This document shows positions 1-58,341 of a DNA stretch of 58,341 nucleotides, piece after piece (the stretch's first letter is position 1; every line of letters begins with the position of its first letter). Origin of the DNA: Candidatus Sungiibacteriota bacterium. Lineage in GTDB: Bacteria > Patescibacteriota > Minisyncoccia > Sungbacterales > HO2-52-23. Position numbers and translations under genes: made by a program. Under the pieces are notes generated by a model. It had not been told where the DNA came from. It worked only from the letters and a program-made list of their open reading frames with translations, and ran no database searches. Where the stretch lies: contig JACPBG010000002.1 of assembly GCA_016180435.1 (NCBI GenBank), forward strand, positions 1 to 58,341. The letters are read 5' to 3'.

Positions 1-1
1 G

Positions 2-118
2 CGGCACTTGACCAATGGATTCGTGCGATCGTCGCCAAAAGAAAAACTATACGTTGCAATGGAACAAATTGCCAACCAAATTTTTCCCACTAACCCATAT
101 ATAAATGTTATTAAATAA
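2..118 (+). CDS. 3' end of an unidentified upstream gene (partial)
   Basis: Frame open from window edge to TAA at 116-118, followed by hairpin plus T-run. Confidence 0.3.
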   Translation, partial: RHLTNGFVRSSPKEKLYVAMEQIANQIFPTNPYINVIK

Positions 119-120
119 AA

Positions 121-146
121 TACCCGTGATGTTACGGGATTTTTTG
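121..146 (+). terminator. Rho-independent terminator-like hairpin
   Basis: cccgt/acggg stem followed by TTTTTT. Confidence 0.5.
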
Positions 147-461
147 TTTGAAGTGTGCCAATTTATAGCCGATTCTTTTGTGGTATTCGAGTACCTCCGG
201 TCCGTATAAACACTTATAAGCTTCTTCGTAAAAATATTTAAATGGGGCTTGGCGCTTTAAATTATTCCTTTTCCACCAAGCCCGCACCTCTTTTCGCAAC
301 AGCCGTTTGCTGATAAAAATAAGGCGGCAATTCTTGCAGAGAAAATATGACATCACGAACGCTTCGTTGGCATATTCCCGCGAACCATTGGTGTAGTTGG
401 GGGTTGATGGCTTGTTACAGCGAGAACAGTAAAACAGATTCAGTTCGGCCATTTTATTCAT
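132..461 (-). CDS. Hypothetical small protein with two CxxC pairs (zinc-ribbon-like)
   Basis: 109-aa ORF with CSRC and CKNC motifs; no family recognised. Confidence 0.45.
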   Translation of the reverse strand: MNKMAELNLFYCSRCNKPSTPNYTNGSREYANEAFVMSYFLCKNCRLIFISKRLLRKEVRAWWKRNNLKRQAPFKYFYEEAYKCLYGPEVLEYHKRIGYKLAHFKQKIP

Positions 462-623
462 TTGCCCTCTTTTTTGTTTGGTTCGTTATGGGCGGGTTCT
501 TTACTCATATTCATGGATGTCTTCGTTAGTCGCCCTGCCTGTATAGGGACTTTTATTGCGGTGTTTTGACACAACAACTCTCTCGGTTGGCAAATAACTT
601 ATTATATTGTACCATGTGTGCGG

Positions 624-1700
624 TTATATTTTAAATTCAATTACATCTCCGTCTTTAACTACATATTCTTTTCCCTCGGTTTTCATCTGGCCGAGTTCCT
701 TGGCTTTGGTCCACGATCCGGATTCAAGCAGCTTTTCCCAATTTATGATATCGGCCCGGATGAATTTTTCTTCAAAATCCGAATGGATGGCGCGGCCGGC
801 GCGGGGCGCTTTGGATCCCTGCGGAATGGTCCAAGCGCGTGTTTCGTCCTCCCCGGTTGTAAAAAAAGTTATTAGGCCGAGGGTGCGGTAGCTGACGCGA
901 ATCAGCTGGTCAAGGCCGCTGGTTTCAACCCCCAGCGATTTTAAGTATTCCGCTCTTTCTTCGTCGGAAAGATCGGCAAGTTCGGATTCAACTTTAGCCG
1001 AAATAATTGCGTGCGGCGCCGGTTTTATTCTATTTTTTAATTTTTGATCCGGCTCCCATTTTTCTTGTACCTGCTTCTCGGATGCGTTGAGTACATAGAT
1101 AATGGTTTTTTCAGTCAACAACTGCAAGCTCTCCTCTATTCTAATGTTCTCAAGAACATTAGAATAGAGGAAATGGCCGGTTTTGAGCTCCTCGGCCTTC
1201 TTTCGTAGATGAACTAATTCTTCCTCTGCCCCCTTTTTTCCGGCCTTCGCTTCTTTAGATAAGGACTCCAGGCGCTTCTGGATTGTCTCCAAGTCCTTCA
1301 GAATCAGTTCGTATTCCAATACTTCAATATCAGCCATAGGATCGGATGCGCCGGAAACATGGATGATGTCGGAGTCCTCAAATACGCGCACCACTTCGGC
1401 GATAGCATTTACTTCTTTGATATGCGAAAGGAATTTATTGCCGAGCCCTTCGCCTTCAGCCGCTCCTTTGACGAGCCCGGCGATATCCACGAATTCAACC
1501 ACGGCCGGGACGGTTTTTTTTGAATGCGAAAACGCGGCAAGTTTTTGCAGCCGTTCATCCGGCACCTCCACGATTCCCACATTCGGCTCTATGGTGCAGA
1601 ACGGGTAATTAGAAATATCAACCTTTTTGCGGGTCAGGGCATTAAAAAGCGTGGATTTCCCGACGTTTGGGAGTCCAACTATGCCTATTTTGAGAGACAT
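624..1700 (-). CDS. ychF: Ribosome-binding ATPase YchF
   Basis: N-terminus MSLKIGIVGLPNVGKSTLFNALT (P-loop), full-length 358 aa with YchF-type C-terminal domain. Confidence 0.95.
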   Translation of the reverse strand: MSLKIGIVGLPNVGKSTLFNALTRKKVDISNYPFCTIEPNVGIVEVPDERLQKLAAFSHSKKTVPAVVEFVDIAGLVKGAAEGEGLGNKFLSHIKEVNAIAEVVRVFEDSDIIHVSGASDPMADIEVLEYELILKDLETIQKRLESLSKEAKAGKKGAEEELVHLRKKAEELKTGHFLYSNVLENIRIEESLQLLTEKTIIYVLNASEKQVQEKWEPDQKLKNRIKPAPHAIISAKVESELADLSDEERAEYLKSLGVETSGLDQLIRVSYRTLGLITFFTTGEDETRAWTIPQGSKAPRAGRAIHSDFEEKFIRADIINWEKLLESGSWTKAKELGQMKTEGKEYVVKDGDVIEFKI

Positions 1701-1726
1701 ATTTAAATAGAGTATAATGTTTTTAT

Positions 1727-3124
1727 ATGCGAATCAATCCTAACATTTTTAGAGAATATGATATACGGGGCAGGGTTGATCAAAAAGACGAATTAACTCC
1801 GGAGGCTATTGATGCAATTGGGCGCGGGTTTGCAACGTTTTTGAAGCGGCGCGGGATACATGCTGCGGTGGTGGGACATGATGCGCGTCCTTATTCTAAG
1901 TCGGTCAATGATATTACTGTAAAAGCGCTGCTTGAATCCGGAATCGATGTAATTGAAATTGGCACAGTATTGGCCCCGATTTTTTATTTCGCGCAATATC
2001 ATTTACAAAAAAAAGGGGGGGTTATGATAACCGCATCTCATAACCCCTGGGGATGGAGCGGATTCAAGCATGCCTATGATTATTCAACGACATTGGTGCC
2101 AAACGATATGCAAGAGCTTCAAAAAATTGTCGAGGAAAATGAATTTATAAAAGGGAAGGGCAAGTATGAAGTATATAAAGACATTATTGAAAAATATAAA
2201 GAAGATACCCTTAATAGAATTAGGATTGCACGGCCACTTAGAGTATTGATTGACACCGGCAATGGCACTGCCGGCCCTATTGTGCCGGATATTTTACGTA
2301 AAGCCGGCTGTATTGTTGTCGAACAGTATACGGAGGTTAGTGAAATCCGTCATCATGAAGCCAATCCAAGCACCTTAGGTATGCTGGATGCCATGAGTGT
2401 AGGAGTAAAAACGCATCATGCAGACATCGGGTTGGGGTTTGATGATGACGGCGATCGATTGGGCGCAGTAGACGAGAAAGGACAGATAATCTGGCCTGAC
2501 CAGATTCTGCTTTTACTTGCGCGTCCCATTATCGCCAAAAACCCCGGAGCTAAAGTGGTATTTGACATTAAATGTACCGAAGCGCTCGTAGAAGATATTA
2601 AGGCCCGTGGCGGAATTCCGATTATGTGGAAAACCGGACACTCATACATTAAGGCGAAAGCAAAAGAGGAGGGCGCGTTTCTTGCCGGAGAGAGGTCCGG
2701 GCATATGTATTTTCTTAAAGAACATTATGAGTTTGATGATGCGATTTTTGCTGGCTTGAAACTGCTGGAGTATATTAGTAATCAGCAGTTAAAATCGTTC
2801 TCGGAAATTATCGCTGAATTGCCTCATTATATCACTTCACCAGTATGGCATGCGCCATGTGATGATACTAAAAAATATCAGGTGACAGATAAACTCACAA
2901 CAAAATTTAAGCAAGAATATGGGCATGAGCATGTAATTGATATCAACGGCGCCCGGGTATATATGGAAGATGGCTGGGGATTAGTTCGCGCGTCTTCCAA
3001 TGTTCCGGCGCTCGTTTTAGTATTTGAAGCAAAAACCAAGGAGGGTTTAAAAAAAATAGAATCTATTTTTAGAGAGAAGCTTACTGCTTTTCCCGAAGTC
3101 GGAAAAGATTGGGTAAGCGGTTGA
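1727..3124 (+). CDS. Phosphomannomutase/phosphoglucomutase family protein
   Basis: TASHNP phosphoserine loop and GFDDDGDR metal-binding loop, 465 aa. Confidence 0.9.
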   Translation: MRINPNIFREYDIRGRVDQKDELTPEAIDAIGRGFATFLKRRGIHAAVVGHDARPYSKSVNDITVKALLESGIDVIEIGTVLAPIFYFAQYHLQKKGGVMITASHNPWGWSGFKHAYDYSTTLVPNDMQELQKIVEENEFIKGKGKYEVYKDIIEKYKEDTLNRIRIARPLRVLIDTGNGTAGPIVPDILRKAGCIVVEQYTEVSEIRHHEANPSTLGMLDAMSVGVKTHHADIGLGFDDDGDRLGAVDEKGQIIWPDQILLLLARPIIAKNPGAKVVFDIKCTEALVEDIKARGGIPIMWKTGHSYIKAKAKEEGAFLAGERSGHMYFLKEHYEFDDAIFAGLKLLEYISNQQLKSFSEIIAELPHYITSPVWHAPCDDTKKYQVTDKLTTKFKQEYGHEHVIDINGARVYMEDGWGLVRASSNVPALVLVFEAKTKEGLKKIESIFREKLTAFPEVGKDWVSG

Positions 3125-3137
3125 TTTTTATCTCCAT

Positions 3138-4502
3138 ATGATGAATTCTGACATTTTTCACGCATATGATATTCGCGGGAAATATCCAACGGAAATAAAT
3201 GAGGTTGTCGCCGAGCGAATTGGAAATGCCGTAGCCCGGTATCTTTCTATCAAGCTTAAAAAAAGGCAGCTGACGTTAATTGTGGTACGGGATGTGCGGA
3301 TGTCTTCTCCGCTTTTGCAGGAGGCATTGATACGAGGAATTACGGCGCAGGGCAGTGATGTAATAGATGCTGGTATTGGCACTACGCCGTTTTTTTACTT
3401 TCTGATTCAAAAGTTTAGAGTGGATGGGGGTTTAATGGTGACGGCATCTCATAACCCCCCTGAATATAATGGGTTTAAAATTCGGGAAAAAGGCGGTGGT
3501 CCGATCTTCATGGGAACCGGTCTGGAGCGGATTAAAACAATGGTACTTTCGCAACGTGCGGTTAGAAATAGGACCGGGGAGCGGATTTTTCCGAAAATGG
3601 ATTACAAAAAAAAGTATTTTGATTTTTTAAGTAAAGGGATTGCAATTGAAAATATACGAGCTGTTATTGACGCTGCCGGTGGGAGCGTTACGTACTTTTT
3701 ACCGGAGCTCCTTGCGCGTTTTCCATCGCTTACATATAAACCTTTGTTTTTTGAGTCGGACGGAAGTTTTTCGCGCCATTCTCCGAATCCGCTTTTACCA
3801 TCCGCACAGAAATTTGTGCAAAAAGAATTAGAAACCGGACAATTTCAGTTTGGGGCAGTGTTTGATGGTGACGGAGATCGCATAAGTTTTTTTGATGAGA
3901 AAGGAAATGCAATCCGTTCCGAGTTCATATCCGCGCTTTTTATGGATGAGGAATTGAAGAGGAGACGCGGGGGTACATATGCATTTGCCGTGAATACCTC
4001 GCGCGGTGCGCGTGAATATATTGAAACCAAGGGCGGCCGGATTGTTTTTATGCCAATCGGTCCTCCACGCGCAAAAATAGTAATGCAACGCACTCATGCA
4101 CTTTATGGAACAGAATTTGCTCCACATTTCTATTTTAAGAAATTTTTCTATAATGACTCTGCTTTAATGGCGCTTTTGCGCCTCGCGCAAATTATTTCCC
4201 GAACCCATCGGCCGTTATCGCAGCTTGTTGCTCCATTTGCGCGTTATATTTCATCCGATGAAATAAATCTTTCTATAAAAGATAAAAAAGCCGCTATGCG
4301 GCGCGTTTTAGAGTTTTATCGCGGGATTCCCGGAGTAAAAATAACTAAAATAGACGGCATTAGCGTTGATTTTTCGGATTGGTGGTTTAATCTTCGGCCC
4401 TCCAATACCGAGCCGTATATTCGTTTAGTAATGGAGGCGCGGACGCAGGAGTTATATGACGAGAAAATGAAAGAACTTGAGCGGATTATCGGAAAGCATT
4501 AA
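3138..4502 (+). CDS. Second phosphomannomutase/phosphoglucomutase family paralog
   Basis: TASHNPPEYNGFK and FDGDGDR loops, 454 aa, tandem to the first paralog. Confidence 0.85.
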   Translation: MMNSDIFHAYDIRGKYPTEINEVVAERIGNAVARYLSIKLKKRQLTLIVVRDVRMSSPLLQEALIRGITAQGSDVIDAGIGTTPFFYFLIQKFRVDGGLMVTASHNPPEYNGFKIREKGGGPIFMGTGLERIKTMVLSQRAVRNRTGERIFPKMDYKKKYFDFLSKGIAIENIRAVIDAAGGSVTYFLPELLARFPSLTYKPLFFESDGSFSRHSPNPLLPSAQKFVQKELETGQFQFGAVFDGDGDRISFFDEKGNAIRSEFISALFMDEELKRRRGGTYAFAVNTSRGAREYIETKGGRIVFMPIGPPRAKIVMQRTHALYGTEFAPHFYFKKFFYNDSALMALLRLAQIISRTHRPLSQLVAPFARYISSDEINLSIKDKKAAMRRVLEFYRGIPGVKITKIDGISVDFSDWWFNLRPSNTEPYIRLVMEARTQELYDEKMKELERIIGKH

Positions 4503-4546
4503 AATGAATAAGTAGCCCCTCGACAAGCTCAGGGATTATTGTTTGC

Positions 4547-5638
4547 ATGGATTATGAATTTTTTATTCTAATCGCCTTGATTATAGCCGGTTTTGCGGCT
4601 GTTTTTTGGTTTCTGGCGCGTTTTAGGGCGCCGCAGGATAGCGGGGAAAAAATCGGCGCCTTAATGGAACGTATGTCATCGCTAGCCGAGCAAAACAAAG
4701 AATTGCGCCAAACCCTGGATGCGAAATTAAGCGAAACCCATAGGGCCAATCAGGAACAATTCGGACAAGCCACGCGCTTAATACAGGGCATTTCCGGACA
4801 ATCCGCCAAACTTATTGCCGATGTTACGGAGCGTCTGACCAAGCTTGATGAAACCAATAAACAGGTGATTAATTTTTCCGGACAGCTGCAGAACCTTCAG
4901 GATATTTTAAAAAATCCCAAGCAGCGCGGAATTTTGGGTGAGTATTATCTTGAGACTGTCCTAAAAAACGTACTGCCTCCGGGATCATATCAGATGCAGT
5001 ATCCTTTTTCGGACAAAGTTATTGTGGATGCGGTGGTATTTGTGGATAAGCGCATCATTCCAATTGATTCTAAATTTTCGCTCGAAAATTATAATCGGAT
5101 ACTTGAAGCGCGCGATCCGGCGGAAAGAAAAAAATATGAATCGGCGCTGGTTGGCGATTTAAAAATACGAATTGATGAGACCTCAAAATACGTGAAGCCG
5201 GAGGAAAATACCATGGATTTTGCATTTATGTTCATTCCTTCGGAAGCGGTATATTACGACTTGCTTATCAATAAAGTGGGCGCCGTTGAGGATGAAACTC
5301 GGAATTTGATTCATTATGCCGGACAAAAGCGGGTGATTATCGTATCGCCGACCTCTTTTTTGGCCTATTTGCAGACGGTTTTGCAGGGTTTGAAAAATCA
5401 GAAAATTTCCGAACAAGCCAAAGAAATCATAAAACAGGTGGAAAATCTAAGGCGGCATTTAAGGGGCTATGATGATTATATGCAGCGGCTTGGAAAAAAT
5501 CTCGGTACAACAGTCAGTATGTATAATAACGCCTATAAAGAATTTGGAAAAATCGATAAAGATGTTTTGCGGATTACCGGAGAAAAAGTGGGAATTGAGG
5601 TGGGAGCAATTGAGCCGCCTAAAGAATCGGTGGATTGA
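4547..5638 (+). CDS. rmuC: DNA recombination protein RmuC
   Basis: N-terminal TM helix, coiled coil, C-terminal RmuC-type region (FAFMFIPSEAVY). Confidence 0.85.
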   Translation: MDYEFFILIALIIAGFAAVFWFLARFRAPQDSGEKIGALMERMSSLAEQNKELRQTLDAKLSETHRANQEQFGQATRLIQGISGQSAKLIADVTERLTKLDETNKQVINFSGQLQNLQDILKNPKQRGILGEYYLETVLKNVLPPGSYQMQYPFSDKVIVDAVVFVDKRIIPIDSKFSLENYNRILEARDPAERKKYESALVGDLKIRIDETSKYVKPEENTMDFAFMFIPSEAVYYDLLINKVGAVEDETRNLIHYAGQKRVIIVSPTSFLAYLQTVLQGLKNQKISEQAKEIIKQVENLRRHLRGYDDYMQRLGKNLGTTVSMYNNAYKEFGKIDKDVLRITGEKVGIEVGAIEPPKESVD

Positions 5639-5681
5639 CATTCGTTTGCATTTTTAAAGAGATTTGATATATTGGTTGAAT

Positions 5682-6032
5682 ATGCAATTTGCAGTTATTA
5701 AAACCGGCGGGAAACAATATCTGGTTGAACCCGGAAAAAAGCTAAAAATTGAGAAATTGGCCGCCCCCGCAGGGGGCGAGCCTCGCCATGGGCGGGACGC
5801 CCCGGATGGCGGAAAATTTGTATTTGATCAGGTTTTGCTGACGGCTGATGGAGATAACGTGGAAATCGGTAAACCGCTGGTTTCCGGCGCCAAAGTCGAG
5901 GGGAAAATATTAACGCAAGGCAGGGCGCGCAAAGTCATTGTCTTTAAATATCACCGTAAAACAAGATACCGCAAGAAAAAAGGGCATCGCCAGCATTTCA
6001 CGGAAGTGGAGATTACAAAAATACATAAATAA
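5682..6032 (+). CDS. rplU: 50S ribosomal protein L21, with in-frame GC-rich insertion
   Basis: MQFAVIKTGGKQYLVEPG start and VIVFKYHRKTRYRKKKGHRQ tail. Internal Met at 5682 chosen over ORF start 5664. Confidence 0.9.
   Translation: MQFAVIKTGGKQYLVEPGKKLKIEKLAAPAGGEPRHGRDAPDGGKFVFDQVLLTADGDNVEIGKPLVSGAKVEGKILTQGRARKVIVFKYHRKTRYRKKKGHRQHFTEVEITKIHK
5760..5812. repeat. GC-rich hairpin element (GGGCGAGCCTCGCC core) inside rplU
   Basis: Core 14-mer at 5774-5787, flanked by gccgccc / ggcggg; encodes AAPAGGEPRHGRDAPDG, absent from the L21 consensus. Confidence 0.8.
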
Positions 6033-6033
6033 A

Positions 6034-6058
6034 AGACGCGCTTCATTGCGCGTTTTTA
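6034..6058 (+). terminator. Terminator after rplU
   Basis: acgcgc-ttcatt-gcgcgt stem-loop plus TTTTT. Confidence 0.75.
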
Positions 6059-6235
6059 GTTATGGCCGGATAGCACGTGTTTTCTGGATTTTTTGCGGAT
6101 AACTATGACTCCGGATGATGATTCGGAGTAAACTGCCAGAGAATTTTTTTTAACCGGCACGGCGGGTCTAACTTTTGTAAGTTCTTTAAGAATCGCATGC
6201 CGTATATTCCGTTTCCACTTGAATGATTTTTTCAT
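6056..6235 (-). CDS. Possible small basic protein (59 aa)
   Basis: ATG at 6235 preceded by GGGGG; MKKSFKWKRNIRHAIL...; below ORF-track cutoff; no homology recognised. Confidence 0.25.
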   Translation of the reverse strand: MKKSFKWKRNIRHAILKELTKVRPAVPVKKNSLAVYSESSSGVIVIRKKSRKHVLSGHN

Positions 6236-6597
6236 GTCTACCCCCGTAAAAGTGCTGGAAAAATTTTACACCAAGATTTTATTTCAGTCAATGTGACGAT
6301 TTAGATACTAAAAAAGGTTACCGAAACTCCGCGGTTAGATCATAATTGGTGTTACTGTAGTCGTATATGACAATGAACACCAAATACGGGTTTTTTTGGG
6401 AGCGCCTCGGGGAATATCTTAAAGCTTCCCGAACCAGTAAAAGTTTATTATTATCTATGGCGTGGAGGACAAGGGAAAACTTGTGGAAAGAGGATAATTG
6501 TCTAATTATTACTTCTATAATATAATATAAAGGTATTTGTGCGATATTTCGCCCATTTATGGTCTAAAACCGCACGGATGCTTTAAATAAATTTATT

Positions 6598-9099
6598 ATG
6601 GATACCATTACCAATCGTTTTGAGTGGGGGTCGAGGATGTTGTTATACGTTTTGGCGGCTTTTTTGCCGTTGGCGGTTTTGCCGATTAGCGTGCGGATTG
6701 ATTTTGGGCGCGAAATTATATTCACGTCTCTCATAATCGCCGCGGCTATTTTGTGGCTTCTCTCCGTTTTAACCACGGGTGAAATAAAAATTCGCCACTC
6801 GCCGGTTTGTTGGGCGGTCTTGGCCCTGCTTTTAGTGTTCGGAGCCGCTACCATATTTTCTAAATCGCCATTCGTGTCGTTTTTGATTTCGGATGCATCC
6901 GCCGAAAGTTTAGTAACGCTTATTGCGGCATCGCTTCTTATGTTGCTTGCATCCAGCATTTTCCGTTCGCGGGAAGAAGCCGGAATTCTGGTTTTTATCC
7001 TGATTTTTGCCGGAGCCTTGTCGGCATTGTTAACTCTGATTCAAATTTGGACCGGCTTTACTCCTTATCGATGGCTGGTGTCTTCCGCCACCAATATAGA
7101 TTTTAACGTGGTCGGGACCATAAATGGGCTTTCGCTTTTTTACACCGCGCTTTTTATGGCAACGCTCGGAATTCTTTTTTCTTCCTCGGCCGAATACTGG
7201 AAAAAATGGCTTAAATACGGATTTTGGGCGGCACTGGTACTTTTTGCGCTAAATATAATATTTATTAATTTTCGCATTGGCTGGGGAGTGATGCTCACAT
7301 CCGCCATTGTGGCATTCGGGTTTGTGTTTATGAATGTGCGCTTGGGTGGAAGAAAATTGGATTGGCGCTATGCATCTGCTATTTTTTTGATCGTTGTCTC
7401 GGTGGTAATGCTTATTATGCAAACACCTTTGGTGCAGTTTGCGTTTCCGGCCGAGGTGTCCCCGGCGCTTCGCTCGACCTTTAATGTGGCGCGTTCGGTC
7501 TGGGGCGAGGGTGTAATGCCTATGCTGTTTGGATCCGGTCCGGGAACCTTTGGTTTAGATTGGAACATGTATAAAGATCCTTCCATTAACCAGACAATTT
7601 TTTGGGGACTGCGTTTTAACCAGGGGTTTTCATGGGTTTCTACGGTTTTGGCCACCGCCGGTATTTTGGGATTTTTGGCGATGCTTGTGTTTCTTTTGAG
7701 CGCGGTGGCGGTTTACCTCCGCGCGGAGCTGATTGCCACTAAAGATGAAAAGCCATTTTCTTTAGGCGTATTTTTGGGTTTGGTAGCGCTGATCGCGTCG
7801 GTTTTTGTTTATCCGGCAAACCTTACGCTGATTTTTGGGCTTTTTCTTCTGGCCGGGATTTCGGCGGTATTTTTGGGGCGCGAAAGCGCCGTGTCCGGGA
7901 TTTTGCAGATGGACGCGGGGTCCGGCGGAGATAGCGCCGCGGAGCGCCGCCCAGATGGGCGAGCCTCGCTAATGGCGGGCCGCAGTTTCTGGGATGTTAA
8001 AGAGTATCTGGTGCGGCTGGAAAGTCCGTGGTTGGTGTTTGCTTCTTCGCTGGTGGTGATTGTGTTTTTATCGCTCGGCATCGCGGCATTTTATGCGGAA
8101 ATGATCCGGGTGCGCTCGGCCCTAGCGCGCGAGCGTGGGGTTGCTGCGTTAAATTCGGGAAATACGGATAACTCAATTGCCGAATTTGAACAGGCGGTTT
8201 TGACCGATCAGAGGAATTTCCGTAATTACCAGGCACTTTTGCAGGCGCGAACCGAAAAAGTGAAAAGTTTGATACAGCGCGCAGCCGGAGGAGAAAATGT
8301 CCAGCAGGATTTTCAAACACAAGTTACACTTGCAAGGCAAAATGCCCTGCGTGCCACTGAATTAAACCCGAGGGAGCCGTTGGCGTGGCGGGCGCGTGCG
8401 GCGTTTTTTGAGGTTTTGATTCCTTTTATGTCGGGATCCGAAAGTTTGGCTTTTGAAGGATACCAGCGCGCCTCAGAACTTGATTTTATGAATCCTTCAA
8501 TTTATACGGATTGGGGAAGGGCAGGTTTGGTTTACGCGGATCGGTTGTTGCTTGTGGCCAATCAGTCCTCGGGCGAGGCGCGGGAAAATTTGTTCAAATC
8601 AAGAACATCCGTATTGCAGGAAATTGAAAAAGTTCTTGAAAAAGCGGTATCCGCCAAGCCGGATTTTGCTACGGCCCATTTTTTGGCGGCGCAGACCTCC
8701 ATCCGTTTAGGCAATCTGCAATCGGCGATTCGCGCCACGGAAAATGCTAAAGCCACCGCTCCGTTTGATATTGGCATTGCATTTCAACTCGGCCTTTTGT
8801 ACTATCAGGCCAACGATATTGATAAATCGCAGATCGAGTTTGAGCGCGCCGTATTGCTTGACCCGAATTATTCTAACGCCCGTTATTTCCTCGGTTTGAT
8901 TTATGATCGCAAAGGCGATAAGCCGCGCGCCATCGAACAATTTGAAAAGATCGGAGCGCTGAATCCGGATAATCAGGAAGTAAAGCGAATTTTGCAGAAT
9001 TTGCGCGGCGGGACCGGAGCTCTTTCCGGAATCGTTCCTCCGGCCGAACCGCCGGAGAAGAGGCGCGAGGCGCCGGTTGTGCCGTCGCGGGATAAATAA
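6598..9099 (+). CDS. Polytopic membrane protein (O-antigen ligase/Wzy-like core) with C-terminal TPR repeats
   Basis: Many hydrophobic helices in the first ~450 aa, TPR-like repeats in the last ~350 aa (NYSNARYFLGLIYDRKGD). Confidence 0.75.
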   Translation: MDTITNRFEWGSRMLLYVLAAFLPLAVLPISVRIDFGREIIFTSLIIAAAILWLLSVLTTGEIKIRHSPVCWAVLALLLVFGAATIFSKSPFVSFLISDASAESLVTLIAASLLMLLASSIFRSREEAGILVFILIFAGALSALLTLIQIWTGFTPYRWLVSSATNIDFNVVGTINGLSLFYTALFMATLGILFSSSAEYWKKWLKYGFWAALVLFALNIIFINFRIGWGVMLTSAIVAFGFVFMNVRLGGRKLDWRYASAIFLIVVSVVMLIMQTPLVQFAFPAEVSPALRSTFNVARSVWGEGVMPMLFGSGPGTFGLDWNMYKDPSINQTIFWGLRFNQGFSWVSTVLATAGILGFLAMLVFLLSAVAVYLRAELIATKDEKPFSLGVFLGLVALIASVFVYPANLTLIFGLFLLAGISAVFLGRESAVSGILQMDAGSGGDSAAERRPDGRASLMAGRSFWDVKEYLVRLESPWLVFASSLVVIVFLSLGIAAFYAEMIRVRSALARERGVAALNSGNTDNSIAEFEQAVLTDQRNFRNYQALLQARTEKVKSLIQRAAGGENVQQDFQTQVTLARQNALRATELNPREPLAWRARAAFFEVLIPFMSGSESLAFEGYQRASELDFMNPSIYTDWGRAGLVYADRLLLVANQSSGEARENLFKSRTSVLQEIEKVLEKAVSAKPDFATAHFLAAQTSIRLGNLQSAIRATENAKATAPFDIGIAFQLGLLYYQANDIDKSQIEFERAVLLDPNYSNARYFLGLIYDRKGDKPRAIEQFEKIGALNPDNQEVKRILQNLRGGTGALSGIVPPAEPPEKRREAPVVPSRDK
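7921..7982. repeat. GC-rich hairpin element copy inside the membrane/TPR gene
   Basis: Core GGGCGAGCCTCGCT at 7957-7970; read as GRASL (codon phase 0). Confidence 0.75.
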
Positions 9100-9130
9100 T
9101 GGTTTTTAGCGCCATCCGGATAGTTTTGGT

Positions 9131-10819
9131 GTGATGCGTATAGGAATACTTAATGCAGAAATAAACGGGGTACACTCCGCGGCTCTCATACTTGGAGCCG
9201 CGGGGCTTTGTAGCAGGGGACTCGGGGTTTTGCGGGACCGCCTGCTTGCTTCTCAATTCGGAGCGGGGCGGGAACTTGACATGTATTATGCGGCGTTCCA
9301 GATTCCGGATTTTCTGAATGTACTTTTTTTGTTGGGAGCGGCATCCGCCGCAATTTTGCCTGTTTTTCAGGAGGAGCTTGCCAAAAGCGACGAAGACGCG
9401 CGTAAATTTATCTCCGACCTGGTGAGTGTTTTTGCGCTTGTTGCCGGAGCGGCCGCCGTCGCCTCCTTTTTTATTATGCCGATACTGATATCTTTTTTTA
9501 CCCCGGGTTTTTCAGCAGCGGAGCGCACGACGACAGCATTGCTTTCCCGCATAATGCTTTTTTCCCCATTATTTTTGGGGATATCCGCCATTTTATCGGC
9601 AGTTACCCAGTCCTTTCAGCGGTTTTTCGCATATGCGCTTGCCCCGATTTTTTATAATTTGGGAATTATTGCGGGAATTATTTTTTTTGTGCCCGCCTTC
9701 GGGATTATGGGCCTGGCTTGGGGCGTGGTGTTTGGCGTATTCTTGCATTTTGCCGTACAGTTTTTATCCGCGGCGGATCTGGGTTTTTTGCCGAATTTTC
9801 AATTCTCCGGAATTAGCCGGGCAATGAGGCGCGTGGCAAAACTCTCTATTCCCCGGGTATTTTCTGTTTCGCTTTCGAACTTGACGATCTTGGTGATTAT
9901 AGGCATGGGCTCGCTTCTTACTGAAGGAAGCATTGCGGTATTTCAACTGGCGTTTAATCTTCAATTCCTGCCGATAGGGATTTTCGGCATTAGTTATGCC
10001 ACTGCTATTTTTCCGCGCATGTCGCGCGCATATATAGAGCGCCGCGGGGAGGATTTTTTCAACGAATTCGGGCTTGGTTTGCGGACCATTCTTTTTTGGC
10101 TGGCGCCCTCCGCCGTGCTTTTTATCGTATTGCGCGCGCATATAGTTCGGGTAGCGCTGGGCGCGGGCGTTTTTTCCTGGGAAGATACCCGGCTTTCTGC
10201 TGCGGCACTCGCCATTTTTGCGATAGCCATGGTTCCGGGGGGCCTGGCCGCTTTTTTTATCAAAAGTTTTTATGCGCTTGAAAATACCTGGGCCCCGCTC
10301 GTAATTAACTTGGCGGCATCGGCGGTCTCAATTGTTCTGGCTTATGGCGCGAGCCATGTCTTGGCAGGTTCGTCTGCCATCGCGGATTTTGTCAGGACGG
10401 TTTTAAGGATTTCGGACCTGCCGCACATTGAGGTGCTGGGCCTGGTATTTGGTTTTTCGGCCGGTATTTTACTGAATATCGCTGTTCTCGGGCGGGTTTT
10501 GACGGGTCTTGCCCGCCAAAAATTCGGGATAAAAAAAGTTTTGCCCTTGCGCCCGTTTTTGCAAATTGCGGTTGCCGTGCTGCTTGCCGGTTTTTTGGCA
10601 TATGCGGTGCGGGCTAGTTTTTCCGCGTCTCTGCCGCTTATTTCATTTTTTCAGGTACTGGTTCAGGGCGCGGTTTCGGGTGCTGCGGGGTTTGCGGCAT
10701 ATTTCGGGATTCTGTGGCTTATGGGCAATGAAGACGTGCGTGCCGTAATGGGCGCATTTCGCCGAAAGTTTTTCCGGCTTGCGGTTTTGCCCCAGAATTT
10801 GAATGGGGATCATTCTTGA
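9131..10819 (+). CDS. murJ: Lipid II flippase MurJ/MviN
   Basis: LGVLRDRLLASQFGAGRELDMYYAAFQIPDFL signature and polytopic profile, 562 aa. Confidence 0.9.
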   Translation: MMRIGILNAEINGVHSAALILGAAGLCSRGLGVLRDRLLASQFGAGRELDMYYAAFQIPDFLNVLFLLGAASAAILPVFQEELAKSDEDARKFISDLVSVFALVAGAAAVASFFIMPILISFFTPGFSAAERTTTALLSRIMLFSPLFLGISAILSAVTQSFQRFFAYALAPIFYNLGIIAGIIFFVPAFGIMGLAWGVVFGVFLHFAVQFLSAADLGFLPNFQFSGISRAMRRVAKLSIPRVFSVSLSNLTILVIIGMGSLLTEGSIAVFQLAFNLQFLPIGIFGISYATAIFPRMSRAYIERRGEDFFNEFGLGLRTILFWLAPSAVLFIVLRAHIVRVALGAGVFSWEDTRLSAAALAIFAIAMVPGGLAAFFIKSFYALENTWAPLVINLAASAVSIVLAYGASHVLAGSSAIADFVRTVLRISDLPHIEVLGLVFGFSAGILLNIAVLGRVLTGLARQKFGIKKVLPLRPFLQIAVAVLLAGFLAYAVRASFSASLPLISFFQVLVQGAVSGAAGFAAYFGILWLMGNEDVRAVMGAFRRKFFRLAVLPQNLNGDHS

Positions 10820-10859
10820 CTATAGAGGTTTACAGGGGTTCAATCCCTGTAGTTCAAGT

Positions 10860-12824
10860 ATGGAAATAAATGGAAATATCAGTATACGAAATTTTTGCAT
10901 ATTGGCGCATATTGATCATGGAAAATCCACTTTGGCGGACAGGTTCTTGGAAATTACCGGAACAATACCTTTGCGTGAAATGCACGAACAGTATTTGGAT
11001 ATGAATCCCCTTGAAAGAGAACGCGGCATCACTATTAAAATGACCCCGGTCCGCATGATTTGGCATACGCCAAATCATGCGGAGAACCGGTTACCAGTAA
11101 CCGGTAATTATCAATCAAGTTCAGAATATATTCTGAACCTGATTGATACTCCGGGGCATGTTGATTTCTCTTACGAAGTATCTAGGGCGCTGGCCGCGGT
11201 GGAGGGAGCGATACTTCTGGTTGATGCGACCCAGGGAGTTCAGGCCCAAACCATCGCGAATTTGCGTCTCGCTTTGGCCGAGGGGCTTTATATAATTCCG
11301 GCTATTAATAAAATCGATCTTCCAACTGCGCGCGCGGCTGAAACCAGGGAGGAAATTTTTGAGCTTTTCGCTTCAGAAGGGATCAAAGCCGGAGAAGTTC
11401 TTGAGGTCTCAGCCAAAACCGGGGAAGGGGTTTTGGAGCTGCTGGAGGCAGTGATAGAAAAAATCCCCCCTCCGGGAACCAATAAGCAGTTATCGGTAAC
11501 TAATAACCGGTTACCGGTTATCGGTGATTCAGTTCAACTGCGGGCGCTTATTTTCGATTCGCATTTTGATCCGTATAAAGGCGTTGTCGCGTATGTGAGG
11601 GTAAGGGATGGGATTTTGCGCAAAGGCGATAAAATTTTATTTTTGGCATCCGGCGCCGATGCCGATGCATTGGAGATTGGATATTTTATTCCGCGCCTTT
11701 TTTCCCAAGATAAAATTTTGGAAGGCGAGATCGGATATGTCGCGACCGGAATTAAAGAGCCGTCGAAAGTCAAGGTCGGAGACACCATAGTTAAGCGTTT
11801 AGAACTTAGAACTAAAAACTTAGAAAATAATTTGCTAAGTTCTAAGTTCTCAAATCTAAGTTCTACGGCCGTGGGGCCGTTGCCCGGATACCAAGAGCCG
11901 CAACCCATGGTTTGGGCAAGCATCTATCCGGAGGAAGCGGATGATTTTGACGAATTAAAAGACGCCATGGCGAAGCTTAAATTGAATGATGCCGCTTTCA
12001 TGTATGAGGTTGAATCCTCCGAATCGCTCGGCCGCGGTTTTCGCTGCGGATTTTTGGGGACGCTGCATTTGGAAATCGTATCCGAACGTATTCGGCGCGA
12101 GTATGATTTACAAGTCATGGTTACAACCCCTTCGGTCGCATATCGGATACGTTATGCCCGCGGCCGAGAGGAGATGATTTTTCGCGCGTCCAGCGCGCCT
12201 TCCGGAAGGGAAAAATACGTCATAGATGAGCCGTGGGCCGAGCTTAAAATTGTGACTCCGCCCGAATATATAGGCAAAATTACCGAGGTTTTGCACGAGC
12301 ATCGCGCTATCTCGGGTGATGCTAAAAATTTAGGTTCGCGGCGCATGATTTTATCCTTTTTGGCGCCGCTTAGCGAGATAATCGTGAATTTGCATGATGA
12401 GTTAAAAAGCATAACCCATGGTTATGCCTCAATGGAATATGAGGTAAGCGGCTGGAAGGAGGGAAATCTTTTGCGCTTGAATATTTTGGTCGCGGGCAAA
12501 GATATCGCGGCTTTTTCACGGATCATCCCGCGTTTGAATGCGGAACATGCAGGACGCGCTATACTTATTCGCCTGAAAGAACTTATACCCAAGACGCTTT
12601 TTCCTGTGGCGCTACAGGCGGAAACCGAAGGAAAAATAATTGCGCGTGAAACTATCCCGGCGCTTAAAAAAGACGTGACCGGATATTTATACGGCGGAGA
12701 TCGCACCCGCAAAATGAAGCTCTGGAAAAAGCAGCAAAAGGGCAAGAAGAAACTGAAAGAGCGCGGGGAGGGGGCGGTTGAGATCCCGCCGGAAGTATTT
12801 TTAAAAATTTTAAAATCCAGTTAG
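10860..12824 (+). CDS. lepA: Elongation factor 4 (LepA) with three in-frame repeat insertions
   Basis: AHIDHGKSTLADR, DTPGHVDF, NKIDL G-motifs; LepA C-terminal GYASMEYE. Start at internal Met (MEINGNISIRNF). Confidence 0.95.
   Translation: MEINGNISIRNFCILAHIDHGKSTLADRFLEITGTIPLREMHEQYLDMNPLERERGITIKMTPVRMIWHTPNHAENRLPVTGNYQSSSEYILNLIDTPGHVDFSYEVSRALAAVEGAILLVDATQGVQAQTIANLRLALAEGLYIIPAINKIDLPTARAAETREEIFELFASEGIKAGEVLEVSAKTGEGVLELLEAVIEKIPPPGTNKQLSVTNNRLPVIGDSVQLRALIFDSHFDPYKGVVAYVRVRDGILRKGDKILFLASGADADALEIGYFIPRLFSQDKILEGEIGYVATGIKEPSKVKVGDTIVKRLELRTKNLENNLLSSKFSNLSSTAVGPLPGYQEPQPMVWASIYPEEADDFDELKDAMAKLKLNDAAFMYEVESSESLGRGFRCGFLGTLHLEIVSERIRREYDLQVMVTTPSVAYRIRYARGREEMIFRASSAPSGREKYVIDEPWAELKIVTPPEYIGKITEVLHEHRAISGDAKNLGSRRMILSFLAPLSEIIVNLHDELKSITHGYASMEYEVSGWKEGNLLRLNILVAGKDIAAFSRIIPRLNAEHAGRAILIRLKELIPKTLFPVALQAETEGKIIARETIPALKKDVTGYLYGGDRTRKMKLWKKQQKGKKKLKERGEGAVEIPPEVFLKILKSS
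11085..11110. repeat. CCGGTTA-type repeat module in lepA (copy 1)
   Basis: aaccggttaccagtaaccggtaatta, encodes NRLPVTGN. Confidence 0.7.
11491..11529. repeat. CCGGTTA-type repeat module in lepA (copy 2)
   Basis: tatcggtaactaataaccggttaccggttatcggtgatt, encodes NNRLPVIGD; direct repeat of copy 1. Confidence 0.7.
11799..11866. repeat. TAGAACT heptamer-repeat hairpin in lepA
   Basis: Left arm agaacttagaactaaaaacttag, right arm ctaagttctaagttctcaaatctaagttct; outer 10 bp perfect; translated KRLELRTKNLENNLLSSKFSNLSS. Confidence 0.8.
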
Positions 12825-12843
12825 AAATATAGACCTGAATTTT

Positions 12844-12868
12844 TAAAACCACCTTTTATGAGGTGGTT
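12844..12868 (-). terminator. Terminator between lepA and gdhA
   Basis: aaccacct/aggtggtt 8-bp stem; T-run on minus strand. Confidence 0.6.
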
Positions 12869-12870
12869 CG

Positions 12871-14229
12871 TTATACGATTCCCTGATCAATCATCGCATT
12901 GGCTACCCGGACAAATCCGGCGATATTGGCGCCATTTACATAATGGGTAAAATTGCCTTCCTTGCCGTATTTCACGCATTGATTGTGTATCTTCTGCATA
13001 ATTTGATGCAAGCGCCTGTCCACCTCTGCGCGTTCCCAAGAAAGTCGTTGGCTGTTTTGAGACATTTCAAGTCCAGATACGGCAACTCCGCCGGCATTGG
13101 CCGCTTTGCCCGGTCCGTATAATATCTTAGCGGCAAGAAATTGATGAACACCTTCCGGGGTAGTTGGCATGTTAGCTCCCTCTGACACCAAATACACGCC
13201 GTTTTGCAGTAAATTTAAGGCATCTTTTTTGTTTATTTCGTTTTGGGTTGCGCATGGAAATGCACAATCGGCTTTGTGGTTCCATAAAGGATTATGGTCA
13301 AGTGTTTTATCAACTGGAGTGTAGATGGCGTCTCGGAATTTTTCCGTATATTCCTTGATTCGACCGCGGCACACATTTTTCAGATGCATTACAAAATCAA
13401 GTTTCTCTTTGTTGATTCCGGACTCGTCATATATGTAGCCGTCCGAATCGGAAAAAGTGACCGGTTTTGCCCCCAGTTGGATAAGTTTTTCAACTGTGTA
13501 TTGGGCAACATTGCCGCTGGCCGAGACGAGGCAGATTTTTTTATCGAGATTTTCTGATCGGGTTTTTAACATCTCTTGCGCGAAATAGACCGAGCCGTAT
13601 CCGGTGGCTTCGGGACGGATGAACGAGCCGCCCCAATCAGTACTCTTCCCTGTGAATACTCCGGTGAATTCATTCATAATTTTTTTATACATTCCAAAGC
13701 AGTAGCCGACTTCGCGGGCGCCAAAACCTATGTCGCCTGCAGGTATGTCCGTGTTGGGGCCGATGTATCGGAAAAGTTCAAGCATGAAGGATTGACAGAA
13801 GCGCATTACTTCGTTATCACTTTTTCCTTTGGGGTCGAAATCCGATCCCCCCTTGCCTCCGCCCATAGGGAGTCCGGTGAGCGCGTTTTTGTACACCTGC
13901 TCAAATCCAAGAAATTTTAAAACACTCAAGTTAACCGATGGATGTAAGCGTAATCCTCCTTTGAACGGGCCGATGGCGCTATTCACTTCTACTCTAAAAC
14001 CCCGATTGACTTGAATTTCGCCTTGATCGTCAACCCAGGGTATGCGGAAAATAATCACGCGTTCCGGTTCCACCATTCTTTCAAGAATTTTATATTTGCG
14101 ATATTGAGGATTTTTTTCAATAAACGGCATAACCGAGCTAATAAACTCATAAACCGCCTGATGAAACTCGGGTTCGTTGGGGTTATGCGCTTTCAGTGTG
14201 TTCATGAAATTCATGACCTCGCTGTTCAT
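12871..14229 (-). CDS. gdhA: NADP-specific glutamate dehydrogenase
   Basis: Glu/Leu/Phe/Val dehydrogenase motif LPMGGGKGGSDFDPKGKS, 452 aa. Confidence 0.95.
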   Translation of the reverse strand: MNSEVMNFMNTLKAHNPNEPEFHQAVYEFISSVMPFIEKNPQYRKYKILERMVEPERVIIFRIPWVDDQGEIQVNRGFRVEVNSAIGPFKGGLRLHPSVNLSVLKFLGFEQVYKNALTGLPMGGGKGGSDFDPKGKSDNEVMRFCQSFMLELFRYIGPNTDIPAGDIGFGAREVGYCFGMYKKIMNEFTGVFTGKSTDWGGSFIRPEATGYGSVYFAQEMLKTRSENLDKKICLVSASGNVAQYTVEKLIQLGAKPVTFSDSDGYIYDESGINKEKLDFVMHLKNVCRGRIKEYTEKFRDAIYTPVDKTLDHNPLWNHKADCAFPCATQNEINKKDALNLLQNGVYLVSEGANMPTTPEGVHQFLAAKILYGPGKAANAGGVAVSGLEMSQNSQRLSWERAEVDRRLHQIMQKIHNQCVKYGKEGNFTHYVNGANIAGFVRVANAMIDQGIV

Positions 14230-14360
14230 AACATGCGCCCCTTTCTTTTTGTGATTTTATTTATCAATGAGCCACGCTCCTAATTTATTGTTAATCCCGC
14301 CAAATGTCAAATTCAACAAGGCATACGTAAAAGTATGCCCTGTTAAACCAAAATCCCGTA

Positions 14361-14468
14361 TTATCTATATATAATCAGCGGCAAGAGAGTAAAGGCAACC
14401 ATGGAGAGGATGCCGATGATGGAGATAACGAGCCAGATGAGGTTGAGTTTTTTGCGGTTTCGGAACAT
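14361..14468 (-). CDS. Possible 35-aa membrane peptide
   Basis: MFRNRKKLNLIWLVISIIGILSMVAFTLLPLIIYR; no clear SD. Confidence 0.2.
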   Translation of the reverse strand: MFRNRKKLNLIWLVISIIGILSMVAFTLLPLIIYR

Positions 14469-14490
14469 AATGGTGGGTGTGGGAGTTGCT

Positions 14491-14757
14491 ATTGTTACTT
14501 ATTCTTTTTTGACATGCTCACTTGCTCCTGCGGCGCGTTCGCTAAGGGTCGGGCGCGAAATTCCGCTTTGCGGAAACCAAGCCCCGTCACCAAAATTTTG
14601 ACCGTTTCTTTGCTGCCCTCGAGTCAGCTGGCGAGATAGAACCCAAGTAACGATATGGTGTTCTTCTCTCCTTGGATGGAAACGAAAGCAGCAGTCGAAA
14701 TTTGGTGCGGGGCAAGCTTTCGCGCCCTCCCATTGTCAAAAAAGAATAAGCAACAAT
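14491..14757. repeat. Long imperfect palindrome, family A (267 nt)
   Basis: Outer arms attgttacttattcttttttgaca / tgtcaaaaaagaataagcaacaat. Inner arms caccaaaattttgac / gtcgaaatttggtg. Homologous to 33090-33384. Confidence 0.8.
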
Positions 14758-14802
14758 TTAACTCTTTATTGTATAGTATATATGACTTAGGAATTAAATC
14801 AA

Positions 14803-15150
14803 ATGATCCGATTTTTCATTAATTTATTTCTTATTGTTTTGCTGGTTGCGGCCGGATACGCGGCATACAATTTGGGATATGGCGCCTGGCAATCGTGGCT
14901 GGAGTCGCGCTCCATAAAACAGCAGATTGAGGAGCTGACTGAGAAAAAAAATAATCTCGAGGCGTATTTGGCGGAATTAAAAACCGTGGAAGCGGTAAAA
15001 CGAGAGGCCAAAGAGCGTTTTAATTTGAAGCTTCCCGGGGAGGAGGTGGCGGTCGTGGTAAGTAGCGGAAGTTCCACCTTTATGGTGACTACCTCTCCGG
15101 CATCATGGCCAGCTAAGTTTTGGGGATTCGTTTCATCCTGGTTTAAATAA
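14803..15150 (+). CDS. Septum formation initiator (FtsB/DivIC-like)
   Basis: N-terminal TM helix then coiled coil (IKQQIEELTEKKNNLEAYLAELK). Confidence 0.65.
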   Translation: MIRFFINLFLIVLLVAAGYAAYNLGYGAWQSWLESRSIKQQIEELTEKKNNLEAYLAELKTVEAVKREAKERFNLKLPGEEVAVVVSSGSSTFMVTTSPASWPAKFWGFVSSWFK

Positions 15151-15166
15151 TTGTTTGCGGAAGCCG

Positions 15167-15201
15167 TTGAGGCTGAACCTCCCGCGGGAGGTTCAGCCTC
15201 A
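15167..15201. repeat. Perfect GC-rich palindrome (CCTCC/GGAGG family), possible terminator
   Basis: gaggctgaacctcc-cgcg-ggaggttcagcctc; no T-run after it. Confidence 0.6.
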
Positions 15202-15226
15202 AAATATCTCTATCAGTGGTTTTTAT

Positions 15227-15790
15227 ATGAGGCGAGTATTGATTTTATTTTTATCCCTTTTCGGTACATTCGCCTTTTTAGCGATCACCGGTTTTTATCC
15301 GGTGGCTATAGTGGACGGCTCTCCGATTTTTTTCAAAACGTGGGCAAAAGCGGAGCAAGCCGCAATTCGTTTTGCTCAGGCCAGCGCGCGTTCATCCGGC
15401 GCCCCGGCCCTTGATTTCTCGCGCCAGGAAAATGCGGAACTTTTGCTGTCGGTCAAGCGCGATACCCTCACCTTCCTCATAGAGGATAAAATAATTTTAT
15501 CAGCCGGAGAAAGAGTTATTGATGACTTTGCGGCGCGCGCAAAACAGGAGGTCAATGGCGCGCTTAAAAAAAGCCCGGGAGTGATTGCGGGCGGGAAAGC
15601 GGTGTATGACCTTGATAATGATGATTTTCTGGCACTGGTATTTATGCCGCAGGCGCGCAAAGACGTGCTGGCGGAAATATTTCGCGCACGCGGGCAAAGC
15701 TATGAGGAATGGCTGGCTTTGGCTAAAAAATCAGCCAGCGTGAAATTATATTTTGTGCCGTTTACCTGGAGCGGGGAAAAAATTGAATAG
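15227..15790 (+). CDS. Membrane-anchored hypothetical protein (SurA N-terminal-like?)
   Basis: Internal Met after the palindrome; signal-anchor MRRVLILFLSLFGTFAFLAI; weak resemblance only. Confidence 0.5.
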   Translation: MRRVLILFLSLFGTFAFLAITGFYPVAIVDGSPIFFKTWAKAEQAAIRFAQASARSSGAPALDFSRQENAELLLSVKRDTLTFLIEDKIILSAGERVIDDFAARAKQEVNGALKKSPGVIAGGKAVYDLDNDDFLALVFMPQARKDVLAEIFRARGQSYEEWLALAKKSASVKLYFVPFTWSGEKIE

Positions 15791-16720
15791 AAATAATGTC
15801 ACCATCTTTTGGGCCTCAGCCGGATTTATCCATTGAATGTTTTTATTTCTTTTAAACCATCTCATTTGGCGTTTAGCATAGTGCAGGGTATTGCGGACTA
15901 TTCGTTCGTATAGCTCATCTTTAGTAATTTTTCTATCAAGATAGTCAAGGGTAGCGCGGTATTCAAAGCCGAATTCCTTAATACGGGATTTTGGCACTCC
16001 TTGGGCGAGGAGTTTTTTTGTTTCTTTTGTAATGCCGTTTCTTATCATGGCGCGGGTTCGGTTTTTAATTATTTTTTCCAACACTGCTGGCGGGGGATTC
16101 AGGCCAAGCCAAAGCGCGCGGTAGGGTGATTGTTTTTTGATGGCCGGCACTTTTCCCAGGGCGCGCGCTATTTCAATCGCGCGAATAAGGCGGCGCGGAT
16201 TTTGGTGGTCAACGGTTCGGGCGCGCGCGGAATCAAGTTTTTTTAACATGCGGTAAAGTTCTCGCGCGTTTTTTTTCTCCAAGTTATTTCGTAATTTTTG
16301 ATTTGGTGGAACTTCAGGCAGATCCAGATCATAAACGAGCGTATCCACCCAAAATCCGGTTCCGCCGACTATTATTGGAATCTTTCCGCGATCCGCAATT
16401 TTTCGGATCGCATTTTCGGCGCATTTTTTAAATTCGGCAACGGTGTAAGTTCTTTCGGGATCTACAAAATCAATGCAGTGGTGGGGAATAGTTTTATATA
16501 CAAAGCGTAGTAGGGTCTGACCCTCCTTTGGAGGGTCAGACCCTACTCGTTGCCATTTTCCGGGGACTCGGGCGGATCCGATATCAAGTCCGCGGTAAAT
16601 TTGCCTTGAATCCGCGGAAATTATTTCGCCGTTGAATTTTCTGGCGATTTTTACGGCAAGTTCGGATTTGCCGGAGGCGGTAGGGCCCACGATAATAATG
16701 AGTTTGACTTTTTGTTGCAT
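15746..16720 (-). CDS. miaA: tRNA dimethylallyltransferase MiaA with in-frame palindrome
   Basis: IIIVGPTASGKS P-loop, IPPT family layout, 324 aa. Confidence 0.93.
   Translation of the reverse strand: MQQKVKLIIIVGPTASGKSELAVKIARKFNGEIISADSRQIYRGLDIGSARVPGKWQRVGSDPPKEGQTLLRFVYKTIPHHCIDFVDPERTYTVAEFKKCAENAIRKIADRGKIPIIVGGTGFWVDTLVYDLDLPEVPPNQKLRNNLEKKNARELYRMLKKLDSARARTVDHQNPRRLIRAIEIARALGKVPAIKKQSPYRALWLGLNPPPAVLEKIIKNRTRAMIRNGITKETKKLLAQGVPKSRIKEFGFEYRATLDYLDRKITKDELYERIVRNTLHYAKRQMRWFKRNKNIQWINPAEAQKMVTLFLFNFFPAPGKRHKI
16510..16546. repeat. Perfect 17-bp-arm palindrome inside miaA
   Basis: gtagggtctgaccctcc-ttt-ggagggtcagaccctac; encodes part of RVGSDPPKEGQTLLR. Confidence 0.85.
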
Positions 16721-16792
16721 GAATTTATAATAAAATTAGCTCAAATACGGATTCGTGCACGAATCCGGGAAATACTAGTTGAAGGAGGATAT

Positions 16793-17080
16793 ATGGAAGG
16801 CCCGTTGAATGTTGTTGTTTGGGGTTGGGATATGGAGCGTGTAAAGAGGGTATTAGCAGAACTCCTTCCTGAATGTTCCGGTTCGGTGGGAGAAACAACA
16901 GTTTATCCGGTTACGGGAGGCGAGGAAGTTAAACCATATTCGAATGCGTTTGGTCGACCTGAACTTGGTCGATATGTGGTAGTCGGATCTCCTGTTGGGT
17001 CGGGAGTCACGGTGTATGGTAGTGAAGAGTTCAAAAAAATCATTATCAGCGCACTTACTGCGACAGTCCCCAAATATTAG
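16793..17080 (+). CDS. Hypothetical protein
   Basis: ATG preceded by GAAGGAGGA; 95 aa; terminator follows. Confidence 0.45.
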   Translation: MEGPLNVVVWGWDMERVKRVLAELLPECSGSVGETTVYPVTGGEEVKPYSNAFGRPELGRYVVVGSPVGSGVTVYGSEEFKKIIISALTATVPKY

Positions 17081-17112
17081 TAATATCCCATAATTCCATT
17101 TTTAAGTTTTTT

Positions 17113-17139
17113 ACCGCTCCTCTCGGAGCGGCCTTTTTA
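17113..17139 (+). terminator. Terminator
   Basis: ccgctcc-tctc-ggagcgg plus TTTTT. Confidence 0.7.
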
Positions 17140-18891
17140 TAGGGGATTTTTTTGTGTTCGGATGAGTTCGATAAATTTCTCCAGAGGCATTTGGCCCGTA
17201 TCTCCTTTGCTGCGTTCTCTGACCGCGATTTTACCCGATTCCATTTCGCGGTTTCCCACCACCAAAATATACGGTATTTTTTGCAATTCCGCCTCGCGTA
17301 TTTTTTTGCCGATGGTTTCGCCGCGGTAATCCGGCGCTATGCGGTAATCGTGTCTGCGTAATTCCTGCGCAATTTTCTCGGCATACGCGCGGACCGAATC
17401 ATTTACGGTTAATACCGTGATTTGTACCGGCGCAAGCCAAAATGGGAATGATCCCGCATAGTGCTCGATTAAAAAGGCGATGAATCTTTCATGTGATCCT
17501 AACGGCGCCCGATGGATTACATAGACCGGTTTTTCTTTCCCGTCTTTATCCGTGTAATTCAGGTTAAACCTTTCGGCAGCCAAAAAGTCCAACTGATTGG
17601 TTGAGGCAGTTTCTTCTCTTCCGATTACGCTTTTGATTTGAAAATCAACCTTTGGCCCGTAAAAAGCCGCTTCTCCCTCGGCTTCGACAAAATTTAAACC
17701 CGATTCTTTCATGGCTTGGCGCAAGAGCTCCACCGATTTTTTCCATCCCGCAGGCATACCGGCATATTTTTTTTCATCTTTCACGGGGAGGGATAGCCGC
17801 ATGTAGAAGTTCCGGATTCCAAAAACTTCTTTATACCAAAATTCGTGGAGTTTCATTACTTTTAAGAATTCTTCCACAACCTGATCTTCCTTGCAGTATA
17901 TATGGGCATCGTTTTGGGTAAAACCCCGCGTTCGGAGAAGTCCGGCGAGTGTTCCAGACAGTTCGTAGCGATATACTGTGCCATACTCTGAATATTTAAT
18001 GGGCAGTTCGCGGTAGCTGTGCGGCTCTGATTTATAAATCATGTGTGTATGCGGGCAGTTCATGGCTTTTAAATAATAATTTCCGTCATCCAGCTTCATC
18101 GGAGGATACATGCTTTCGGCGTAATAAGGAATGTGGCCGGACATGCGGTATAAATCTTCTTTGGCAATATGCGGCGTTACGACACGCTGATAACCCCACT
18201 TGTTCTCTATTTTCTTGGCATATTTTTCAATTTCTTCCCGGAGTACCGTTCCATTCGGAAGCCATAGGGGAAGGCCCGGGCCTATTTCTTTGGCAAACGT
18301 GAAGAGTTTAAGCCGTTCACCTAAAATTCGGTGATCGCGCTTTTCCGCCTCTTCCTGCATTTTGAAATATTCAGCAAGCTCATTTTTGGTTTCAAACGCA
18401 ACTCCGTAAATCCGGGTGAGCATCGGATTTTTTTCCGAGCCGCGCCAATAGGCGCCGGCAATATGGGTCAGGCGAAAAGCATCGGAATTTATTTCCGAGG
18501 TGTTTTTTATATGTCCCCCTCGGCAAAGATCTATAAATTCTTCCCCGGTTTTATACACCGTGAGTTCGCGGCCTTCTTGGGCGTATTCTTTGATGAGCTC
18601 GAGTTTAAACGGCTGATCTCTGAATATTTTTTTGGTTTGGGCTGGAGTTACTGTTTTTCCGGAAAATTCAAGTTTTTGGGCAATCAGTCCGCGTATGGTT
18701 TTTTCGATTTCCGGCAAATCAGCGTCTGTAATCGGTTCGGGCAGTTTAAAATCATAATAAAATCCGTTTTCAATTACGGGCCCGATGCCCAATTTGGCTG
18801 TGGGAAATTTTTTGAGAACAGCCATTGCCAAAAGATGGGCAAGCGAGTGGCGTGCGGATTCAATTTTTGACTCTTGACTTTTATTCATCAA
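17137..18891 (-). CDS. thrS: Threonine--tRNA ligase (short form without TGS domain)
   Basis: SARHSLAHLLA editing-domain start, class II core, anticodon-binding C-terminus, 584 aa. Confidence 0.95.
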   Translation of the reverse strand: MMNKSQESKIESARHSLAHLLAMAVLKKFPTAKLGIGPVIENGFYYDFKLPEPITDADLPEIEKTIRGLIAQKLEFSGKTVTPAQTKKIFRDQPFKLELIKEYAQEGRELTVYKTGEEFIDLCRGGHIKNTSEINSDAFRLTHIAGAYWRGSEKNPMLTRIYGVAFETKNELAEYFKMQEEAEKRDHRILGERLKLFTFAKEIGPGLPLWLPNGTVLREEIEKYAKKIENKWGYQRVVTPHIAKEDLYRMSGHIPYYAESMYPPMKLDDGNYYLKAMNCPHTHMIYKSEPHSYRELPIKYSEYGTVYRYELSGTLAGLLRTRGFTQNDAHIYCKEDQVVEEFLKVMKLHEFWYKEVFGIRNFYMRLSLPVKDEKKYAGMPAGWKKSVELLRQAMKESGLNFVEAEGEAAFYGPKVDFQIKSVIGREETASTNQLDFLAAERFNLNYTDKDGKEKPVYVIHRAPLGSHERFIAFLIEHYAGSFPFWLAPVQITVLTVNDSVRAYAEKIAQELRRHDYRIAPDYRGETIGKKIREAELQKIPYILVVGNREMESGKIAVRERSKGDTGQMPLEKFIELIRTQKNPL

Positions 18892-18943
18892 ATGCTAAAC
18901 TATTATCGGTACTTTAAATCTAAACTTAACGGAGGAAAATACT

Positions 18944-19039
18944 ATGATTCATAGATGGCTGAATAGAAATTGGTTTGAGGTCTCGATGTGGGCGATTTTC
19001 GCGGCTATGGTTTTTGTTGCCGCATCGTCTCTGCTGTGA
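18944..19039 (+). CDS. Possible 31-aa membrane peptide
   Basis: GGAGGA 8 nt upstream of ATG; MIHRWLNRNWFEVSMWAIFAAMVFVAASSLL; plus-strand terminator downstream. Confidence 0.3.
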   Translation: MIHRWLNRNWFEVSMWAIFAAMVFVAASSLL

Positions 19040-19130
19040 ACTTCTTCTAAGTAATGGGGAAAAGTGATTAATTTTTTGTCGTAATCTTCGGAATTATCAT
19101 AATGACGCTTTTGTCAGTTGGTAGCGTTAT

Positions 19131-19167
19131 ATCCGGGTGAGAAGCTCTCACCCGATTTTTTATTTTT
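19131..19167 (+). terminator. Terminator
   Basis: cgggtgaga-agc-tctcacccg plus TTTTTTATTTTT. Confidence 0.65.
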
Positions 19168-19414
19168 GATAATGTTTGGTAATGTGAACAATCTCAGCTT
19201 GCCCTTTGCGGATTCTGAAGATCGCGCGGTATTTTTTGTCGATGCGAAAAGAATAGAGCCCAACGTGTTTGGGCTCAAGCTTCTCGGTATGCAAACTCGG
19301 ATGAAGTGGATTTACGGAAAAAAGCATTAACTGTTTATCAAACTTTTTGTTAAGTTGAAATTTATTGAGCTGCGTGTTGACGCGATCATTAAGGGGTTGT
19401 ATCAGCATATTCAA
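19160..19414 (-). CDS. Type II toxin, RelE/ParE superfamily
   Basis: 84 aa; HPSLHTEKL...YSFRIDKKYRAIFRI...EIVHITKHY pattern typical of RelE/ParE-fold toxins. Confidence 0.7.
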   Translation of the reverse strand: MNMLIQPLNDRVNTQLNKFQLNKKFDKQLMLFSVNPLHPSLHTEKLEPKHVGLYSFRIDKKYRAIFRIRKGQAEIVHITKHYQK

Positions 19415-19637
19415 GTGACTGTTTCAGCTCCCTTAGAAAGATGGAGTTATAAAGTCCGGTTTTTTTCATTTCGGATATGATGCGGGTTGGAGCAAGGTGG
19501 GATGATTCTTCAAGTTCTATGTTGCGTGCCACTAAAAAATGCGCCCAATCGGCAGGGTTTTTAAATCCTTCTCGATGTGCCTGTTTCTGGGCTTTTTTAA
19601 AGTATTTTACGGGTAAATCTATGGTCAGTGTCGGCAT
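19389..19637 (-). CDS. Putative cognate antitoxin
   Basis: 82-aa ORF overlapping the toxin start; internal Met chosen because the longer ORF overlaps the dnaE stop. Confidence 0.55.
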   Translation of the reverse strand: MPTLTIDLPVKYFKKAQKQAHREGFKNPADWAHFLVARNIELEESSHLAPTRIISEMKKTGLYNSIFLRELKQSLEYADTTP

Positions 19638-19659
19638 ATCGATAATAATACCAAATGTA

Positions 19660-22600
19660 TTAAGTAATTTCAACAGCATCTTCGCACAGAATTTTCGGCA
19701 CGCCGTCTTTATCGGAAAGCCGTCCCCGCACCATGAGAATTTTTTCCTCCTGCCATACCTCCGGATTTTTGGCGAGAAGCTTGGGAAAAACCAAAACCTC
19801 GGTGCGTGCGGTTAAGTCCTCCATTTGTACGAATAGCATGGGTTCGCCGTTTTTGGTCAAAACTTTTTGGATGCCATTTACAATTCCTCCGATTGAAATA
19901 ATCTGGTTGCGCAATCGTTTTAAGTCCGTTCCAAGGCCATTTAAGGGCAGGATGTGGTTTTGTTTGAGGCGTTCGGCATATTCCTGGAGAGGATGCTCGG
20001 ATACATAAAGACCCAAAAGATCTTTTTCCCAGGAGAGTTTTACGCGCTTGGTGGCGGGCTCGGCATCTTTTAGTTTCAGGGAAGAGACCTTTATTTCCGG
20101 GATAGAGCTGAAAAGATTGGATTGTCCGCTGGACTGCACGCGCTGTGATTCGTGGTTATACTGCAGCAAGATGTCAAGATTCAAAAGCAACTGGCTGCGT
20201 TCTCCCAGGGCGTCAAACGCCCCGCATTTTATCAGGGATTCAAGCGATTTTTTATTAAGATCACGATGATGGACTCGTTCCAGTAGATTGGTAATGGAAT
20301 TGAATTTTCCCCCGTGTCCCCGTGTTTCAAGGATGGAACGCACCACGTTTTCTCCGACGTTTTTTACGGATTTAAGCCCGAAACGGATTTTTTTCTCCGA
20401 AACCAGGGTGAAGTTTTCAAAACTTTCATTTAAATCCGGCGGTAAAACTTCTATCCCCATGGTGCGCGCTTCGGAAACGAAAAAAGCGATACGCTCCACT
20501 TCAAACCCTTCGGCATCCAGGAGCGCGGTCATGAATTCCGTAGGATAGTGCGCCTTCAGATATCCGGTCTGGTAGGCGATCAAAGCGTAGCAGGCGGCAT
20601 GCGAGCGGTTAAAGCCATAGCGCGCAAAAGGCGGAAAAAGCTCCCAGATGGCATTGGCTGTTTGCGGACTAATTCCGTTTTTTTTCATGCCCGAAAGAAG
20701 TTTTTCGCGCTGTTGGGCGAGCAGGGTTTTTATTTTCTTGCCTATGGCTTTACGCAGGGTGTCGGCTTCCGGCAGGGTAAATCCAGCGAGGTCCCGGGCA
20801 ATTTGCATCATCTGCTCCTGATAAATACCGATGCCGTAAGTATTTCTGAAAACCGGCTCAAGCCGCGGATGCAGGTAAGAAACCCGCTCCAGTCCGTTTT
20901 TGCGGCGGATGTAGGATGGAATAAGTTCGATTGGGCCGGGACGGTAAAGGGCAACCAGCGCGATCAGGTCTTCAAGTTCCGTGGGTTTTAATTCTTTAAG
21001 GTAGCGCTTCATTCCGGATGACTCGAACTGGAAAAGGCCGGTTGTCTCTCCGCGCTGAAACAGGGCAAATGTCCCGGAATCATTAAGCGGTATATTTTCC
21101 GTGTTGACCGAGACGTCTTTTGATTTTTTGATAAGAGACAAAGTATTTTCAATAATTGTCAGGTTGCGAAGTCCCAAAAAATCCATTTTAAGAAGTCCGA
21201 GATCTTCTATGGCGTGCATTTCGTATTGAGTGATTACCTGTCGATTGTCTTCGGTATTTGTTCCGCCTCCGGATTTTCGTTCTCCTTGGCGTACGGCATA
21301 TTGTAAAGGCACGAAATCGGTTAAGGGGCCCGGGGAAATTACAACTCCGCAGGCGTGGGTGGAGGCATGGCGCGCCACTCCCTCCAATTTCATGGACGAG
21401 TCAATAAGCCGTTTGACGTCCGGATCGTTGGCGTAAAGTTCTTTCAGTTCCTGCACCCGCTCCAGACTTTTTTTAAGCCACCCGGCCTTTTCTCCTTGCG
21501 GAGAAAACGGCACGAGTTTGGCCAGCCGGTCACAGAAAGAATATGGCATGCCGAGCGCCCGGCCGGTATCGCGGATCGCCGCGCGCGCGGCCATGGTTCC
21601 GAAGGTTATGATTTGCGCCACATGGTCGTGTCCATATTTTTGCGCTACATAGTTTATGACCTCATCCCGTCTGGTGTCGGCAAAATCAAGATCAATATCC
21701 GGCATGGAAATGCGCTCCGGATTCAGAAAGCGCTCAAAAAGAAGATTATAGTGCAGGGGGTCTATGTTGGTAATTCCCAAAAGATAAGACACTATGGATC
21801 CCGCAGCTGATCCGCGGCCCGGTCCAACTACAATTCCGCGGTTTTTAGCCCAAGCTACGAAATCCTGCACAATCAGAAAATAGCTGGCAAATCCGGTCTG
21901 AACAATGACAGCGAGTTCGTATTCAAGGCGCTCTTTAACTTGGAGTTCCAGCGCTGCATTTTGCGCTATGGCGCCTGCATAGCGCTCCTGGATTTTATTT
22001 CGGCAGAGTTCCCCCAGGTATGAATCCGCCGTATAAGGCGAGGGAACCGCAAAAAGCGGCAGTTTGGATTTGCCGAGTTCAATATCGATTTTTACGCGGG
22101 AGGCAATGTCTTGGGTGGCGGCAATGGCCTCCGGATATTCCGGGAAAAGAGAAGCCATTTCCTCCGCCGATCGAAGTGAAAGATTGGCCTGCTTCATAGT
22201 GAGGCGGTCCTCATCTTCAAAGCGGTTGCCGGTTTGCACCGATACCAAAATGTCCTGGGCTTCCGCATCCTCCGGTTTTACATAATGAATGTCATTGGTT
22301 GCTACCAGCGGCGCCCCGGCCTTCCGGGAAAGTTCAACCAGACCCTCGTTTATGGCGCGCTGATCCGGATAGTTAAAATGAGGCGCAATTTCCAAGTAGA
22401 AATTTTCTTTGCCGAAAATTTCCTGATAATCATGTAAAAGCGTTTCAGCGTGTTCCATTTTTTTATTGCGGATAGCGCGCGGAATCTCCCCCGCAAAACA
22501 TCCGGAGAGCGCAATTAAACCCCGGCTATATTGCCGGAGTACGGATTTGTCCACACGGGGCTTATAATAAAATCCTTTGAGATGCGCTTCACTCGCCAGG

Positions 22601-22908
22601 CGCACGAGGTTATGGTAACCCTCGGAATTTTGGGCAAGAACCGTCAAGTGATAGCGGGTGTCATCCACTCCGGGCGTGCGATCCTGCATATGGCCGCGCG
22701 CAACATACATTTCCGCGCCCAGGATGGGATTTATCCCCGCCTTTTTCGCTTTTTGATAGAATTCAATCGCGCCATAAAGGTTTCCGTGATCGGTAAGCGC
22801 TATAGAGTCCATCTTAAGTTCCGCGGCCCGGGCCACAAGTTCGTCAATTTTAGCGAGTCCGTCAAGCAGGCTGTAGTGGCTATGTACATGTAAATGAGTG
22901 AATTTCAT
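19660..22908 (-). CDS. dnaE: DNA polymerase III alpha subunit
   Basis: PHP domain start MKFTHLHVHSHYSLLDG, 1082 aa. Confidence 0.97.
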   Translation of the reverse strand: MKFTHLHVHSHYSLLDGLAKIDELVARAAELKMDSIALTDHGNLYGAIEFYQKAKKAGINPILGAEMYVARGHMQDRTPGVDDTRYHLTVLAQNSEGYHNLVRLASEAHLKGFYYKPRVDKSVLRQYSRGLIALSGCFAGEIPRAIRNKKMEHAETLLHDYQEIFGKENFYLEIAPHFNYPDQRAINEGLVELSRKAGAPLVATNDIHYVKPEDAEAQDILVSVQTGNRFEDEDRLTMKQANLSLRSAEEMASLFPEYPEAIAATQDIASRVKIDIELGKSKLPLFAVPSPYTADSYLGELCRNKIQERYAGAIAQNAALELQVKERLEYELAVIVQTGFASYFLIVQDFVAWAKNRGIVVGPGRGSAAGSIVSYLLGITNIDPLHYNLLFERFLNPERISMPDIDLDFADTRRDEVINYVAQKYGHDHVAQIITFGTMAARAAIRDTGRALGMPYSFCDRLAKLVPFSPQGEKAGWLKKSLERVQELKELYANDPDVKRLIDSSMKLEGVARHASTHACGVVISPGPLTDFVPLQYAVRQGERKSGGGTNTEDNRQVITQYEMHAIEDLGLLKMDFLGLRNLTIIENTLSLIKKSKDVSVNTENIPLNDSGTFALFQRGETTGLFQFESSGMKRYLKELKPTELEDLIALVALYRPGPIELIPSYIRRKNGLERVSYLHPRLEPVFRNTYGIGIYQEQMMQIARDLAGFTLPEADTLRKAIGKKIKTLLAQQREKLLSGMKKNGISPQTANAIWELFPPFARYGFNRSHAACYALIAYQTGYLKAHYPTEFMTALLDAEGFEVERIAFFVSEARTMGIEVLPPDLNESFENFTLVSEKKIRFGLKSVKNVGENVVRSILETRGHGGKFNSITNLLERVHHRDLNKKSLESLIKCGAFDALGERSQLLLNLDILLQYNHESQRVQSSGQSNLFSSIPEIKVSSLKLKDAEPATKRVKLSWEKDLLGLYVSEHPLQEYAERLKQNHILPLNGLGTDLKRLRNQIISIGGIVNGIQKVLTKNGEPMLFVQMEDLTARTEVLVFPKLLAKNPEVWQEEKILMVRGRLSDKDGVPKILCEDAVEIT

Positions 22909-22911
22909 GGA

Positions 22912-22977
22912 TTTACGAAATACGAATCACTACGAATGTACGAATTTGTATATTCGTAAAAATTCGTATTTCGTAAA
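22912..22977 (-). repeat. 66-nt ACGAAT-repeat hairpin immediately upstream of the dnaE start
   Basis: Reverse complement is 65/66 identical to 27195-27260; outer 16 bp tttacgaaatacgaat/attcgtatttcgtaaa. Confidence 0.9.
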
Positions 22978-23097
22978 GAACGCCTCTATATTCATTATAC
23001 AAATCATTTTTCACTTCAGCAATTTTTTTAAAAACCTCAATAGATTCAAGCCGATTTTGAGATATCCACAGGTATCGACAAAATAAAATTCCCCTAA

Positions 23098-23808
23098 TCA
23101 GGGGATAAATGATTTATCAAATTTTCGCAGGCGATTCTCCATGATGATTTGCCAGTTTTCATCATCATAATACATCAATTTATCTTCCAGATAATTCGTT
23201 TCGTTCATCAGTGATTTTTCGTCCGTATGGCCGGCATAGAAAAGATGGCTAAGTTCATGGGTTAAAACATGTTCGGAGTCTTCATCCCACACGACAATCG
23301 CCGCATTTTTATCCGCATTGGCGTATCCGATATACGGCTCCTCGGTTTCTATTAGGAATTTACTGCCGTCCAGAGTTTCGATTTCGAGTTCTTTGTGAAT
23401 ATACATCGTGCGATGGATAATTCCTATTGTTATATCCGAGGAATTGTTTTTGCCAATATAGGCAATTTCGGAAAGCACTAAATGGGGATTCCATTCATAA
23501 TATAACGATGGGTCGAAAAAGTCATACGTGTCTAAGTACGCCGGAGCATACCAGAGAGCAAATGCGTCAATGGAGAAAGTTATAGAGAAATTTTTTTTAA
23601 AAACATGCGATGCGGTTTCAAAAATTTTACGGATTTTCGATTCAAACTCGCTACGATCTTTCTGTCCGTACATAAGAATTTGATCCAGTAGCACCGTAAC
23701 GCTTACGTTTCGAATTTGTACGGAAGGTTTATCTTCTTGCGGAAGGGCATGGCTGGGCATGGAAAAAAATAGCGCCAGCGCGGCCAAGAGTATATGGAGC
23801 ATACGCAT
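23098..23808 (-). CDS. Secreted HExxH zinc metalloprotease-like protein
   Basis: Signal peptide MRMLHILLAALALFFSMPSHA; HELSHLFYAGH motif. Confidence 0.6.
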   Translation of the reverse strand: MRMLHILLAALALFFSMPSHALPQEDKPSVQIRNVSVTVLLDQILMYGQKDRSEFESKIRKIFETASHVFKKNFSITFSIDAFALWYAPAYLDTYDFFDPSLYYEWNPHLVLSEIAYIGKNNSSDITIGIIHRTMYIHKELEIETLDGSKFLIETEEPYIGYANADKNAAIVVWDEDSEHVLTHELSHLFYAGHTDEKSLMNETNYLEDKLMYYDDENWQIIMENRLRKFDKSFIP

Positions 23809-23988
23809 AGCACATTTCCATATTTTGTAAGAGAAGCTATGCTAAAAGTAACTCCATATAAAATTTTCGTCAACCCCGTTAGAGAGAAACAAAGATTCTC
23901 ATTTATCTTCAAGTATATCTGCGTTTATAAAAACCCTGTATGTATAAATCACCGTGTTTGTTTCTTTTTAACGGGGTCAACAACTAAT

Positions 23989-24705
23989 ATGAATTATATT
24001 ATAGGAATTGATGAAGCGGGACGAGCCGCCCGCAAGCGGGCGAGCTTCGCCCATCACCAATTTATTATTGGTATAGATGAAGCGGGACGAGGGCCTTTGG
24101 CGGGACCGGTAGTTGTTGCGGGAATTAAAATAGAACTTAGAACTAAGAATTTAGAACTTAGAAATATACGGGATTCAAAAAAACTGACGGCGCGGCAGAG
24201 AGAAGAATGGTTTAGAATTTTAACCAATCATCCGAAAATAGAATATGCGGTGGCAAAGATTTATCCTAAGGTAATTGACCGGATAAATATCTCGCAGGCG
24301 GCGAATCTCGGGGTTTTACGGGTATGCCGTAAATTATCAACGAATAACGGTAAAACATCATCGAATAACGAATCTCGTACGAATATACGAATTACGAATT
24401 CCAGTATTCGTAAATTCGTAAAGGATTCGTTATTCGCTGATGCCATATTTTTGGACGGCGGTTTGAAACTTCCCCGGCGCATTTCTCATGAGGTGATTAT
24501 AAAAGGCGATGAAAAAATTCCGGCGATTTCCGCCGCATCTATTATTGCCAAAGTAACGCGGGATCGTTTAATGTTCCGTCTCCACAAAAAATATCCCAAG
24601 TACCGGTTTGATCTGCACAAAGGATACGGAACGAAACTTCATTATGTGCTGATACGGAGATTCGGGCATTCTGTCATCCACCGGAAGTCGTTTCGGCTCT
24701 CTTGA
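23989..24705 (+). CDS. rnhB: Ribonuclease HII with three in-frame insertions
   Basis: IIGIDEAGRGPLAGPVV catalytic N-terminus; C-terminal KGYGT motif; start at MNYIIG. Confidence 0.9.
   Translation: MNYIIGIDEAGRAARKRASFAHHQFIIGIDEAGRGPLAGPVVVAGIKIELRTKNLELRNIRDSKKLTARQREEWFRILTNHPKIEYAVAKIYPKVIDRINISQAANLGVLRVCRKLSTNNGKTSSNNESRTNIRITNSSIRKFVKDSLFADAIFLDGGLKLPRRISHEVIIKGDEKIPAISAASIIAKVTRDRLMFRLHKKYPKYRFDLHKGYGTKLHYVLIRRFGHSVIHRKSFRLS
24025..24063. repeat. GC-rich element (variant core GGGCGAGCTTCGCC) inside rnhB, flanked by 27-bp duplication
   Basis: Flanks 23998-24024 and 24064-24090 differ at 3 of 27 nt. Confidence 0.85.
24131..24165. repeat. TAGAACT heptamer repeats inside rnhB
   Basis: tagaacttagaactaagaatttagaacttagaaat, encodes IELRTKNLELRN. 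Confidence 0.8.
24362..24436. repeat. ACGAAT heptamer hairpin (75 nt) inside rnhB
   Basis: Outer 13 bp perfect: cgaataacgaatc / gattcgttattcg. Length is a multiple of 3; encodes NNESRTNIRITNSSIRKFVKDSLF. Confidence 0.85.
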
Positions 24706-24769
24706 TTTTTTGGCGGCTTTTAGCTATTATCTTAGACAGGTGTTTGCCAATTCAAGAAGGAATATATTT

Positions 24770-25108
24770 ATGAGTTTAAGTAAAAACGCATTGAGGGCTC
24801 TTCAATATATGATGGGCGAGGAGGGATCATTTTTTCTGCGCGACCTTCCCCTTAATTATTATCCGTATAAACCGGAGGTGGAGCGCTGCAAAATAAGCTT
24901 TGATAAGTTCGCATCTGAAAAAGTGTTTCGCGAGCTCAAGCGGCATCAATGTATCGAATGCCGGGTTGAGGGTTCGAGTTGGGAACAGTGGTCTATGACC
25001 CAGATTGGCAGACAGGCATTGAAGGATGCGGGGATGGAAACAAAGCCCGGGGAACTCACTCCTGACGATCTTCATTGGCTTACCGGCACGGGACATTACG
25101 CGCAGTAA
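24770..25108 (+). CDS. Hypothetical protein
   Basis: 112-aa ORF from internal Met with AAGGA upstream. Confidence 0.4.
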   Translation: MSLSKNALRALQYMMGEEGSFFLRDLPLNYYPYKPEVERCKISFDKFASEKVFRELKRHQCIECRVEGSSWEQWSMTQIGRQALKDAGMETKPGELTPDDLHWLTGTGHYAQ

Positions 25109-25276
25109 TTAGTTCAAATTTAAATATACAGAGAATATCTGTATGTTTTTTTAACCGCAGTTTGGACAATTTTTGCATATCGGAAGTGAATTATGAATAT
25201 AATCATGTTCTTGCAATAGCCATTATTGTATCGTATGGTGTATAAGGTTCTGTTGTGTTGATCAGGAGAATTCAGA

Positions 25277-25888
25277 ATGAAGTCCTTTAAAAAAACCATT
25301 TATGTGGCGCTATTCATTTTTTCGGTTTTTGCGTTTTTCGCGGAACAGGCGGCGGCGATAGTTCCCACCGAGCGAATTCGGGAAACTACGGATATAATCC
25401 GCGATATCGTGACTGATTCTAAATTAAAAAGCGGAGCCAAAACCACCGAACGGCGCCAAAAAATTCGCGACGCTCTTGATAAACGGTTTGATTTTGCCGA
25501 GATGGCTAAACGCTCTTTGGGGCATCACTGGAGGCGTTATCCCGACCGGCAAAAGGAATTTACCAAGCTTTTTGTTGAACTTTTGGAACGCACTTACATC
25601 GCTGAAATAGAATCATTTGAGGACGAGATAATTGACTATAAAAAAGAGGTTGTTGAACAGGAATTTGCCGAAGTGGCAACCAGTGTTACGCTTCCCAAAA
25701 CCGGACGTGATTTTTCCGTTGTTTACAAGCTTCATTTGAAGGACGGCGATTGGAAAGTATATGACGTGGTGTTTGAGGGCATAAGCGCCGTGAATAACTA
25801 CCGGTCGCAATTTAACCGTGTTATCACCCAAAAAGGCGGTTTTGAGGAATTAATGAAACGTTTGCGTGAAAAAGGGGAGATGAAATGA
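25277..25888 (+). CDS. MlaC/Ttg2D-like lipid-binding periplasmic protein
   Basis: Signal peptide; RFDFAEMAKRSLGHHW...YKLHLKDGDWKVYDVVFEGISAVNNYRSQF pattern of the toluene-tolerance Ttg2D/MlaC family. Confidence 0.7.
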   Translation: MKSFKKTIYVALFIFSVFAFFAEQAAAIVPTERIRETTDIIRDIVTDSKLKSGAKTTERRQKIRDALDKRFDFAEMAKRSLGHHWRRYPDRQKEFTKLFVELLERTYIAEIESFEDEIIDYKKEVVEQEFAEVATSVTLPKTGRDFSVVYKLHLKDGDWKVYDVVFEGISAVNNYRSQFNRVITQKGGFEELMKRLREKGEMK

Positions 25889-26151
25889 ATTATCAGAAAA
25901 TTGATGCGCCGCTTGCCGTAGTATTACACGGAGCTTCTAATGACGACGAGTTCGATGTTTTTATCCATGTTGCCGAGGATTTCCGAAAAAAGGAAAAGGA
26001 GCGTAAATTTTTGGAAGATTGCGGCGTATGCGTGGAATTAGACGGTCGGCGTATTTTTACGGCGAAACTTTCTCGTGTTTCTATCGACAAGATATCCAGG
26101 CAGTTATGGGTTAGAATGATTTGCGCTTCATCAAAACTTAAATATAAATAA
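25885..26151 (+). CDS. Hypothetical protein
   Basis: 88-aa ORF, ATGA overlap with the preceding gene; terminator follows. Confidence 0.4.
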   Translation: MNYQKIDAPLAVVLHGASNDDEFDVFIHVAEDFRKKEKERKFLEDCGVCVELDGRRIFTAKLSRVSIDKISRQLWVRMICASSKLKYK

Positions 26152-26173
26152 AGGCCGATTAGTCGGCCTTTTT
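26150..26173 (+). terminator. Terminator
   Basis: aggccga-tta-gtcggcct plus TTTT. Confidence 0.8.
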
Positions 26174-26216
26174 ACATTTGCTTGTCAGACTAAGTGATAT
26201 TTAGTATTATTGAATC

Positions 26217-26501
26217 ATGGTAGTTCGAATGAGACATACCAAGGGCAAGCGTAATCGGGTGCGTTCGCATCACGCGTTAAAATCCGTGCATTTTGCGGCA
26301 TGCGGCCACTGTGGCAAGCCGCTTCGCCCCCACATTATGTGCCAAAACTGCGGCTATTATGGAGGCCGACAGGTCGTTGATGTTCTCGCGAAATTGGACA
26401 AAAAAGAGCGCAAAAAACGGGAAAAAGAATTGCATGCGCATGAAGAAAAATCCGCTGAAGAAGGGAAGACGCTGAATGCGGAAGAATTGTCACATCGATA
26501 A
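26217..26501 (+). CDS. rpmF: 50S ribosomal protein L32 with long K/E-rich C-terminal extension
   Basis: RHTKGKRNRVRSHHAL...CGHCGKPLRPHIMCQNCGYY. Confidence 0.9.
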   Translation: MVVRMRHTKGKRNRVRSHHALKSVHFAACGHCGKPLRPHIMCQNCGYYGGRQVVDVLAKLDKKERKKREKELHAHEEKSAEEGKTLNAEELSHR

Positions 26502-26502
26502 A

Positions 26503-26637
26503 TATCTAAATCCTAAACCCTAATCTCTAAACAAATCCAAAACCCAAATCTCAAAATTTATAGTGAGCTTATCGAATCTACGTTTTAGAATTTTGAAATT
26601 TGAGATTGTTTAGAATTTAGAGATTAGAATTTAGAGA
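26503..26637. repeat. 135-nt imperfect hairpin of TCTAAA/TTTAGA-type repeats between rpmF and nusB
   Basis: Left arm atctaaatcctaaaccctaatctctaaac..., right arm ...gtttagaatttagagattagaatttagagat. Confidence 0.8.
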
Positions 26638-26647
26638 TTAAAATTTT

Positions 26648-27193
26648 ATGGCCAGCAGGCACCTTGCAAGATCAATCGCCATGCAGTCGCTCTTTGAGTG
26701 GGATTTTCAAGGTAAGGATACCAAATCCCTGCCGGAAATCGTGGAGCGGAATAAAAAAGAATTCGGCCCGGGACTTGATGAGGAGTACGGTTTTATTGAC
26801 CGCATGATTAGCGGCGTTGTGGAAAATCTGGATAAGATAAATGCGATTATCGAAAAAGCCGCGCCCGAATGGCCGATTGAACAAATTACTTCGATTGACC
26901 GCGCTGTCCTGCGTCTTGGGCTTTACGAGTTGTTATTCGGCAATCATGATGAGGTTCCTCCTAAGGTTGCGATTAATGAGGCGATTGAACTTGCCAAATC
27001 ATTTGGCGGCGAGTCATCCGGCAGATTTATCAACGGGGTTTTAGGCACTGTGTATAGAGAAATAGGGGAGCCGGGTAAAGATTATCCGAATCGGGCCGAA
27101 CTTGCCAAGAAAAGGGAAGAGGAGAAAGAGAAGGAAGAAGCGGAGAAAAAAGAGGAAACAGGAAAAGAAGAAGAGGAGAAGAAAGAAAAATAA
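26648..27193 (+). CDS. nusB: Transcription antitermination factor NusB with E/K-rich tail
   Basis: [17 protein letters not shown] start, NusB fold length, then a 40-aa EEKEKEE low-complexity tail. Confidence 0.9.
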
Positions 27194-27194
27194 C

Positions 27195-27260
27195 TTTACG
27201 AAATACGAATTTTTACGAATATACGAATTCGTACATTCGTAGTGATTCGTATTTCGTAAA
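27195..27260 (+). repeat. 66-nt ACGAAT-repeat hairpin immediately upstream of the rnc start
   Basis: Ends 5 nt before the GTG start at 27266; 65/66 identical to the reverse complement of 22912-22977. Confidence 0.9.
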
Positions 27261-27265
27261 ATTTC

Positions 27266-27958
27266 GTGAAGGATCTTTCTCATTTCGAGGAAAAAATTTC
27301 TATAAAATTTAAAAACCCCGATTTATTGCTACAGGCCTTAACTCACCGTTCATACATAAACGAAAATCCTTCGTTTCGGTTAGGGCATAATGAGCGGTTT
27401 GAATTTTTAGGGGATGCGGTACTGGAACTCATCGTAACCGAGGCGCTTTTTGCAAAATTTCCGGACAAGTCGGAAGGAGAACTTACAAGTTTCCGCGCGG
27501 CGCTGGTTAATGCCAATATGCTATCAGACATCGCGGTGGAGCTTGAAATGAACCAATATTTGATGCTTTCCCGCGGGGAGGCCAAAGACATGGGGCGCGC
27601 GCGCCAATACATTTTGGCAAACGCCTTTGAGGCGCTGGTTGGCGCAATTTATCTTGACCAAGGATATGATGTGACGCGCGGTTTTATCAGCCGCGCGGTT
27701 TTGGCGCATTTGGACGAGATTATTTCCAAGAAACTTTATAAAGACCCCAAGTCCCTTTTTCAGGAGGAGGCGCAGGAAAGGGTCGGGATTACGCCGAATT
27801 ACGAGGTGCTCCGCGAATGGGGGCCGGATCATGACAAGCATTTCGTGGTAGGGGTATTTTTGGAAAAAGAATTAGTGGCCGAGGGCGAAGGGCCGTCCAA
27901 GCAGTTGGCGCAGGAAGAAGCCGCTCGGAATGGGTTGCATGTGCGGGGTTGGGTTTAG
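27266..27958 (+). CDS. rnc: Ribonuclease III
   Basis: NERFEFLGDAVLEL signature and C-terminal dsRBD, 230 aa, GTG start. Confidence 0.95.
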   Translation: MKDLSHFEEKISIKFKNPDLLLQALTHRSYINENPSFRLGHNERFEFLGDAVLELIVTEALFAKFPDKSEGELTSFRAALVNANMLSDIAVELEMNQYLMLSRGEAKDMGRARQYILANAFEALVGAIYLDQGYDVTRGFISRAVLAHLDEIISKKLYKDPKSLFQEEAQERVGITPNYEVLREWGPDHDKHFVVGVFLEKELVAEGEGPSKQLAQEEAARNGLHVRGWV

Positions 27959-28200
27959 TCTCGCCGATTTGTCCTCCGCTCAAGAGTTCCGGCGCGGAAA
28001 AATGGAGCCAAAAATGCAATAGGATACCTCCGCGTTCCGAGCATACTTAAAAAAATAGTTCCCGAGCTTAGTCGAGGGACTACCCAAAAAAGAATTAGGG
28101 GAATAGTTTTTGTGCTCGGCCGCGGCTTCCTTTATTGCATTTTTTCACCATTTTTTATCCGTGCCTCCACTAATTTCGCGGAAGAACATATCGGCTCGCC
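27958..28200. repeat. Long imperfect palindrome, family B (243 nt)
   Basis: Arms ...ctcaagagttccggcgcggaaaaatggagccaaaaatgcaatagg... / ...cctttattgcattttttcaccattttttatccgtgcc...; related to 52406-52558. Confidence 0.75.
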
Positions 28201-28293
28201 AAATGATTTTTGAAAAAAATATCAATTCTCGCTTAAAAGAAGATTTTATTAAGGTGGCCGCATCATGCGGCCTTGTATAATATAGAAAAATAA

Positions 28294-28317
28294 TAAAAAA
28301 ATAGCCGCAGGGCGGCT
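28294..28317 (-). terminator. Terminator of the 28323-28982 gene
   Basis: agccgc-agg-gcggct; T-run on minus strand. Confidence 0.7.
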
Positions 28318-28322
28318 GAAAC

Positions 28323-28982
28323 TTATTTAATGTGATTTAACTCATGCTCCGTAATATCTGTTAAAGTGCGGATGTCATGGAACCAGGCGCAGGGTAAACA
28401 TTTGAGATTTATCGTTGACCGGAACGCATCGCGGATTAGTTCATGCTCAAAGATTGATCTTCGGAGAAACCGTTGCTGGTTGAGTGCATGATGTGTTATA
28501 TAGAAGATTGCGCTTTTTGATATCGGTAACGCCCGGAGATCCATTGTATCCACTACTCGAATCTCCTTTGGAATGAAGTCGGTGGCAATCACGTATCGTG
28601 GAACGATAAGCAGGTCTCGAATGGGGACATCTGGTGCGATAAGTTCATCCAGTTTTTTCCGCAAAGTTTTTTCCGGCTCGTTTAAGCGTTTAGCCATTGT
28701 TTTGATGGTCTCATCCACAATCTTATTATGTTCTGCCATAATTTTTTTGGATGCCCACTCAATGTCCAGTAGAAACTCCTGGAGCCGTTCTTCTCGGATT
28801 GGAATCGTGGTACAGTTTAATATGACAAGGCGCGAGGACGGCGTTTTGTCCCAAGTGCTGTGCAGACGGGTGATTCGGCTTTGGCATGTTGACGGTGCGG
28901 ATGGGTTTTCTGCGCCGTTGGCGTGAATTACCAAGAAGGTTATAATACCCATAAAAAATGCGGTGTAAATGATTTTTTTCAC
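28323..28982 (-). CDS. Secreted hypothetical protein (C-terminal HELNH)
   Basis: Signal peptide MKKIIYTAFFMGIITFLVIHANG; 219 aa. Confidence 0.5.
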   Translation of the reverse strand: MKKIIYTAFFMGIITFLVIHANGAENPSAPSTCQSRITRLHSTWDKTPSSRLVILNCTTIPIREERLQEFLLDIEWASKKIMAEHNKIVDETIKTMAKRLNEPEKTLRKKLDELIAPDVPIRDLLIVPRYVIATDFIPKEIRVVDTMDLRALPISKSAIFYITHHALNQQRFLRRSIFEHELIRDAFRSTINLKCLPCAWFHDIRTLTDITEHELNHIK

Positions 28983-29048
28983 TTTAATGTTCCTTTCGGC
29001 GTTTGGATTTTTAAAAGATCAAACCTATCATAATTCATAATATCAATT

Positions 29049-29417
29049 ATGTCAAGGGCTGGGGTTATTTTGACTACATGTAAAAGTAAGTTAGAAGCCG
29101 AGCGGATCGGACGCGCGCTTTTGCAAAAACGGCTGGCAGCCTGTTGTATAACTATTCCGGAGGCGAGTTCTTTGTATCGGTGGCCGCCCCGATTTGAATC
29201 GGGGCGAGCCTCGCCTCGTTTACAACGAGGCGGGAAAGGGAAAATCAAAAGCGCCAAAGAAGTTATACTGTTGGTGAAAACTATGCGCGCTAAAGTCGGC
29301 GCGGCTGAACGAGAAATCAAAAAACTCCACTCCTATAAAATTCCGGCAATTATAACTTGGTCGGCAAGAAATGTTAATAAAATATACCTGCAATGGATGA
29401 AAAAGATGATAAAATAA
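29049..29417 (+). CDS. cutA: Divalent-cation tolerance protein CutA with in-frame GC-rich insertion
   Basis: ILTTCKS...LAACCITIP...SLYRW ... EVILLVKT ... HSYKIPAI CutA1 pattern. Confidence 0.8.
   Translation: MSRAGVILTTCKSKLEAERIGRALLQKRLAACCITIPEASSLYRWPPRFESGRASPRLQRGGKGKIKSAKEVILLVKTMRAKVGAAEREIKKLHSYKIPAIITWSARNVNKIYLQWMKKMIK
29184..29234. repeat. GC-rich element inside cutA
   Basis: ccccgatttgaatcgggg + GGGCGAGCCTCGCC (29202-29215) + cctcgtttacaacgagg; encodes PPRFESGRASPRLQRGG. Confidence 0.85.
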
Positions 29418-29806
29418 AGAAGCAGTTTTATACTTGGCAGGAATTTGACGAAGACATGGTAAAAATCGCGGAATGGGCTCGCGCTAAAAAATTCCAAAGC
29501 GTTTACGGAATTCCGCGCGGGGGATTGGTTTTGGCAGTATCTCTTTCGCATCGTCTTGGAATTCCGCAGATATTAAGCGCCGAAGATATTACGAAAACTA
29601 CGCTGGTGGTGGATGATATTTCTGATTCCGGAAAAACGCTTACATCACTGGAGGCGCGAATCGGGTTTCGGCCCCATGTCGCCACGATTTTTTGGCATGC
29701 CGATACGTCGCACCGGCCGGATTTTTCGCTGCGTGAGAAAAAAAGCTGGATTGTATTTCCGTGGGAAACCGAGGTAAGCTCAAAATATGATGCTACTGCT
29801 TATTAA
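29393..29806 (+). CDS. Phosphoribosyltransferase (purine PRT-like)
   Basis: IPRGGLVLAVSLSHRLG and PRPP-binding loop TLVVDDISDSGKT. Confidence 0.8.
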   Translation: MDEKDDKIKKQFYTWQEFDEDMVKIAEWARAKKFQSVYGIPRGGLVLAVSLSHRLGIPQILSAEDITKTTLVVDDISDSGKTLTSLEARIGFRPHVATIFWHADTSHRPDFSLREKKSWIVFPWETEVSSKYDATAY

Positions 29807-29948
29807 AAGTTTGGCCACCGGTTTTATAACCGGTCTGGTGTTTGCTTTTTTCCGGCTTCCGATTCCTGCTCCGGGAGTGCTTGCTGGAGTTGTGGGAATT
29901 GTCGGGATATATCTTGGATATGTTTTGATTTCATGGTGGAGGCTTTAA
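29787..29948 (+). CDS. XapX-like small membrane protein (DUF1427-like), 53 aa
   Basis: MMLLLIKSLATGFITGLVFAFFRLPIPAPGVLAGVVGIVGIYLGYVL, recalled XapX-domain pattern; below ORF-track cutoff. Confidence 0.5.
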   Translation: MMLLLIKSLATGFITGLVFAFFRLPIPAPGVLAGVVGIVGIYLGYVLISWWRL

Positions 29949-30007
29949 TCCCCACGAATTACGAATTTTGACGAATTGCGAAAGAGCGTCATTTTATCCA
30001 TGCACCA

Positions 30008-30065
30008 GCCGCCAGGGGCGAGCCTCGCCAAAGGCGAAAAGACCACGGGCTTGCCCGCGGAGCTT
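30008..30065. repeat. Intergenic copy of the GC-rich element
   Basis: Core GGGCGAGCCTCGCC at 30016-30029. Confidence 0.8.
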
Positions 30066-30068
30066 TAT

Positions 30069-30107
30069 CTGCAAATATATAGCGGTCGCTTTACGTTTGC
30101 GGATAGA
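30069..30107. promoter_or_regulatory. Palindromic motif upstream of the PaaX-like gene (candidate operator)
   Basis: tatctgcaaatata-tagcggtcgct-ttacgtttgcggata; about 80% identical to 30729-30769. Confidence 0.4.
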
Positions 30108-30123
30108 TTTAAAAGTGTTATAG

Positions 30124-30690
30124 TTGATGCCTATGGCTGCGGAAGGGAAAGGAGAAATTCAAAAAAAGGTTTTATTGTGCTTATGGGGCGGATTGGCGTT
30201 GGGTCTTTCCGGTACGCCTAAGCGTTATTTCCGCATCCTAAAATCGATAGGCAAGGAATGGGAGGCAATTGAACGGGAATCGCTCTATAGAACGATTCGT
30301 TCGTTATATCAATCCCGCCTTATTACTTGTAAAGAAAATAAGGATGGCACTACTACCTTGATTTTAAGCCAAGCGGGAAAGGAAAAAGTAATGACGTATG
30401 AACTTGACTCTATGAAAATTAAAAAACCGGACCATTGGGATAGTAAATGGCGGCTTGTTTTTTTTGATATTCCCGAGTATATCAAGGGCGCCAGGGATGC
30501 GTTACGAACGCGACTTAAACAAATTGGCATGAAAGAATTGCAAAAGAGCGTGTTTGTTCATCCCTTTCCATGTGATGACGAGATAAACTTTCTAATTGAA
30601 CATTATCAGATTCGACCCCATGTACGTACGGCAGTAGTTGAATCTATTGATAACGAACTTCATCTTAAAGTAAAATTTAGGTTATTATAA
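30124..30690 (+). CDS. PaaX-like transcriptional regulator family protein
   Basis: N-terminal wHTH-like region, C-terminal WRLVFFDIPE...R..L...G...LQKSVFVHP pattern (PaaX/Cas2-like fold). Confidence 0.6.
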   Translation: MMPMAAEGKGEIQKKVLLCLWGGLALGLSGTPKRYFRILKSIGKEWEAIERESLYRTIRSLYQSRLITCKENKDGTTTLILSQAGKEKVMTYELDSMKIKKPDHWDSKWRLVFFDIPEYIKGARDALRTRLKQIGMKELQKSVFVHPFPCDDEINFLIEHYQIRPHVRTAVVESIDNELHLKVKFRLL

Positions 30691-30728
30691 CGCAGCATCG
30701 GTTTGATGATTTTTTGTGATAATTTTAT

Positions 30729-30769
30729 CCACAAATACATAGCGGTCGCTGTGTATTTGCGGATAAGGA
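30729..30769. promoter_or_regulatory. Second copy of the palindromic motif, upstream of smc
   Basis: tatccacaaataca-tagcggtcgctg-tgtatttgcggata, 14-bp arms with 1 mismatch. Confidence 0.4.
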
Positions 30770-30822
30770 TGTGTATCGGCCCACTTTTCTTTTAACTTGG
30801 TTTTTATTATGATTACCTTTGT

Positions 30823-33087
30823 ATGTATTTAAAGAGATTAGAATTAAGCGGATTTAAATCCTTTGCTAAATTGACTACGCTTGAGTTCCCGTCACGCATA
30901 ACGGCAATTGTCGGTCCGAACGGTTCAGGTAAATCAAATATCGCAGAATCTCTGCGCTGGGTTTTGGGGGAGCAGTCCATGAAGTCGCTTCGCGGCAAGC
31001 GCGGCGAGGATTTGATTTGGAACGGATCGCCTGCCTCGCCGGCGGGCGGGCCGCAGGTTCCACGCCTGGGCAAGGCGTCGGCGGCGCTGCTTTTTGATAA
31101 TAAGGATGGATCCGGCAAATTCATGACCGGCGGGAATACGCCTTTTGATTTTGAAGAAATCGCGATCATGCGTAAAATTTTTCGCGACGGCATGAACGAA
31201 TATTATTTGAACGATTCACAGGTGCGCCTAAAGGATATCGTGGAGTTGATTGCCCGCATGGGATTGGGGGAGACCAAGCATAATATCATAGGGCAGGGCG
31301 AGGTTGATAAGATTTTATTATCTTCCCCGCGTGATCGGCGGGAGATGCTGGAGGAGGCCCTGGGACTTAGGGTGTATCAATTGAAAAAACACGAGGCCGA
31401 ACGCAAATTGGAAGCGACCGAAGTTAATATGAAGCAAGCCGAAACTCTCGTCCGGGAAATCGCGCCGCATTTGAAATTTTTAAAATCGCAGGCCCAAAAG
31501 GCCGAAGCGCGCGAAAGCGTGCATGGCGAGTTGCGGCAGCTCGAAAAAATTTATTTTGTGCGCGAGCGCGCTTCCATTGCCGAAGAAAGGAAGGGCATTG
31601 AAAAAAGGCGCGAGCCGTTTTTGAAAAAACGGGAAGAGATCCGCGCCGATATCATGGTGTGTGCAGCCAAGGTTGGGGAGCTTGAAAAAAAGTTTTCGGT
31701 TGAGGCCTCGGAAGGCGAGGATAAAAAATTTGCGGCGCTGGAGCGAAGGCGCCGGGAAATTGAACGCGAGCTTGGACGTCTGGAGGGCCGGGTTGAAATG
31801 GAGCGGGAGCGTGCGGCGTCGGCGGGCAGGCGCGAGGTGGACATAGGGTATGTGCAGGAAGAAATCCGCGAATTTATCGCGGAGATCAGAAATGTGCTGG
31901 ATGTGGAGGATCGGATTGAAGCAGTGCGCATGCGGTTTGAAGTTCTAATAGAGGACCTGGAACGGCTTTTGGACACTTTGGCGCGCGGGGGAGCAATTCC
32001 TGCTAAGAGCCAAGAAGAAACCTCTCCATTATTAGCCGAACTTGCGGGTACTATCAAAAAATTGGGAGACGAGCTGGCCGTGATTTCCAAGGAGATTGAG
32101 GAACGTGAGGCGGGAAGAATGCATGAACGCAAAGAATTGCAGAAACTGCAGGCATCCCTCCGGGAAGAAGAAGGCGCGCTTCGCGTTAAGCAGGATGAGG
32201 AGAGGGATTTGATATTGGAGATCGAAAGATTCCGGTTTGAAGAAGAACGATTGCGGGTCCGTGAAGACGAGTGGAAGCGAGGAATGGCGGGCGCAACGCT
32301 TAACGACAGGGATTTGACGGATGTGCAATTGGGGGATTATGAGTCCGCGGCCATTTCGGATATCTCCAGAAAAATTGAGCGTTTGCGCGCGCGCCTGGAA
32401 GAAATCGGCGGAATTGATCAGTCGGTGGTGCAGGAATTCAAGGAGACCGAAGCGCGCCATTCGTTTCTTGCCAAAGAAATTGATGATTTGAAGCAAGCGG
32501 CATCTTCCCTGAAAAGTTTAATTATTGAACTCGATGAACATATTAAAAAGGATTTTCATGCCGGATTTTTAAAGATCAAAGAAGAATTTCATAACTATTT
32601 CCGCATTATTTTTGGCGGGGGCAAGGCGTCGTTGCAGTTAGTTGAGATTATACAGCGCGTGGCCGATGAAGATGGAGAGAACGGAGGGGGTGGAGAAATA
32701 GCGGAAGACGATGGAGAAAAGAAAGTTATGGAAGGAATAGATATTTCCGTTGATTTGCCGCGAAAACGCATTAAGGGTCTTGCTATGTTATCGGGCGGGG
32801 AGCGGGCGTTAACATCTATTGCGCTTTTGTTTGCGATTACCTCGGTAAATCCCCCGCCTTTTTTGGTTTTGGATGAGACGGATGCGGCCTTGGATGAGGC
32901 CAATTCCCAGAGATACGCCGCAATTTTAAAAGAGCTTGCCAAACAAACTCAATTATTGCTGGTTACGCATAACCGCGAAACCATGAAATGCGCCGGGGTT
33001 TTGTACGGAGTTACCATGGGAGATGACGGGGTGTCGAAGTTGCTGTCGCTGAAGTTGGAGGAGGCGGAAGTGTATACGAATAGGTAA
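30823..33087 (+). CDS. smc: SMC-family ATPase, short (754 aa), no recognisable hinge
   Basis: MYLKRLELSGFKSF + GPNGSGKSN head; LSGGERALTSIALLFAI...LVLDETDAALD C-head; continuous coiled coil between. Confidence 0.85.
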   Translation: MYLKRLELSGFKSFAKLTTLEFPSRITAIVGPNGSGKSNIAESLRWVLGEQSMKSLRGKRGEDLIWNGSPASPAGGPQVPRLGKASAALLFDNKDGSGKFMTGGNTPFDFEEIAIMRKIFRDGMNEYYLNDSQVRLKDIVELIARMGLGETKHNIIGQGEVDKILLSSPRDRREMLEEALGLRVYQLKKHEAERKLEATEVNMKQAETLVREIAPHLKFLKSQAQKAEARESVHGELRQLEKIYFVRERASIAEERKGIEKRREPFLKKREEIRADIMVCAAKVGELEKKFSVEASEGEDKKFAALERRRREIERELGRLEGRVEMERERAASAGRREVDIGYVQEEIREFIAEIRNVLDVEDRIEAVRMRFEVLIEDLERLLDTLARGGAIPAKSQEETSPLLAELAGTIKKLGDELAVISKEIEEREAGRMHERKELQKLQASLREEEGALRVKQDEERDLILEIERFRFEEERLRVREDEWKRGMAGATLNDRDLTDVQLGDYESAAISDISRKIERLRARLEEIGGIDQSVVQEFKETEARHSFLAKEIDDLKQAASSLKSLIIELDEHIKKDFHAGFLKIKEEFHNYFRIIFGGGKASLQLVEIIQRVADEDGENGGGGEIAEDDGEKKVMEGIDISVDLPRKRIKGLAMLSGGERALTSIALLFAITSVNPPPFLVLDETDAALDEANSQRYAAILKELAKQTQLLLVTHNRETMKCAGVLYGVTMGDDGVSKLLSLKLEEAEVYTNR

Positions 33088-33089
33088 AA

Positions 33090-33384
33090 ATGTGGTTTTT
33101 CAACCACTCCGATTTCAGACACGACTCACGCACTCCTGCGGTGCGTTCGCTAAGGGTCGGGCGAAGTTTTTCCGTCCGCCAGTTGGCGGACGGAAAACCA
33201 AACCACGTCACCAAAATTTTGACCGTTTCCGTGCCGCCTCGAATAAGCTGGCGGGACATGCTTTGTATTTCTTAACAGATGTTCATCTCTGCTCGGATGG
33301 AAACGAAAGCGGCAGTAAAAATTTGGTGCGGGGCAAGCAACTTCGCCCTCCCATTATCTGAAATCGAAATGGTTGAAACCACAT
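33090..33384. repeat. Long imperfect palindrome, family A (295 nt)
   Basis: Outer arms atgtggtttttcaaccactccgatttcaga / tctgaaatcgaaatggttgaaaccacat; internal blocks shared with 14491-14757. Confidence 0.8.
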
Positions 33385-33636
33385 ATGGGGTGGAAAAAAA
33401 TGATGAAATTAAGAAACTTCATCCTCCCATTGTCTAAAATTACCATAGCCGAGACCACACATTGAGGGAGACAAGTAATTTTTAAGCCGACCCTAAAAGA
33501 AATAAGTAAGGAGGAGATAGTGTAAGGGATAACGCCTATTTTTAAGATGAGTTTGAGTTAAGGTAAGCGGCATGCGCAGCTTGTAATTTTTATATAAAAC
33601 CGTATTATATGCTAAGTACCTTATTGTGGAGATTTT

Positions 33637-33984
33637 ATGGATCAGACCGAACGCGAGCGGTTGGCAAAAAAGATTCATAAAGAAATTGATGAAGACGGAA
33701 GCGAAATTAATGTAGCGTATATTGAGAAGATACTCGAAAAAGATACGGTCGGACTTCTTTTGTGGATACAGGATAAACTTGGGAATTTATCCAGACCTTA
33801 TGTTGAAACGGTTCACCTTGCTCAATGTTATGAGCAGTCAGCTAATGCCAACACTATAGGTACGCTTGATCTCGGTACGCGGATTTTAGTAAGTAATTTC
33901 AAGACCATCGTATTTATTCTGCACGAAATCCAAGCTCGAATTCGCGCCATTGATTCTCCGTCCGATAAGCAACAATTGCGATAA
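33637..33984 (+). CDS. Hypothetical protein
   Basis: 115-aa ORF with GGAG upstream. Confidence 0.4.
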   Translation: MDQTERERLAKKIHKEIDEDGSEINVAYIEKILEKDTVGLLLWIQDKLGNLSRPYVETVHLAQCYEQSANANTIGTLDLGTRILVSNFKTIVFILHEIQARIRAIDSPSDKQQLR

Positions 33985-34012
33985 GGGATTGTCGCCATTT
34001 TTTACGCATCAT

Positions 34013-34034
34013 AAAACCACGGGTTCGCCCGTGG
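34013..34034. terminator. Bidirectional terminator
   Basis: ccacggg-ttcg-cccgtgg flanked by A-run and T-run. Confidence 0.7.
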
Positions 34035-34038
34035 CATT

Positions 34039-35208
34039 TCATTTTACAAGAGGAAGCGTAATCAAAAATATCGTTCCTTTGCCCGGTTCGGAAACGAAAT
34101 TCACGGATCCGCCGTGGCGTTCCACTATGGTTTTGGCGGCGTAAAGCCCGATGCCCGAGCCATCCGGCTGTAGAAGCAGCGCGTTTTTGGCGCGGAAGAA
34201 TTTGGTGAAAATCATGTTTTGCTCCGTTGGCGGTATGCCGATTCCGGAATCCTCCACGCGCGCGATTGCATTTTTTGCTTCGGCGCGGAGCGTTATTCGC
34301 ACCCTGCCTTTAGGAGAATATCGAATTGCATTATCAATCACGTTTTCAAGCGCAATCCTAATTTTAGCGCGATCGGCATCAAATGTAACAGCTGTTTCGG
34401 GCGGCTCGAACAAAACATCGGTTTCTTTCTGGTGCGATAAAAGCTCCAGCCCTTCCAAGATTTCGCGTATTAAAGATGTGGCATCCACCGGAACCTTTTT
34501 AAGTTGGCTGTCAGTAAGTTCAAAGGCCCGCGCGCGGAACATGTCATCCACTATTCCGGCTAGCCGCGCAACGCTTTGTTTGCATTTTTGCAGGATGAAG
34601 CGCGAGTTTTCGGGCAGCGCTTTATCCATCAGCGCCGAATCCAGGGCCCAGCGCACTTCGGTCAAGGGGGTGCGTAATTGGTGGGATGTTACGGTTATAA
34701 AATCAGATTTTTCTTTATCAAACTGCAGAAGTTCTCCGTATTTTTGGCGCAAGGTCTCATTGGCCTGTCGTCCGCGGTTTGTTTCATGCAGCAGGCGATA
34801 TACATAGATCGTATAAATCGCCATTAGAATCAAACCAAAAATAGTGACCGGGGAGGATGATTCGGCAAATAGAGTTATGATAAAGAGCGCCACGAGTGAT
34901 AGCATTCCCAGTACTACGACCGCGATTGATTCAATGTCCAGGGAAGATGATATAGCGGAATTTCCCGGAGCCATTATTAAAAATGCTACTCCGCCCAATA
35001 CCATGATCGTTATTAAAAAACCCCCGATTAAAAATGGCGCGCTTAGGGAGTTTATCAATTCTCCTATGGGCAGCAGCGTGGCGGCGCTTATTATAATTAT
35101 GCCGCCGAATATGATTAACCGCAGAAGCGCCCAAAACCGTTTGGATGATGTTGGTTTTGCTATGACTGGAATTTCCGGTTCGGGTTTAATGCCTTGGGAT
35201 TGTTCCAT
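34039..35208 (-). CDS. Sensor histidine kinase (orphan)
   Basis: TM-rich N-terminus, H-box SHQLRTPLTEV, HATPase_c G-boxes GSGIGLYAAK. Confidence 0.85.
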   Translation of the reverse strand: MEQSQGIKPEPEIPVIAKPTSSKRFWALLRLIIFGGIIIISAATLLPIGELINSLSAPFLIGGFLITIMVLGGVAFLIMAPGNSAISSSLDIESIAVVVLGMLSLVALFIITLFAESSSPVTIFGLILMAIYTIYVYRLLHETNRGRQANETLRQKYGELLQFDKEKSDFITVTSHQLRTPLTEVRWALDSALMDKALPENSRFILQKCKQSVARLAGIVDDMFRARAFELTDSQLKKVPVDATSLIREILEGLELLSHQKETDVLFEPPETAVTFDADRAKIRIALENVIDNAIRYSPKGRVRITLRAEAKNAIARVEDSGIGIPPTEQNMIFTKFFRAKNALLLQPDGSGIGLYAAKTIVERHGGSVNFVSEPGKGTIFLITLPLVK

Positions 35209-35282
35209 ATATACATTATAGAGTATTGATGAATCATCTTAAAGTCATTGACATCCACAGTATAGGTAGTATACTTTTTGTT

Positions 35283-35618
35283 ATGTTAATGATTCGTTTT
35301 CAGCGTGTCGGCAGGCGCAATGATCCCGCGTTTCGGGTTGTGCTTGCGGAAAAGCGCTCCAAGCCAAAATCCGGCGAAATCGAGATTTTGGGCTCGTATC
35401 ATCCCAAGACCAAAGAAGCGGCTCTAAAATCCGAGCGGATTTTATATTGGATCGGAAAAGGAGCGCAATGTTCCCCGACTGTTTATAATCTTTTAATTAC
35501 CAAAGGGGTCATTCAGGGGAAAAAAATAAATGTCGTTCAGAAAATAGCTGTAACGGCAGAAACTGCGAAGATGGAAACAGTGGTTGCGCCGGAAACGGAT
35601 GTTGCAACCGCAACTTGA
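35283..35618 (+). CDS. rpsP: 30S ribosomal protein S16
   Basis: MLMIRFQRVGRRNDPAFRVVLAE...; internal Met chosen. Confidence 0.9.
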   Translation: MLMIRFQRVGRRNDPAFRVVLAEKRSKPKSGEIEILGSYHPKTKEAALKSERILYWIGKGAQCSPTVYNLLITKGVIQGKKINVVQKIAVTAETAKMETVVAPETDVATAT

Positions 35619-35797
35619 CGCAGGAGCCGTAAAAGAGTATAATGGAAATACTTTAAAGGAGGTACCGAAACGCAGAATTGCTGCGTGTAAGTAATGCAAA
35701 GGTCGAGGCTGAAATCAGCTTACAGCAATCAGCATTCAGCTATCAGCTATGATAAAAGCCGAAAGCAGAAAGCCGAGAGCTTCAAGCTGCGATAGTA

Positions 35798-36133
35798 ATG
35801 GCTAAAATGCCACAAGATCAGGAGTTCCTTGAGTATATGGTAAAGGCCCTTGTGGATAATCCGTCTGCGGTAAAAACTGACCGCAAAGTGGATGAAATGG
35901 GGGTCTTGATCATGCTTAAGGTTGATCCGGCTGACATGGGAAAGATCATCGGCCGCAACGGCAATACCGCCAAGGCGATCAGATCGCTTCTTCGCGTGGT
36001 AGGCGTGAAAAATAACGCCCGCGTGAATTTGAAGATCGAGGAGCCGGAAGGAGGCCGTGGTCCCAGAATGCCCCGCGAGGGAGGATCCCGCATGCGGGAC
36101 GTGGATGATGTGGTGGATGATTTGAAGCTCTAA
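35798..36133 (+). CDS. KH-domain RNA-binding protein (KhpA/YlqC-like) with R/G-rich tail
   Basis: GKIIGRNGNTAKAIRSLL KH motif; position between rpsP and trmD. Confidence 0.8.
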   Translation: MAKMPQDQEFLEYMVKALVDNPSAVKTDRKVDEMGVLIMLKVDPADMGKIIGRNGNTAKAIRSLLRVVGVKNNARVNLKIEEPEGGRGPRMPREGGSRMRDVDDVVDDLKL

Positions 36134-36263
36134 TGAGCTTCGCGGACCGACGCGAATTTAACGCGGACAGTCGCGGAAATCAAAAGCGAAATTCAATTTT
36201 ATTTTGCCGAAAACCGTGCTACAATTGTGGTGCGGTTTTTGGTTGTATAATATTTTCAAATCA

Positions 36264-37022
36264 ATGCGTTTTGATATCATAACTATATTCCCCGAAGTAT
36301 TTGAATCATATTTAAATGCCTCAATGATCAAGCGCGCACGAGCTAAAAAACTCGTGGATATTCGGATACACGATTTACGCAATTATGTAAAAGTAGCCCC
36401 TCGACCCGCTTCGCTCTCGCTTCAGCGAGGCGAGCAGGCTCGGGGCAACTTGCCGCTTCGGCGGCAAGTTGATGACCGGCCGTACGGAGGAGGACCCGGC
36501 ATGGTTTTAAAAGTTGAGCCGATTATAAAAGCAATTGAAAAACTTTTAAAACCAATTTCCAATTCCCAATTCCCAATTTCCAAACGAAAGAAGGTAAAAA
36601 TCATTTTATTTTCCGCGGCCGGGAAGCAGTTTGACGCCAAAATAGCTGCGGATTTTGCCAAAAAATACGACCGCATTGTAATGATTGCCGGCCATTATGA
36701 AGGAATAGACGAACGGATTGGTAAAATTATTTTTGAAAATTGGAAATTGGAAATTGAAAATTTGTCGGTAGGTCCTTATGTGCTGACAGGCGGCGAATTG
36801 CCCGCCCTCGTTGTCGTGGATGCCGTATCACGCCACATTCCCGGATTTTTGGGAAAAGCGGAATCATTGGAAGAGAAACGATACGGCGTAGGGCTTCCTG
36901 TTTATACCCGCCCCGAAGTATTTTCGTACAAGGGTAAAAAATATCACGCGCCTAAGATTCTTCTTTCTGGCGACCATAAAAAAATAGAAATTTGGAGGCG
37001 CAAACAAAAAAGAGATATTTAA
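36264..37022 (+). CDS. trmD: tRNA (guanine37-N1)-methyltransferase TrmD with three in-frame insertions
   Basis: MRFDIITIFPEVF start, VDDRPYGGGPGMV, GHYEGIDERI motifs. Confidence 0.92.
   Translation: MRFDIITIFPEVFESYLNASMIKRARAKKLVDIRIHDLRNYVKVAPRPASLSLQRGEQARGNLPLRRQVDDRPYGGGPGMVLKVEPIIKAIEKLLKPISNSQFPISKRKKVKIILFSAAGKQFDAKIAADFAKKYDRIVMIAGHYEGIDERIGKIIFENWKLEIENLSVGPYVLTGGELPALVVVDAVSRHIPGFLGKAESLEEKRYGVGLPVYTRPEVFSYKGKKYHAPKILLSGDHKKIEIWRRKQKRDI
36393..36470. repeat. GC-rich multi-hairpin insertion in trmD
   Basis: Starts with the 15-mer aagtagcccctcgac shared with 4510-4524; contains gcaacttgccgcttcggcggcaagttg hairpin. Confidence 0.75.
36551..36584. repeat. CCAATTT heptamer repeats in trmD (left arm)
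   Basis: accaatttccaattcccaattcccaatttccaaa, encodes ISNSQFPIS. Confidence 0.8.
36731..36763. repeat. AAATTGG heptamer repeats in trmD (right arm)
   Basis: ttttgaaaattggaaattggaaattgaaaattt, complementary to 36551-36584; encodes ENWKLEIENL. Confidence 0.8.
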
Positions 37023-37711
37023 TCTCTTTGTTTTTCAAACATTTGGGCAGTCGCGCGCACGGCATCGCGGAATGATTTTTCAATAATGAGCGGCTGGGTT
37101 AAAGGTGCGTGGTTGCACATGAGGAAGTGGATGGTGAAACATGTTTGTTTGTCCCAGTGTTTAAGACCAAGCATATGTCCCCATTCGTGCCACAAGATTT
37201 CAGTGAAGTACTCACGTCCTCGATTTTTAAAATCTTTCAAGATCGCATGTTTGCCGGGATTTCTGTGATTTCGCGTTAATCCGTCAAGTTGTTTGAATCT
37301 TAATGTATTTTCTTCCGTAAGGTCTTGATACCATAAAACCTCGGATGTAACAGTGAAAATATAATCTGCATTTTGTATATTTACGAGTTGCGCGTCAAGC
37401 ATGGAAAGGAAAGGGTACGATTCAATGCCACTCTTTTTTTCACTTGCAGGAAAGATGTCTTTACTCTCGGGAGTAATAAGCGGCGGCAGAAACGGAAGCG
37501 GTTTGATGAATGAAATGGAGATTGCGATATCAAATTCTTTTGCAGTTCTCCATACCGCGTCATGTACCCGTATTTCTATACCGCCTTGATTTCCAAATTC
37601 TTTGAGAGCACCGGTGGTATAAAAAAATCCGAATTTGACTGGCCGGGCATTGGCCAATGGCGGTGCAACGAGAAGCAACGCAAAAATCAGCAGTATTTTT
37701 CGCATAAGCAT
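37019..37711 (-). CDS. Secreted metzincin-like zinc metalloprotease
   Basis: Signal peptide; exact HEWGHMLGLKH (HExxHxxGxxH) motif. Confidence 0.65.
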   Translation of the reverse strand: MLMRKILLIFALLLVAPPLANARPVKFGFFYTTGALKEFGNQGGIEIRVHDAVWRTAKEFDIAISISFIKPLPFLPPLITPESKDIFPASEKKSGIESYPFLSMLDAQLVNIQNADYIFTVTSEVLWYQDLTEENTLRFKQLDGLTRNHRNPGKHAILKDFKNRGREYFTEILWHEWGHMLGLKHWDKQTCFTIHFLMCNHAPLTQPLIIEKSFRDAVRATAQMFEKQRD

Positions 37712-37757
37712 GCTGTTTTGGTTTTGATTGAGCTTGTTATATGGTACTATAAATTAT

Positions 37758-39161
37758 ATGGAAAATCAAGGGTTTCAATTTCCAAAAGGGTTTTTTGGGG
37801 CCGAAGCTAAAGGCTTCGGCGGGAAATTTAGTGAGCCGGGTGAAGCCCGTGCGAGCGTTAAAAATTTCCCCGGGGTTCGCCTAGGGGGCGAACGGCAGCC
37901 GAAGGCCGGGCACTTCCCCAAAGGTTTCCTTTGGGGAAGTGCTACGAGCGCGCATCAGGTAGAAGGGAACAATCGTAACGACTGGACCGAGTGGGAACAT
38001 TTTAACGCTAAACGCCTAACGCTAAACGCTAAATCAAAGAATTGGCCGGATTATATTCTAAAAAATTATCCCAGTCCCTTGCAGGAGGAAAATTATATTT
38101 CTGGCCGCGCGTGTGACCACTACAACCGCTTTCGCGAGGATTTTGATATTGCTAAATCCCTTGGCCACAACGCGCACCGTTTTTCCATTGAGTGGTCACG
38201 GATTGAGCCGGAGGAAGGGAGGTGGGATGAAAAAGAAATCAAGCATTACCGCGAAGTGCTTTGCTCTTTGCGCGAGCGGGGAATGGAGCCGTTTGTGACC
38301 CTTTGGCATTGGACTAATCCGGTTTGGTTTGCGGAGCGCGGGGGATGGTTATGTAAAAATGCGCCTTTTATTTTTGCGCGGTTTTGTAAAAAAGCTGTCG
38401 AGTGTTTTCCGGATGTTAAATACTGGATAACGATGAATGAGCCGGAGGCATTTCCGCGTCACGGCTATTTGCTTAAAGATCGTCCGCCGGCCCGGGGCGA
38501 AATAATTTCTATGTTCCGCGCCTTAAGGAATCTGGCGCGCGCGCATAAGGCGGCGTATCTTGCGATGAAAGAATTTAACTCCGCTCTTTTTATTGGATAT
38601 TCCGAGAGTTCTGTTTTTTTTGAGCCATTCAACCGCATGCCGCATAATATTTTAGCATTTAAGTTATTGCGCTGGTGGCGAAATAACCCATTTTTCTGTC
38701 GCATGTCGCATGATTCTGATTTTATAGGATTGCAGTTCTATTTTCATAGCCGAGTGCGTATTCATCCAAAATCGCAATGGTGGTTTCAATATAACGAAAA
38801 TAAAAAAGTAAGCGATTTTGGCTGGGAAATTTATCCGGAAGGCATTTATCGTGTTTTAAAGGATCTAAAAAAACATAATAAGCCGATATTTATTACAGAG
38901 AACGGCTTGGCGGATGCGCGTGATATTTATCGCGAAAAATTTATAAAGGAGCATTTGCGCTGGATGCATAAAGCGATTTCTGAAGGCGTTGATGTGCGCG
39001 GCTATTTTCACTGGTCGCTTTTGGATAATTTTGAATGGCAGCAGGGCTTTTGGCCCAGGTTCGGACTGGTGGAGATTGATTATAAAACTCAGGAACGTAG
39101 AATTAGACAAAGTGCGTATGAATATGCTAAAATCGTAAAAGCAAATGCAATAGATCTTTGA
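37758..39161 (+). CDS. Glycoside hydrolase family 1 beta-glucosidase with N-terminal insertion
   Basis: FPKGFLWGSATSAHQVEG, TMNEP and ITENG catalytic motifs. Confidence 0.9.
   Translation: MENQGFQFPKGFFGAEAKGFGGKFSEPGEARASVKNFPGVRLGGERQPKAGHFPKGFLWGSATSAHQVEGNNRNDWTEWEHFNAKRLTLNAKSKNWPDYILKNYPSPLQEENYISGRACDHYNRFREDFDIAKSLGHNAHRFSIEWSRIEPEEGRWDEKEIKHYREVLCSLRERGMEPFVTLWHWTNPVWFAERGGWLCKNAPFIFARFCKKAVECFPDVKYWITMNEPEAFPRHGYLLKDRPPARGEIISMFRALRNLARAHKAAYLAMKEFNSALFIGYSESSVFFEPFNRMPHNILAFKLLRWWRNNPFFCRMSHDSDFIGLQFYFHSRVRIHPKSQWWFQYNENKKVSDFGWEIYPEGIYRVLKDLKKHNKPIFITENGLADARDIYREKFIKEHLRWMHKAISEGVDVRGYFHWSLLDNFEWQQGFWPRFGLVEIDYKTQERRIRQSAYEYAKIVKANAIDL
37801..37910. repeat. 110-nt GC-rich multi-hairpin insertion near the GH1 N-terminus
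   Basis: gccgaagctaaaggcttcggc, gggaaattt...aaatttccc, ttcgcc...ggcgaa hairpins; flanked by degenerate duplication of the FPKGF codons. Confidence 0.8.
38003..38034. repeat. CTAAACG heptamer repeats inside GH1
   Basis: taacgctaaacgcctaacgctaaacgctaaat, encodes NAKRLTLNAKS. Confidence 0.75.
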
Positions 39162-39172
39162 GGTTTTACATT

Positions 39173-39496
39173 ATGTGTATAAAGCGGTGGTATGAATTTC
39201 CGGTTTTAAATCCAGATGGCACTAAAGATGGTCCGGTGTTGGTGCTCGGCGAGGGTGAAACCGAAGCGGAGGCATATTTGAATGCGGATTCTAAAGCGCG
39301 TATAGCGGCTGCGGTACGCGATGAAATAGATAATTTTCCTCCAGGTGTATCCCGTACTCTGGGTCAGGGAAAGAAATGCCACTGGCCCTATGGGATTTTG
39401 ATTGTCACATACGAAGATGGAATTGAGGTAATAACGAATATGGAAACCGGCGAGACAAAAACCTGGTTTCCGGATTCTGCCGCGTCGTTGCAGTGA
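39173..39496 (+). CDS. Hypothetical protein
   Basis: ATG 9 nt after GAGG; 107 aa. Confidence 0.4.
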   Translation: MCIKRWYEFPVLNPDGTKDGPVLVLGEGETEAEAYLNADSKARIAAAVRDEIDNFPPGVSRTLGQGKKCHWPYGILIVTYEDGIEVITNMETGETKTWFPDSAASLQ

Positions 39497-39559
39497 TTTT
39501 ATTCTATTTTTGACAGGCGTTTTGCGCCTTCAGTGAAAGACCGCGCATCAATAATTTTT

Positions 39560-39585
39560 AAGCGCCATTTCGGCGCTTGTTTTAT
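39560..39585 (+). terminator. Terminator hairpin
   Basis: agcgcc-atttc-ggcgct plus T-rich tail; identical stem-loop at 39884-39910. Confidence 0.6.
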
Positions 39586-39634
39586 ATTCTTACATAATAT
39601 ACACTATAAAAAGGTCTTTTCGGGAGACAGTAAA

Positions 39635-39886
39635 ATGCGAAAACAAAAATGTTATTCTTTTCTCGATCAGTTCCGGAATTATCTTCGTGGGCAAATGGTG
39701 CAAGAGGGACTGTCAAAAAGGGAAATCAATGCCGTGATTAGAGACGCCGATTCCGGTAAAGCAACTATTTTATCGGGTTTGAAAAAACACGGATTGTCTG
39801 AGCGAAAAGCCGTCGCACTCGTTACGCGCGCAGATAATTATATTATGGAGTGGATTCGTACGCATAAGTTTGTTTCGTTAAATTAG
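39635..39886 (+). CDS. Hypothetical protein (83 aa)
   Basis: Internal Met after GGGAGA; upstream part of the ORF spans a terminator hairpin. Confidence 0.4.
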   Translation: MRKQKCYSFLDQFRNYLRGQMVQEGLSKREINAVIRDADSGKATILSGLKKHGLSERKAVALVTRADNYIMEWIRTHKFVSLN

Positions 39887-39910
39887 CGCCATTTCGGCGC
39901 TTATTTTATT
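39884..39910 (+). terminator. Terminator hairpin
   Basis: agcgcc-atttc-ggcgct plus TTATTTTATTT. Confidence 0.65.
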
Positions 39911-39920
39911 TACTTTTTGC

Positions 39921-39960
39921 TATCTTATGCTTATCCGCGACCGCGGATAAGCATAAGATA
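39921..39960. repeat. Perfect 19-bp-arm palindrome
   Basis: tatcttatgcttatccgcg-ac-cgcggataagcataagata. Confidence 0.85.
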
Positions 39961-40003
39961 CGGATTGTTTCTCGAAAAATAGTCACTGGAGTATTATGGA
40001 TAT

Positions 40004-41824
40004 ATGTCCTGGCTTCTTATTTCAATACTTTCCAATACTATCCTTGCGTTCTCGGCGGTTTTCGATAAATTACTTCTTGGACGGAGCATTAAAGATCCGT
40101 TGATTTATGCTTTTTGGACTGCTATCTCTTCTCTGGCGGCAGTAGTATTGATTCCATTCGGCTCAATTTCGGTTTCGTGGGATATTTTTTGGCTTGCATT
40201 GGCAACTGGGGCAATTTGGTTTTGGGGAGCGCTTTTTTTCATGATTGCCATTTCGCGCGGAGAGGCATCCACCGCTTTGCCGCTTATCGGCGCACTTGCT
40301 CCGATTGCCACGTTTTTTACTTCAGCCGCATTTTTGGATGGCGGTCTCGGGGTCACGGAATATTTTGGTTTTTTCTTCCTGGTTTTCGGAGGATTTATTT
40401 TTTTGATTGCCGAGGAGCCGAAACTGCGCATGCCGGTATTTATCGCGGCCGGTTTGTCCGCTGTTTTTTTCGGGATTTCAAACGCCCTGTTGAATCCGGT
40501 ATTTTTACATAGTTCTTTCGTAGCCGGTATTTTCTGGACAAGGATAGGCGCGGTCATTGCAGCCGCAACACTGCTTTTTTCTTCCAAGGTGCGCGAGCGT
40601 CTTTTTGCGGTCGCGCACGCGGGAAATATCCGCGATTGGATAATGTATTGGGGAAACCGCATACTGGCTGCCGGAGGAGTAATTCTTAATTTTTACCCGT
40701 TTGTTTTGGCGCACCCGGCCTTGGTGGATGCGGCCAACGGTTTTAAATATGCGGTTATCGTGTTTTTGGGATGGATTATTCTCGGGGAGCGATTTCGCGG
40801 CAAAATATTGATGCTAAAAGTTTTGGCAACTGCTTTGATCATCGGCGGACTTTTATGGTTCGGGCTTGGCGAATATGCCTCAAGCATTCCGGTTGACGGG
40901 AGCCGGGAAATTCAATGGGGGATTACGTTTTCCCATAAATTTTCCCGTGATTTGGGTCTGAATTGGCGGGAGAATTTCAATGCGATACTTTATGAGGTCA
41001 AACCTCATAAGATTAGATTGGTGGCGTATTGGGATGAGATTGAGCGCGAGCGCGGCAAATATGATTTTTCTGATCTTGACTGGATGATGGACCGGGCTCG
41101 CGAATCGGGAACAGAGATTATATTGGCAGTTGGACTTCGGGTGCCGAGATGGCCGGAATGCCATGTGCCCGAATGGGCACAGAACTTAGAACTTAGAACT
41201 CAGAATTTAGCAGTACACGAATATATGCGGGCGGTGGTGGAAAGATATAAAAATAATCCGGCGATTAAAATGTGGCAGGTGGAAAATGAGCCGTATCTGC
41301 GGTTCGGGGAGTGTCCGGAACGCGAGAGTGGATTTTTAGAAAGAGAAATTGCGCTGGTAAAATCAGTTGATCCATCCCGGCCAATACTTGTAACCGACGG
41401 CGGAGAATTCGGGGATTGGTATCGCGCGTCCAAGGCCGGAGATGTCTTTGGAACAACCATGTATCGCCGTGCATATCCGCGCTTTATAGGGCCGATATTC
41501 GGCGTGATTGAATATCCTTTGTCGCCTGCTTATTTCAGATTTAAGGAAAAGTTGATTCGCTGGATTGTGGGTAATTATGATAAAAAATTTATAGTAATTG
41601 AATTGCAGGGCGAGCCGTGGAGTTCGGTCCAGTTGCGCGATGTTTCACTGGAAGAGCAGTTTCGCATATTTGATCTTGAATATTTCCGTGATACTATCCG
41701 TTACGCTCGCGATACCGGATTTGATGAATATTATTTATGGGGCGCGGAGTGGTGGTATTGGCTGGGTAAAAAACATAATGACTGGAGATTTTGGGATGAA
41801 GCCAAGGGCTTGCTACGCAATTAA
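40004..41824 (+). CDS. Fusion protein: EamA/DMT-like 10-TM domain + glycoside-hydrolase-like TIM-barrel domain
   Basis: About 290 aa of TM helices, then a WDEIERERGKYDFSDLD...QVENEPY (GH5/GH42-like NEP) region. Confidence 0.7.
   Translation: MSWLLISILSNTILAFSAVFDKLLLGRSIKDPLIYAFWTAISSLAAVVLIPFGSISVSWDIFWLALATGAIWFWGALFFMIAISRGEASTALPLIGALAPIATFFTSAAFLDGGLGVTEYFGFFFLVFGGFIFLIAEEPKLRMPVFIAAGLSAVFFGISNALLNPVFLHSSFVAGIFWTRIGAVIAAATLLFSSKVRERLFAVAHAGNIRDWIMYWGNRILAAGGVILNFYPFVLAHPALVDAANGFKYAVIVFLGWIILGERFRGKILMLKVLATALIIGGLLWFGLGEYASSIPVDGSREIQWGITFSHKFSRDLGLNWRENFNAILYEVKPHKIRLVAYWDEIERERGKYDFSDLDWMMDRARESGTEIILAVGLRVPRWPECHVPEWAQNLELRTQNLAVHEYMRAVVERYKNNPAIKMWQVENEPYLRFGECPERESGFLEREIALVKSVDPSRPILVTDGGEFGDWYRASKAGDVFGTTMYRRAYPRFIGPIFGVIEYPLSPAYFRFKEKLIRWIVGNYDKKFIVIELQGEPWSSVQLRDVSLEEQFRIFDLEYFRDTIRYARDTGFDEYYLWGAEWWYWLGKKHNDWRFWDEAKGLLRN
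41180..41213. repeat. TAGAACT heptamer repeats inside the EamA-GH gene
   Basis: cagaacttagaacttagaactcagaatttagcag, encodes QNLELRTQNLA. Confidence 0.8.
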
Positions 41825-41847
41825 AAAAAGCGCAAATTCTTTGCGCT
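41823..41847. terminator. Bidirectional terminator
   Basis: agcgcaaa-ttc-tttgcgct preceded by A-run. Confidence 0.65.
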
Positions 41848-42298
41848 ATCTGTGAAGTTGTACCGTATATTCACGGTGATCTTGAATAAGCACTTGCGGT
41901 TTTCTGAATGTATTTATGGAAAGAAGTACTTTTGTTGCCGCTCTTAGGATATCCTCGGCGTCGTTCTCGTCAATTCCTGGCGATACTAAACCCATAGACA
42001 CCAAATCTCTAAGACTGAATCCCAGATCCTTAGACGGACTATTTTTTTGTGAAAGATCTTTGGAAAGGACGATTTGTTTGGTCGCGACGTTTTTTTGAAA
42101 TAGCCGATCAAGTATCGCCTCAATGGCTGTTTGGGCAAGCGGCATGAGGATGTTCATACGAAAGTATCCACGTGACACCTTTTCTGATCTATGACCCAAC
42201 TTCAGATAGAATTCTTTTTCAAGTTCTTGGGCGACCTTGTCGTAAACCTCGTTCAGAATCAGTTGCGAATTCACGTCAAATATCTTTCTCATTTTCAC
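41846..42298 (-). CDS. Hypothetical protein
   Basis: 150-aa ORF. Confidence 0.45.
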   Translation of the reverse strand: MKMRKIFDVNSQLILNEVYDKVAQELEKEFYLKLGHRSEKVSRGYFRMNILMPLAQTAIEAILDRLFQKNVATKQIVLSKDLSQKNSPSKDLGFSLRDLVSMGLVSPGIDENDAEDILRAATKVLLSINTFRKPQVLIQDHREYTVQLHR

Positions 42299-42390
42299 TC
42301 CGTAAATATAATCTTTTTATAATATACCCCGCGTAAAATTTTGTCAAATTAAAAATCCCGCAGCGTTGCCGCGGGGGGTGTGGATTGATC

Positions 42391-42801
42391 TTATCGGGGT
42401 GGTGTGTGTTTTATCTCGTGCGTAGGAATTTGTGCCTTAAAAATATTGATATATTTTTTTAGGCGCAGTTTCTCGGTCTCGGCCAGGCACCTATACAGTT
42501 TGCGCTCAGTATTAAGTACAATCTTTTCAGGCATGGAAGGAAATGCTTCATGGATAAGTTCGTGGATAAGCGTCATAACCAAGGGGGTTTTTGTTTTTTG
42601 GTGTTTGCGTTTCCCAAGATAAATTTTATTATCAACGAGAAGTCCATATAGATCTTTATGCGGTTTGTCGGGATCGCGCAGGATTTTTTTAACATAGATC
42701 GCATCAATTTTTTTCTTGAGCGTGCGTGTGAGCCGTTTAGCCAGCCGTTTTACGCCCTCTTCGTTTGAGAGCAGTGGTCTCCGTTTATATATACGAGGCA
42801 T
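42391..42801 (-). CDS. Hypothetical protein with HExxH motif
   Basis: TLIHELIHEAF; 136 aa, basic N-terminus. Confidence 0.45.
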   Translation of the reverse strand: MPRIYKRRPLLSNEEGVKRLAKRLTRTLKKKIDAIYVKKILRDPDKPHKDLYGLLVDNKIYLGKRKHQKTKTPLVMTLIHELIHEAFPSMPEKIVLNTERKLYRCLAETEKLRLKKYINIFKAQIPTHEIKHTPPR

Positions 42802-42937
42802 AAACCACCCCTTGGAAAAGAACGATTTTCTATTTTGCTTATAGCATAAGGCTGTATTATATGCAAAGTTATGATTTGCCTTTCTTTTTGTCTTTATGAT
42901 ATGTTAGCGGTAATAGTTTCTTTGAAAGGCAAATATC

Positions 42938-44548
42938 ATGCAGGACTTCCGGTGTTTTTGCGAGGACTTTTTCAAACGGTATTTCAAATTTAATCCAAGC
43001 GAGGCAATCGCCTATGGGGTTATGGGACACGAGGCCGAATGGGAGGACTATTCGGATGATCGGTACGCGGAGGAGCGGGCGTTTTATAGCAATTCGCTTA
43101 CTGCGCTTTTGAAATTCTCTCCCAAAAAACTTACTCGGGATGAGAAGATTGATAAGGAATTGATGCGCGGGATGTGTACAGTCAAGGCCGCTGAATTTGC
43201 GCGAGGGGATTACCGTATCGAAAAACCTAATTTATATATCCCGTTTGACGCGATTTATTATCTTACGAAATATCCCAATTCCGATCCGGCTGGTTTTATT
43301 TTGGAGCGGCTTGAAGGCGTTTCGTATTTTATGATGCAGGGCGTTGAGGAATTCCATATACGCGAGGCGCATCCGCCGCGGCTCTGGGTTAAAATGGCGA
43401 TTAGCGAGCTTGGAGAAGGGATCGGTTTTTTGGATTCGCTGGCAGAAATGCCCGGCGTTGCCGAGGGGATCAAGGATCCGGAACGTTTTGGGCGCGCTGT
43501 GGAGCAGGCCAAATCCGCAGTCAGGCACTTCCGGCATTTTTTGGAGCATAAAGTTCTGGCGCAAGTCCGCGATTCATATGCCGTGGGCGAGGAACATTTT
43601 AATCTTCTTTTACGCCATAAGCATTTTTTACCAATGAATGCGCGGCAGTTGCTGGCTTTAGGCGAGCGGTTATTCGCCGAAACCAAAAAAGAGCTTCTGG
43701 CCTTAACCGAAAAAATCGCGCCGGGGAAAAGCATTGACGAAGCAGCTCGGATGATTCAAGAATGCCATCCTGCGGCTAAAGAACTTATTCCCGCATATCA
43801 GGATGCGGTGCAACGGGCTCGGGATTTTGTCCAGGTCAAAGGCCTGGTCACATTTCCACCGCAAGAGCGGTTGGAGGTAATAGAAACGCCTGTTTTCAAG
43901 CGTAACCAGATTCCGTTTGCCGCATATTTATCGCCGTCGCCGAATGATCCAAATCAGGTGGGTTATTACTATGTAACTCCGGCGAAAAATGAAGACGAAT
44001 TACGTGAACATAATTATAGAGGTCTTGAGAATACTTCGGCGCACGAAGCGTATCCCGGACATCATCTACAATTAACACTCGCAAATTATTATCCGGCTGC
44101 GCATACACTGGCGCGTCTCATTAATGGTTCGTCGGTCATGTTCGAGGGCTGGGCGCTTTACTGCGAGCAGATGATGCATGATCAGGGGTTTCTCGGCTCT
44201 CCCGAGCATGAATTTCTCATGTTAAAAGACCGGCTGTGGCGGACCATGCGGATAATTATTGATGTCAAAACCCAATGCGGCCTGATGTCGTATGATGAGG
44301 CCGCGAATTGGATGATGCAGGAATTGGCATTCCCGCGTTCGCAGGCCGAAGCGGATTTGAACTGGTATAGTCAGGCCCCGGCAACTCCCATGGGTTATGC
44401 CCTGGGCTGGTCGATGATCACCAATCTCCGCAAACGGGAAGAAGTGCGTTTGGGCAAACGTTTTAGCTTGCGCAAATTCCATGATAAGTTTTTGCAGGCC
44501 GGGTCAATTGCCCCGCCGCTTATCATAAAAAGGTATTTTAGAAAATAA
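42938..44548 (+). CDS. DUF885 family protein
   Basis: SAHEAYPGHHLQ motif characteristic of DUF885, 536 aa. Confidence 0.8.
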   Translation: MQDFRCFCEDFFKRYFKFNPSEAIAYGVMGHEAEWEDYSDDRYAEERAFYSNSLTALLKFSPKKLTRDEKIDKELMRGMCTVKAAEFARGDYRIEKPNLYIPFDAIYYLTKYPNSDPAGFILERLEGVSYFMMQGVEEFHIREAHPPRLWVKMAISELGEGIGFLDSLAEMPGVAEGIKDPERFGRAVEQAKSAVRHFRHFLEHKVLAQVRDSYAVGEEHFNLLLRHKHFLPMNARQLLALGERLFAETKKELLALTEKIAPGKSIDEAARMIQECHPAAKELIPAYQDAVQRARDFVQVKGLVTFPPQERLEVIETPVFKRNQIPFAAYLSPSPNDPNQVGYYYVTPAKNEDELREHNYRGLENTSAHEAYPGHHLQLTLANYYPAAHTLARLINGSSVMFEGWALYCEQMMHDQGFLGSPEHEFLMLKDRLWRTMRIIIDVKTQCGLMSYDEAANWMMQELAFPRSQAEADLNWYSQAPATPMGYALGWSMITNLRKREEVRLGKRFSLRKFHDKFLQAGSIAPPLIIKRYFRK

Positions 44549-44578
44549 AAACCGCTCCGGGTTAACCGAGCGGTATTT
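44547..44578 (+). terminator. Terminator
   Basis: accgctc...gagcggt stem plus ATTT. Confidence 0.55.
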
Positions 44579-44598
44579 AATTTGGTAGTTCGGGTATT

Positions 44599-45084
44599 TT
44601 ACTCGAGAGCGGGTATCAGAAGTCGACGTTGTCTCCGGCGATCGGCTTCTTTAAATCGTTTTTTTTCGTCATCGGTTTCCGGAAGAACTTCCGGCACGCG
44701 GGTTGATTTTCCACGGCGGTCAAGCGCTACGAAAGTAAAATAAATAGGAGAGGTTACGCGGCGGAGCACTTTACCAAGTTTTTCGGCATAAACCTCCATT
44801 TCAATTTCCATGGAACTTGTCCAGGAGCGGTTGATCCAGGCGCGAAACACCAGTGTTTCGCCCTGATACGCCGGCGCCAGAAAATCGGTGGAATCAACCC
44901 GGCATGTTACGCATTCGCGCCCGCTATGTTTTTTGGCAACATCTCCGCCAACCTCATCTGCTTTGGCCAGAATAAACGCTCCCTGTACGGTGTTTCGATA
45001 ATTCATATTTTGCGGAGAAAGCGATATGGCGTGGCGGTCCACCCGTGATTCGGAAACTCGTTTCGGGGCAAGTTTCTTGGGCAT
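44599..45084 (-). CDS. Acyl-CoA thioesterase (hotdog fold)
   Basis: Single hotdog domain (MNYRNTVQGAFILAKADEVGG...VDSTDFLAPAYQGETLVF). Confidence 0.75.
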   Translation of the reverse strand: MPKKLAPKRVSESRVDRHAISLSPQNMNYRNTVQGAFILAKADEVGGDVAKKHSGRECVTCRVDSTDFLAPAYQGETLVFRAWINRSWTSSMEIEMEVYAEKLGKVLRRVTSPIYFTFVALDRRGKSTRVPEVLPETDDEKKRFKEADRRRQRRLLIPALE

Positions 45085-45167
45085 AATTTACCTTTGATGA
45101 TCTGTATTTTATTTAGCATATTTTTGCGGTATTGTGTAGATAGATTCTTTGATACAGAGTTTTTTAT

Positions 45168-45563
45168 ATGACCAAGGTTGAAGTAACGAATCGCATACGG
45201 AACATGCGCATCATATGGGATTTGCATAAGGACGGCGGATTTTACTCCGAAGTAAATGGAATTAAGCTTCATATTTATGGCGCTGAACTTTCGCCCATCA
45301 CCCTTGTTTTAACACGTATGCGCGATGGCGGCACCCGGACTATTATTGAGCCGTCCATACCGCGTTTGAATTTTCTTCTCAAAAAAGGCGATGGCGAGAA
45401 GCAGGATCTGCGGAAAAATCTTGAAGCGATTTTAAGGGATGCGCACGATCAGCTTCGGGAGCGTTTTAGCACTCCGGAAAAACATGCCGAGTATCAGGAA
45501 AAAATTGAGCAAGAATTTTTCAATCAGCTGGTATTTGGGGATCCCCATCCTTTCGGAAAATGA
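45168..45563 (+). CDS. Hypothetical protein
   Basis: 131-aa ORF; terminator follows. Confidence 0.45.
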   Translation: MTKVEVTNRIRNMRIIWDLHKDGGFYSEVNGIKLHIYGAELSPITLVLTRMRDGGTRTIIEPSIPRLNFLLKKGDGEKQDLRKNLEAILRDAHDQLRERFSTPEKHAEYQEKIEQEFFNQLVFGDPHPFGK

Positions 45564-45574
45564 AAAAATATAAG

Positions 45575-45606
45575 AGTGCGCCCCCCCTGAAGGCGCTTAT
45601 TTTTTA
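45575..45606 (+). terminator. Terminator
   Basis: gcgcc...ggcgc stem plus TTATTTTT. Confidence 0.6.
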
Positions 45607-45677
45607 CTCGCCTTGCATAAAATCGCATTAGTAGCTACTGTGTTAATTAGAACTTTCACTGTCAAAGGATAAAGAAA

Positions 45678-45950
45678 ATGGGTCTTTCATTTCAGGAAGT
45701 TGAACGAATCAAGAAACAGTTTGAACGGGTGTATTTCTTTGCTGCTCCCTACTCGGAATACGTGAATATGTGCGGCATCTCTAAGGTGAGTATTAAGGAT
45801 AAAGATAAGATTGCCCCGATTGATGAACAAGGCGATTTCTGTATTTCGGTTGGTCTTTGCAAACCTCTACCGCAAGGACTCTCTCTGCCTATGAAATATT
45901 GCGGAGTGAGAGTGTTCCCCCAAGTCATCGGGAAAATCAAAGTTTTATAG
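45678..45950 (+). CDS. Hypothetical protein
   Basis: 90-aa ORF; terminator overlaps stop. Confidence 0.4.
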   Translation: MGLSFQEVERIKKQFERVYFFAAPYSEYVNMCGISKVSIKDKDKIAPIDEQGDFCISVGLCKPLPQGLSLPMKYCGVRVFPQVIGKIKVL

Positions 45951-45974
45951 CTGGCGCAAGTCAGCTATTTTTTT
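45948..45974 (+). terminator. Terminator
   Basis: tagctg-gcgcaagt-cagcta plus TTTTTTT. Confidence 0.7.
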
Positions 45975-46058
45975 AGTGGATTTAACCTTATACGATACAC
46001 TTGCTTTTAAAAATCCGTATGTTAATATGGCGTAAGAACTTTTATTTAAGGGCTGCCG

Positions 46059-46367
46059 ATGAAAAGAATCAAGAGGGCCAAGGGGTTGTTTTTGCTCGTG
46101 ATCGCGGAGCATCAAAAGAAAGTTCTGGAATTCTGGTTTGGTCCAGATGCCTCAAATTTCAAAGGCAAGGATATTGAACGGTATGACACCATGATATTGG
46201 GGAAATTTGACGAGTTGCGAAAGAAATATCCTGAATCGCGGCACGATGTTGTTTTAGGGGTGGCGGAGGATGCGCACGCGGTTAGAAAAGCATTTCCCGG
46301 AGTGTCGGGTTGGGAAAATGTTCCTGTTTCCGATCTAAAGCTGGCAACAAAAAGGCATCATGATTAA
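46059..46367 (+). CDS. Hypothetical protein
   Basis: 102-aa ORF. Confidence 0.4.
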   Translation: MKRIKRAKGLFLLVIAEHQKKVLEFWFGPDASNFKGKDIERYDTMILGKFDELRKKYPESRHDVVLGVAEDAHAVRKAFPGVSGWENVPVSDLKLATKRHHD

Positions 46368-46479
46368 AGGAAAATCGCGCCTTGGAAGGCGTTTATTTTT
46401 TTGATGCGATTTGTGCGCGCTTGTTTTGTTGCATGAGACGTGCTACCATGCTTTCAGAACTTTTCATGAAAGAAGAATC

Positions 46480-46839
46480 ATGGGTAAAGCAATTCTTTGG
46501 CTTGTGCTTCATATCGCACTGCTTTTGGGTTATAACCTCTTTTATTTTGAAGATAAACTTCTCATTACCGTTACAGCGGAACGTGAGAAGAATCATACTC
46601 GAGAATTAATTTTGAATGTGGATATTTCTCGCGATGGGCAGCCGCTGCGCAACACGTCAATGCTTTTATATATCGGAAAGGAAGAGAATCGAACAGTGCA
46701 TCAGGTATTAGAGCGCGATGGAACGACCAGGGATATTAAGCGGGATTATCAACTTTTTGAATCTAGGGGCGCGTCAACCAGTTATTTTTTGCCTCTCGCA
46801 AAAAAAATCCTGGTCAGGGCGGGAGATACGGAGCAGTAA
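46480..46839 (+). CDS. Membrane-anchored hypothetical protein
   Basis: Internal Met MGKAILWLVLHIALLLGYNLFYF (TM anchor). Confidence 0.45.
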   Translation: MGKAILWLVLHIALLLGYNLFYFEDKLLITVTAEREKNHTRELILNVDISRDGQPLRNTSMLLYIGKEENRTVHQVLERDGTTRDIKRDYQLFESRGASTSYFLPLAKKILVRAGDTEQ

Positions 46840-46847
46840 AATCTCTT

Positions 46848-46875
46848 GAGCGACTATACAGTCGCTCACTTTTTG
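46848..46875 (+). terminator. Terminator
   Basis: gagcgact-atac-agtcgctc plus CTTTTT. Confidence 0.75.
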
Positions 46876-46911
46876 TATGTGGGTATACTGCACAAGGATA
46901 GAAACATACAC

Positions 46912-46939
46912 TTGACACGTTTTGACCGGGGTATATACT
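46912..46939 (+). promoter_or_regulatory. Candidate sigma-70-type rRNA promoter
   Basis: TTGACA (46912-46917), 16-nt spacer, TATACT (46934-46939), about 400 nt upstream of 16S. Confidence 0.45.
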
Positions 46940-47240
46940 GATAATACTTGTGAGGAAGGCGGGATTTGGCTAAACAATCCCAAGCCCACAATTTACAATC
47001 GAGTTGCGATAACACCCACGTAAGATCCTTTATGGGATTTTGCGTGGTTGTTATTTTGTCCGAAAAATCAGCAAGGAAAGTAATTTGAAAATTGAGCCGT
47101 TTATCTGATCCAATGCCGTTTTTTTAATCCTCAAACGGTTTACGCCGGATTTGATAGGCGGGAATTAAAATAGCTGGATACATCTCAATTTATGAATTGA
47201 GGCCTTCCAGCTGTTCCGACATAATCTGCCATGATTGGCA

Positions 47241-47339
47241 GATCGCGGATAGACGCGGATTTTTACTTACGCGGATAAACGCGGATAATTAAATTTATCT
47301 GCGTGAATCAGCGTATTGATCCGCGTAGATCAGCGTTTC
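47241..47339 (+). repeat. GCGGATA heptamer-repeat hairpin abutting the 16S 5' end
   Basis: Left arm has cgcggat(a) x4, right arm has atcNgcg x4-5. Confidence 0.8.
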
Positions 47340-47408
47340 TAAATGAGGATTTGATCCTGGTCCAGGATGAACGCTGGCGGCGTGGATAAGGCATGCAAGT
47401 CAAACGGG

Positions 47409-47508
47409 CACGTGCTTCGCACGGAGAACTTAGAACTAAGAACTTAGAACCAAGCAGTTTCTAAGATCTAAGTTCTAAACGCTAAGTTCTGCGCGCGGAG
47501 TGCGCGCC
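47409..47508 (+). other. 16S insertion 1 (V1/helix 6): clamp hairpins + TAGAACT heptamer hairpin
   Basis: cgtgcttcgcacgga + heptamer hairpin 47425-47490 + gcgcgcggagtgcgcgc. Confidence 0.8.
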
Positions 47509-47591
47509 AGTGGCGAACGAGTTAGTAATACCCTGGTACGTACCCCAGAGACGGGAATAACTCCGCGAAAGCGGAGCTAATACCCGATAGT

Positions 47592-47862
47592 CCCAGCACA
47601 TATTTTTGGAAATAAATAAGCGCAGTGCGCCTGCGCTCTCATCAAGAAATACTTAGTTTAAGAGAAGGGTAATGATGACGGAAGTAATTAGTACACTTAT
47701 TAATGCACTGAAAAAAGCAGTTCTCTTTTCGCTTGTATTGAGAAACTCTCGAATGAACTTCATGGTATACCCTATGTAAACGTGAAATATCTATAACTAA
47801 TTATATATAATTATAAAAATCTGTCAAGTGTTGTTAATTTGATTCCAAAAATATGTGCTGGG
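47592..47862 (+). other. 16S insertion 2 (V2 region): 271-nt AT-rich intervening sequence
   Basis: Closed by a perfect 19-bp stem: cccagcacatatttttgga / tccaaaaatatgtgctggg. Confidence 0.8.
47653..47763 (-). CDS. Speculative 36-aa hydrophobic peptide ORF antisense to 16S insertion 2
   Basis: MKFIREFLNTSEKRTAFFSALISVLITSVIITLLLN; weak SD; may be chance. Confidence 0.15.
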   Translation of the reverse strand: MKFIREFLNTSEKRTAFFSALISVLITSVIITLLLN

Positions 47863-48111
47863 TAAATCACTTAGATTGGCTCTGGGAGCGGCCTAGGTCC
47901 TATCAGCTAGTTGGCGGGGTAATGGCCCACCAAGGCAATGACGGGTAGGGGGCGTGAGAGCGCGACCCCCAACGGCGACAATGAGATACGAGTCGCACAC
48001 CTACGGGTGGCAGCAGTCAAGAACATTCGACAATGGGCGAAAGCCTGATCGAGCGACGCCGCGTGCAGGATGAAGGCCTTCGGGTCGTAAACTGCTTTTT
48101 AAGGGGAGGAA

Positions 48112-48281
48112 GCCGTGCTTCGCACGGAATGTCTAATTCCTAATTCACCTAATTCCTAATAAAATGCCCAATAAAAAAATGTCTAATGTCCAAAAACAGC
48201 TTTTGGGCTTTGGCAATTTGATATTTTGAATTTTATTAGAAATTAGAAATTAGATGTTGGAAATTTCGCGCGGAGCGCGGA
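48112..48281 (+). other. 16S insertion 3 (V3 region): same clamps as insertion 1 + TAATTCC/TTAGAAA hairpin
   Basis: 15-mer cgtgcttcgcacgga at 48114-48128, identical to 47411-47425; 3' clamp cgcgcggagcgcgg. Confidence 0.8.
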
Positions 48282-48593
48282 TTGACTGTACCCTTAGAAT
48301 AAGGCGCTGCAAACCTCGTGCCAGCAGCCGCGGTAATACGAGGGCGCCAAGCGTTATCCGGATTTATTGGGCGTAAAGGGTCTCCAGGCGGTTTGATTAG
48401 TCGGGCGTTAAATCCCGCTGCCTAACGGCGGGGCTGCGTTCGAAACGGTCAAACTAGAGGGATGGAGAGGGGATGGGAACTCACGGTGTAGGGGTGAAAT
48501 CCGTTGATATCGTGGGGAACACCAAAGGCGAAGGCACATCCCTGGCCATTTCCTGACGCTCATGAGACGAAAGCGTGGGGAGAGAATAGGATT

Positions 48594-49390
48594 GATCGCT
48601 CGTTTGCATATTGTCCGCTCAAAAACTACGGGCTGGACAAATGGAGCCGAAAACAGAACGGGAGCCCTCCGGCAGAGCCGGTTTCCCTTGTTCTGTTTTC
48701 TCACCATTTGTTAACCAGCCCTCCGTTAATTTCGCGGAGCAATACGCAAACTCGCTTATTAGAGGGATAATAAGATGTTAAAAGTATTGTTTTTTTCGGC
48801 ACTGTTTATTGTATTCGTGGCAAAAACTAACACTAGCGAAAACAGTGTTGATATTATATTCTACAGTTTTATGTCAGGAGTTTCGTTTGTCTTAGTTTTT
48901 GTTAACATTTATTTGAAACTTAAAGCGAACCGGAAGGGTATCCGGTGAGAACAACTAGTCCCTCCGATGAAAATCGGAGATAAAATTCCACTGTATCGGT
49001 GAAAGGCCTACTGCGGAAACGCAGGGTTAACGCCGAGGCAACGCTTACACAATTTTCGAACGTTAATTACTAATTTTTAATTCGTAATTAGGAATTGGCA
49101 ATTGCGTAAGCAGAGTCCGTAGAGACTGAACGTGGAACCCAGCTCTTTGTTGAAGCAGGGCAACTTGTTTGCCCCTTTAGCAAAGAACTGGTGATGTCAC
49201 AGTCCGAACTATGCAGTAATGCATAGAGCTAATCAGAAATGCGTTAGCCGGCAGCAAGTTTTGGAATTCTGGATTTTTAAATTTCTGATTTGCTTGCCCC
49301 GTAGTGAACGTGCAACGTTCTACCATCGGGGTTTAGAAATTAGAAATTCGGATTTAGAAATTCCAAATTTGTTGCGAGCAACAAATTTGT
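48594..49390 (+). mobile_element. 16S insertion 4: about 0.8-kb putative intron in the 790 loop, no homing-endonuclease ORF
   Basis: Splits the universal AGGATT|AGATACCC. Boundaries can be drawn with U before the 5' splice site and G as the last inserted nt. Confidence 0.6.
48775..48948 (+). CDS. Speculative 57-aa two-TM peptide ORF inside insertion 4
   Basis: GAGGGA 8 nt upstream of ATG; MLKVLFFSALFIVFVAKT...VSFVLVFVNIYLKLKANRKGIR. Confidence 0.2.
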   Translation: MLKVLFFSALFIVFVAKTNTSENSVDIIFYSFMSGVSFVLVFVNIYLKLKANRKGIR

Positions 49391-49751
49391 AGATACCCTA
49401 GTATTCCACGCCCTAAACGTTGCGCGCTCGCTGTTCCGAGTATCGACCCTCGGAGTGGCTAAGCTTACGCGTTAAGCGCGCCGCCTGGGAAGTACGAGCG
49501 CAAGCTTAAAACTCAAAGGAATAGACGGGAGCTCGCACAAGCGGTGGACCATGTGGTTCAATTCGACGACAACCGAGGAACCTCACCAGGGTTTGAAATT
49601 CTAATGAAGTTCCGAAGAAATTCGGAATGTCTCACAAGGACATTAGAACAGGTGATGCACGGTCCTCGTCAGTTCGTGATGTGAATTGTTCCCTTAAGTG
49701 GGGTAACGAACGCAACCCCCGTGGTATGTTATATGTGTCATACCAGACTGC

Positions 49752-49936
49752 CCCCCTCCAAGCCCGAAGGGCTTGGAGGCACAGATGTTCACAGATTTCT
49801 AACGGATTTTCACAGATCACAGATTCACACGGAAACCTTAACAGGCTACATCCGTAATTATCCGTGATCTGTGGTAATCTGTGGAATAATCTGTGTTAAT
49901 CCGTGGAAAACTCGTCATTGCGGGTTTGGAGGGGGG
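49752..49936 (+). other. 16S insertion 5 (helix 40 region): GC hairpin + CACAGAT heptamer hairpin
   Basis: ctccaagccc-gaa-gggcttggag, then cacagat repeats paired with atctgtg repeats. Confidence 0.8.
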
Positions 49937-50067
49937 AGGAAGGCGGGGATGACGTGAGATCAGCGTGTCCCTTTGATATCCTGGGCTACACACGTGGTAC
50001 AATGGCGCGTACAATGGGTTGCAAAGCCGCGAGGCGAAGCTAATCCCATAAAACGCGCCCCAGTTCA

Positions 50068-50098
<31 letters not shown>

Positions 50099-50159
50099 AG
50101 GAATCGCTAGTAAACGCGGATCAGCTACGCCGCGTTGAATACGTTCTCGAGCTTTGTAC

Positions 50160-51087
50160 TCGGGTCGCTATGCGGTTCAATAAGCGAGCAGGTTTAAATC
50201 CTGCCAAGAAAATGCAGTTTTTTGAAGCGAAATCGCAGTCCTTCGAGGGGCGACCCTCAGGATGAAGGGCGAAAGTAGCAGCTGCCAGCTTGAATATTCA
50301 TCGAGGCGCGATACAGGCGGTGACCCTGCGAGTACATGGGGAAACCACTGCATAAAATGCCTTATCGCGTATACCGAATATCGAGACGGCAGAGAACCGT
50401 TTATTGGGTTACCATAGGAGATCTTGCATAATTCTCGTAGTATATCTATACTCGAGATAGGAACGTGGATAACTTCGTTCCAATGTTATGCAAGAAGTCA
50501 GCAGAGTTCGTAGTAGCAAGAGTGATTCTAGATGCCGCAATCCGCGGCTTCGAGCGCCTCTTGCGAAGGAACAAATTCAGGCAAAAAAACTTCATCCGCA
50601 GTATATTGCGGGATTCATTGATGGCGAGGGTTCGTTCGTCGTGAGTTTCGGGCGCCATAAAACGCTCAAGCGCGGCATTGAAATCCGCGTTGAATTCACC
50701 ATCGAACTTCGCGCCGACGACAGAGAAATTCTTTATCGGATATTAAAAACCATCGGATGCGGAAAAATTTATGACGCATCATATGAACGATACGGATGGT
50801 ATCCGCATGTCAAATATAAAATCACAAGTACCAAGGATATGGAAAAATATCTGATTCCGTTTCTGGATAAAACGCCGTTACAGGCCAAGAAGCGAAAAGT
50901 ATATAGGGTATTTCGTGAAATTGTTTTGATGGTGCGGAGAAAAGAGCATTTGACCGATAAAGGATTTAAAAAGATCTTCAGATTGCGCAACGAATATCGT
51001 AAATACGGAAAGAAGCGCCTGAAAACCGCCAGGGTACGGGAAAACCGTTCGCCCGGTGGTGTGAGACAATAAGTAAAATTGATCTTA
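50160..51087 (+). mobile_element. 16S insertion 6a: putative intron with LAGLIDADG ORF
   Basis: Begins right after conserved CTTTGTAC; ORF stop is 15 nt before ATACCGCC (51088-51095). Confidence 0.65.
50488..51072 (+). CDS. LAGLIDADG homing endonuclease (single-motif type)
   Basis: YIAGFIDGEGSF motif, 194 aa, inside 16S. Confidence 0.9.
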   Translation: MQEVSRVRSSKSDSRCRNPRLRAPLAKEQIQAKKLHPQYIAGFIDGEGSFVVSFGRHKTLKRGIEIRVEFTIELRADDREILYRILKTIGCGKIYDASYERYGWYPHVKYKITSTKDMEKYLIPFLDKTPLQAKKRKVYRVFREIVLMVRRKEHLTDKGFKKIFRLRNEYRKYGKKRLKTARVRENRSPGGVRQ

Positions 51088-51095
51088 ATACCGCC

Positions 51096-52008
51096 AATTA
51101 ATAAAGTGCCCGGCAGCTTAATTGACTAGTTGGTTAAAGTCCAACCTCCCATTGCATATGGGACGTAGCCAAAAAAATAGCAGTCCACTATCCGTAAGGT
51201 TGTGGATAAAGGGCTTGAGGCAAATGGCAGCCTATGATACGATTAGAATATTGAACGATCGCCGCGGGCGGTCAGCGGGAAGTTCAATTATTTCCATCAT
51301 AGGATGCCGGGAATAGTTAATTAAGTGACCCGGGGAGATCCTAAACAGTCGAGTCATAATACTCGTTTAGGAAGTCAGCTGGCGTCATAGTACCGAGCAC
51401 TCAACCTGCACTACGCTCGTTCTGCGTTATGCGCAGTGCAAGTTGAGTGCTCGGGAAGGAGCCAACCAAAATTATGCTATCTCCTGATTATATTGTTGGA
51501 TTGACTGACGGTGAAGGTAGCTTTACCGCATATATACGGCCACCCAAGAAAGAGCATGGTTCTAAAAATTATCGGATTGAATGTCATTATTACATAAAAC
51601 TGCGTGAAGACGACCGATCACTTTTAGAAAATGTCAAAAATTTCTTTAGAACAGGACGGGTGGTATTTCAGCGGGAAAACCGGACGAATCATCATCATAT
51701 GTATCGATTTGAGGTTACGAACTTGCATGATCTGCAAAATTTAATAATTCCTTTTTTTGAAAAACATAAACTTCAAAGCAAGCGAATTAAAGATTTTGAA
51801 TTATTCAAGAAGATCGTTAAAGCGGTACTGAATAAAGAACATCAAACCGAAAATGGATTGCGAAAGATTCAACAATGGAAAAAGAAGATGCATCAATATA
51901 TGGGCTCGCCGAATACGGGAAACCCGTACGTTCGGTCTCGATATAGAAAGTCGAGGGTTCGATTAAAGAATCGGACTGGAAACGGGAAATAGACTCAATT
52001 ATCCCAAT
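51096..52008 (+). mobile_element. 16S insertion 6b: second putative intron with LAGLIDADG ORF
   Basis: ORF stop is 17 nt before conserved CCGTCACG resumes at 52009. Confidence 0.65.
51447..51992 (+). CDS. LAGLIDADG homing endonuclease (single-motif type)
   Basis: YIVGLTDGEGSF motif, 181 aa, inside 16S. Confidence 0.9.
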   Translation: MLGKEPTKIMLSPDYIVGLTDGEGSFTAYIRPPKKEHGSKNYRIECHYYIKLREDDRSLLENVKNFFRTGRVVFQRENRTNHHHMYRFEVTNLHDLQNLIIPFFEKHKLQSKRIKDFELFKKIVKAVLNKEHQTENGLRKIQQWKKKMHQYMGSPNTGNPYVRSRYRKSRVRLKNRTGNGK

Positions 52009-52330
52009 CCGTCACGTCAAGGAAGCCGGGAGTAGGTGAAGGCTGTCGCAAGACAGTTCAATCTAAACTCGGTGACAGGGACGAAGTCGTAACAAGGCAT
52101 CCCTAGCGGAAGCTGGGGATGGAACAATCTTTTTAGGGTTATATTCGAGCAAAGCATCAAGAAATCCGGATAAAACCGGATACGCTTGGAGAAGGCCCTC
52201 CGTTCTAACAAGAATGCGGTTTTCTCTCGCATTTGCTCACTACCTTAGGTTGATACCGCAATTTTTTGCGGGAATAAGTGTTGATCTCTAACTTTCAAAT
52301 GGAGATCGTGCGGATCCGTCGCTAACGGAT

Positions 52331-52385
52331 CATGTCGGCCGCCCAGTTTTATTGGGCGAGCCTCGCCCCGCAAGGGGCGGGAACA
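52331..52385. repeat. Intergenic copy of the GC-rich element downstream of 16S
   Basis: Core GGGCGAGCCTCGCC at 52354-52367, flanked by gccgccc / ggggcggg. Confidence 0.8.
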
Positions 52386-52405
52386 GCTGGAAGGTTTATT
52401 TATTC

Positions 52406-52558
52406 GGTAATACGCGCTCTGCTCAAGAGTTACGGCGCGGACAAATAATATTCGCTCGGCAATGGGAGCCCTCCGCTACGTGCGCTCGCGGTTTCCCTTA
52501 TTGCCTCGCTCATTTATTTGTTGCCGTGCCTACACCATTTCGCAGAATCGCGTATTAC
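52406..52558. repeat. Long imperfect palindrome, family B (153 nt)
   Basis: ggtaatacgcgctctgc... / ...gcagaatcgcgtattacc; shares ctcaagagttNcggcgcgga with 27958-28200. Confidence 0.75.
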
Positions 52559-52749
52559 CTCGTTTTGAGGTTTCCTTATTGTAGCCGCATTCGCGGCCTA
52601 ATTTTGTCTTTCCATTGTCTGAAATTACAATAGCCGAAACCGTTTTGGACTCGTTTAGGATTTTTCTCAAGGAAGCGCATCCCGCGCTTTTTTGTTTTTC
52701 CAATATTATCGCAGAGTTCCACGGGCTTGCCCGTGGGTATCTATCAAGA

Positions 52750-52781
52750 AAATAAAAAAAATCCGGATGAGAAACCCGGAT
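52750..52781 (-). terminator. Terminator of the small membrane-protein gene
   Basis: tccgg/ccgga stem with T-run on minus strand. Confidence 0.55.
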
Positions 52782-52804
52782 ACTGACTTAAATGAATTAA
52801 ATCA

Positions 52805-53008
52805 TCACTCGTTTTGGTTAGATCCGTGCAGAGAGTTCTTATCTGCATATTTCAAAACAGCCGTTATGCCGAATGTTAGCATGCCTATGAAACCGTATAG
52901 TATTGCCGCTTGGGAAGGCCCAGTAGGTCCTCCGGCTGCCATGCTGTGACCGATTCCCCAGGAAAACGTGAGAGAGCTGATCCACGCCAAGCCAACCAAA
53001 AGTTTCAT
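52805..53008 (-). CDS. Small membrane protein (67 aa)
   Basis: AAAGGGG upstream, two hydrophobic helices, terminator downstream. Confidence 0.5.
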   Translation of the reverse strand: MKLLVGLAWISSLTFSWGIGHSMAAGGPTGPSQAAILYGFIGMLTFGITAVLKYADKNSLHGSNQNE

Positions 53009-53140
53009 TTGATCCCCTTTTTCGTTGGTACTGTTAAGAGTATAGCGTAATTAAGAAAATGATCAAGTTGGTTAGTTGTTTGCTTTTTAGATTCTGCGGG
53101 CGTATAGTGATTCTGTTCTTTCCCAATCTGGTTTTGCGTT

Positions 53141-53866
53141 ATGATTAAGTGTTTGATTTGGGACGTGGCCGAAACAATTCTGGCTTATGATTTTCAAGAA
53201 GTTATGGCTAAACTTGCCCGTATTTCAGGAAAAAGTCCGGAAGAGGTTTTACATATTTTCGGCGGGGATTATTCTAATAAGTGTTCGCTCATATACAGTT
53301 TTGATGCCGGCGAGATCGAAACCGAGGAATTTATTGTTGCGGTGCGGGATTTACTTGGGATTGATCACACGGTTCCTTCGGGACTTATTATGGATATGTT
53401 TTATCATTGCCACCGGATGCCGAAAGGAACCGAATCGCTCCTCCGTTTTTTAAGAAAATCATACATTCAGGGAATTGTCTCCAATATGAATCTTTTGCAG
53501 TGGTCATATATAGAGCATGTATTTCCCATTATTTCCGATAAACGCGGCATTATGGATTTTCATCTGCTTTCATTTCGTGAAAAATTAATGAAGCCGGACC
53601 TAAAAATTTATGAGCATGCATTTCGGCGCGCCTATGACGCATACGAGACACGGAAAAACGGTTCGCTTCATTGCGAACTTAAACGCTCCAATTGTCTTTT
53701 TTTGGATGATCGGGAAGAAAATATTACGGGAGCGTTGGATTTCGGATTTCGGGCGGTTTGCGTTCAACCGGCAAGTAAAGTCGGATACTGCGGAATTTTT
53801 GAGGCATTGCGGCGGGAGGGAATAGCTGTTCCGCTATCGCGGAGCGGACATCGCAAAAGACATTAA
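53141..53866 (+). CDS. HAD-superfamily hydrolase-like protein
   Basis: N-terminal IWDVAETIL and C-terminal LFLDDREENI motifs resemble HAD motifs I and IV. Confidence 0.6.
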   Translation: MIKCLIWDVAETILAYDFQEVMAKLARISGKSPEEVLHIFGGDYSNKCSLIYSFDAGEIETEEFIVAVRDLLGIDHTVPSGLIMDMFYHCHRMPKGTESLLRFLRKSYIQGIVSNMNLLQWSYIEHVFPIISDKRGIMDFHLLSFREKLMKPDLKIYEHAFRRAYDAYETRKNGSLHCELKRSNCLFLDDREENITGALDFGFRAVCVQPASKVGYCGIFEALRREGIAVPLSRSGHRKRH

Positions 53867-53925
53867 CGCCCCGCTTTACAACGGGGATTTTTTTTCATTT
53901 TAAAAAACACCGATGGAAGTCGGTG

Positions 53926-54108
53926 CTATTGTTTTTTGCGATAAGCGCTTAAAAGATTCCTAAGCTGCTTGACGCGTTTACGTTCTTGGCGCAATTCGCC
54001 ATCGAATCTTCTGGAGATTAAACGACGCCACCAATCTGTTTCTTTGATGCACAAAATAATGATGGCGGCGAGGACAACTAAAGGTATCAGCGAAATCACG
54101 GTCTGCAT
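53926..54108 (-). CDS. Small membrane protein (60 aa)
   Basis: N-terminal TM helix, basic tail; hairpin + T-run downstream on minus strand. Confidence 0.4.
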   Translation of the reverse strand: MQTVISLIPLVVLAAIIILCIKETDWWRRLISRRFDGELRQERKRVKQLRNLLSAYRKKQ

Positions 54109-54195
54109 TTTTTAGTTCCTTTTAAGGACTTAAATTATTGTAGCATGTGAACATAAATTATGCTATAACATCCGTATGTTCTTTGAAAAATAGCG

Positions 54196-54855
54196 GTGTG
54201 TGTTATGCAAGAAAAAAAGCGGGTGTTTTGGGATATGGGAGGGGTGCTGAATAGGTTTGTTGCCGATGAATTCCTTGCCAATTTGGCGGATTTATTTCGG
54301 ATTGATGCGCTGGCAGTTGCTAAGTTCTTTTTGGATGGAGATCCAGCGTTATGGCATCGGATGGAGGGCGAGCCGGATTTTGACGGCCGAAAAATTTATG
54401 AATGTTTTATCAAACAGTTTGGACTTTCGCCGCCGCTCCGTGCTTTTTACCGGAATTTCAATACCGGGATTGTTCCCATGGAACATGAAGCAGAACTTCT
54501 GGTTTTGATGGCGGACTTGGCGCAATCCGGGGTATGTCAGGGCATAATTTCGAATATCAATTCAATCCATGCGCGTTATGTCATTAGAAATTATCAGCAA
54601 TTTTTCCGGCACATCAAGCCCCGTATGAGATTTTTCTCATATCGGATCGGGGTTCGTAAGAGCAGGTCGCCGGACGCATTTAAGAAGGTATTCGAATTTT
54701 CCAAATCAGGCCCCGTGTCTTCTTTTTTGATTGATGACAGGGATTCAAACGTTGAGGGATTCTGCAAAGCTGGCGGGACGGGAATTTTTTTCCATAGTGT
54801 TAATGAAACCCGGTATTGGCTGGAACATTACGGAGTACTGGGAGATCATAAATAA
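54196..54855 (+). CDS. HAD-superfamily hydrolase-like protein
   Basis: VFWDMGGVL motif I-like and FLIDDRDSNVEG motif IV-like. Confidence 0.6.
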   Translation: MCVMQEKKRVFWDMGGVLNRFVADEFLANLADLFRIDALAVAKFFLDGDPALWHRMEGEPDFDGRKIYECFIKQFGLSPPLRAFYRNFNTGIVPMEHEAELLVLMADLAQSGVCQGIISNINSIHARYVIRNYQQFFRHIKPRMRFFSYRIGVRKSRSPDAFKKVFEFSKSGPVSSFLIDDRDSNVEGFCKAGGTGIFFHSVNETRYWLEHYGVLGDHK

Positions 54856-54953
54856 GTATTTGCGCAGTAATTGATTACTGCGTATTTATTTTATACGATG
54901 TAAGAGTTGAAAGGTCGAAGGCCCTTTATTAGTTTAAATTGATAAATGTACCT

Positions 54954-55553
54954 ATGAATAAAAAATTAGCAATTATTGCGGCGATATCTTGCCTATTTAT
55001 TATAGGCGGAGTTTTTATGGCGAGTGCAAAAGACGACGGAGATGATGATAATGGTATAGGCCACAAAATAGAAAAAGCGGTGGAAAGCGTTGAAAAGCAT
55101 CTGAATCGCCTGCTTGAAGTAAAAGACAAGGTTTCGGATCATGATTTGAAAGAGGGTCGTTCCGGTACAAGTGTTTTAATCAACCCTGCGGGACAGGCGC
55201 GCATCACCCACGGCGAAATTGTATCAATCGCATCTTCCGGCGCTACCTTTACGGTTAAGCTTTGGGGCAAAGAGTGGCTGGTTATGACAAATTCCGATAC
55301 TAAATTTGTCGGAGCCGGAAAAGAGGTTTCATTCGGATCACTCGCGGTTGGCCATAAAGTCGATGTGTCGGGATCCATGATGACCGAATCCGGACATGAG
55401 GGACATATTATGTCGCGTCTCGTGCGCGATCGCTCGTTGGTCTCGGAAGCTAACACCGCACGGATTGAGGAGTTGAAAAAGAAAATTCAGGAACTTATGG
55501 ATCGTTTGAATAAACTTTTACAGAGCGTGGGCGCCACTTCTACAAGTCCGTAA
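54954..55553 (+). CDS. Secreted/anchored hypothetical protein with C-terminal coiled coil
   Basis: Signal anchor MNKKLAIIAAISCLFIIGGVFMASA. Confidence 0.55.
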   Translation: MNKKLAIIAAISCLFIIGGVFMASAKDDGDDDNGIGHKIEKAVESVEKHLNRLLEVKDKVSDHDLKEGRSGTSVLINPAGQARITHGEIVSIASSGATFTVKLWGKEWLVMTNSDTKFVGAGKEVSFGSLAVGHKVDVSGSMMTESGHEGHIMSRLVRDRSLVSEANTARIEELKKKIQELMDRLNKLLQSVGATSTSP

Positions 55554-55571
55554 ATTCTGAAAAATATATGT

Positions 55572-55600
55572 AAAACACCCCGCATAATGCGGGGTGTTTT
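55572..55600. terminator. Bidirectional terminator
   Basis: aacaccccgc-ataat-gcggggtgtt flanked by AAAA and TTTT. Confidence 0.8.
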
Positions 55601-55610
55601 ATTATATTAA

Positions 55611-55640
55611 TGGGTGTGCCAGGGATTGAACCCCGCACTA
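55611..55640 (-). pseudogene. tRNA 3'-end-like fragment (T arm + acceptor strand CACACCC-A)
   Basis: Minus strand reads CGGGG-TTCAATC-CCTGG-CACACCC-A; no matching 5' half within normal tRNA distance. Confidence 0.4.
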
Positions 55641-55808
55641 CAATTTCGACTGTTGCTACTTCATCATTCGGCAAAAGGAAATTATACTTTTCGTTTTGGT
55701 GTTGATCTCGCCCGCTCATTCGGGGCAACACGATAAAGTTGAAATTGAGTGACGGGGCAGGCCTATGACCTCGTCATTATCAGCTTGTCCCCCACTAACT
55801 GAATTATA

Positions 55809-55879
55809 TGGGCACGGATGGAATTAAACCATCGGCCTAGTAATTATCAGTTACGCGCTCTATTCACCCTCCCACCTTT
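55809..55879 (-). pseudogene. tRNA-Ile(GAU)-like 3' piece preceded by a GC-rich 13-mer tag
   Basis: Minus strand: AAAGGTGGGAGGG-TGAATA-GAGC-G-CGTAA-CTGATAA-TTACT-AGGCC-GATGG-TTTAATT-CCATC-CGTGCCC-A. Confidence 0.45.
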
Positions 55880-55886
55880 CATGATT

Positions 55887-55924
55887 TGGGTGTACTAGGG
55901 ATTGAACCTAGGACCTCGTCATTA
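55887..55924 (-). pseudogene. tRNA-Ile-like 3' piece (from the anticodon loop to acceptor TACACCC-A)
   Basis: Minus strand: TAATGACG-AGGTC-CTAGG-TTCAATC-CCTAG-TACACCC-A. Matching 5' strand GGGTGTA lies inside 55950-56051. Confidence 0.45.
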
Positions 55925-55949
55925 CTTGCCCCGTACCAAAATATGCGAT

Positions 55950-56051
55950 TGCGCGCACTAGGGATCGAACCTAGGACCTCGTCATTATCAGTGACGCGCT
56001 CTGAGCTATACACCCGTAAAAAGGTGGGAGGGCCAGCTGAGCTATGCGCGC
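55950..56051 (-). tRNA. tRNA-Ile(GAU)-like gene with a 37-nt D loop (about 28-nt insertion)
   Basis: GCGCGCA/TGCGCGC acceptor, GCTC/GAGC D stem, CGTCA-CTGATAA-TGACG anticodon arm, CTAGG-TTCGATC-CCTAG T arm; function uncertain. Confidence 0.5.
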
Positions 56052-56205
56052 TTGAAAGCCACAATAAATAGTGTAGATGAAAATTAGTAATATTGCAACT
56101 TAAAAAACGCGGTTCGGTTAAAATTGGATCAAGGTGGAAGGATATACTGGGTGTGCATAACCTGTTGGTTGATTTTTATTAATTTTTAAGCTAATTTAGT
56201 TGAAT

Positions 56206-56364
56206 ATGGCAGATACAGCTTATTGCGTTAAGTGCCGCGAAAAGCGCGACATGAAAGACGGCAAAGAGGTTTCAATGCCGGGCAAGGGCGGCGAGCGCCG
56301 CGCCCTGACCGGTACCTGCGCTGTCTGCGGCACGAAAATGTTTAAAATATTAGGAAAGAAATAA
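56206..56364 (+). CDS. Small zinc-ribbon protein (DUF5679-like), 52 aa
   Basis: MADTAYCVKCREKRDMKDGKEV...GTCAVCGTKMFKILGKK, two CxxC pairs; below ORF-track cutoff. Confidence 0.5.
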   Translation: MADTAYCVKCREKRDMKDGKEVSMPGKGGERRALTGTCAVCGTKMFKILGKK

Positions 56365-56567
56365 GCCACGGAGCTTTTTCTTTTCATTACCCCGGCGGTC
56401 GATCGGCGGGTTAAAAATTTAATAATTTTTATGGTGTAAGAGTATCATTCTGCGCAAGTTTTGCGTAAGGTTTTGCGTCTGTTTCGCGATGGGAAAATGT
56501 ACCGTCAAACCGGCTCAAAACAAAACGCTAAACATACGCAAGATACTGGATAAACCAATTTAAATAT

Positions 56568-56849
56568 ATGGCAAAAATGTCGAAGTCCGAGGTCCTGAAT
56601 GCCCTTGCGGAAAAAACAGGACTTAAGAGAAAAGAGGTCGCATCCGTTATAGAAAATATGATTGAACTGGCTTACAAGCAGGTAAAGTCCAGCGGCGAAT
56701 TTCCGATCCATGGATTAGGAAAGTTTGTTAAGGTCCATCGGAAAGAGCGGATGGGCCGCAATCCGGCAACCGGCGCATCTATTAAGATTCCGGCCAAGAC
56801 CGTAGTAAAATTCCGGGTGGCAAAGGCGGCCAAGGAAGCCGTGCTTTAA
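56568..56849 (+). CDS. hup: DNA-binding protein HU
   Basis: HU/IHF pattern ...GFGKF-like GLGKFVKVHRKERMGRNPATG...VKFRVAK. Confidence 0.9.
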   Translation: MAKMSKSEVLNALAEKTGLKRKEVASVIENMIELAYKQVKSSGEFPIHGLGKFVKVHRKERMGRNPATGASIKIPAKTVVKFRVAKAAKEAVL

Positions 56850-56870
56850 TCCAAAAGAAATATTTCAAAT

Positions 56871-56900
56871 CAAAATCTCCGGCATATGCCGGAGATTTTG
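56871..56900. terminator. Bidirectional terminator
   Basis: Perfect palindrome aaaatctccggcat/atgccggagatttt. Confidence 0.8.
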
Positions 56901-56908
56901 ATTGCCAT

Positions 56909-57190
56909 CTATGGAGCAATTTCAACTCCGCGCCAGAATGCGAATCGTCCTTTGATTTGTTTGGCCGCTTCCGTCGGTTCCGGATAGACCCAGGCGGCAT
57001 CCTCGTTAATCTCACCATCAACCACGACGTTATAATAATCCGCCACTCCTTTCCAATGGCACTTGTAGGTTCTGCCGCTTTTTTGCAGATATTCCATCTT
57101 AACCGACTCCGGGGGAAAATAGTGATTATTTTCCACTATTATCGTATTATTACTCTCGGCAATTGTTTTATTTCTCCATGTGGTTCGCAT
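56909..57190 (-). CDS. DUF427 domain protein
   Basis: WRNKTIAES...VENNHYFPPESV...CHWKGVADYYNV...AAWVYPEP pattern. Confidence 0.75.
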   Translation of the reverse strand: MRTTWRNKTIAESNNTIIVENNHYFPPESVKMEYLQKSGRTYKCHWKGVADYYNVVVDGEINEDAAWVYPEPTEAAKQIKGRFAFWRGVEIAP

Positions 57191-57285
57191 GCCTAATATT
57201 ATACTCTTGGTTGGTTGTATTTACAAAAAAATGTATCCATGCTAAGCTCCAAACGGTACTTTTATTTGGAAGTAAGGAGCATAAA

Positions 57286-58176
57286 ATGAGCCTATTGGAA
57301 AAATTAGTGCAAGAGCATCCGCTTTCCGCGGATATGGAAAGTGCCGAAACAATTGAAGCTAAACAGGCGGTTTTGGATACCATCACGCCTGACGTTATGC
57401 GGCAACTTGAATCGCAGCCGCATGAAATATGCCATCATATGGCCGCGGTTTACACCAAGACCGTTGATGAATACCTGAAAACCAAGCACAATCGGGATAT
57501 CATTGACGAATTGGCGCCTTTCATGGATATGCTGCCCAACGGCGCGGGCGTGTTGGATGTGGGATGCGGACCCGGCCGGGATACACTTTTTATGTCGGTA
57601 GCCGATCAAAATTTCCGCCTGGATTGGATGGGCCGGGAGCGTGATGGAAAAACCACGCGCGAAAAGTATGCTGTTCCGAAAAAGGTCTTTAAGGTTGTCG
57701 GAATTGATGTGTCCGAAGGCATGCTGGAACGGGCAAATAAGAGGCGGTTGGCGCTTGAAGATTTACTCCTTTTAGATCCTTTTGAAGTATATCCGTTTTT
57801 TCTTTACGCGGATATGCATGCCTTTGTGGGCGGAATGTTACAAGGTTTTGACGGCATCTGGTCATGTACTTCTTTGTTCACACATACGCCGTATGGTTTG
57901 CTGGAGACCGCAATGAATTCGGTATCCCAGGCTTTGAAATCCGGAGGAATCTTCTTTGCCAGCTACACCAACGGGCGCGGTGGAAAGTACGATAACTTAA
58001 GAGTTTCCAGAACCGGCGAGATAAAATATTTCTCCCAGCCGGATCCGGATGAAATAAAAGCGCTTGCCGGAAAATTCGGCTTAATTCTGACCCAGGAGTC
58101 ATTTAGTGACTTTGAGTTGAATGGCAAGGTGATCAAAAAGGATCTTTTTGCCTCGCAATTTTTCCGCAAAGAATAG
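57286..58176 (+). CDS. Class I SAM-dependent methyltransferase
   Basis: VLDVGCGPGRD motif I; AAGGAG upstream of the internal Met. Confidence 0.8.
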   Translation: MSLLEKLVQEHPLSADMESAETIEAKQAVLDTITPDVMRQLESQPHEICHHMAAVYTKTVDEYLKTKHNRDIIDELAPFMDMLPNGAGVLDVGCGPGRDTLFMSVADQNFRLDWMGRERDGKTTREKYAVPKKVFKVVGIDVSEGMLERANKRRLALEDLLLLDPFEVYPFFLYADMHAFVGGMLQGFDGIWSCTSLFTHTPYGLLETAMNSVSQALKSGGIFFASYTNGRGGKYDNLRVSRTGEIKYFSQPDPDEIKALAGKFGLILTQESFSDFELNGKVIKKDLFASQFFRKE

Positions 58177-58182
58177 CGTTTA

Positions 58183-58208
58183 AGTTCCATTTAATGTGGA
58201 ACTTTTTT
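58183..58208 (+). terminator. Terminator
   Basis: gttcca-tttaatg-tggaac plus TTTTTT. Confidence 0.7.
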
Positions 58209-58221
58209 AATCCAGCAAATT

Positions 58222-58247
58222 AAAAAAGGATGTCAAGCATCCTTTTA
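58222..58247. terminator. Bidirectional terminator
   Basis: aggatg-tcaag-catcct flanked by A-run and T-run. Confidence 0.65.
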
Positions 58248-58269
58248 TTCAAGTTTGGTAAGGAAAACC

Positions 58270-58341
58270 TTATGTATTACTTTGTTTTTGTCCCCGAAAT
58301 TTTCTAGCGGCTCGCAAGTAATTTGTATTTCCACGGTCACG
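58270..58341 (-). CDS. 3' end of an unidentified gene (partial)
   Basis: Minus-strand frame open from window edge to TAA (58270-58272), terminator downstream. Confidence 0.3.
   Translation of the reverse strand, partial: RDRGNTNYLRAARKFRGQKQSNT

Follow-up and report, generated by a model that had tools for sequence, protein, structure and literature searches.

Degenerate tandem TAGAACT heptamers occur in lepA, in rnhB, in a glycoside hydrolase (GH) ORF and in helix 6 of the 16S rRNA gene, and they belong, as one family, to a class of repeat hairpins with period 7 or 10 that is spread genome-wide. We anticipate, with a probability of about 0.6, that these are DNA-level repeat and hairpin elements whose modules spread by copying and are filtered for open reading frames, and whose coding copies are predicted to be passively translated. 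In the window (the whole stretch of DNA analysed, 58,341 nt), arrays of period 7 and period 10 are in excess and near-identical copies are dispersed. The coding arrays are insertions relative to homologues, the same loops are expanded with different units in relatives, the coding copies are filtered for open frames, and the sequences are reproduced across assemblies.

We take a module to consist of tandem 7-nt (or 10-nt) units, mostly in two complementary arms that can form a hairpin. Unit arrays may arise by replication slippage, and the inverted arms and their dispersal by template switching or some copying activity. Arm, loop and second arm, plus flanking GC clamps in the case of rRNA, would be copied between loci as whole modules. 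These would survive only where additional length is tolerated, i.e., in spacers, at the tips of variable helices in rRNA (h6 and h17 among them) and in protein surface loops, and in proteins only if the copy is in frame and free of in-frame TAG or TAA. Passive translation of the coding copies would then yield short, hydrophilic peptides in loops (e.g., ELRTKNLE), and modules in rRNA would presumably be retained in the mature molecule. In this Sungbacteria-like Parcubacteria lineage the process would be pervasive, with permissive loops remodelled repeatedly.

Period-7 and period-10 arrays in the window

A sequence-only reading of this DNA had described a TAGAACT module shared by three proteins and 16S rRNA, and arrays are present at all four of these sites, both in the letters and according to TRF. 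The lepA module (11799-11866, + strand) comprises four units, a 14-nt inter-arm gap and 4.4 complementary units, with TRF period-7 arrays at 11799-11825 and 11835-11865. Its arms (11800-11825 and 11840-11865) are 85% complementary, its RNA fold has z = -3.6, and it encodes the peptide LELRTKNLENNLLSSKFSNLSS in the loop following VGDT. The composite module in 16S helix 6 (47411-47505, + strand) has a 5' clamp (CGTGCTTCGCACGG), an (AGAACTT)n arm, a loop, a (TCTAAGT)n arm and a 3' clamp (GCGCGGAGTGCGC), with TRF period-7 arrays at 47425-47450 and 47460-47478 and a fold z of -6.9. It forms an 81-nt insertion at the helix tip, against 3 nt in the Rfam model, in agreement with its earlier placement in helix 6. 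Arm complementarity and fold also bear out the description of the copies in lepA and 16S as full hairpins. The other two copies are single arms without predicted structure: 4.7 units in rnhB (24131-24165, + strand; TRF 24131-24163; peptide IELRTKNLELRN; fold z -0.1) and 4.3 AGAACTT units in the GH ORF at 40004-41824 (array at 41180-41213, + strand; TRF 41181-41210; fold z +2.2). The latter encodes QNLELRTQNL, with the in-frame TAG changed to CAG at both positions. The 'EamA' portion assigned earlier to this protein was not recovered, as Pfam gives glycoside hydrolase domains only (E<=1e-3).

The sharing of the module by three proteins and 16S rRNA thus stands, but its uniqueness does not, since these sites make up only a small fraction of a far larger set of arrays. 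Using TRF, with counts that refer to the 58-kb window alone, we identified 22 period-7 arrays, compared with a mean of 1.85 and a maximum of 5 in 40 dinucleotide-preserving shuffles. Longer multiples of seven are also in excess (period 14, 6 vs 0.45; period 21, 3 vs 0.1), as is period 10 (9 vs 2.1 expected), while periods 8, 9 and 11-13 are at chance level relative to the shuffles. The period-7 arrays have 2.3-5.4 copies each and are located in lepA, rnhB, trmD, two glycosidases, five 16S insertions and intergenic spacers, and the arms often come as complementary pairs. ORFs hold 13 of the 24 period-7 arrays, all in frame, and five lie within 16S rRNA. Their density is 0.28/kb in coding and 0.81-1.03/kb in non-coding sequence, with 0.03/kb expected by chance; coding density is therefore 3-4 times below that of non-coding DNA, yet 9 times chance.

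Several modules other than TAGAACT lie on the + strand within protein-coding genes. A second module in rnhB (24356-24442) is an in-ORF hairpin with ACGAAT-type heptamer arms that are 86% complementary (z -8.6). In trmD, a (CCAATTC)x4.6 array (36552-36583, + strand) encodes the ~9-aa insertion ISNSQFPIS, and its unit is stop-free in all frames. The second trmD array, (TTGGAAA)x4.3 (36733-36762, + strand; ~6-aa insertion), is 88% complementary to the first and lies 156 nt downstream of it in a different loop, with the conserved GHYEGIDER core between them. A GH1 beta-glucosidase carries (AACGCTA)x4.3 within a 14-aa insertion (38003-38033, + strand). Two further sites were found in lepA: site C (11472-11525, + strand), a palindromic ACCGGTT array with a 21-nt superperiod that encodes NNRLPVIGD, and site A (11085-11108, + strand; AACCGGTTACCAGTAACCGGT), a related module that encodes NRLPVTGN. 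An insert-spanning peptide is predicted as LELRTKNLENNLLSSK.

The 16S rRNA gene, whose 3' end is placed at 51941-52134 by cmscan, contains both long insertions with LAGLIDADG ORFs and short ORF-less ones. The composite helix-17 module (48114-48280, + strand; z -4.5) has the helix-6 GC clamps on its 5' and 3' sides, around (CTAATTC)n and (ATTAGAA)n arms, and forms a 159-nt insert at the helix tip. The insertion at model position ~1157 (49780-49908, + strand) is a hairpin with period-10 arms (CACAGATTTT and ATCTGTGGTA), and another period-10 hairpin, with ACGCGGATAA and TCCGCGT-type arms, lies directly upstream of the 16S 5' end (47262-47343, + strand). A (TTAGAAA)x4.3 array (49333-49362, + strand) is found at the 3' end of an 803-nt insertion in the 790 loop.

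Intergenic modules, to which no strand is assigned, include two TACGAAT hairpins, one 4 nt from the dnaE start codon (22912-22978; z -8.3) and one that fills the nusB-rnc spacer (27194-27260; z -7.1). The rpmF-nusB spacer holds a hairpin with (CTAAAYC)n and (TTTAGAR)n arms (26498-26649; z -4.5), and adjacent (ATCAGCT)x5.3 and (AAAGCCG)x3.7 arrays lie between rpsP and khpA (35713-35780). The window also contains a further repeat that is MITE-like and has terminal inverted repeats of 24 nt.

Folds of this strength (z -3.6 to -8.6) could indicate functional RNA structures under selection, such as rRNA intervening sequences (IVSs) processed by RNase III or true expansion segments, signals for processing, stability or termination in spacers, and pause or regulatory stems in mRNA. 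The rRNA modules are at helix tips and have UUCG-type clamps, the intergenic hairpins adjoin the start codons of dnaE and rnc, the RNase III gene (rnc) is itself present, and an RNase III IVS proposal exists for short CPR rRNA insertions (PMC11270868). However, the single-arm copies are unstructured, no T-run follows the intergenic hairpins, and relatives have wholly different units and sequences at the same site. Orthologous inserts gave no covariation support (terms +0.52 and +5.67, from sets of 5 and 3 sequences only); broken pairs equal or outnumber compensatory ones, and the fold is lost in some relatives (z ~0). Selection for RNA function is an improbable explanation of the modules.

Module copies at dispersed loci

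Sequence comparison suggests that modules are copied whole from one locus to another. The two TACGAAT hairpins (22912-22978 vs 27260-27194) are 98.5% identical over 67 nt in inverted orientation. The lepA and 16S helix-6 hairpins are colinear and 83% identical over 66 nt, and the rnhB array matches the 5' arm of the 16S copy at 96% identity over 26 nt, similarities that convergence may inflate among low-complexity arrays. Irregular units occur at matching positions in the lepA and 16S hairpins, where they face each other as an internal loop, and an identical 14-nt clamp is found at the h6 and h17 modules only. Unit classes in common with relatives but at other loci were found in 5/17 cases vs 7/212, and a Vicinamibacterales genome holds a dispersed family with shared irregular units and conserved loops and flanks. 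The exact lepA/16S hairpin subfamily has no match elsewhere in JGI metagenomes, and its copy number is thus known from the window alone.

Dispersal of this kind could also be due to non-autonomous mobile elements (MITE- or REPIN-like) that are moved in trans by a hairpin-recognising enzyme whose gene lies elsewhere in the genome (e.g., a RAYT or an IS200/IS605-type single-strand transposase), with the heptamers as its binding or recognition repeats. The inverted TACGAAT pair would fit such elements, as would the irregular units common to lepA, 16S and rnhB, the identical GC clamps at two 16S sites, the dispersed Vicinamibacterales families with their conserved loops and flanks, the unit classes that related genomes share at different loci, and the presence of a MITE-like repeat in the same window. 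On the other hand, no transposase, RAYT or reverse transcriptase was identified within 58 kb, which also counts against the copying explanation, and we found no target-site duplications, the flanks of the TACGAAT pair and of the TAGAACT copies having no common direct repeat. Nor are the ends of the element fixed, as unit number differs between copies, and the rnhB, GH and GH1 copies are single-armed, while the two trmD arms are in separate loops. Arbitrary control heptamers, moreover, form arrays equally often. We consider mobile elements of this type unlikely.

Assembly or sequencing error has a negligible probability as the source of the arrays. Repeats are prone to mis-assembly, and contig breaks in this organism do coincide with another repeat, but the exact LepA protein is encoded on 8 contigs from at least five sequencing runs, and the 68-nt lepA module is byte-identical in all five loci fetched from independent assemblies. 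In addition, the reading frames are intact and the rRNA copies extend native helices. Absence from the reads had been named beforehand as a sign of artefact, and the module is instead reproduced in independent assemblies and real. The same comparison (the window vs 8 independent contigs and cluster members) revealed no unit-number polymorphism, a weak test given that the strains are nearly clonal, and ongoing slippage, a part of the reading that we favour, is accordingly not demonstrated. The sole length change seen is an in-frame 9-nt duplication between the LepA loci of two related species (L196 vs L197).

Reading frames and insertions in proteins

All well-tested coding arrays are insertions relative to solved homologues, with three in LepA, two in RNase HII, two in TrmD and one in GH1 (references include T. 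thermophilus EF4 for LepA and 3o3g for RNase HII). Relative to 3o3g, the rnhB TAGAACT array adds ~5 aa and the second module ~40 aa. For the array in the GH ORF, insertion status is weakly supported because the homologues are distant.

Perfect (CTTAGAA)n encodes the cyclic peptide LELRT*N in each of its three frames, which confirms that three perfect units place TAG in every frame. The earlier observation that all three proteins read the module in the same phase carries no information, as this is automatic from the arithmetic of a 7-nt array. The unit variants that had been noted in the coding copies (ctaaaaa, ctaagaa and ctcagaa) and their peptides are indeed present, but the idea that each gene was separately selected for an open frame was not upheld. 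The frame-opening T>A variant CTAAGAA is common to lepA, rnhB and the non-coding 16S copy, and because the latter has it too, the three copies probably received it from one common source and not through gene-by-gene selection.

A filter for open frames is nonetheless evident. Of the three sense frames of any coding TAGAACT module, exactly one is open, the full 16S copy has no open frame across the hairpin, and the same is true of most rRNA and intergenic modules. All in-ORF period-7 arrays and the other modules checked are in frame and stop-free, and the lower array density in coding sequence agrees with the proposed filter. Growth by a single unit within an ORF causes a frameshift, and this counts against growth of the in-ORF heptamer arrays by slippage. 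Removal of the hairpins from mRNA, another possibility raised earlier, was judged unnecessary because the coding modules are in frame and without stop codons.

Could the peptides themselves be selected, for example as a heptad-like linker or interaction motif (7 nt x 3 = 7 aa) with the nucleotide similarity being secondary? They are hydrophilic and located in loops, and several related species keep some of the LepA inserts (the L196/L197/L199/L164/L188 group). However, 16S rRNA and spacers carry the same DNA, complementary arms encode unrelated peptides, the arrays cover just 1-1.5 heptads, no Pfam family spans the module peptides, and the nearest orthologue does not conserve them. A selected protein feature is largely refuted and very improbable, and the same observations uphold the view of the sequence-only reading that this is a nucleic-acid-level element rather than a protein domain.

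LepA orthologues further support repeated remodelling of permissive loops. Among 83 CPR orthologues, the same three loops as here are expanded in 35, 26 and 18 loci by differing period-7 or period-10 repeats, and the loops that carry the inserts vary in length. Period 7 fits best in 25/35 site-A expansions vs 15/405 conserved control segments (p=1e-22), and many expansions fold as hairpins, with z as low as -8.7. The closest orthologue (79% identity) has (AATTTCC)x4.3 at the module site and lacks an ELRTKNLE-type peptide, which other relatives lack as well; further relatives have (AATGCTN)/(AGCATTC) or period-10 CGCGGA hairpins there. CGCGGA-type decamer hairpins, as found upstream of 16S, also occur in the LepA loops of two orthologues (L121 and L128). 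The predicted pLDDT of LepA is below 50 at residues 334-356 (module) and at 91-105 and 227-243 (sites A/C), in an AlphaFold model with a mean of only 62.6, which gives weak support to disorder of the inserts. With three loops remodelled by different units among 83 relatives, LepA offers a testable system.

Relation to known repeats and rRNA insertions

Long heptanucleotide SSRs of prokaryotes, attributed in PMC4679880 and PMC4692102 to Mrazek and colleagues (2007), form a class that includes cyanobacterial STRR heptamers, TAACTGA (Beggiatoaceae, Cyanobacteria and Bacteroidetes) and GGGNATC (Xanthomonas and Nostoc) (PMC4679880, PMC4692102). Heptameric SSRs are over-represented in bacteria, chiefly intergenic, and differ between close relatives (PMC4679880, PMC4692102). 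Like them, the arrays described here have ~3-5 tandem 7-nt copies, are over-represented with many units per genome, occur across phyla and vary at the same locus between relatives. TAACTGA arrays resemble those of TAGAACT in that none of their sense frames is free of stop codons, and this restricts their placement in coding sequence (PMC4679880). Heptanucleotide SSRs are under-represented in ORFs (PMC4692102), whereas here 13/24 arrays are in genes and five in 16S. The arrays here also differ in forming complementary-arm hairpins, in having modules common to several loci and in the parallel period-10 class. In heterocyst-forming cyanobacteria, STRR heptamers are reportedly found within a variable helix of the RNase P RNA gene (Vioque, 1997). 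Both cases place heptamers in a structural RNA gene, of another RNA and in another phylum, and we know of no report that the STRR modules are shared with protein-coding genes.

Arrays of GAACTTA are present across many phyla, and in other phyla the heptamer encodes ELRTQNLEL or ELRTKNLEL within proteins that are unrelated, namely HrpB helicase, a solute-binding protein, ArgRS and Fmt. In GTDB, 118 loci carry 148 other heptamer classes. GAACTTA as a special, horizontally spread heptamer was considered and rejected, with 3 loci in viral contigs vs 8 and 14 for composition-matched controls. As it is no commoner than controls, its occurrence in many phyla is a consequence of how abundant heptanucleotide repeats are in general.

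Rickettsia palindromic elements (RPEs; Ogata et al. 2000, 2002) are described in PMC10969869 as palindromic and selfish-DNA-like; they sit in frame in unrelated housekeeping genes of a small-genome bacterium, fit the protein fold and are translated as additional peptide segments. Similarly, palindromic hairpins are inserted in frame in lepA and rnhB, two unrelated genes of a small-genome bacterium. RPEs are ~100-150 bp long, in defined families with a conserved peptide, and are not short tandem repeats. The modules here, in contrast, measure 30-90 nt, are degenerate, have a single arm in some cases and occur in rRNA helices as well. They would resemble RPEs in their workings without belonging to an RPE family, and no relationship in sequence is apparent. 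Relative to known heptamer SSRs and RPEs, the arrays are a gene-invading variant inside essential protein genes and 16S rRNA, and they illustrate how junk-like DNA can enlarge protein loops and rRNA helices. They join bacterial SSRs and the RPE paradigm of selfish in-gene palindromes to the question of how expansion segments of rRNA and loop insertions of proteins originate.

REPINs lie outside genes and are associated with a RAYT gene, and MITEs are characterised by terminal inverted repeats together with target-site duplications. The modules resemble REP, REPIN and MITE sequences as short dispersed hairpins that fill spacers and have near-identical copies in either orientation. They differ in that RAYT and target-site duplications were not found in the 58 kb and that many copies are in coding sequence or rRNA.

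CPR bacteria are noted for insertion-rich rRNA genes and for proteins with idiosyncratic extra segments. Tsurumaki et al. (2024) located CPR rRNA insertions at the tops or bases of stem-loops, with LAGLIDADG ORFs in the long insertions and no ORF in the short (<200 bp) insertions; their survey leaves the latter uncharacterised, and the words repeat and hairpin are absent from it (PMC11270868). The 16S rRNA gene in the window is likewise rich in insertions of both kinds, and beyond that survey, three of its short insertions (h6, h17 and ~1157) are repeat-armed hairpins, one of which shares sequence with protein genes. As in IVSs, those in h6 and h17 are extra stem-loops with stable folds on the tips of variable rRNA helices. 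At least some short ORF-less CPR rRNA insertions are thus the same kind of DNA as in-frame inserts of housekeeping genes, and modules of this kind can lead 16S-based taxonomy, gene callers and protein alignments astray in CPR genomes. It is doubtful, and for now speculative, that repeat-armed hairpins (with 7- or 10-nt arms and often a GC-rich cap or clamp) are a cross-phylum class of self-propagating elements and a main generator of CPR rRNA insertion or expansion segments and lineage-specific protein loops; if true, one mechanism would lie behind two oddities of the CPR.

Long inverted repeats in coding sequence are also known from mitochondrial genes of Nematomorpha, in which both arms are translated and correspond to conserved regions under amino-acid selection (PMC6649704). 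Unlike those palindromes, the arms described here are lineage-specific tandem-repeat insertions.

Repeat-armed hairpins at the TAGAACT sites and across the window

The TAGAACT module is a real repeat and hairpin element at the DNA level and a variant on known kinds, in agreement with the sequence-only reading, which had called it a nucleic-acid-level element; arrays also occur in rRNA and intergenic sequence. The content described was found at all four named sites, and TRF detects a period-7 array at each: TTAGAAC (3.9 copies, 11799-11825) and CTAAGTT (4.4 copies, 11835-11865) in the 5' and 3' arms in lepA, TAGAACT (4.7 copies, 24131-24163) in rnhB, AGAACTT (4.3 copies, 41181-41210) in a glycoside-hydrolase (GH) ORF, and two arrays in the 16S rRNA gene (47425-47450 and 47460-47478). 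As had been proposed, the complete hairpins are those of lepA (RNA fold z -3.6; arms 85% complementary) and 16S (z -6.9); the rnhB and GH copies consist of one arm each and show no structure on RNA folding. The 16S copy indeed lies in helix 6 (h6), as an 81-nt insertion at the helix tip (Rfam). The "EamA-GH fusion" reported for the ORF at 40004-41824 was not reproduced, as Pfam (E<=1e-3) gives only glycoside-hydrolase TIM-barrel families, within residues ~342-489. An assembly artefact can be ruled out because the lepA module is identical across independently sequenced contigs. Eight contigs, from at least 5 sequencing runs, encode the exact LepA protein; the 5 loci fetched carry a byte-identical 68-nt module, and their contigs align to the window at 99.97-100% identity without indels.

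The module does not stand alone; the four sites are part of a much larger set of 58 arrays in the window (TRF). Compared with 40 dinucleotide-preserving shuffles, arrays are in excess at period 7 (22 vs a mean of 1.85 and a maximum of 5), 14 (6 vs 0.45), 21 (3 vs 0.1) and 10 (9 vs 2.1), with no excess at periods 8, 9 and 11-13. Array density per kb is 0.28 in coding, 0.81 in intergenic and 1.03 in rRNA sequence (0.03 by chance). The unit varies by site (TACGAAT, CTAAACC/TTTAGAG, CCAATTC/TTGGAAA, CTAATTC/ATTAGAA, AACGCTA, ACCGGTT, ATCAGCT and others), and many arrays have a complementary partner, forming a hairpin. A second rnhB hairpin with ACGAAT-type arms lies inside the gene (24356-24442, z -8.6), and a 150-nt hairpin fills the rpmF-nusB spacer. 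Two intergenic TACGAAT hairpins (22912-22978, z -8.3, and 27194-27260, z -7.1), when delimited as 22912-22977 and 27192-27263, end 4 nt from the start codon of dnaE and 3 nt from that of rnc, the RNase III gene present in the window, so that any ribosome-binding site there would be buried in a stable stem.

The named LepA homologues belong to Candidatus Sungbacteria and the Parcubacteria group, and thus the host is a CPR bacterium. Its 16S gene (47339-52134, ~4.8 kb) carries six insertions, which is typical of CPR, and inserts of 250 nt at model position ~188 and 803 nt in the conserved 790 loop were identified. The 3' exon (51941-52134) follows a ~1.78-1.8-kb interruption beginning near 50163, which encodes two LAGLIDADG endonucleases (50488-51072 and 51447-51992) and includes a group-II D1-D4-like Rfam match (50458-50571). 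Three more repeat-armed hairpins occur in or beside the gene, in helix 17 (h17), at model position ~1157 (period 10) and in the 5' flank (period 10). The rRNA modules may either persist in mature 16S or be cut out by RNase III.

Coding arrays as loop insertions and their reading frames

Each well-tested coding array corresponds to extra residues in alignments to solved structures. Relative to T. thermophilus EF4, LepA has three inserts, including residues ~332-352 (the TAGAACT hairpin) and ~229-242 (an ACCGGTT array), all three with pLDDT <50 in an AlphaFold model of low confidence. In RNase HII, 5 extra residues coincide with the TAGAACT arm and ~40 with the second hairpin, TrmD has inserts of ~9 and ~6 aa, one per array, and GH1 has a 14-aa insert at its array; homologues of the GH ORF are too distant to decide whether its array is an insertion. 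The complementary trmD arrays (36552-36583 and 36733-36762) lie in separate loops 156 nt apart, flanking the conserved catalytic GHYEGIDER core, so a single hairpin insertion cannot account for both. One unit family may have been used twice by chance, in opposite orientations, or the two arrays may pair over a long range.

A palindromic AACCGGTTACC-type module occurs in two different LepA loops, at 11085-11108 (NRLPVTG) and 11472-11525 (NRLPVIG), and several relatives have similar NQLPV/NQLLV peptides at the same loops. The longest rnhB ORF (23794-24705) has a ~88-aa N-terminal extension without RNase HII homology that overlaps the upstream peptidase gene and holds an inverted repeat (23873-23977); translation probably starts at a codon further downstream.

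The earlier remark that three proteins read the module in the same phase describes an automatic outcome, since a perfect array, (CTTAGAA)n, yields one cyclic heptapeptide, LELRT*N, in all three sense frames (LSSKF*V on the reverse strand). As was correctly noted, such an array places TAG in every frame. In every coding TAGAACT module just one sense frame is open, with AAA, AAG or CAG in place of the in-frame TAG, and TCA replaces an in-frame TAA in the lepA 3' arm. No frame is open in the full 16S h6 hairpin, the h17 module, the period-10 rRNA hairpins or the rpmF-nusB hairpin. This pattern fits a survivorship filter, as had been suggested for the frame-opening variants; the T>A variant, however, also occurs in the non-coding 16S copy, and was thus probably inherited from a common source copy rather than selected separately gene by gene. 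Slippage of one unit in an ORF would shift the frame, and the 21-nt superperiods in lepA (11472-11518) and rnhB (24329-24370; TRF) fit three-unit steps or block insertion.

LepA loops in relatives and heptamers across phyla

The TAGAACT peptide is missing from the closest LepA relative (79% identity), which has (AATTTCC)x4.3 at this loop. In other relatives the loop is occupied by heptamer hairpins, (AATGCTN)/(AGCATTC), or by CGCGGA-type hairpins of period 10. Among 83 orthologues from metagenomes, the three LepA loops have median baselines of 14, 7 and 13 aa and are expanded in 35, 26 and 18 loci. At one of them, site A, the best period is 7 in 25 of the 35 expansions vs 15 of 405 conserved control segments (Fisher p=1e-22), and the period-7 autocorrelation reaches 0.4-0.66 (control maximum 0.37). 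Many loop expansions fold as hairpins (z down to -8.7).

The same unit classes turn up in related genomes, at different loci. TACGAAT occurs at site A of one relative (L127), a TAGAACT-type array at site A of another (L161) is read as DLELRTWSLE, and a CCTAATT array (4.4 copies) near the lepA 5' end of a third (L121) belongs to the same unit class as the 16S helix-17 insert of the window. An exact unit class is shared with the window by 5 of 17 relatives' arrays vs 7 of 212 in the cross-phylum background (p=7e-4), part of which may be due to AT-rich composition. Two related species (L196:1678-1797 and L197:1678-1806) differ at site A by a 9-nt tandem duplication (CAAAGTTCA), which is frame-preserving slippage in a coding array. 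In some CPR proteins (loci L215 and L223; proteins P0022, P0027, P0041 and others) site A holds a ~170-aa insert with a precomputed match to PF13366 (PD-(D/E)XK nuclease-like), indicating that a whole domain was inserted at this repeat hotspot.

A 24-nt GAACTTA pattern was found at a minimum of 118 loci in GTDB species representatives of many phyla. Among the 118 listed, 25 are accompanied by a complementary array no more than 200 nt away and 5 fall within long ORFs, four of them recognisable genes (HrpB helicase, a solute-binding protein, ArgRS and Fmt). All four read ELRTQNLEL or ELRTKNLEL in frame, a convergent peptide from the same DNA. A further 217 period-7 arrays, in 148 unit classes, occur at the 118 loci. 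We rejected GAACTTA as a special heptamer, since composition-matched controls are at least as common in viral contigs (8 and 14 loci vs 3). The cross-phylum signal mirrors the general abundance of heptanucleotide repeats, which has been reported (PMC4679880, citing Mrazek 2007; PMC4692102).

Probable copying of modules, known systems and other repeats

Several comparisons suggest that whole modules have been copied from one locus to another. The sequences at 22912-22978 and, inverted, 27260-27194 are 98.5% identical over 67 nt, non-repeat irregularities included. The lepA and 16S hairpins are colinear from arm through loop to arm (83% over 66 nt), with irregular units at matching positions, opposed as a symmetric internal loop, and the rnhB array agrees with 25 of 26 positions of the 16S 5' arm, T>A variant included. 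The window has just two copies of the 14-mer CGTGCTTCGCACGG, a UUCG-tetraloop mini-hairpin, one at the 5' edge of the h6 module (47411-47424) and one at that of the h17 module (48114-48127), and GCGCGGAG(Y)GCGC stands at their 3' edges (exact in h6, one mismatch in h17); these clamps enclose different heptamer arms. A motif related to the clamp, GTGCTTCGG, is in the 3' half of LepA site-A hairpin inserts of two relatives (L182:1675-1827 and L167:1430-1579). No transposase, RAYT or reverse transcriptase was identified in the 58-kb window, and no target-site duplications were seen at the modules. The acidobacterial (Vicinamibacterales) genome SMAG_U8798 has dispersed intergenic GAACTTA-armed hairpins (L006, L030, L059, L060) with irregular units in common, related loops around a CACGCG core and, at three of the four, a flanking ATCAACTTA. 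Their sequences suggest a dispersed, REP-like family with heptamer arms.

Two sets of orthologous LepA inserts were scored for covariation, and both gave an unfavourable term (+0.52 and +5.67). Broken pairs occur no less often than compensatory ones, and the fold has disappeared in some relatives. The balance leans, thinly, away from selection on an RNA structure and towards passive carriage. The window arrays fall into the known class of heptanucleotide SSRs/STRRs. Rickettsia palindromic elements (PMC10969869) work alike as in-frame palindromic insertions, although the window modules stand outside that family. The counterparts of the rRNA copies are the short, ORF-less, uncharacterised CPR rRNA insertions of a survey whose text uses neither the word 'repeat' nor the word 'hairpin' (PMC11270868). 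We found no description in the literature of repeat-armed hairpins that are shared by protein genes and rRNA and that, across a CPR lineage, reshape the same protein loops time and again.

Other repeats occur in the window. Four perfect or near-perfect non-tandem palindromes of 36-40 nt (15167-15202, 56868-56903, 1132-1171 and 39921-39960), at least three of them at or across gene ends, may be terminators or a different hairpin family. A ~265-nt MITE-like repeat is present at 14491-14757 and 33098-33378, with terminal inverted repeats of ~24 nt (96% and 91% complementary) and interiors 77-97% identical; four of five independently assembled LepA contigs (L122, L123, L124 and L126) end inside it, at window position 14603. 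Finally, a 31-nt direct repeat (55894-55924 and 55957-55987, 96.8% identical) overlaps tRNA-Ile(GAT) (55950-56015, minus strand) and looks like the partial tRNA duplication that integrating elements leave.

Follow-up and report, generated by a model that had tools for sequence, protein, structure and literature searches.

The systems closest to the locus described here are short palindromic repeats that settle within genes, insertions that repair the gene they enter, and coding sequences interrupted by a hairpin. Rickettsia palindromic elements (RPEs) are dispersed, lie in frame in unrelated and often essential genes, are translated, and are compatible with the folding of their host proteins (PMC10969869). 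They measure about 100-150 bp, share the AT-richness of their host, and are read in a single frame that gives a conserved peptide. Mitochondrial GC clusters, double-hairpin elements and repetitive hairpin-forming elements are short GC-rich hairpins, single or double, in an AT-richer genome, and they occupy, among other places, spacers, rRNA regions and occasionally protein genes, stay in the transcripts, and avoid the structurally important parts of genes (PMC2800124). REP/BIME sequences and MITEs are likewise short dispersed palindromes, the REPs being extragenic and linked to RAYT transposases, and the MITEs having terminal inverted repeats and target-site duplications. Phages and ICEs that integrate into tRNA genes span kilobases, with an integrase and att sites, and bring a duplicate of the segment they displace, which keeps the gene harmlessly intact, while excision across the repeats restores it. 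Finally, in T4 gene 60 and in the byp elements of Magnusiomyces a GC-rich hairpin lies within a coding sequence, flanked on both sides by identical codons, and the bypassed gap is non-coding, since it contains stops or is in the wrong frame. The gap of T4 gene 60 is 50 nt.

The window analysed here is the whole stretch of 58,341 nucleotides from the start of contig JACPBG010000002.1 of Candidatus Sungiibacteriota bacterium. Its rnhB gene has a 66-nt addition, as a result of which two copies of the codons for strand beta1 of RNase HII stand on either side of a GC-rich double-hairpin element, hereafter E. The features of this locus are as follows.

23989-24705, plus strand: rnhB (RNase HII) open reading frame, 238 aa; the catalytic domain begins at residue 24-27, which is copy 2
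23998-24024, plus strand: copy 1 of the beta1-strand codons (IIGIDEAGR), ATT ATA GGA ATT GAT GAA GCG GGA CGA, contiguous with the native N-terminal tail
24010-24025, plus strand: 16-nt stretch GATGAAGCGGGACGAG, identical to 24076-24091
24018-24052, plus strand: conserved stem-loop, in which the copy 1 Ala-Gly-Arg codons (GGGACGAGC) pair with GCTTCGCCC as an outer stem that encloses the inner hairpin
24025-24052, plus strand: E, recognised by the core match, the inner hairpin and third-position identity
24025-24031, plus strand: 5' block of E, GCCGCCC
24027-24042, plus strand: inner hairpin of E, CGCCCG-CAAG-CGGGCG
24038-24052, plus strand: palindrome core of E, GGGCGAGCTTCGCCC
24053-24063, plus strand: variable 3' linker ATCACCAATTT, encoding ..HHQF; it pairs with copy 1 in the window, but other genomes do not conserve this pairing
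24064-24090, plus strand: copy 2 of the strand codons, ATT ATT GGT ATA GAT GAA GCG GGA CGA, the catalytic beta1 strand, followed by GPLAGP

Like the RPEs, E is a dispersed palindromic family found in frame in unrelated protein genes whose orthologs lack the insert; unlike them, its inserts are 36-45 nt long, GC-rich in a genome of 45% GC, and read from one DNA core in three frames (AARKRASFA, GRASP, GEPRP), and one copy is coupled to a duplication of host coding sequence. Because E is shorter and is read in three frames, it is RPE-like in its working and not a member of the RPEs, with which it has no known sequence relationship. In contrast to the organellar GC clusters, E resides in a CPR-type bacterium, most of its copies are genic, and one interrupts an active-site motif, for which a duplication compensates. 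REPs make no target-site duplication and neither does E outside rnhB, where the duplication is 27-30 nt, which sets it apart from the MITEs; unlike the extragenic REPs, E lies within open reading frames at four of its six sites in the window (in frame in bL21, a membrane protein, rnhB and a CutA-like gene). As with tRNA-gene integration, the rnhB duplication preserves the gene, but the unit is of about 60-70 nt, has no enzyme, stays in the reading frame and is translated, and the distance between the rnhB copies is only 24-81 nt across genomes, which is not that of an integrase-type insertion. Matched codons flank the rnhB insert as they do a bypassed gap, though trivially so, since the duplication itself produces them, and the rnhB insert, unlike those gaps, is always in frame and stop-free.

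The open reading frame of rnhB starts with the ATG at 23989, not 23990, and its translation begins MNYIIGIDEAGR-AARKRASFAHHQF-IIGIDEAGRGPLAG. The product lies above the curated Pfam cut-off for RNase HII with its DEAGRG motif included (PF01351, E-value 5e-34, 118 bits against a cut-off of 25.8, residues 27-236), and alignments with RNase HII structures in the PDB begin at residues 24-26, with E-values down to 8e-27. A sequence-only reading of this DNA had reported a 27-bp duplication around a GC-rich insert with purely synonymous differences, and the sequence is as it described; a repeat search extends the direct repeat to 29 nt (23997-24025 and 24063-24091, 90% identity, spacing 66), and none of 200 shuffles reached an equally good flanking repeat. 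The insert itself (24025-24063) is 39 nt long, with 67% GC against 41% in its flanks. The three mismatches between copy 1 and copy 2 (ATA/ATT, GGA/GGT and ATT/ATA) are all synonymous. Counting sites, where 21 of the 81 changes that could occur would be silent, gives this outcome P ~0.017, which is weak on its own and is strongly reinforced by the comparative data given below. AlphaFold2 returned a confident model for the RNase HII domain, with a strand at residues 25-32, and modelled residues 1-20, the copy 1 tail, as coil with pLDDT ~52; with copy 1 given neither structure nor contact, the model is compatible with copy 1 and the element being translated as an unstructured tail. Some other origins of the repeat were set aside: a tandem 66-nt duplication with a diverged second half, the insert being by eye not obviously similar to the sequence after copy 2; a CRISPR-like mini-array (29-nt repeat, 37-nt spacer), as what would be the spacer is conserved from genome to genome and what would be the repeat encodes protein; and a DGR-like template and variable repeat, as the differences show no specificity for adenine and the repeat is no longer than 27 nt.

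The rnhB insert is a member of a dispersed double-hairpin palindromic family with core GGGCGAGCYTCGCCC and layout GCCGCCC..GGGCGAG.C.CTCGCCC..GGGCGGGA. Six core sites occur in the window against 0.25 expected, and all copies have the common layout; those outside rnhB are listed here.

5757-5798, plus strand: 36-nt in-frame insert in ribosomal protein bL21 (AAPAGGEPRHGR); the L090 ortholog lacks it
7940-7985, plus strand: in frame in a membrane-protein open reading frame of 843 aa (..RRPDGRASLMAGR..)
29180-29232, plus strand: in frame in a CutA-like gene, where the native TGG CCG CCC (WPP) forms the 5' block; the L084 ortholog lacks the insert
30003-30040, plus strand: intergenic, upstream of a 188-aa open reading frame at 30124-30690
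52336-52385, plus strand: perfect core in the rRNA operon spacer, about 220 nt beyond the 3' end of the 16S rRNA

Orthologous sites both filled with E and empty were found in DnaE (with the insert in L084), bL21 and CutA, the orientation of E tracks the sense strand, and across five genomes identity at third codon positions is 0.89 in E against 0.43 in the adjacent copy 1. No significant flanking repeat was found at the six other copies of E examined (p = 0.2-0.7), and since these lack a flanking duplication, the rnhB repeat is not a transposon target-site duplication, which agrees with the earlier remark that the flank is unlike the usual ones. Searches of Rfam at the gathering score matched the GC hairpin to no family; sub-threshold matches to generic hairpins (miRNA precursors) concerned two other palindromes only. 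Neither the core sequence nor such an rnhB architecture is described in the literature searched. CPR/Parcubacteria genomes appear to carry a very short GC-rich double-hairpin repeat, in frame in core genes (bL21, DnaE, CutA and RNase HII) and also in an rRNA spacer. This parallels, in another lineage and with an element one third as long, what RPEs do in Rickettsia, and it is relevant to the numerous insertions in CPR proteins that have so far lacked an explanation. That the insert is a dispersed repeat, that its module is widespread and can be triplicated, and that native codons take part in the hairpin all go beyond what the sequence-only reading had noticed.

In rnhB, E sits straight after the Arg codon, between DEAGR and G, where the native codons (GCN GGG CGA G) resemble half of its palindrome, and in L093 the palindrome is built upon the Gly-Arg codons of copy 1 itself. 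The hairpin is conserved: folding z-scores are -2.6 to -4.6 in 14 of 15 units, and over 10 genomes 91% of the positions in the 14-pair helix can pair, compared with 38-49% in slid controls, with little covariation, so that its support is mainly conservation, double changes being seen at only two pairs. The outer helix including the linker is only 37% paired across genomes. A fold-back origin, in which the insert would be the reverse complement of copy 1, was rejected, since only the short partner of the Ala-Gly-Arg stem is complementary and the pairing of the linker, at that level, is not conserved; an intrinsic terminator or attenuator was likewise rejected, no terminator-like site being found.

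Of the 120 closest Parcubacteria RNase HII proteins, 28 have the module, which comprises the native strand copy, E and the second copy (26 with the extra copy and two as remnants), and further cases, triplications included, occur in a representative library. In relatives, rnc belongs to the gene cluster that contains rnhB. Its DNA was examined from 14 genomes, including the complete genome CP066690.1 (L084). Carriers are dispersed over a neighbour-joining tree, poorly resolved at 55-65% identity, on which the 28 of them require 22 changes of duplication state, and arrays with different element classes inside one gene were found in L081 and L089. All five distinct rnhB loci recovered with a frame-blind DNA pattern are in frame, each with a recognisable copy 1, and the insert is stop-free and in frame in every genome examined, those five included. 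Together with domain alignments that start at copy 2, this corroborates the earlier proposal that the 66-nt addition is in frame and translated; as to the possibility raised with it, that translation starts downstream of the insert, an in-frame start codon between the copies is absent in 11 of 13 genomes. A scan of the genome collection gave mostly distant RNase HII genes among the matches listed, L004 being informative, and the 47-aa N-terminus used alone as query gave E-values too weak at the database size used. A viral origin was rejected, as six matches to viral contigs were by chance, in DNA of 55-74% GC.

The two copies differ far more at synonymous than at nonsynonymous sites. Copy 1 was detected with a permissive regular expression, which biases the estimates of its conservation upward, and with this bias the 15 within-genome copy pairs gave pS = 0.81 and pN = 0.06 (pN/pS 0.07), with a ratio of 0.08 for the IIGID codons alone, which lie outside the hairpin. 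In the orthologous pair L086/L087, copy 1 has one nonsynonymous difference against 5.1 expected (P = 0.019) and the insert four differences against 9.4 expected (P = 0.025). These results bear out the suggestion, first made from the letters of the window, that the peptide sequence of both copies is maintained. Our best guess is that the peptide of copy 1 would be conserved by direct selection on the translated tail, and a conserved extra strand with no predicted structural role, which counts against this guess, would either point to an unrecognised function of the N-terminal tail of RNase HII or reflect fast acquisition and loss. At the same time, substitutions never seen in catalytic copies (E to K or A to S/T, for example) occur in about 30% of the extra copies. 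Between genomes, the fraction of same codons is 0.56 in copy 2, 0.34 in copy 1 and 0.28 in the next nine codons, and the catalytic copies of long forms share more codons (0.56) than the single copies of short forms (0.41), a pattern that a plain vertical model does not predict. Concerted evolution by frequent gene conversion was rejected on account of synonymous saturation in 12 of the 16 copy pairs; homogenised 3' halves were seen in four of the 16, and just four of 16 keep a 16-nt identical run. Indirect selection on copy 1 through viable excision products was rejected on population-genetic reasoning, since alleles that all retain the module would give it nothing to act on.

Long and short alleles coexist in nature. 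In the L101/L102/L103 population, whose members are at least 99% identical, alleles of 223 aa and 202 aa are present on two haplotypes and differ by exactly 63 nt, with the junction in the 16-nt identical run and three mismatches over the other 609 positions; copy 1 is the catalytic strand of the short allele. The short form retains copy 1 in three long/short pairs, namely this population and two more that share N-terminal tails. What had been anticipated, that recombination between the repeats restores the gene, is thus seen in natural alleles, in a related lineage and not in the window's own. In the window, the 16-nt identity between 24010-24025 and 24076-24091 is a likely substrate for slippage or recombination that deletes 66 nt. 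The locus offers an insertion in an active-site motif that is tolerated by duplication of the displaced strand, and a natural reversible in-frame indel with both states in the wild.

We consider it probable that the added 66 nt represent a single unit of a module that is specific to rnhB and that many Parcubacteria carry. An E of about 28-40 nt, from a dispersed family that tolerates translation, lies after the Arg of DEAGR, where the native codons at the insertion point supply the outer stem of its hairpin. Such an insert would by itself split the active-site motif; it is followed, in every case seen, by a second copy of the 27-30 nt for strand beta1 (Y/F-IIGIDEAGR), which leaves the domain intact from copy 2 onward. 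Translation from the native ATG would then run through copy 1 and E and give a flexible, basic N-terminal tail. The state is reversible: where the copies share about 16 identical bases, as in the window, slippage or recombination could remove exactly one unit and copy 1 would become catalytic, and arrays diverged at nearly all synonymous sites should resist deletion. The target preference of E and the first origin of the duplication are what we infer from this arrangement, and it counts against the reading that E makes no duplication at its other sites.

A rather unlikely alternative is that E and the downstream copy enter rnhB together, after the Arg, from another long allele, through recombination or templated repair, so that copy 1 is the displaced native strand, a relic only starting to decay. 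The synonymous differences would then arise because the copies come from different lineages, and, with copy 1 only starting to decay, selection on it would not be needed; that a displaced native strand could yield synonymous-only differences in this way is a point the sequence-only reading did not raise. Copy 1 is indeed contiguous with the native tail, and short relatives have the copy 1 version, as in P0003, where copy 1 has Val and copies 2 and 3 have Ala, while the short relative P0097 has Val. The block conserved at the nucleotide level is exactly the insert plus copy 2 (0.89 and 0.56), with flanks saturated on both sides (0.34 and 0.28), and the mixed element classes within L081 and L089, the patchy distribution and the substitutions peculiar to extra copies are also compatible with it. 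Against this, copy 1 of L086/L087 was constrained after insertion, and decoupling of the catalytic copy from host phylogeny was not found, its similarity correlating with host similarity (rho = 0.39); in L004 a near-identical copy 2 accompanies a strongly diverged element, which argues against recent joint travel, and there is no plausible known route that moves 66 nt between genes with saturated flanks, nor an enzyme implicated. In its boldest form, to which we give a similarly low chance, a cassette of about 66 nt colonises the active-site motif of an essential enzyme, which it could do because it carries a replacement for the nine-residue catalytic strand it displaces, spreads among rnhB genes and is shed by slippage; in a variant, the protein makes use of the retained extra strand, which could for instance serve as an alternative beta1. 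If true, the cassette would be the smallest known "target-restoring" mobile insertion, and one without an enzyme of its own.

Compared with the translated module that we favour, readings that invoke other known processes fare worse. Programmed translational bypass of the gene 60 or byp type, with ribosomes taking off from a copy 1 codon by the hairpin base and landing on the matching codon of copy 2, would yield an enzyme of native length with copy 1 as its catalytic strand and would thereby make both copies necessary; it would account for the matched codons, the strong conserved hairpin that begins in the Ala-Gly-Arg codons of copy 1, the peptide-level conservation of both copies, and a gap that, at 57-72 nt in the majority of genomes, is close in scale to that of gene 60. 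We nevertheless regard it as very improbable, as the supposed take-off site is followed by neither a stop nor a rare codon, a stop-free, in-frame insert is not something bypass would require, E is simply translated in bL21, DnaE and CutA without matching flanking codons, and the Gly and Arg codons often need different tRNAs between copies (for example GGC CGC and GGG CGG in L084). Even less credible is the insertion of a transposon or MITE with an unusually long, decaying target-site duplication, which a palindromic insert that lies between direct repeats and is itself a dispersed repeat might suggest, but which sits badly with the other copies of E that have no flanking repeat, with differences between the rnhB copies that are overwhelmingly synonymous, and with repeat boundaries that match a structural unit of the protein. 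Hardly any weight falls on an artefact of assembly or strain mixing that joined two rnhB alleles: the window is probably from a metagenome assembly and its copies differ as alleles would, yet the architecture recurs in 14 or more independent assemblies, the closed genome of L084 among them, and in clusters on up to 14 contigs. In annotation, an extra GIDEAGR motif with a variable N-terminus should not be taken for a frameshift or a mis-assembly.

The sequence-only reading had described, inside rnhB (RNase HII), a duplicated stretch flanking a GC-rich insert, and this description agrees with the window sequence on re-reading:

23989-24705, forward strand: rnhB, an open reading frame of 238 aa starting with ATG at 23989
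23998-24024, forward strand: copy 1, upstream repeat encoding IIGIDEAGR, ATT ATA GGA ATT GAT GAA GCG GGA CGA
24064-24090, forward strand: copy 2, downstream repeat encoding IIGIDEAGR, ATT ATT GGT ATA GAT GAA GCG GGA CGA

A repeat search extended the direct repeat to 29 nt, with a spacing of 66 nt, and a flanking repeat of equal quality arose in 0 of 200 flank shuffles. The 39-nt insert between the copies has a GC content of 67%, against 41% in its flanks. The three differences found between the copies are indeed all synonymous, and the copies share their last 16 nt (24010-24025 and 24076-24091). Since the RNase HII domain begins with copy 2 (residues 24-27) in Pfam and PDB alignments, copy 1 and the insert form an N-terminal extension. 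AlphaFold2, run on a 120-sequence alignment, gave a confident RNase HII domain (mean pLDDT 82) with strand beta1 at residues 25-32, that is, copy 2, and placed residues 1-20 at a pLDDT of about 52 without secondary structure; a run on a shallower alignment concurred. Of 13 genomes, 11 have no in-frame ATG, GTG or TTG except upstream of copy 1, and the addition is in frame, as had been claimed, and free of stops in all five distinct rnhB loci from a frame-blind search. The linker is basic, with an aromatic final residue, and resembles the native N-terminal tails of short forms, which have a single strand copy.

The insert belongs to a dispersed element family: the window contains its core, GGGCGAGCYTCGCCC, six times, compared with 0.25 expected; allowing three mismatches added no further window site. 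All copies have a common layout, in which GCCGCCC is followed at a distance of a few bases by the palindrome GGGCGAG-C-CTCGCCC and this, again after a few bases, by GGGCGGGA; it is foldable as one long hairpin or two short ones. Four window copies are genic and in frame, in bL21, an 843-aa membrane protein, rnhB and a CutA-like gene, one is intergenic, and the sixth is in the rRNA spacer, some 220 nt beyond the end of the 16S gene. In all genic cases the palindrome's central C is on the sense strand. Rfam holds no family matching the element, and a literature search found no paper describing the core sequence. Ortholog comparison revealed that the bL21 and CutA sites are filled in the window and empty in relatives, and that a 36-nt insert in DnaE of L084, a complete Sungiibacteriota genome, is lacking in five orthologs, the window's included:

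L084 (CP066690.1) 6520-6562, minus strand: full tripartite element copy in dnaE, a 12-aa in-frame insert AAREGEPRPEGR

The element fuses at each site with GC-rich native sequence that matches it in part: its position is directly 5' of GAY GCN in DnaE and bL21, and in CutA a native TGG CCR CCC acts as its 5' block. The first 12 nt of the DnaE insert are similar to the 12 native nt after it (xARE / DARE), and the start of the bL21 insert likewise resembles the native sequence that follows (xAPx / DAPD). The heptamer GCGGGAC occurs in the EAGR codons of both rnhB copies (24016-24022, 24082-24088) and again in LAGP codons 12 nt past copy 2 (24100-24106), so that native rnhB itself has a short GC-rich direct repeat, which looks like the element's 3' block.

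In its behaviour the element seems closest to the Rickettsia palindromic elements, dispersed palindromes found in frame in core genes (PMC10969869), but it departs from their defining size and single reading frame. Mitochondrial GC clusters and double-hairpin elements, short GC hairpins that stay in transcripts (PMC2800124), are likewise close to it in behaviour. The element lacks the target-site duplication that defines MITEs and the extragenic location that defines REPs. The logic of the rnhB module is like that of target-restoring integrative elements, in which a duplicated segment restores the target gene, but the module is just 66 nt long and carries no enzyme.

Among the 120 closest RNase HII homologs (Parcubacteria, 53-68% identical), 26 have an extra IIGIDEAGR-type copy upstream of the catalytic copy, the one at the start of the domain, and two more hold remnants; P0003 and P0007 have three strand copies. 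A profile search of a representative library recovered a second clade with the catalytic motif GIDEVGRG, in which the extra copies likewise read GIDEVGR and triplications are also present. We obtained DNA from 14 carriers, including the closed genome CP066690.1, a Ryanbacteria MAG and several metagenome contigs located by a frame-blind DNA pattern. The three classes of linker peptide (AARKRASFA, ..GRASP.. and ..GEPRP..) are one DNA core in three reading frames. The element's 5' block overlaps the Gly-Arg codons of copy 1 in L081 and L084, and in L093 the palindrome is built straight onto copy 1's GGG CGA G, so the native Ala-Gly-Arg-Gly codons resemble half of the palindrome. Some linkers are 72-81 nt long (L089 1180-1420, L090 10001-10130) with apparently two cores in tandem, for example GCGGGCGAGCCTCCCGC ... 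GAGGCTCGCCTC, which suggests nested or repeated insertions inside one unit of element plus copy. Carriers are dispersed over a neighbour-joining tree, where the 28 of them require 22 changes of state against 25 expected at random, and a literature search found no prior description of the rnhB module.

In 14 of the 15 units, the fold of copy 1's 3' codons with the insert is far stronger than that of shuffled sequences (z = -2.6 to -4.6). In a ten-genome alignment, a 14-pair helix, in which the Ala-Gly-Arg codons pair with the insert's 3' half and enclose an inner GC hairpin, is 91% paired against 38-49% in slid controls; as double changes occur at just two of its pairs, its support is mainly conservation. 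Six sequences have G-U at one of the pairs, a slight indication that RNA of the sense strand is important. The added pairing seen in the window, of the linker with the remainder of copy 1, is not conserved (37% paired across genomes), and no terminator-like site was found at the module. In L081, L084, L086, L088 and L090, rnhB is followed on the same strand by rpmF, nusB and rnc (RNase III), and, judging from this gene order, a long 5' hairpin in a transcript also encoding RNase III could possibly serve RNase III autoregulation.

A comparison of rnhB alleles in relatives, as the sequence-only reading had proposed, turned up long and short variants: proteins of 223 aa and 202 aa, differing by exactly the linker and one copy, fall into one 90%-identity cluster and occur on two haplotype backgrounds. 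In the long allele L101 the copies have in common a perfect 16-nt run, GATGAGGTCGGGCGGG, and 5 of the 12 positions in their 5' halves are different. L102 and L103, the short alleles, lack 63 nt of L101, removed inside that run; they retain copy 1's 5' half and otherwise differ from L101 at only 3 of 609 positions. Recombination between the repeats thus restores an uninterrupted gene, as had been anticipated, and deletion is the likelier direction because a fresh duplication would not yield diverged 5' halves. Two more long/short pairs have common N-terminal tails, P0003/P0097 (89% identical) and P0058/P0092 (75%); the single copy of P0097 has Val, as in P0003's copy 1, and its nucleotide sequence is an apparent mosaic of P0003's copy 1 (5') and copy 3 (3'). 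An identical run longer than 8 nt is absent in 12 of 16 copy pairs; the other four, the window's included, keep 15-18 identical bases, which makes the window allele one of the excision-prone kind.

The suggestion that both copies are held at the peptide level was borne out. Between adjacent copies within genomes, synonymous sites are saturated (85 differences at 105 sites, pS = 0.81) against 18 differences at 300 nonsynonymous sites (pN = 0.06; ratio 0.07), and since nonsynonymous sites outnumber synonymous ones 3:1, this excess is valid at any duplication age. Nor does the hairpin account for it, because the IIGID codons outside the strong stem agree (pS 1.0, pN 0.08). Third-position identity across five genomes of one insert class is 0.43 for copy 1 and 0.89 for the insert, and the same-codon fraction among identical residues is 0.34 for copy 1, 0.56 for the catalytic copy, 0.28 for the next nine codons and 0.41 gene-wide, with roughly 0.35 estimated from codon usage alone. 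Extra copies are nearly as conserved as catalytic ones (D 40/40, G 38/40, R 37/40), figures somewhat inflated by regex-based copy detection; by our own count about 30% carry substitutions (E to K or A to S/T, for example) that catalytic copies never show, and in 38 of 45 cases extra and catalytic copy agree at the Ala/Val position. In the 86% identical L086 and L087, whose module is obviously orthologous (gene-wide pS 0.26), copy 1 has four synonymous differences and one nonsynonymous, against 5.1 nonsynonymous expected if neutral (P = 0.019), and the insert four in 36 nt against 9.4 expected (P = 0.025). Given this constraint, and the 7-8 synonymous and 0 nonsynonymous differences between copies in L084, L094 and L098, we favour direct selection on a translated tail as what would keep copy 1; AlphaFold2 predicted no role for this tail.

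We consider it probable that a double-hairpin repeat, translated with rnhB, sits at a native half-site inside the DEAGR|G motif, that the second strand copy preserves an intact enzyme, and that the module is gained and lost, with loss by slippage across the repeats. The element alone does not account for the origin of the duplication, as none was made at its other sites. Six copies outside rnhB (five in the window and that in L084 DnaE) have no significant flanking repeat (p = 0.2-0.7), so the rnhB duplication is not a target-site duplication, a source that is effectively excluded, as is an assembly artefact.

In the main rival reading, copy 1 represents the native strand, displaced when element and copy 2 arrived as a cassette, which would fit the exact boundaries of nucleotide conservation, the Val/Ala pattern of P0003/P0097 and arrays mixing element classes. 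We judge it rather unlikely, since copy 1 of L086/L087 is constrained after insertion, copy 2 correlates with the host, and in L004 copy 2 is near-identical to others yet its element has strongly diverged. Translational bypass of the insert is highly improbable, given that inserts are universally in frame and stop-free and that in other genes the element is simply translated.

Other repeats lie close by. A second, unrelated in-frame hairpin insert within rnhB (24356-24442) is an AT-rich palindrome encoding ..SSNNESRTNIRITNSSIRKFVKDSLFAD.., with 37-nt arms, 86% complementary and 13 nt apart; it falls in an AlphaFold2 low-confidence region (residues 123-149), is missing from most homologs, and has only sub-threshold generic hairpin (miRNA precursor) matches in Rfam. 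An inverted repeat between a protease-like gene and rnhB (23873-23977; 34-nt arms, 79% complementary, 37 nt apart), ending 12 nt before the start codon and without an Rfam entry, may be a MITE-like element or a structured 5' leader. Also within rnhB, a tandem 21-nt repeat at 24131-24166 (TAGAACTTAGAACTA / TAGAACTTAGAAATA) encodes ELRTKNLELR, and is also present in P0002, the closest short-form relative. The N-terminal extension of the short-form P0081 contains ..FVIPAKAGIQLDPSFRWDD.., which we take to resemble peptides from translation of another kind of GC-rich repeat, so rnhB 5' ends may be a landing place for other repeat families too. The window's 16S rRNA gene (47339-52134) is broken up by large insertions, as is typical of rRNA genes in CPR, with a group II intron D1-D4 fragment at 50458-50571, a LAGLIDADG-type ORF at 51447-51992 and Rfam 16S model positions 1384-1533 at 52000-52134.

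Follow-up and report, generated by a model that had tools for sequence, protein, structure and literature searches.

A heptamer-repeat palindrome ahead of the RNase III gene in a Candidatus Sungiibacteriota bacterium, one of a dispersed family of hairpins and possibly co-opted at rnc

The window analysed here is a contiguous stretch of 58,341 nucleotides from a Candidatus Sungiibacteriota bacterium (contig JACPBG010000002.1, positions 1 to 58,341). Its plus strand carries rpmF (ribosomal protein L32, identified by Pfam; 26217–26501), nusB (26648–27193; Pfam NusB, E = 5.6e-34) and rnc (27266–27958), the last of which starts at GTG and encodes an RNase III of 230 aa with catalytic domain and dsRBD (Pfam Ribonuclease_3 and dsrm). 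The gene for DNA polymerase III alpha, dnaE (Pfam DNA_pol3_alpha/PHP), lies on the minus strand at 19660–22908. A promoter-like TTGTCA-17-TATTAT (26182–26210) ends 6 nt before the ATG of rpmF, the first gene of a putative rpmF-nusB-rnc unit, and a consensus scan placed a bidirectional canonical terminator with GC stem and T-run after rnc (28302–28318), as well as other ordinary terminators at 26150–26171 and, for the gene upstream of dnaE, at 23105–23090. The promoter scan found none before nusB or rnc, and the hairpin that fills the nusB-rnc gap leaves no room for one. The layout of promoter, rpmF, hairpin, nusB, hairpin, rnc and terminator looks like one unit; with a promoter ahead of rpmF, none before nusB or rnc and a terminator after rnc, the hairpin before rnc is most likely transcribed inside the rpmF-nusB-rnc message. 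A promoter within the 3' arm of the hairpin was considered and rejected, as the TAAAAT there stops 3 nt short of the start codon, a distance that is too small, and no rnc promoter emerged from the scan. Homologues of the RNase III with 60–85% identity come from organisms named Candidatus Sungbacteria or Sungiibacteriota and from other Parcubacteria, and nusB and rnc are adjacent in almost all of the loci from about 80 relatives. The longer order dnaE-peptidase-rnhB-rpmF-nusB-rnc is kept in L005, whose RNase III is 85% identical, and in L009, a complete genome of 923 kb (CP066690).

The nusB-rnc intercistronic gap is filled by a 66-nt palindrome of what we call the TACGAAT family (27195–27260, plus strand; TTTACGAAATACGAATTTTTACGAATATACGAATTCGTACATTCGTAGTGATTCGTATTTCGTAAA), which begins 1 nt past the nusB stop (end 27193) and finishes 5 nt ahead of the rnc GTG (27266). 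Its two arms of 33 nt are complementary at 29 of 33 positions, and the sense RNA is predicted to fold into 17 bp, a 1x1 loop, 8 bp, a second 1x1 loop, 4 bp and a tetraloop at -34.3 kcal/mol (z = -6.45), with none of 200 shuffled sequences folding as well. A second copy, 65/66 identical, lies in the dnaE leader (22912–22977, minus strand) and finishes 3 nt ahead of the dnaE ATG. It is the reverse complement of 27195–27260 except for one central difference (ACGAATTCGT versus ACAAATTCGT) and, since dnaE is on the minus strand, both copies have the same orientation relative to their gene; like the rnc copy, it folds far better than shuffled sequence. A preliminary description of this DNA had reported both the near-perfect hairpin directly 5' of rnc and the like-oriented copy before dnaE, and both observations are confirmed here. 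Fixed orientation is not a trait of the family, members of which were found both ways round, and it may be by chance, or as the trace of a copying event, that the two window copies point the same way relative to their genes. Just 5' of the dnaE hairpin, the alignment with L005 shows a conserved -10-like TTGTATAAT (23002–22994, minus strand) and a conserved AGAGG (22987–22983, minus strand), which together place the dnaE hairpin within a short 5' UTR. An assembly artefact can be dismissed for the rnc copy because four independent SRA assemblies have the same palindrome ahead of an identical rnc gene, with contigs breaking inside the palindrome.

A stable hairpin right after a stop codon could also be an intrinsic terminator or attenuator for nusB. 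This is extremely improbable for the rnc copy, which has no T-run and was not flagged by the consensus scan, while ordinary GC-stem/T-run terminators occur elsewhere in the window, including after rnc itself. Termination at this point would leave rnc without a promoter, and the same element stands in the 5' UTR of dnaE and inside coding genes. On the nusB side of the junction, the Glu/Lys-rich C-terminal tail of NusB (27120–27193) is encoded by purine-rich repeats (GAAGAGGAGAAGAAAGAAAAA) that are partly complementary to rnc codons 3–8 (GATCTTTCTCATTTC), with similar complementarity in L005; in the predicted fold this pairing extends the hairpin, and the rnc start codon lands in an internal loop.

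The arms of the rnc and dnaE hairpins are arrays of TACGAAT heptamers with spacers of 0–3 nt, in which the heptamers pair between arms and the spacers do not (TTT opposite GTG, A opposite C). They are part of a larger population: the window holds about 20 strong hairpins (0.34 per kb), many of which have arms built from other heptamers, among them TAGAACT, CTAAATC, CACAGAT and CGCGGAT, and some of which span an intergenic gap and stop just a few nt short of a start (rpmF-nusB, rnhB and the 16S leader). In 82 hairpins taken from about 80 related genomes, self-match within the arms was 0.48 (lag 7) and 0.50 (lag 14), compared with 0.27 for controls, which makes heptamer periodicity a property of the class that is independent of sequence. 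The rpmF-nusB gap is occupied by a CTAAATC-type heptamer-armed hairpin (26501–26639, plus strand) ending 8 nt before the nusB ATG. Others lie in frame inside protein genes. An ACGAAT-heptamer hairpin with 37-nt arms that are 86% complementary (24356–24442, plus strand) lies in the RNase HII gene rnhB, where it corresponds to about 27 aa that the L009 orthologue lacks, and the frame remains open; neither this hairpin nor the heptamer make-up of the arms had been recorded in the preliminary description. A perfect 18-bp palindrome in miaA (16509–16547, minus strand) likewise forms an open-frame insertion of 18 aa relative to L009, a TAGAACT-heptamer hairpin lies in frame in lepA between domains II and III (11800–11865, plus strand), and a perfect 19-bp palindrome lies inside the ychF coding sequence (1130–1173, minus strand).

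The 16S rRNA gene also carries such hairpins, with a TAGAACT-heptamer hairpin at the tip of helix 6 (47404–47511, plus strand) and further helix-tip insertions at 48113–48280, 48821–48901 and 49802–49882. In place of the 3–6 nt of the Rfam model, helices 6, 10 and 17 have 81, 250 and 159 nt. Short, ORF-less and uncharacterised insertions have been described in rRNA genes of CPR bacteria and were suggested to be intervening sequences processed by RNase III (PMC11270868). The window's hairpin insertions at rRNA helix tips resemble these, a likeness which bears on the other window hairpins rather than on the rnc copy; that study described no heptamer arms and did not tie the rRNA insertions to a genome-wide repeat class. 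Immediately 5' of the 16S rRNA start (47339) is a CGCGGAT-heptamer hairpin (47243–47335) which could be a pre-rRNA processing stem. The 16S gene is furthermore interrupted near position ~1396 by about 1.7 kb (50205–51950), with the 3' domain resuming at ~51990; this insert has two LAGLIDADG endonuclease ORFs (50488–51072 and 51447–51992) and a match to group II intron domains D1–D4 (50458–50571). A tRNA-Ile(GAT) of only 66 nt (55950–56015, minus strand) is not located in an rRNA spacer but about 3.8 kb away from the 3' end of the 16S gene, on the other strand.

Two further genes have unusual internal repeats. In RNase HII, five TAGAACT-like heptamers run in frame in direct rather than inverted order (24130–24166), the same heptamer that forms the hairpins in lepA and in 16S helix 6, and the N-terminal IIGIDEAGR motif is duplicated around a GC-rich hairpin (GAGCCGCCCGCAAGCGGGCGAGC; 23998–24090). 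L009, a distant relative, shares this duplication, which is thus old; the true start codon of RNase HII is uncertain. In trmD, two complementary CCAATTC-type heptamer runs lie 147 nt apart within the coding sequence (36554–36762 and 36390–36450), and there is a separate 20-aa insertion relative to L005 and L009.

The TACGAAT family extends well beyond this genome. At least 120 metagenome stretches, the majority of groundwater or sediment origin, contain its 28-nt core, TACGAATNTACRAATTYGTANATTCGTA; they reduce to at least 68 unique sites. Among the matches listed, 37 of the 68 sites (54%) have an ATG-initiated ORF of 80 codons or more whose start lies within -3 to +15 nt of a hairpin base, compared with 8.7% of random positions; 16 of the 68 show a stop-hairpin-start arrangement and only 10 adjoin a stop alone. 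The genes 3' of these elements are assorted housekeeping genes, encoding RNase HI, T2SS-F, the ribosomal proteins L24, L7/L12, L2, L6 and L21, GroEL, GAPDH, RF1, RRF, DnaJ, CTP synthase, an aminoacyl-tRNA synthetase and DnaE. The element is therefore not specific to rnc or dnaE, and a family so widespread before the starts of assorted genes is not a dedicated RNase III switch. The palindromes occupy the very short spacers of compact genomes and so come to abut start codons. One 5.4-kb groundwater contig (L112) holds three TACGAAT-core hairpins within 2 kb (1402–3372), at least the first two of which adjoin the start of a small minus-strand ORF. Short-read contigs of the present organism stop in or next to TACGAAT hairpins (the ends of L210, the starts of L001–L004), namely at the rnc copy and probably the rnhB copy, while the CTAAATC hairpin is read through, a pattern that fits a family present in multiple copies in the genome. 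A check for strain polymorphism (empty sites) met the same situation, since the contigs encoding an identical NusB or RNase III also stop within or beside TACGAAT hairpins.

Several features recall a mobile element, in particular a MITE. The whole element is an imperfect palindrome and so has terminal inverted repeats, and it is multi-copy, with two copies and one relative in the 58 kb of the window, three in L112 and at least 68 metagenome sites. Target-site duplication was not observed at 60 sites, where the longest word shared by the two flanks was distributed as in shuffled flank pairs, a test in which 2-nt duplications could escape because the element boundaries are fuzzy. No transposase is encoded within the 58-kb window. 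The family had no matches in viral contigs, phages or plasmids, and an origin from a phage or plasmid was discarded for this reason. The literature searched held no link between CPR bacteria and MITEs or palindromic repeat elements.

The dispersal of the family raises the possibility that the palindromes are selfish or neutral DNA (REPIN-, RPE- or MITE-like) with no role in expression, tolerated wherever a hairpin is harmless. Their sites would suit this, being intergenic spacers, protein surface loops and rRNA helix tips, with copies in frame inside coding genes; the family is multi-copy and breaks assemblies, its orientation to genes is variable, and different families replace one another at the same junction. 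What speaks against it, apart from the missing transposase and target-site duplication, is the way in which copies are maintained. DNA of the window and of L005 is 74–87% identical, so that neutral decay would predict about 13 differences per 66 nt, whereas the dnaE-leader copies at the orthologous site are 65/66 identical within a region of about 79% identity, and the miaA palindromes match at 38/39 positions, against 75% identity over the whole gene. Orthologous copies thus outlast flanking and even coding DNA, unlike neutral sequence, which points to sequence-specific maintenance; orthologous palindromes are either under sequence-level constraint or homogenised. The family also persists before the same genes in divergent genomes, preceding orthologous RNase HI, L24, L7/L12 and response-regulator genes where proteins are 45–66% identical, and hairpins are enriched at specific junctions (see below). 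We consider a purely selfish or neutral nature unlikely on this balance. As for the rnc copy, it is identical to the L005 dnaE hairpin over 67/67 nt (27194–27260) despite the divergence of the two genomes and, to judge from this identity, looks like a recent duplicate of a dnaE-type copy.

A comparison of nusB-rnc loci from about 80 phylogenetically related Parcubacteria, using a strict hairpin score, revealed a clear excess of hairpins at this junction. A strong hairpin is centred within 100 nt before rnc in 29 of 80 loci, compared with about 2% per 100-nt bin elsewhere. Hairpins follow the nusB stop in 25 of 70 cases, compared with 60 of 514 for the remaining ORFs of 100 aa or more in these loci (odds ratio 4.2, p = 1.6e-6 by Fisher test, a value that overstates independence because the loci are related). 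Upstream hairpin rates were 36% for rnc, the highest of the genes tested, 24% for nusB (17/72), 14% for smc, 13% for dnaE (5/39), 8% for rpmF, 7% for rnhB, 4% for khpA and 0% for rpsP. The 3–4-fold excess at the rnc junction is real; as nusB is enriched too, it may reflect internal operon junctions rather than rnc itself. Among 79 nusB-rnc junctions, 44 have a stably folding gap of at least 45 nt and 32 have a gap of less than 45 nt, often an overlap. The preliminary description had looked to conservation of the element upstream of rnc in related genomes, and here the hairpin recurs but the sequence does not, the junction hairpins dividing among 15 or more families with unrelated sequences. 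In L005 the nusB-rnc gap contains a TGACAT-heptamer hairpin unrelated to that of the window, and in L009 an ACGAAT-type hairpin.

These counts bear on whether the hairpin is a dedicated autoregulatory leader, that is, the feedback site of RNase III itself, with the shared copy putting dnaE under the same control. In Escherichia coli, RNase III autoregulates through a stem-loop in the rnc leader, and the present element is likewise a stem-loop 5' of rnc and a plausible substrate of the encoded enzyme. The rate of hairpins before rnc (29/80, or 44/79 when stably folding gaps are counted) and the recurrence of unrelated sequences as the same structure, as expected if the helix alone matters, argue in the same direction. 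The window element nevertheless differs from E. coli rncO in being intercistronic rather than at the transcript 5' end, in having no sequence or structure homology to it and in being a generic repeat that also precedes unrelated genes. A search at gathering score matched neither rncO nor any other Rfam family, and in a scan with permissive settings the only matches were to generic long-hairpin (miRNA precursor) models, all of them below threshold. A dedicated leader is further at odds with the identical family ahead of dozens of unrelated genes, with the 32 of 79 relatives that lack a gap of that size at the junction and with dnaE leaders being at background (5/39). The coupling of dnaE to the same control, as proposed earlier, therefore rests on one lineage; the dnaE link looks incidental, the dnaE copy being just another family member. 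We regard a dedicated leader as an unlikely reading, its case also being weakened by the comparison of strands that follows.

If the transcribed helix were under selection, the sense strand might be expected to show it. In 29 nusB-rnc stems, G.U pairs (52) are no more frequent than A.C mismatches (53), and of the 29 junction hairpins the antisense strand is the more stable in 21 and the sense strand in 8. Among the oriented TACGAAT sites, 27 of 36 likewise have an antisense strand that folds more stably than the sense strand (p = 0.001). With neither a G.U excess nor a sense-strand stability advantage there is no sign of selection on a sense RNA helix, an outcome that counts against a dedicated leader and accords with selfish or neutral DNA. 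The palindromes behave as symmetric objects at the DNA level. The absent RNA-strand signature weakens a role for RNase III, but a helix of about 20 bp remains in every case; hairpin copies within coding genes would be harmful if every such helix were cut. The earlier proposal of the rnc hairpin as an RNase III control element thus stands in part: a helix of about 29 bp is predicted if the gap is transcribed, and hairpins recur at the junction, but the element is not rnc-specific and carries no RNA-strand signature.

The setting of translation starts in this organism is also unusual. The 3' end of the 16S rRNA (52084–52134, end 52134) reads GGAACAAUCUUUUU where the consensus is GGAUCACCUCCUUU, and CCUCC is missing. 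Without an anti-SD, canonical SD pairing is not usable in this organism, and the missing SD before rnc and dnaE, which the preliminary description had pointed out, is uninformative and has no significance. The same finding disposes of an SD bridged by a looped-out dnaE hairpin (AGAGG lies 5 nt before the hairpin and would be 8 nt from the ATG once the hairpin is looped out), and an SD-like word upstream of only 3 of 38 TACGAAT-family sites also counts against bridging. A TATAAT-like, -10-like hexamer ends 4–9 nt before the start in 9 of 48 window genes, where 1.7 are expected (examples are 1709–1714, 26205–26210 and, on the minus strand, 35215–35220), which suggests that first cistrons may be leaderless or near-leaderless in this organism.

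Heptamers a few nt from start codons in an organism without anti-SD could be protein-binding arrays, at the level of DNA or of single-stranded RNA, that are read by a conserved factor for SD-independent translation or global regulation. A published parallel is provided by the TAACTGA heptamer direct repeats of Beggiatoaceae, cyanobacteria and Bacteroidetes, which lie a few nt before the starts of unrelated genes including ribosomal protein genes, in a setting where canonical SDs are rare or absent and with some copies inside ORFs (PMC4679880); a conserved factor has been proposed for these repeats just upstream of starts (PMC4679880; bioRxiv 10.1101/2022.06.06.494920). The strict 7-nt period of the arms, the conservation of heptamer motifs next to non-complementary spacers and the conservation of sequence, not merely of pairing, between orthologues would all be in keeping with binding by a protein. 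The TAACTGA repeats and Nostoc STRR-type heptamers share with the window elements a 7-nt unit adjoining start codons in an SD-poor setting, but TAACTGA-type repeats are direct and in one orientation, whereas the window elements are mainly inverted sets forming long hairpins, with many heptamer families per genome. So many families in a small genome would need many factors, copies also lie inside coding genes and rRNA, the inverted layout buries the heptamers in a helix and no candidate protein has been identified. Protein-binding arrays are, on this evidence, a quite unlikely explanation.

Among known dispersed repeats, the closest functional precedent is provided by the Correia elements (NEMIS) of Neisseria, which are likewise dispersed palindromic repeats adjoining many genes. 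They are co-transcribed with these genes, and their hairpins are bound and cut by RNase III with a change in the expression of the neighbouring gene (PMC2649163, PMC10969869). Cleavage by RNase III has been shown for Correia elements and is predicted by analogy for the window elements. Correia elements measure 100–155 bp and have defined terminal inverted repeats, a TA duplication and an IHF site; the window elements, unlike these, measure 60–140 nt, have a heptamer array for the whole arm and no detected duplication, and coexist in many sequence families.

The palindromic elements of Rickettsia (RPE) occur between genes and, inserted in frame, within housekeeping protein genes whose ORF they leave intact (PMC10969869). 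In-frame palindromes with an intact ORF are similarly found here in rnhB (~27 aa) and miaA (18 aa), with further ones in the lepA and ychF coding sequences; RPEs are set apart by description, being about 100–150 bp long and from a different phylum. To our knowledge RPEs have no heptamer periodicity, and we know of no reported link between them and start codons or rRNA helix tips.

REPs and REPINs, which are associated with RAYT (Y1) transposases, are short extragenic palindromes that form hairpin doublets, are multi-copy without target duplications and are long maintained, some of them inside genes (PMC3733652, PMC3116915). An unpaired GTAG or CGTC tag at one end defines a REP (PMC3733652). 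Such a tag was ruled out as a feature of the window copies, which end in TTTACG...CGTAAA; CTAC...GTAG occurs in only 9 of 60 family members, where it is paired and part of the heptamer. REPs are mostly downstream of genes, while TACGAAT-family sites abut start codons (37 of the 68 listed), and no RAYT gene is present within the window. TIGR-Tas arrays consist of tandem units with dual spacers and box C/D motifs adjoining a Tas (Nop-domain) gene (PMC12045711). This identity was rejected, as the hairpins are single and dispersed and the window has no Tas gene. A LexA-type box such as the Cheo box was rejected as well, given the unsuitable spacing and downstream genes that do not form a DNA-damage set.

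Taken together, we favour, at a probability of about one in two, the reading that the rnc hairpin is a copy of a generic heptamer-repeat palindrome which was maybe co-opted at rnc, rather than a purpose-built rnc operator. It belongs to a large and apparently undescribed class of heptamer-periodic palindromic repeats, which are common in Parcubacteria (CPR). The rnc copy would have arisen as a recent intragenomic duplicate of the dnaE-leader copy and displaced an unrelated hairpin, of a type still found at the same junction in the closest relative. Transcribed within the rpmF-nusB-rnc message, it would fold into a helix of about 29 bp that separates the nusB stop from the rnc GTG. By analogy with the Neisseria Correia repeats, this helix would be a generic RNase III substrate, and cleavage at the nusB-rnc junction would make rnc expression respond to RNase III activity. 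Such feedback as a co-option is plausible on this analogy and is supported by the 3–4-fold excess of hairpins at the junction.

We posit more speculatively, by analogy with the tRNA punctuation of mitochondrial transcripts, that in this bacterium, with its missing anti-SD and seemingly leaderless first cistrons, heptamer hairpins abutting internal starts might serve as a form of 'punctuation'. As signals for processing or initiation, they would release or mark the downstream cistrons, either through cleavage by RNase III or through a protein that reads the heptamers; the rnc hairpin would then tie the level of the enzyme to its substrate class. We think it rather improbable that this wider scheme holds.

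CPR bacteria account for a large part of bacterial diversity. In the short spacers of their genomes a single structural class of repeat is widespread, namely palindromes whose arms have a 7-nt period; this class also enters protein genes in frame and accounts for short insertions in 16S rRNA. Orthologous copies are kept more faithfully than coding sequence, and the repeats are most frequent ahead of the gene for the enzyme that cuts dsRNA. If the link to RNase III is true, it would offer a simple, testable model of post-transcriptional control without Shine-Dalgarno pairing. If it is false, the hairpins would still represent a new palindromic repeat family that breaks assemblies, inflates ORF calls and complicates rRNA-based surveys.

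Follow-up and report, generated by a model that had tools for sequence, protein, structure and literature searches.

A twin-hairpin DNA repeat inserted in frame into protein genes of CPR bacteria and its association with tRNA-Gly and GIY-YIG nuclease genes

Related repeat elements

Rickettsia palindromic elements (RPEs) are described as sequences of about 100–150 bp that have one conserved peptide per family and are read in a fixed frame (Ogata et al., 2000, as summarised in PMC10969869). The repeat analysed here, the twin hairpin, resembles the RPEs in being palindromic and selfish and in its in-frame presence in unrelated, often essential protein genes, where it is tolerated as an additional surface segment. 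An initial annotation of this DNA had drawn the comparison with RPEs. The likeness holds for behaviour and fails for membership, since the element is only 36–55 bp in length, takes any of the three phases and either orientation, and encodes no single peptide. It also differs from the RPEs in consisting of two short hairpins with variable loops, in being found in several phyla, and in having a defined position at tRNA-Gly beside a GIY-YIG gene. We know of no transposase for either element.

REP sequences are extragenic and have a GTAG or CGTC tag at one end (PMC3733652). REPs, BIMEs and REPINs share with the twin hairpin short GC-rich hairpins, conservation that is focused on the stems, and a high copy number, with copies sometimes in tandem.

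The GC clusters of yeast mitochondria, one of which is in VAR1, and the ‘byp’ elements that Lang et al. reportedly described in Magnusiomyces in 2014 are of comparable size. Like the twin hairpin, they are mobile GC-rich palindromes (30–60 nt) in a genome of lower GC content and can occur in coding genes, although their sequences and hosts are unrelated to those of the twin hairpin. Byps are skipped by the ribosome, which requires matched take-off and landing codons. The twin-hairpin copies keep the frame and contain no stop codon, and therefore nothing indicates bypassing of this kind.

MITEs such as the Correia elements of Neisseria also are short and non-autonomous with terminal inverted repeats (GCCGCC...GGCGGC in the present case), and show occasional in-frame gene fusions. 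MITEs, however, duplicate their target site and derive from a recognisable IS element, whereas the twin hairpin has two resolved junctions without duplication and no known parent IS.

Copies in the window

The DNA analysed, referred to as the window, is a 58,341-nt stretch from a Candidatus Sungiibacteriota bacterium. A pattern scan of the 58-kb window with the 14-mer core GGGCGAGCCTCGCY, allowing at most one mismatch, reveals six copies, all on the + strand, at positions 5774, 7957, 24038 (one mismatch), 29202, 30016 and 52354. Dinucleotide shuffles give a chance expectation of 0.03 matches on average, and none of 100 shuffles reaches seven. The recurrence of the core, reported previously at these six positions, is thus real. 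The exclusive use of the + strand is not significant, because most genes of the window are on that strand. Relaxing the core scan to three mismatches brings in no additional true copies in the window, and the density remains about one element per 10 kb. The copies, together with a double hairpin of different sequence, are listed here.

5760–5795, + strand: twin hairpin in rplU (L21), an exact 36-nt in-frame insertion encoding AAPAGGEPRHGR
7946–7979, + strand: twin hairpin in the linker of a membrane/TPR protein, core read as GRASL
24025–24087, + strand: element in rnhB, with arms 1–3 at 24025–24051 and the core variant GGGCGAGCTTCGCC
29183–29233, + strand: twin hairpin in cutA, a 51-nt in-frame insertion encoding PPRFESGRASPRLQRGG, after an invariant Trp
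30008–30037, + strand: truncated or degenerate intergenic copy with an exact core, a loop 1 of 2 nt and GGCGA as arm 4
36391–36473, + strand: GC-rich double hairpin in trmD, of different sequence; minimum free energy −48.2 kcal/mol, z = −5.1
52338–52381, + strand: complete twin hairpin, non-coding, downstream of the 16S gene and LAGLIDADG ORFs

Pfam identifies the host genes as those of ribosomal protein L21 (5664–6032), a TPR membrane protein (6598–9099), RNase HII (23794–24705) and CutA1 (29049–29417). The ORF overlapping the intergenic copy (29976–30221) and the ORF at the copy downstream of 16S (52352–52633) have no Pfam match. The longest Logan short-read contig of the source genome (L120, 2834 nt) ends within the intergenic copy at 30008–30037.

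Outer arms had been claimed for every copy. Both are found in the copies at 5774, 7957, 29202 and 52354, but arm 4 is weak at 30016, and the rnhB copy lacks its own, for which the host sequence GCGGGA (E-A-G codons) substitutes. The rnhB copy sits between two diverged copies of the coding segment for the N-terminal IIGIDEAGR, and its long loop 2 repeats the 5′ end of the gene in diverged form. The Pfam RNase_HII domain begins only at residue 92, which is the second IIGIDEAGRG copy. The same type of arrangement is found in Parcubacteria GW2011_GWA2_42_14 (locus L114).

Looser GC-rich relatives had also been proposed in smc, trmD and GH1. All three lack the core, and the stretches in smc and GH1 fold no better than shuffled sequences. 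The trmD stretch does fold strongly, as listed above, and may represent a separate family of the same kind as the twin hairpin.

Secondary structure

The element is GC-rich and has four arms, GCCGCCC-loop1-GGGCGAG adjoined by CCTCGCY-loop2-GGCGGG(A). Its terminal inverted repeats read GCCGCC(C) on the 5′ side and (G)GGCGG on the 3′ side; the sequence flanking them varies. Minimum-free-energy modelling of both strands, with RNA and with DNA parameters, gives two adjacent hairpins formed by pairing of arm 1 with arm 2 and of arm 3 with arm 4. The nested hairpin that was first suggested is rejected by these folds and by the loop statistics: loops 1 and 2 are each self-complementary and are not complementary to one another, and an inner GGCGAG/CTCGCC pairing would leave a loop of merely 1–3 nt.

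In the 62–67 distinct copies compared, the stem extends into loop 2 by 3.4 bp on average, versus 0.6 in shuffles, and into loop 1 by 2.1 bp, versus 0.55. A Watson–Crick pair closes hairpin 2 in 59 of 62 copies (C:G in 43, T:A in 16). Judging from the sequences, the loops vary widely and the stem-closing pairs are kept via compensatory changes. Loop 2 ranges from 5 to 37 nt, and because of this arm 4 is unalignable by MAFFT; the element was detected by regular-expression scans together with structure statistics. Rfam gives no match for the element when gathering thresholds are applied, nor any with E ≤ 1 for the cutA loci and the tRNA-linked module loci described below. The core 14-mer was matched in no paper in a literature search.

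Reading phase and orientation

Coordinates and translations place the first base of the core at codon position 3 in rplU (GGEPR), at position 1 in the TPR gene (GRASL) and cutA (GRASP), and at position 2 in rnhB (RASFA), in agreement with the differing phases noted at the outset. Copies within long ORFs make up four of the six in the window and about 23 of about 61 elsewhere; in other genomes, those within ORFs of more than 900 nt comprise approximately 11 in the sense and 12 in the antisense orientation. Since all three codon phases and both orientations are used in ORFs, the conserved unit is DNA and not a peptide, as had been proposed from the window. The use of both orientations by ORF-internal copies also rejects a function in the sense mRNA.

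A peptide motif under selection is effectively refuted as the basis of the repeat, and so is an assembly or sequencing artefact. Peptides like GGEPR and GRASP do recur, but three phases and two orientations yield unrelated peptides, and copies are also found in non-coding DNA (30008–30037 and 52338–52381) and beside tRNA genes. The artefact can be set aside because identical sequence is present in independent Logan, ENA, JGI and NCBI assemblies.

Orientation bears on another alternative, a hairpin repeat of the REP/BIME or IS200/IS605 type that a Y1 (HUH) transposase (RAYT/TnpA) encoded elsewhere would move in single-stranded form. Minimal IS200/IS605 elements have hairpin ends with stem-confined conservation and do not duplicate the target, and their orientation follows the replication strand through insertion into the lagging-strand template. 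The twin hairpin likewise has two similar hairpins in direct order, no target duplication and conservation confined to the stems, an appearance that REPs have as well (PMC3733652). Its orientation, however, shows no bias with respect to the replication strand as judged from local GC skew (36 versus 25 copies, p = 0.2). In addition, neither of its ends (GCCGCC and GGCGG) bears a GTAG or CGTC tag, and many copies are intragenic, not merely between genes. Inspection by eye of the window ORFs of at least 90 aa, over their first ~70 residues, revealed no recognisable transposase, and no transposase or RAYT is seen among the larger recurrent ORF clusters of 61 element loci. We consider this origin quite improbable.

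Insertions in rplU and cutA

The claim that the inserts are in frame and lineage-specific is borne out in two genes. In rplU, the empty site in L125 and L216 reads ...AAA TTA/GAC GTC..., and the filled site of the window reads ...AAA TTG(36 nt)GAC GCC...; the relative L216 is syntenic with the window, with the gene order YchF-PGM-RmuC-L21. In cutA, the 51-nt insert is missing from all five homologs found, and Pfam splits the CutA1 domain of the window gene into two stretches. The cutA element folds with z-scores of −5.0 (RNA parameters) and −6.2/−7.4 (DNA parameters).

The position of the inserts in loops, an expectation of the initial annotation, agrees with structural models, where both fall in low-confidence coil between AlphaFold strands. 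In rplU, the insert forms coil where the pLDDT of the model reaches its minimum, and in cutA the pLDDT is below 50 at residues 47–62, between the strands 32–45 and 65–79. No target duplication is present at the rplU and cutA junctions, with an ambiguity of at most 1 nt. It should be pointed out that the rnhB and tRNA-linked copies do have long duplications, which are different in kind from a target-site duplication.

Distribution and turnover of copies

The repeat is not restricted to the window, a point on which its interpretation as a genomic element had been made to depend. About 60 structured copies were recovered from genomes of low GC content, which belong to many CPR groups and to Planctomycetota, Omnitrophota, Melainabacteria and Bdellovibrionales, the phylum assignments of the non-CPR carriers being MAG labels. 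Many groundwater bacteria carry the repeat, and the distribution of the family is patchy; other CPR rplU loci have only one copy in the 373 kb searched. Protein genes that bear the element in various MAGs encode L21, CutA, RNase HII, UvrA, topoisomerase I, PurL and PPDK, and there are tandem arrays at locus L205. Pattern matches in high-GC genomes (Streptomyces, Geodermatophilaceae and others) have neither arm 4 nor the hairpin loops and are rejected as chance or protein-coding matches. In a search of IMG/VR for phage vectors, the signature was on only three contigs, none with a GIY-YIG gene. The presence of a 20-nt signature in MAGs of different phyla from like habitats suggests horizontal spread, possibly between episymbiont and host.

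When the insert is masked, the L21 tree places the window protein amid empty alleles and mixes filled with empty ones. Relatives have copies in ychF (L219) and cysS (L220) where the corresponding window sites are empty, and a single uvrA site is occupied in two MAGs by copies that differ in loops and reading phase. Comparison with L221, a sequence with 100% identity to the window across 11.6 kb (window positions 70–11700), revealed no presence/absence polymorphism in the source population. The loops differ wholly between copies of the same genome, and hence no recent burst from a single master copy is visible.

Among four filled rplU alleles, nucleotide identity is 83–94% in the insert versus 55–78% in the flanks, and 67–100% versus 26–60% at third codon positions. 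The insert is the best-conserved nucleotide stretch of the gene across the four species, synonymous sites included. Such conservation is unexpected under simple neutral decay of dead copies; it speaks for selection acting on the DNA sequence, or else for site-specific replacement that has happened repeatedly.

This raises the question of whether copies are kept without transposition as useful or self-promoting DNA, either as an uptake-signal-like tag or as a site for a chromosome-organising protein, and are spread by biased uptake and homologous recombination between related CPR genomes. The conservation in rplU would fit such a role, as would the use of both orientations and all phases and the finding that the rplU, rnhB and uvrA sites are filled in distant relatives as well. 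DNA uptake sequences (USS/DUS), however, occur about once per kb, originate by point mutation and are specific to one lineage. The twin hairpin has a density ten times lower, its copies are clean 36–51 nt insertions not built by point mutation, and its identical core in unrelated phyla misfits a species-specific signal. Furthermore, there is no co-conversion of the codons that flank the insert between filled rplU alleles. Maintenance of this kind appears very improbable.

Association with tRNA-Gly and a GIY-YIG gene

The usual position of the family is directly 3′ of tRNA-Gly genes. In what is termed here the module, tRNA-Gly is followed by the reverse complement of the element and then by the gene of a GIY-YIG nuclease, and the 3′ acceptor strand of the tRNA (CCCGCTC) itself forms one hairpin arm. 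Blindly chosen GIY-YIG homologs show this order in six of six cases, with an exact core in four, at loci that differ in tRNA-Gly anticodons (tcc, ccc, gcc) and in neighbouring genes. The distance from the hairpin to the GIY-YIG start codon is ~10 nt in four of the six (L208, L209, L212 and L222); in L214 and L215 the start codon is further downstream.

When the 61 element loci are considered, a GIY-YIG gene is found within 250 nt of the element in seven, against a background of ~4 such genes per 373 kb, and clustering of ORFs places GIY-YIG as the biggest cluster (five loci), followed by the host gene uvrA (four). The proteins are matched by PF01541, and their nearest structures are 1zg2 and 1ywl (UPF0213). 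In L024 and L208 the cassette lies between duplicated tRNA 3′ ends, and in L212 and L222 it is followed by degenerate remnants. In a complete CPR genome of 615 kb the tRNA-Gly/GIY-YIG module is present, although its hairpin 1 has diverged, and there are no solo copies in the 20 kb examined. A GIY-YIG domain beside the element, as in free-standing cassettes, is a feature of related loci and not of the window, where tblastn finds no GIY-YIG gene in the 58 kb. A literature search found no paper on CPR bacteria that connects GIY-YIG and tRNA-Gly with hairpin repeats.

Seg proteins and I-TevI possess a DNA-binding domain. The module enzyme, in contrast, is ~80 aa in length with the catalytic domain only, and is accompanied by a conserved twin hairpin. 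The module shares with T4 SegB the location of a GIY-YIG gene between or beside tRNA genes, and local duplication or replacement (PMC2330249).

It is possible, although we hold it to be rather doubtful, that the twin hairpin and the GIY-YIG gene together constitute a minimal autonomous mobile element of ~350–400 bp. Such an element would integrate at, and duplicate, tRNA 3′ ends (tRNA-Gly, and tRNA-Asp in L024), and the solo gene-borne hairpins would be non-autonomous derivatives moved in trans by the catalytic-domain-only nuclease, which would recognise extruded hairpins.

The two components may instead have separate histories. The repeat would then be an independent selfish or structural one, the GIY-YIG gene would be homing-endonuclease-like and would have landed on the repeat or on the tRNA-Gly 3′ end, and solo copies would have been spread by another, unseen enzyme or by recombination. 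Consistent with this, L041, L112 and L205 have tRNA-Gly and the twin hairpin but lack a GIY-YIG gene, and the window has six copies yet no such gene. GIY-YIG genes of other clades occur in or beside different tRNA genes, accompanied by tRNA fragment duplications and by hairpins that are unrelated (L024b, L083b and L198b), and SegB is itself a homing endonuclease encoded inside a tRNA gene cluster (PMC2330249). On the other hand, no other mobilising enzyme recurs near the element in the larger ORF clusters of the 61 loci, and the regular ~10-nt spacing of hairpin and start codon in four of the six blind cases suggests a functional unit. We regard separate histories as unlikely.

A proposed mechanism of mobility

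The twin hairpin is best read as a new family of small mobile repeats, RPE-like in behaviour. We assign a probability of roughly 0.6 to its being a non-autonomous hairpin DNA repeat that is mobile, or was so recently, with the GIY-YIG enzyme as candidate mobiliser.

The repeat goes in as one defined unit and leaves no target-site duplication. In the proposed mechanism, the extruded hairpins would be cut by a nuclease specific for structure or sequence, and host repair or ligation would then copy or paste the unit to a new place. A hydrolytic GIY-YIG nuclease by itself cannot rejoin DNA; the adjacent minimal GIY-YIG enzyme is the sole candidate nuclease seen. Insertion would be favoured where G-rich host sequence (GCGGGA, GTGGGA or GA) follows directly on the 3′ side and would complete or extend hairpin 2.

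Gene-borne copies persist only if their length is a multiple of three, if they are stop-free, and if they are in surface loops. The GC-rich arms help to keep them stop-free, and the survivors would be translated as short additional loops. The arms and the hairpin-closing pairs are conserved with the loops free to vary, and copies at a given gene site are gained or lost among related genomes.

Significance

Even CPR genomes, at ~1 Mb, still host selfish DNA, which adds short loops to essential proteins, and twin-hairpin insertions bear on the unusual insertions often noted in CPR proteins. There are practical consequences as well: the twin hairpin breaks short-read assemblies, and it may mislead gene callers and alignments.

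How RPEs and many REP-like repeats move is, to our knowledge, still an open question. The association with tRNA-Gly and GIY-YIG provides a concrete hypothesis for the movement of palindromic repeats of less than 50 bp. If an autonomous GIY-YIG/hairpin element does exist, it would add a new enzymatic route for bacterial DNA transposition, and one that would be common to CPR bacteria and other groundwater phyla.

Structure and copies of the element

The twin hairpin is a GC-rich DNA repeat with four arms. It is present in multiple copies, keeps its structure from one to the next and inserts into genes as a discrete unit. Its 14-nt core, GGGCGAGCCTCGCY, recurs as initially annotated at positions 5774, 7957, 24038, 29202, 30016 and 52354, all on the plus strand (one mismatch at most). 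Dinucleotide-preserving shuffles of the window give a mean of 0.03 matches, and a window scan at three mismatches finds no extra core copies. Pfam confirms the identities proposed for the host genes, and also for SMC, TrmD and GH1.

Host genes of core copies in the window (Pfam)
5664-6032, L21 (rplU)
6598-9099, TPR membrane protein
23794-24705, RNase HII (rnhB)
29049-29417, CutA1 (cutA)

A full copy reads GCCGCCC, loop 1, GGGCGAG directly followed by CCTCGCY, loop 2, and GGCGGG(A). It folds into two adjacent hairpins under both RNA and DNA energy models, whichever strand is taken; arms 1 and 2 pair in the first hairpin, arms 3 and 4 in the second. The cutA copy has z-scores of -5.0 (RNA parameters) and -6.2/-7.4 (DNA parameters). 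In 62-67 distinct copies from the window and other genomes, loop 1 has 2-14 nt and loop 2 has 5-37 nt, with sequences unrelated from copy to copy. Loop ends are self-complementary and extend the stem by a mean of 3.4 bp in loop 2 (0.6 in shuffles) and 2.1 bp in loop 1 (0.55 in shuffles). The folds and the loop ends therefore favour adjacent hairpins over the nested hairpin of the initial annotation. Of 62 copies, 59 close hairpin 2 with a Watson-Crick pair (C:G in 43, T:A in 16), and this alternation is compensatory change.

The outer arms GCCGCC(C)...GGCGGG, described initially for every copy, are present in full copies. The copy at 30016 is truncated and atypical, and L120, the source genome's longest contig from short reads, breaks off within it. 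The rnhB copy, also atypical, lacks its own arm 4, and host GCGGGA serves instead. On either side of this copy is a diverged version of the N-terminal IIGIDEAGR coding segment, and the RNase HII domain as placed by Pfam starts at the second; the arrangement is also found in Parcubacteria GW2011_GWA2_42_14 (L114). The duplicated rnhB 5′ end, at 23986-24100, has the order MNYIIGIDEAGR, element, HHQFIIGIDEAGRG, and L114 has the same duplication. The annotated rnhB reading frame has about 65 more residues upstream, which are not protein-like.

Other features of the window can be mentioned here. In trmD (36391-36473) there is a different GC-rich double hairpin (-48.2 kcal/mol, z = -5.1), which suggests further families of hairpin inserts in the source genome. 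One Logan contig, identical to the window, runs from 70 to 11700, and the assembly breaks at its two ends may be sites of further repeats. The 16S rRNA gene (region 47339-52000) spans 2866 nt vs a 1533-nt model, and therefore has large insertions. On its 3′ side are a match to group II intron domains D1-D4 (50458-50571) and two LAGLIDADG-motif reading frames, 50488-51072 (IAGFIDGEGSF) and 51447-51992 (IVGLTDGEGSF).

Insertions in protein genes

The element is tolerated in frame within protein loops. The first base of the core falls on codon position 3 in rplU, on position 1 in cutA and the TPR gene, and on position 2 in rnhB; all three phases are therefore in use, as first noted. Among 6,440 L21 homologs, most of the best 120 have 102-105 aa. 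The window L21 has 12 additional residues (AAPAGGEPRHGR) between IEKL and D. Its closest relatives, L125 and L216, share the gene order YchF-PGM-RmuC-L21 and have an empty site, ...AAA TTA GAC GTC..., with the junction between TTA and GAC. The filled site of the window is ...AAA TTG[GCCGCCCCCGCAGGGGGCGAGCCTCGCCATGGGCGG]GAC GCC.... The difference is exactly 36 nt, and DNA-level comparison with these two relatives shows no target duplication. CutA has 17 additional residues (51 nt) 3′ of the invariant Trp, which are missing in all five homologs found. In the AlphaFold model they form a turn of low confidence that separates strands 32-45 and 65-79 (pLDDT <50 at residues 47-62), and the L21 insert lies within a coil (residues 24-44) that has the lowest confidence of its model. 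The extra residues are thus lineage-specific and located in loops, as the initial annotation would have them. L216 has a variant element, GGGCGGGCCGCCGCAAGCGAGCCTCGCCTCGCCGGGCGAGG, within a Peptidase_S11 gene (3860-3940).

Distribution and turnover

The element is gained or lost between relatives and is common to distant lineages. The pattern GCCGCCC-N(1-14)-GGGCGAGCCTCGC, searched in a single genome for each species, gave at least 119 loci. In genomes below 56% GC, at least about 60 loci have the full twin-hairpin architecture. The motif is thus not restricted to the window; such restriction is what the initial annotation named as counting against its reading. Matches in high-GC genomes were rejected as chance or protein-coding, with no arm 4 and no hairpin loops. 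By record title, the low-GC carriers comprise many CPR groups (including Levy-, Giovannoni-, Staskawicz-, Portnoy-, Jorgensen-, Doudna-, Nealson-, Sungii- and Saccharibacteria) and MAGs labelled Planctomycetota (four MAGs, several contigs each), Omnitrophota, Melainabacteria, Bdellovibrionales and others. Presence in CPR is not universal: 373 kb around rplU from 80 other metagenomic relatives hold one copy, in an rplU ortholog (L126). Contigs labelled Brocadiaceae and Planctomycetota (L031, 6395-6440, and L117) have a second repeated hairpin, GGAGTCCCGACC(C/T)AATCGGG, adjoining the element.

Host genes elsewhere include topoisomerase I, UvrA, PurL, PPDK and a Ser/Thr kinase. Reading frames >900 nt carry the element in both orientations (about 11 sense, about 12 antisense), and orientation shows no dependence on GC skew (36 vs 25, p = 0.2). 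These orientations, with the three phases in the window, exclude a peptide motif and bear out the initial view that nucleotide sequence is the conserved unit. An artefact is also excluded. That the element is an uptake-signal-like or protein-binding tag is a rival reading, against which stand copies that are discrete insertions, their low density and the cross-phylum spread.

In a neighbour-joining tree with the insert masked, the window L21 has empty alleles around it, and the filled and empty kinds are intermixed; the protein is short, and the tree is therefore only indicative. Relatives have copies in ychF (L219) and cysS (L220), sites that are empty in the window. In uvrA, L042 and L090/L032 (two MAGs) have copies at the same site, directly 5′ of the conserved WEGVIPxLERRY motif; these differ in loops and reading phase (GEPRP vs GRASP), and host GTGGGA, the Trp-Glu-Gly codons, serves as arm 4. 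Preferred insertion sites may be those directly 5′ of G-rich host sequence able to complete hairpin 2.

Identity among four filled rplU alleles
Nucleotide: insert 83-94%, flanks 55-78%
Third codon position: insert 67-100%, flanks 26-60%

Conservation of the rplU insert far above its flanks would come either from selection acting on the arms at the DNA level or from repeated replacement at this one site.

Association with tRNA-Gly and a GIY-YIG gene

The element has a conserved position at tRNA-Gly beside a GIY-YIG gene. Clustering of all reading frames from 61 element-bearing loci, with a few smaller clusters (2-3 loci) set aside, put a small GIY-YIG protein first by size among the recurrent families and the host gene uvrA second. 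The GIY-YIG gene is within 250 nt of the element in seven of the 61 loci, always antisense to the window orientation; control CPR DNA has about four GIY-YIG genes per 373 kb. The window itself has none.

An independent test started from one small GIY-YIG protein and looked at the genomic context of six homologs, in DNA not known beforehand. The search gave 219 homologs of about 80 aa, mostly CPR, with PF01541 in all among the matches listed. All six have the same module: tRNA-Gly ending ...CCCGCTC, an AT-rich loop, GAGCGAGGCTCGCCC, a short loop, GGGCGGCCCGCT(C) and the GIY-YIG start. The start codon is about 10 nt from the hairpin in four and lies farther 3′ in L214 and L215; the core is exact in four and diverged in L215 and L222. 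Anticodons (tcc, ccc, gcc) and neighbouring genes vary. In the module fold, the tRNA 3′ acceptor strand is one hairpin arm. The protein has no NCBIfam model, and its nearest structures are UPF0213 1zg2 and 1ywl.

Five loci (L208, L212, L222, L011, L083) have tRNA 3′-end remnants or duplicates 3′ of the nuclease gene, and in L024 the GIY-YIG gene and twin hairpin are bracketed by a 21-nt repeat of the tRNA-Asp 3′ end. Hairpins linked to tRNA-Gly without the nuclease gene are found in L041, L112 and L205. A mechanistic link between the element and the putative nuclease is plausible; the rival reading is that the nuclease gene only lands at the hairpin or tRNA end.

L205, an IMG/VR contig classified as viral, has two tandem twin hairpins directly 3′ of tRNA-Gly(tcc) (10700-10830), with no GIY-YIG gene detected. 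Other small GIY-YIG genes lie between a duplicated tRNA 5′ fragment, interrupted by an unrelated GC-rich hairpin, and the intact tRNA (L024, 3000-3450; L083, 3800-4250; L198, 4300-5100). The pattern suggests that CPR genomes have a general GIY-YIG cassette that targets tRNA genes.

Comparison with known elements and mobility

The initial likeness to Rickettsia palindromic elements holds for behaviour, which also matches that of yeast mitochondrial GC clusters, but not for size or a fixed encoded peptide (PMC10969869). MITEs differ in having a target duplication, and REPs in their tag and extragenic location (PMC3733652). Movement by an unseen Y1/RAYT transposase is a rival reading; the missing GTAG or CGTC tag, the intragenic copies and the lack of strand bias count against it. 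No Rfam family matches the element, and a literature search found no paper with the core sequence or an account of the tRNA-Gly/hairpin/GIY-YIG module.

Movement of the unit may start with a nuclease acting on extruded hairpins, for which the GIY-YIG enzyme is the candidate, and end with repair by the host. Mobilization of the element by GIY-YIG, if confirmed, would be categorically new.
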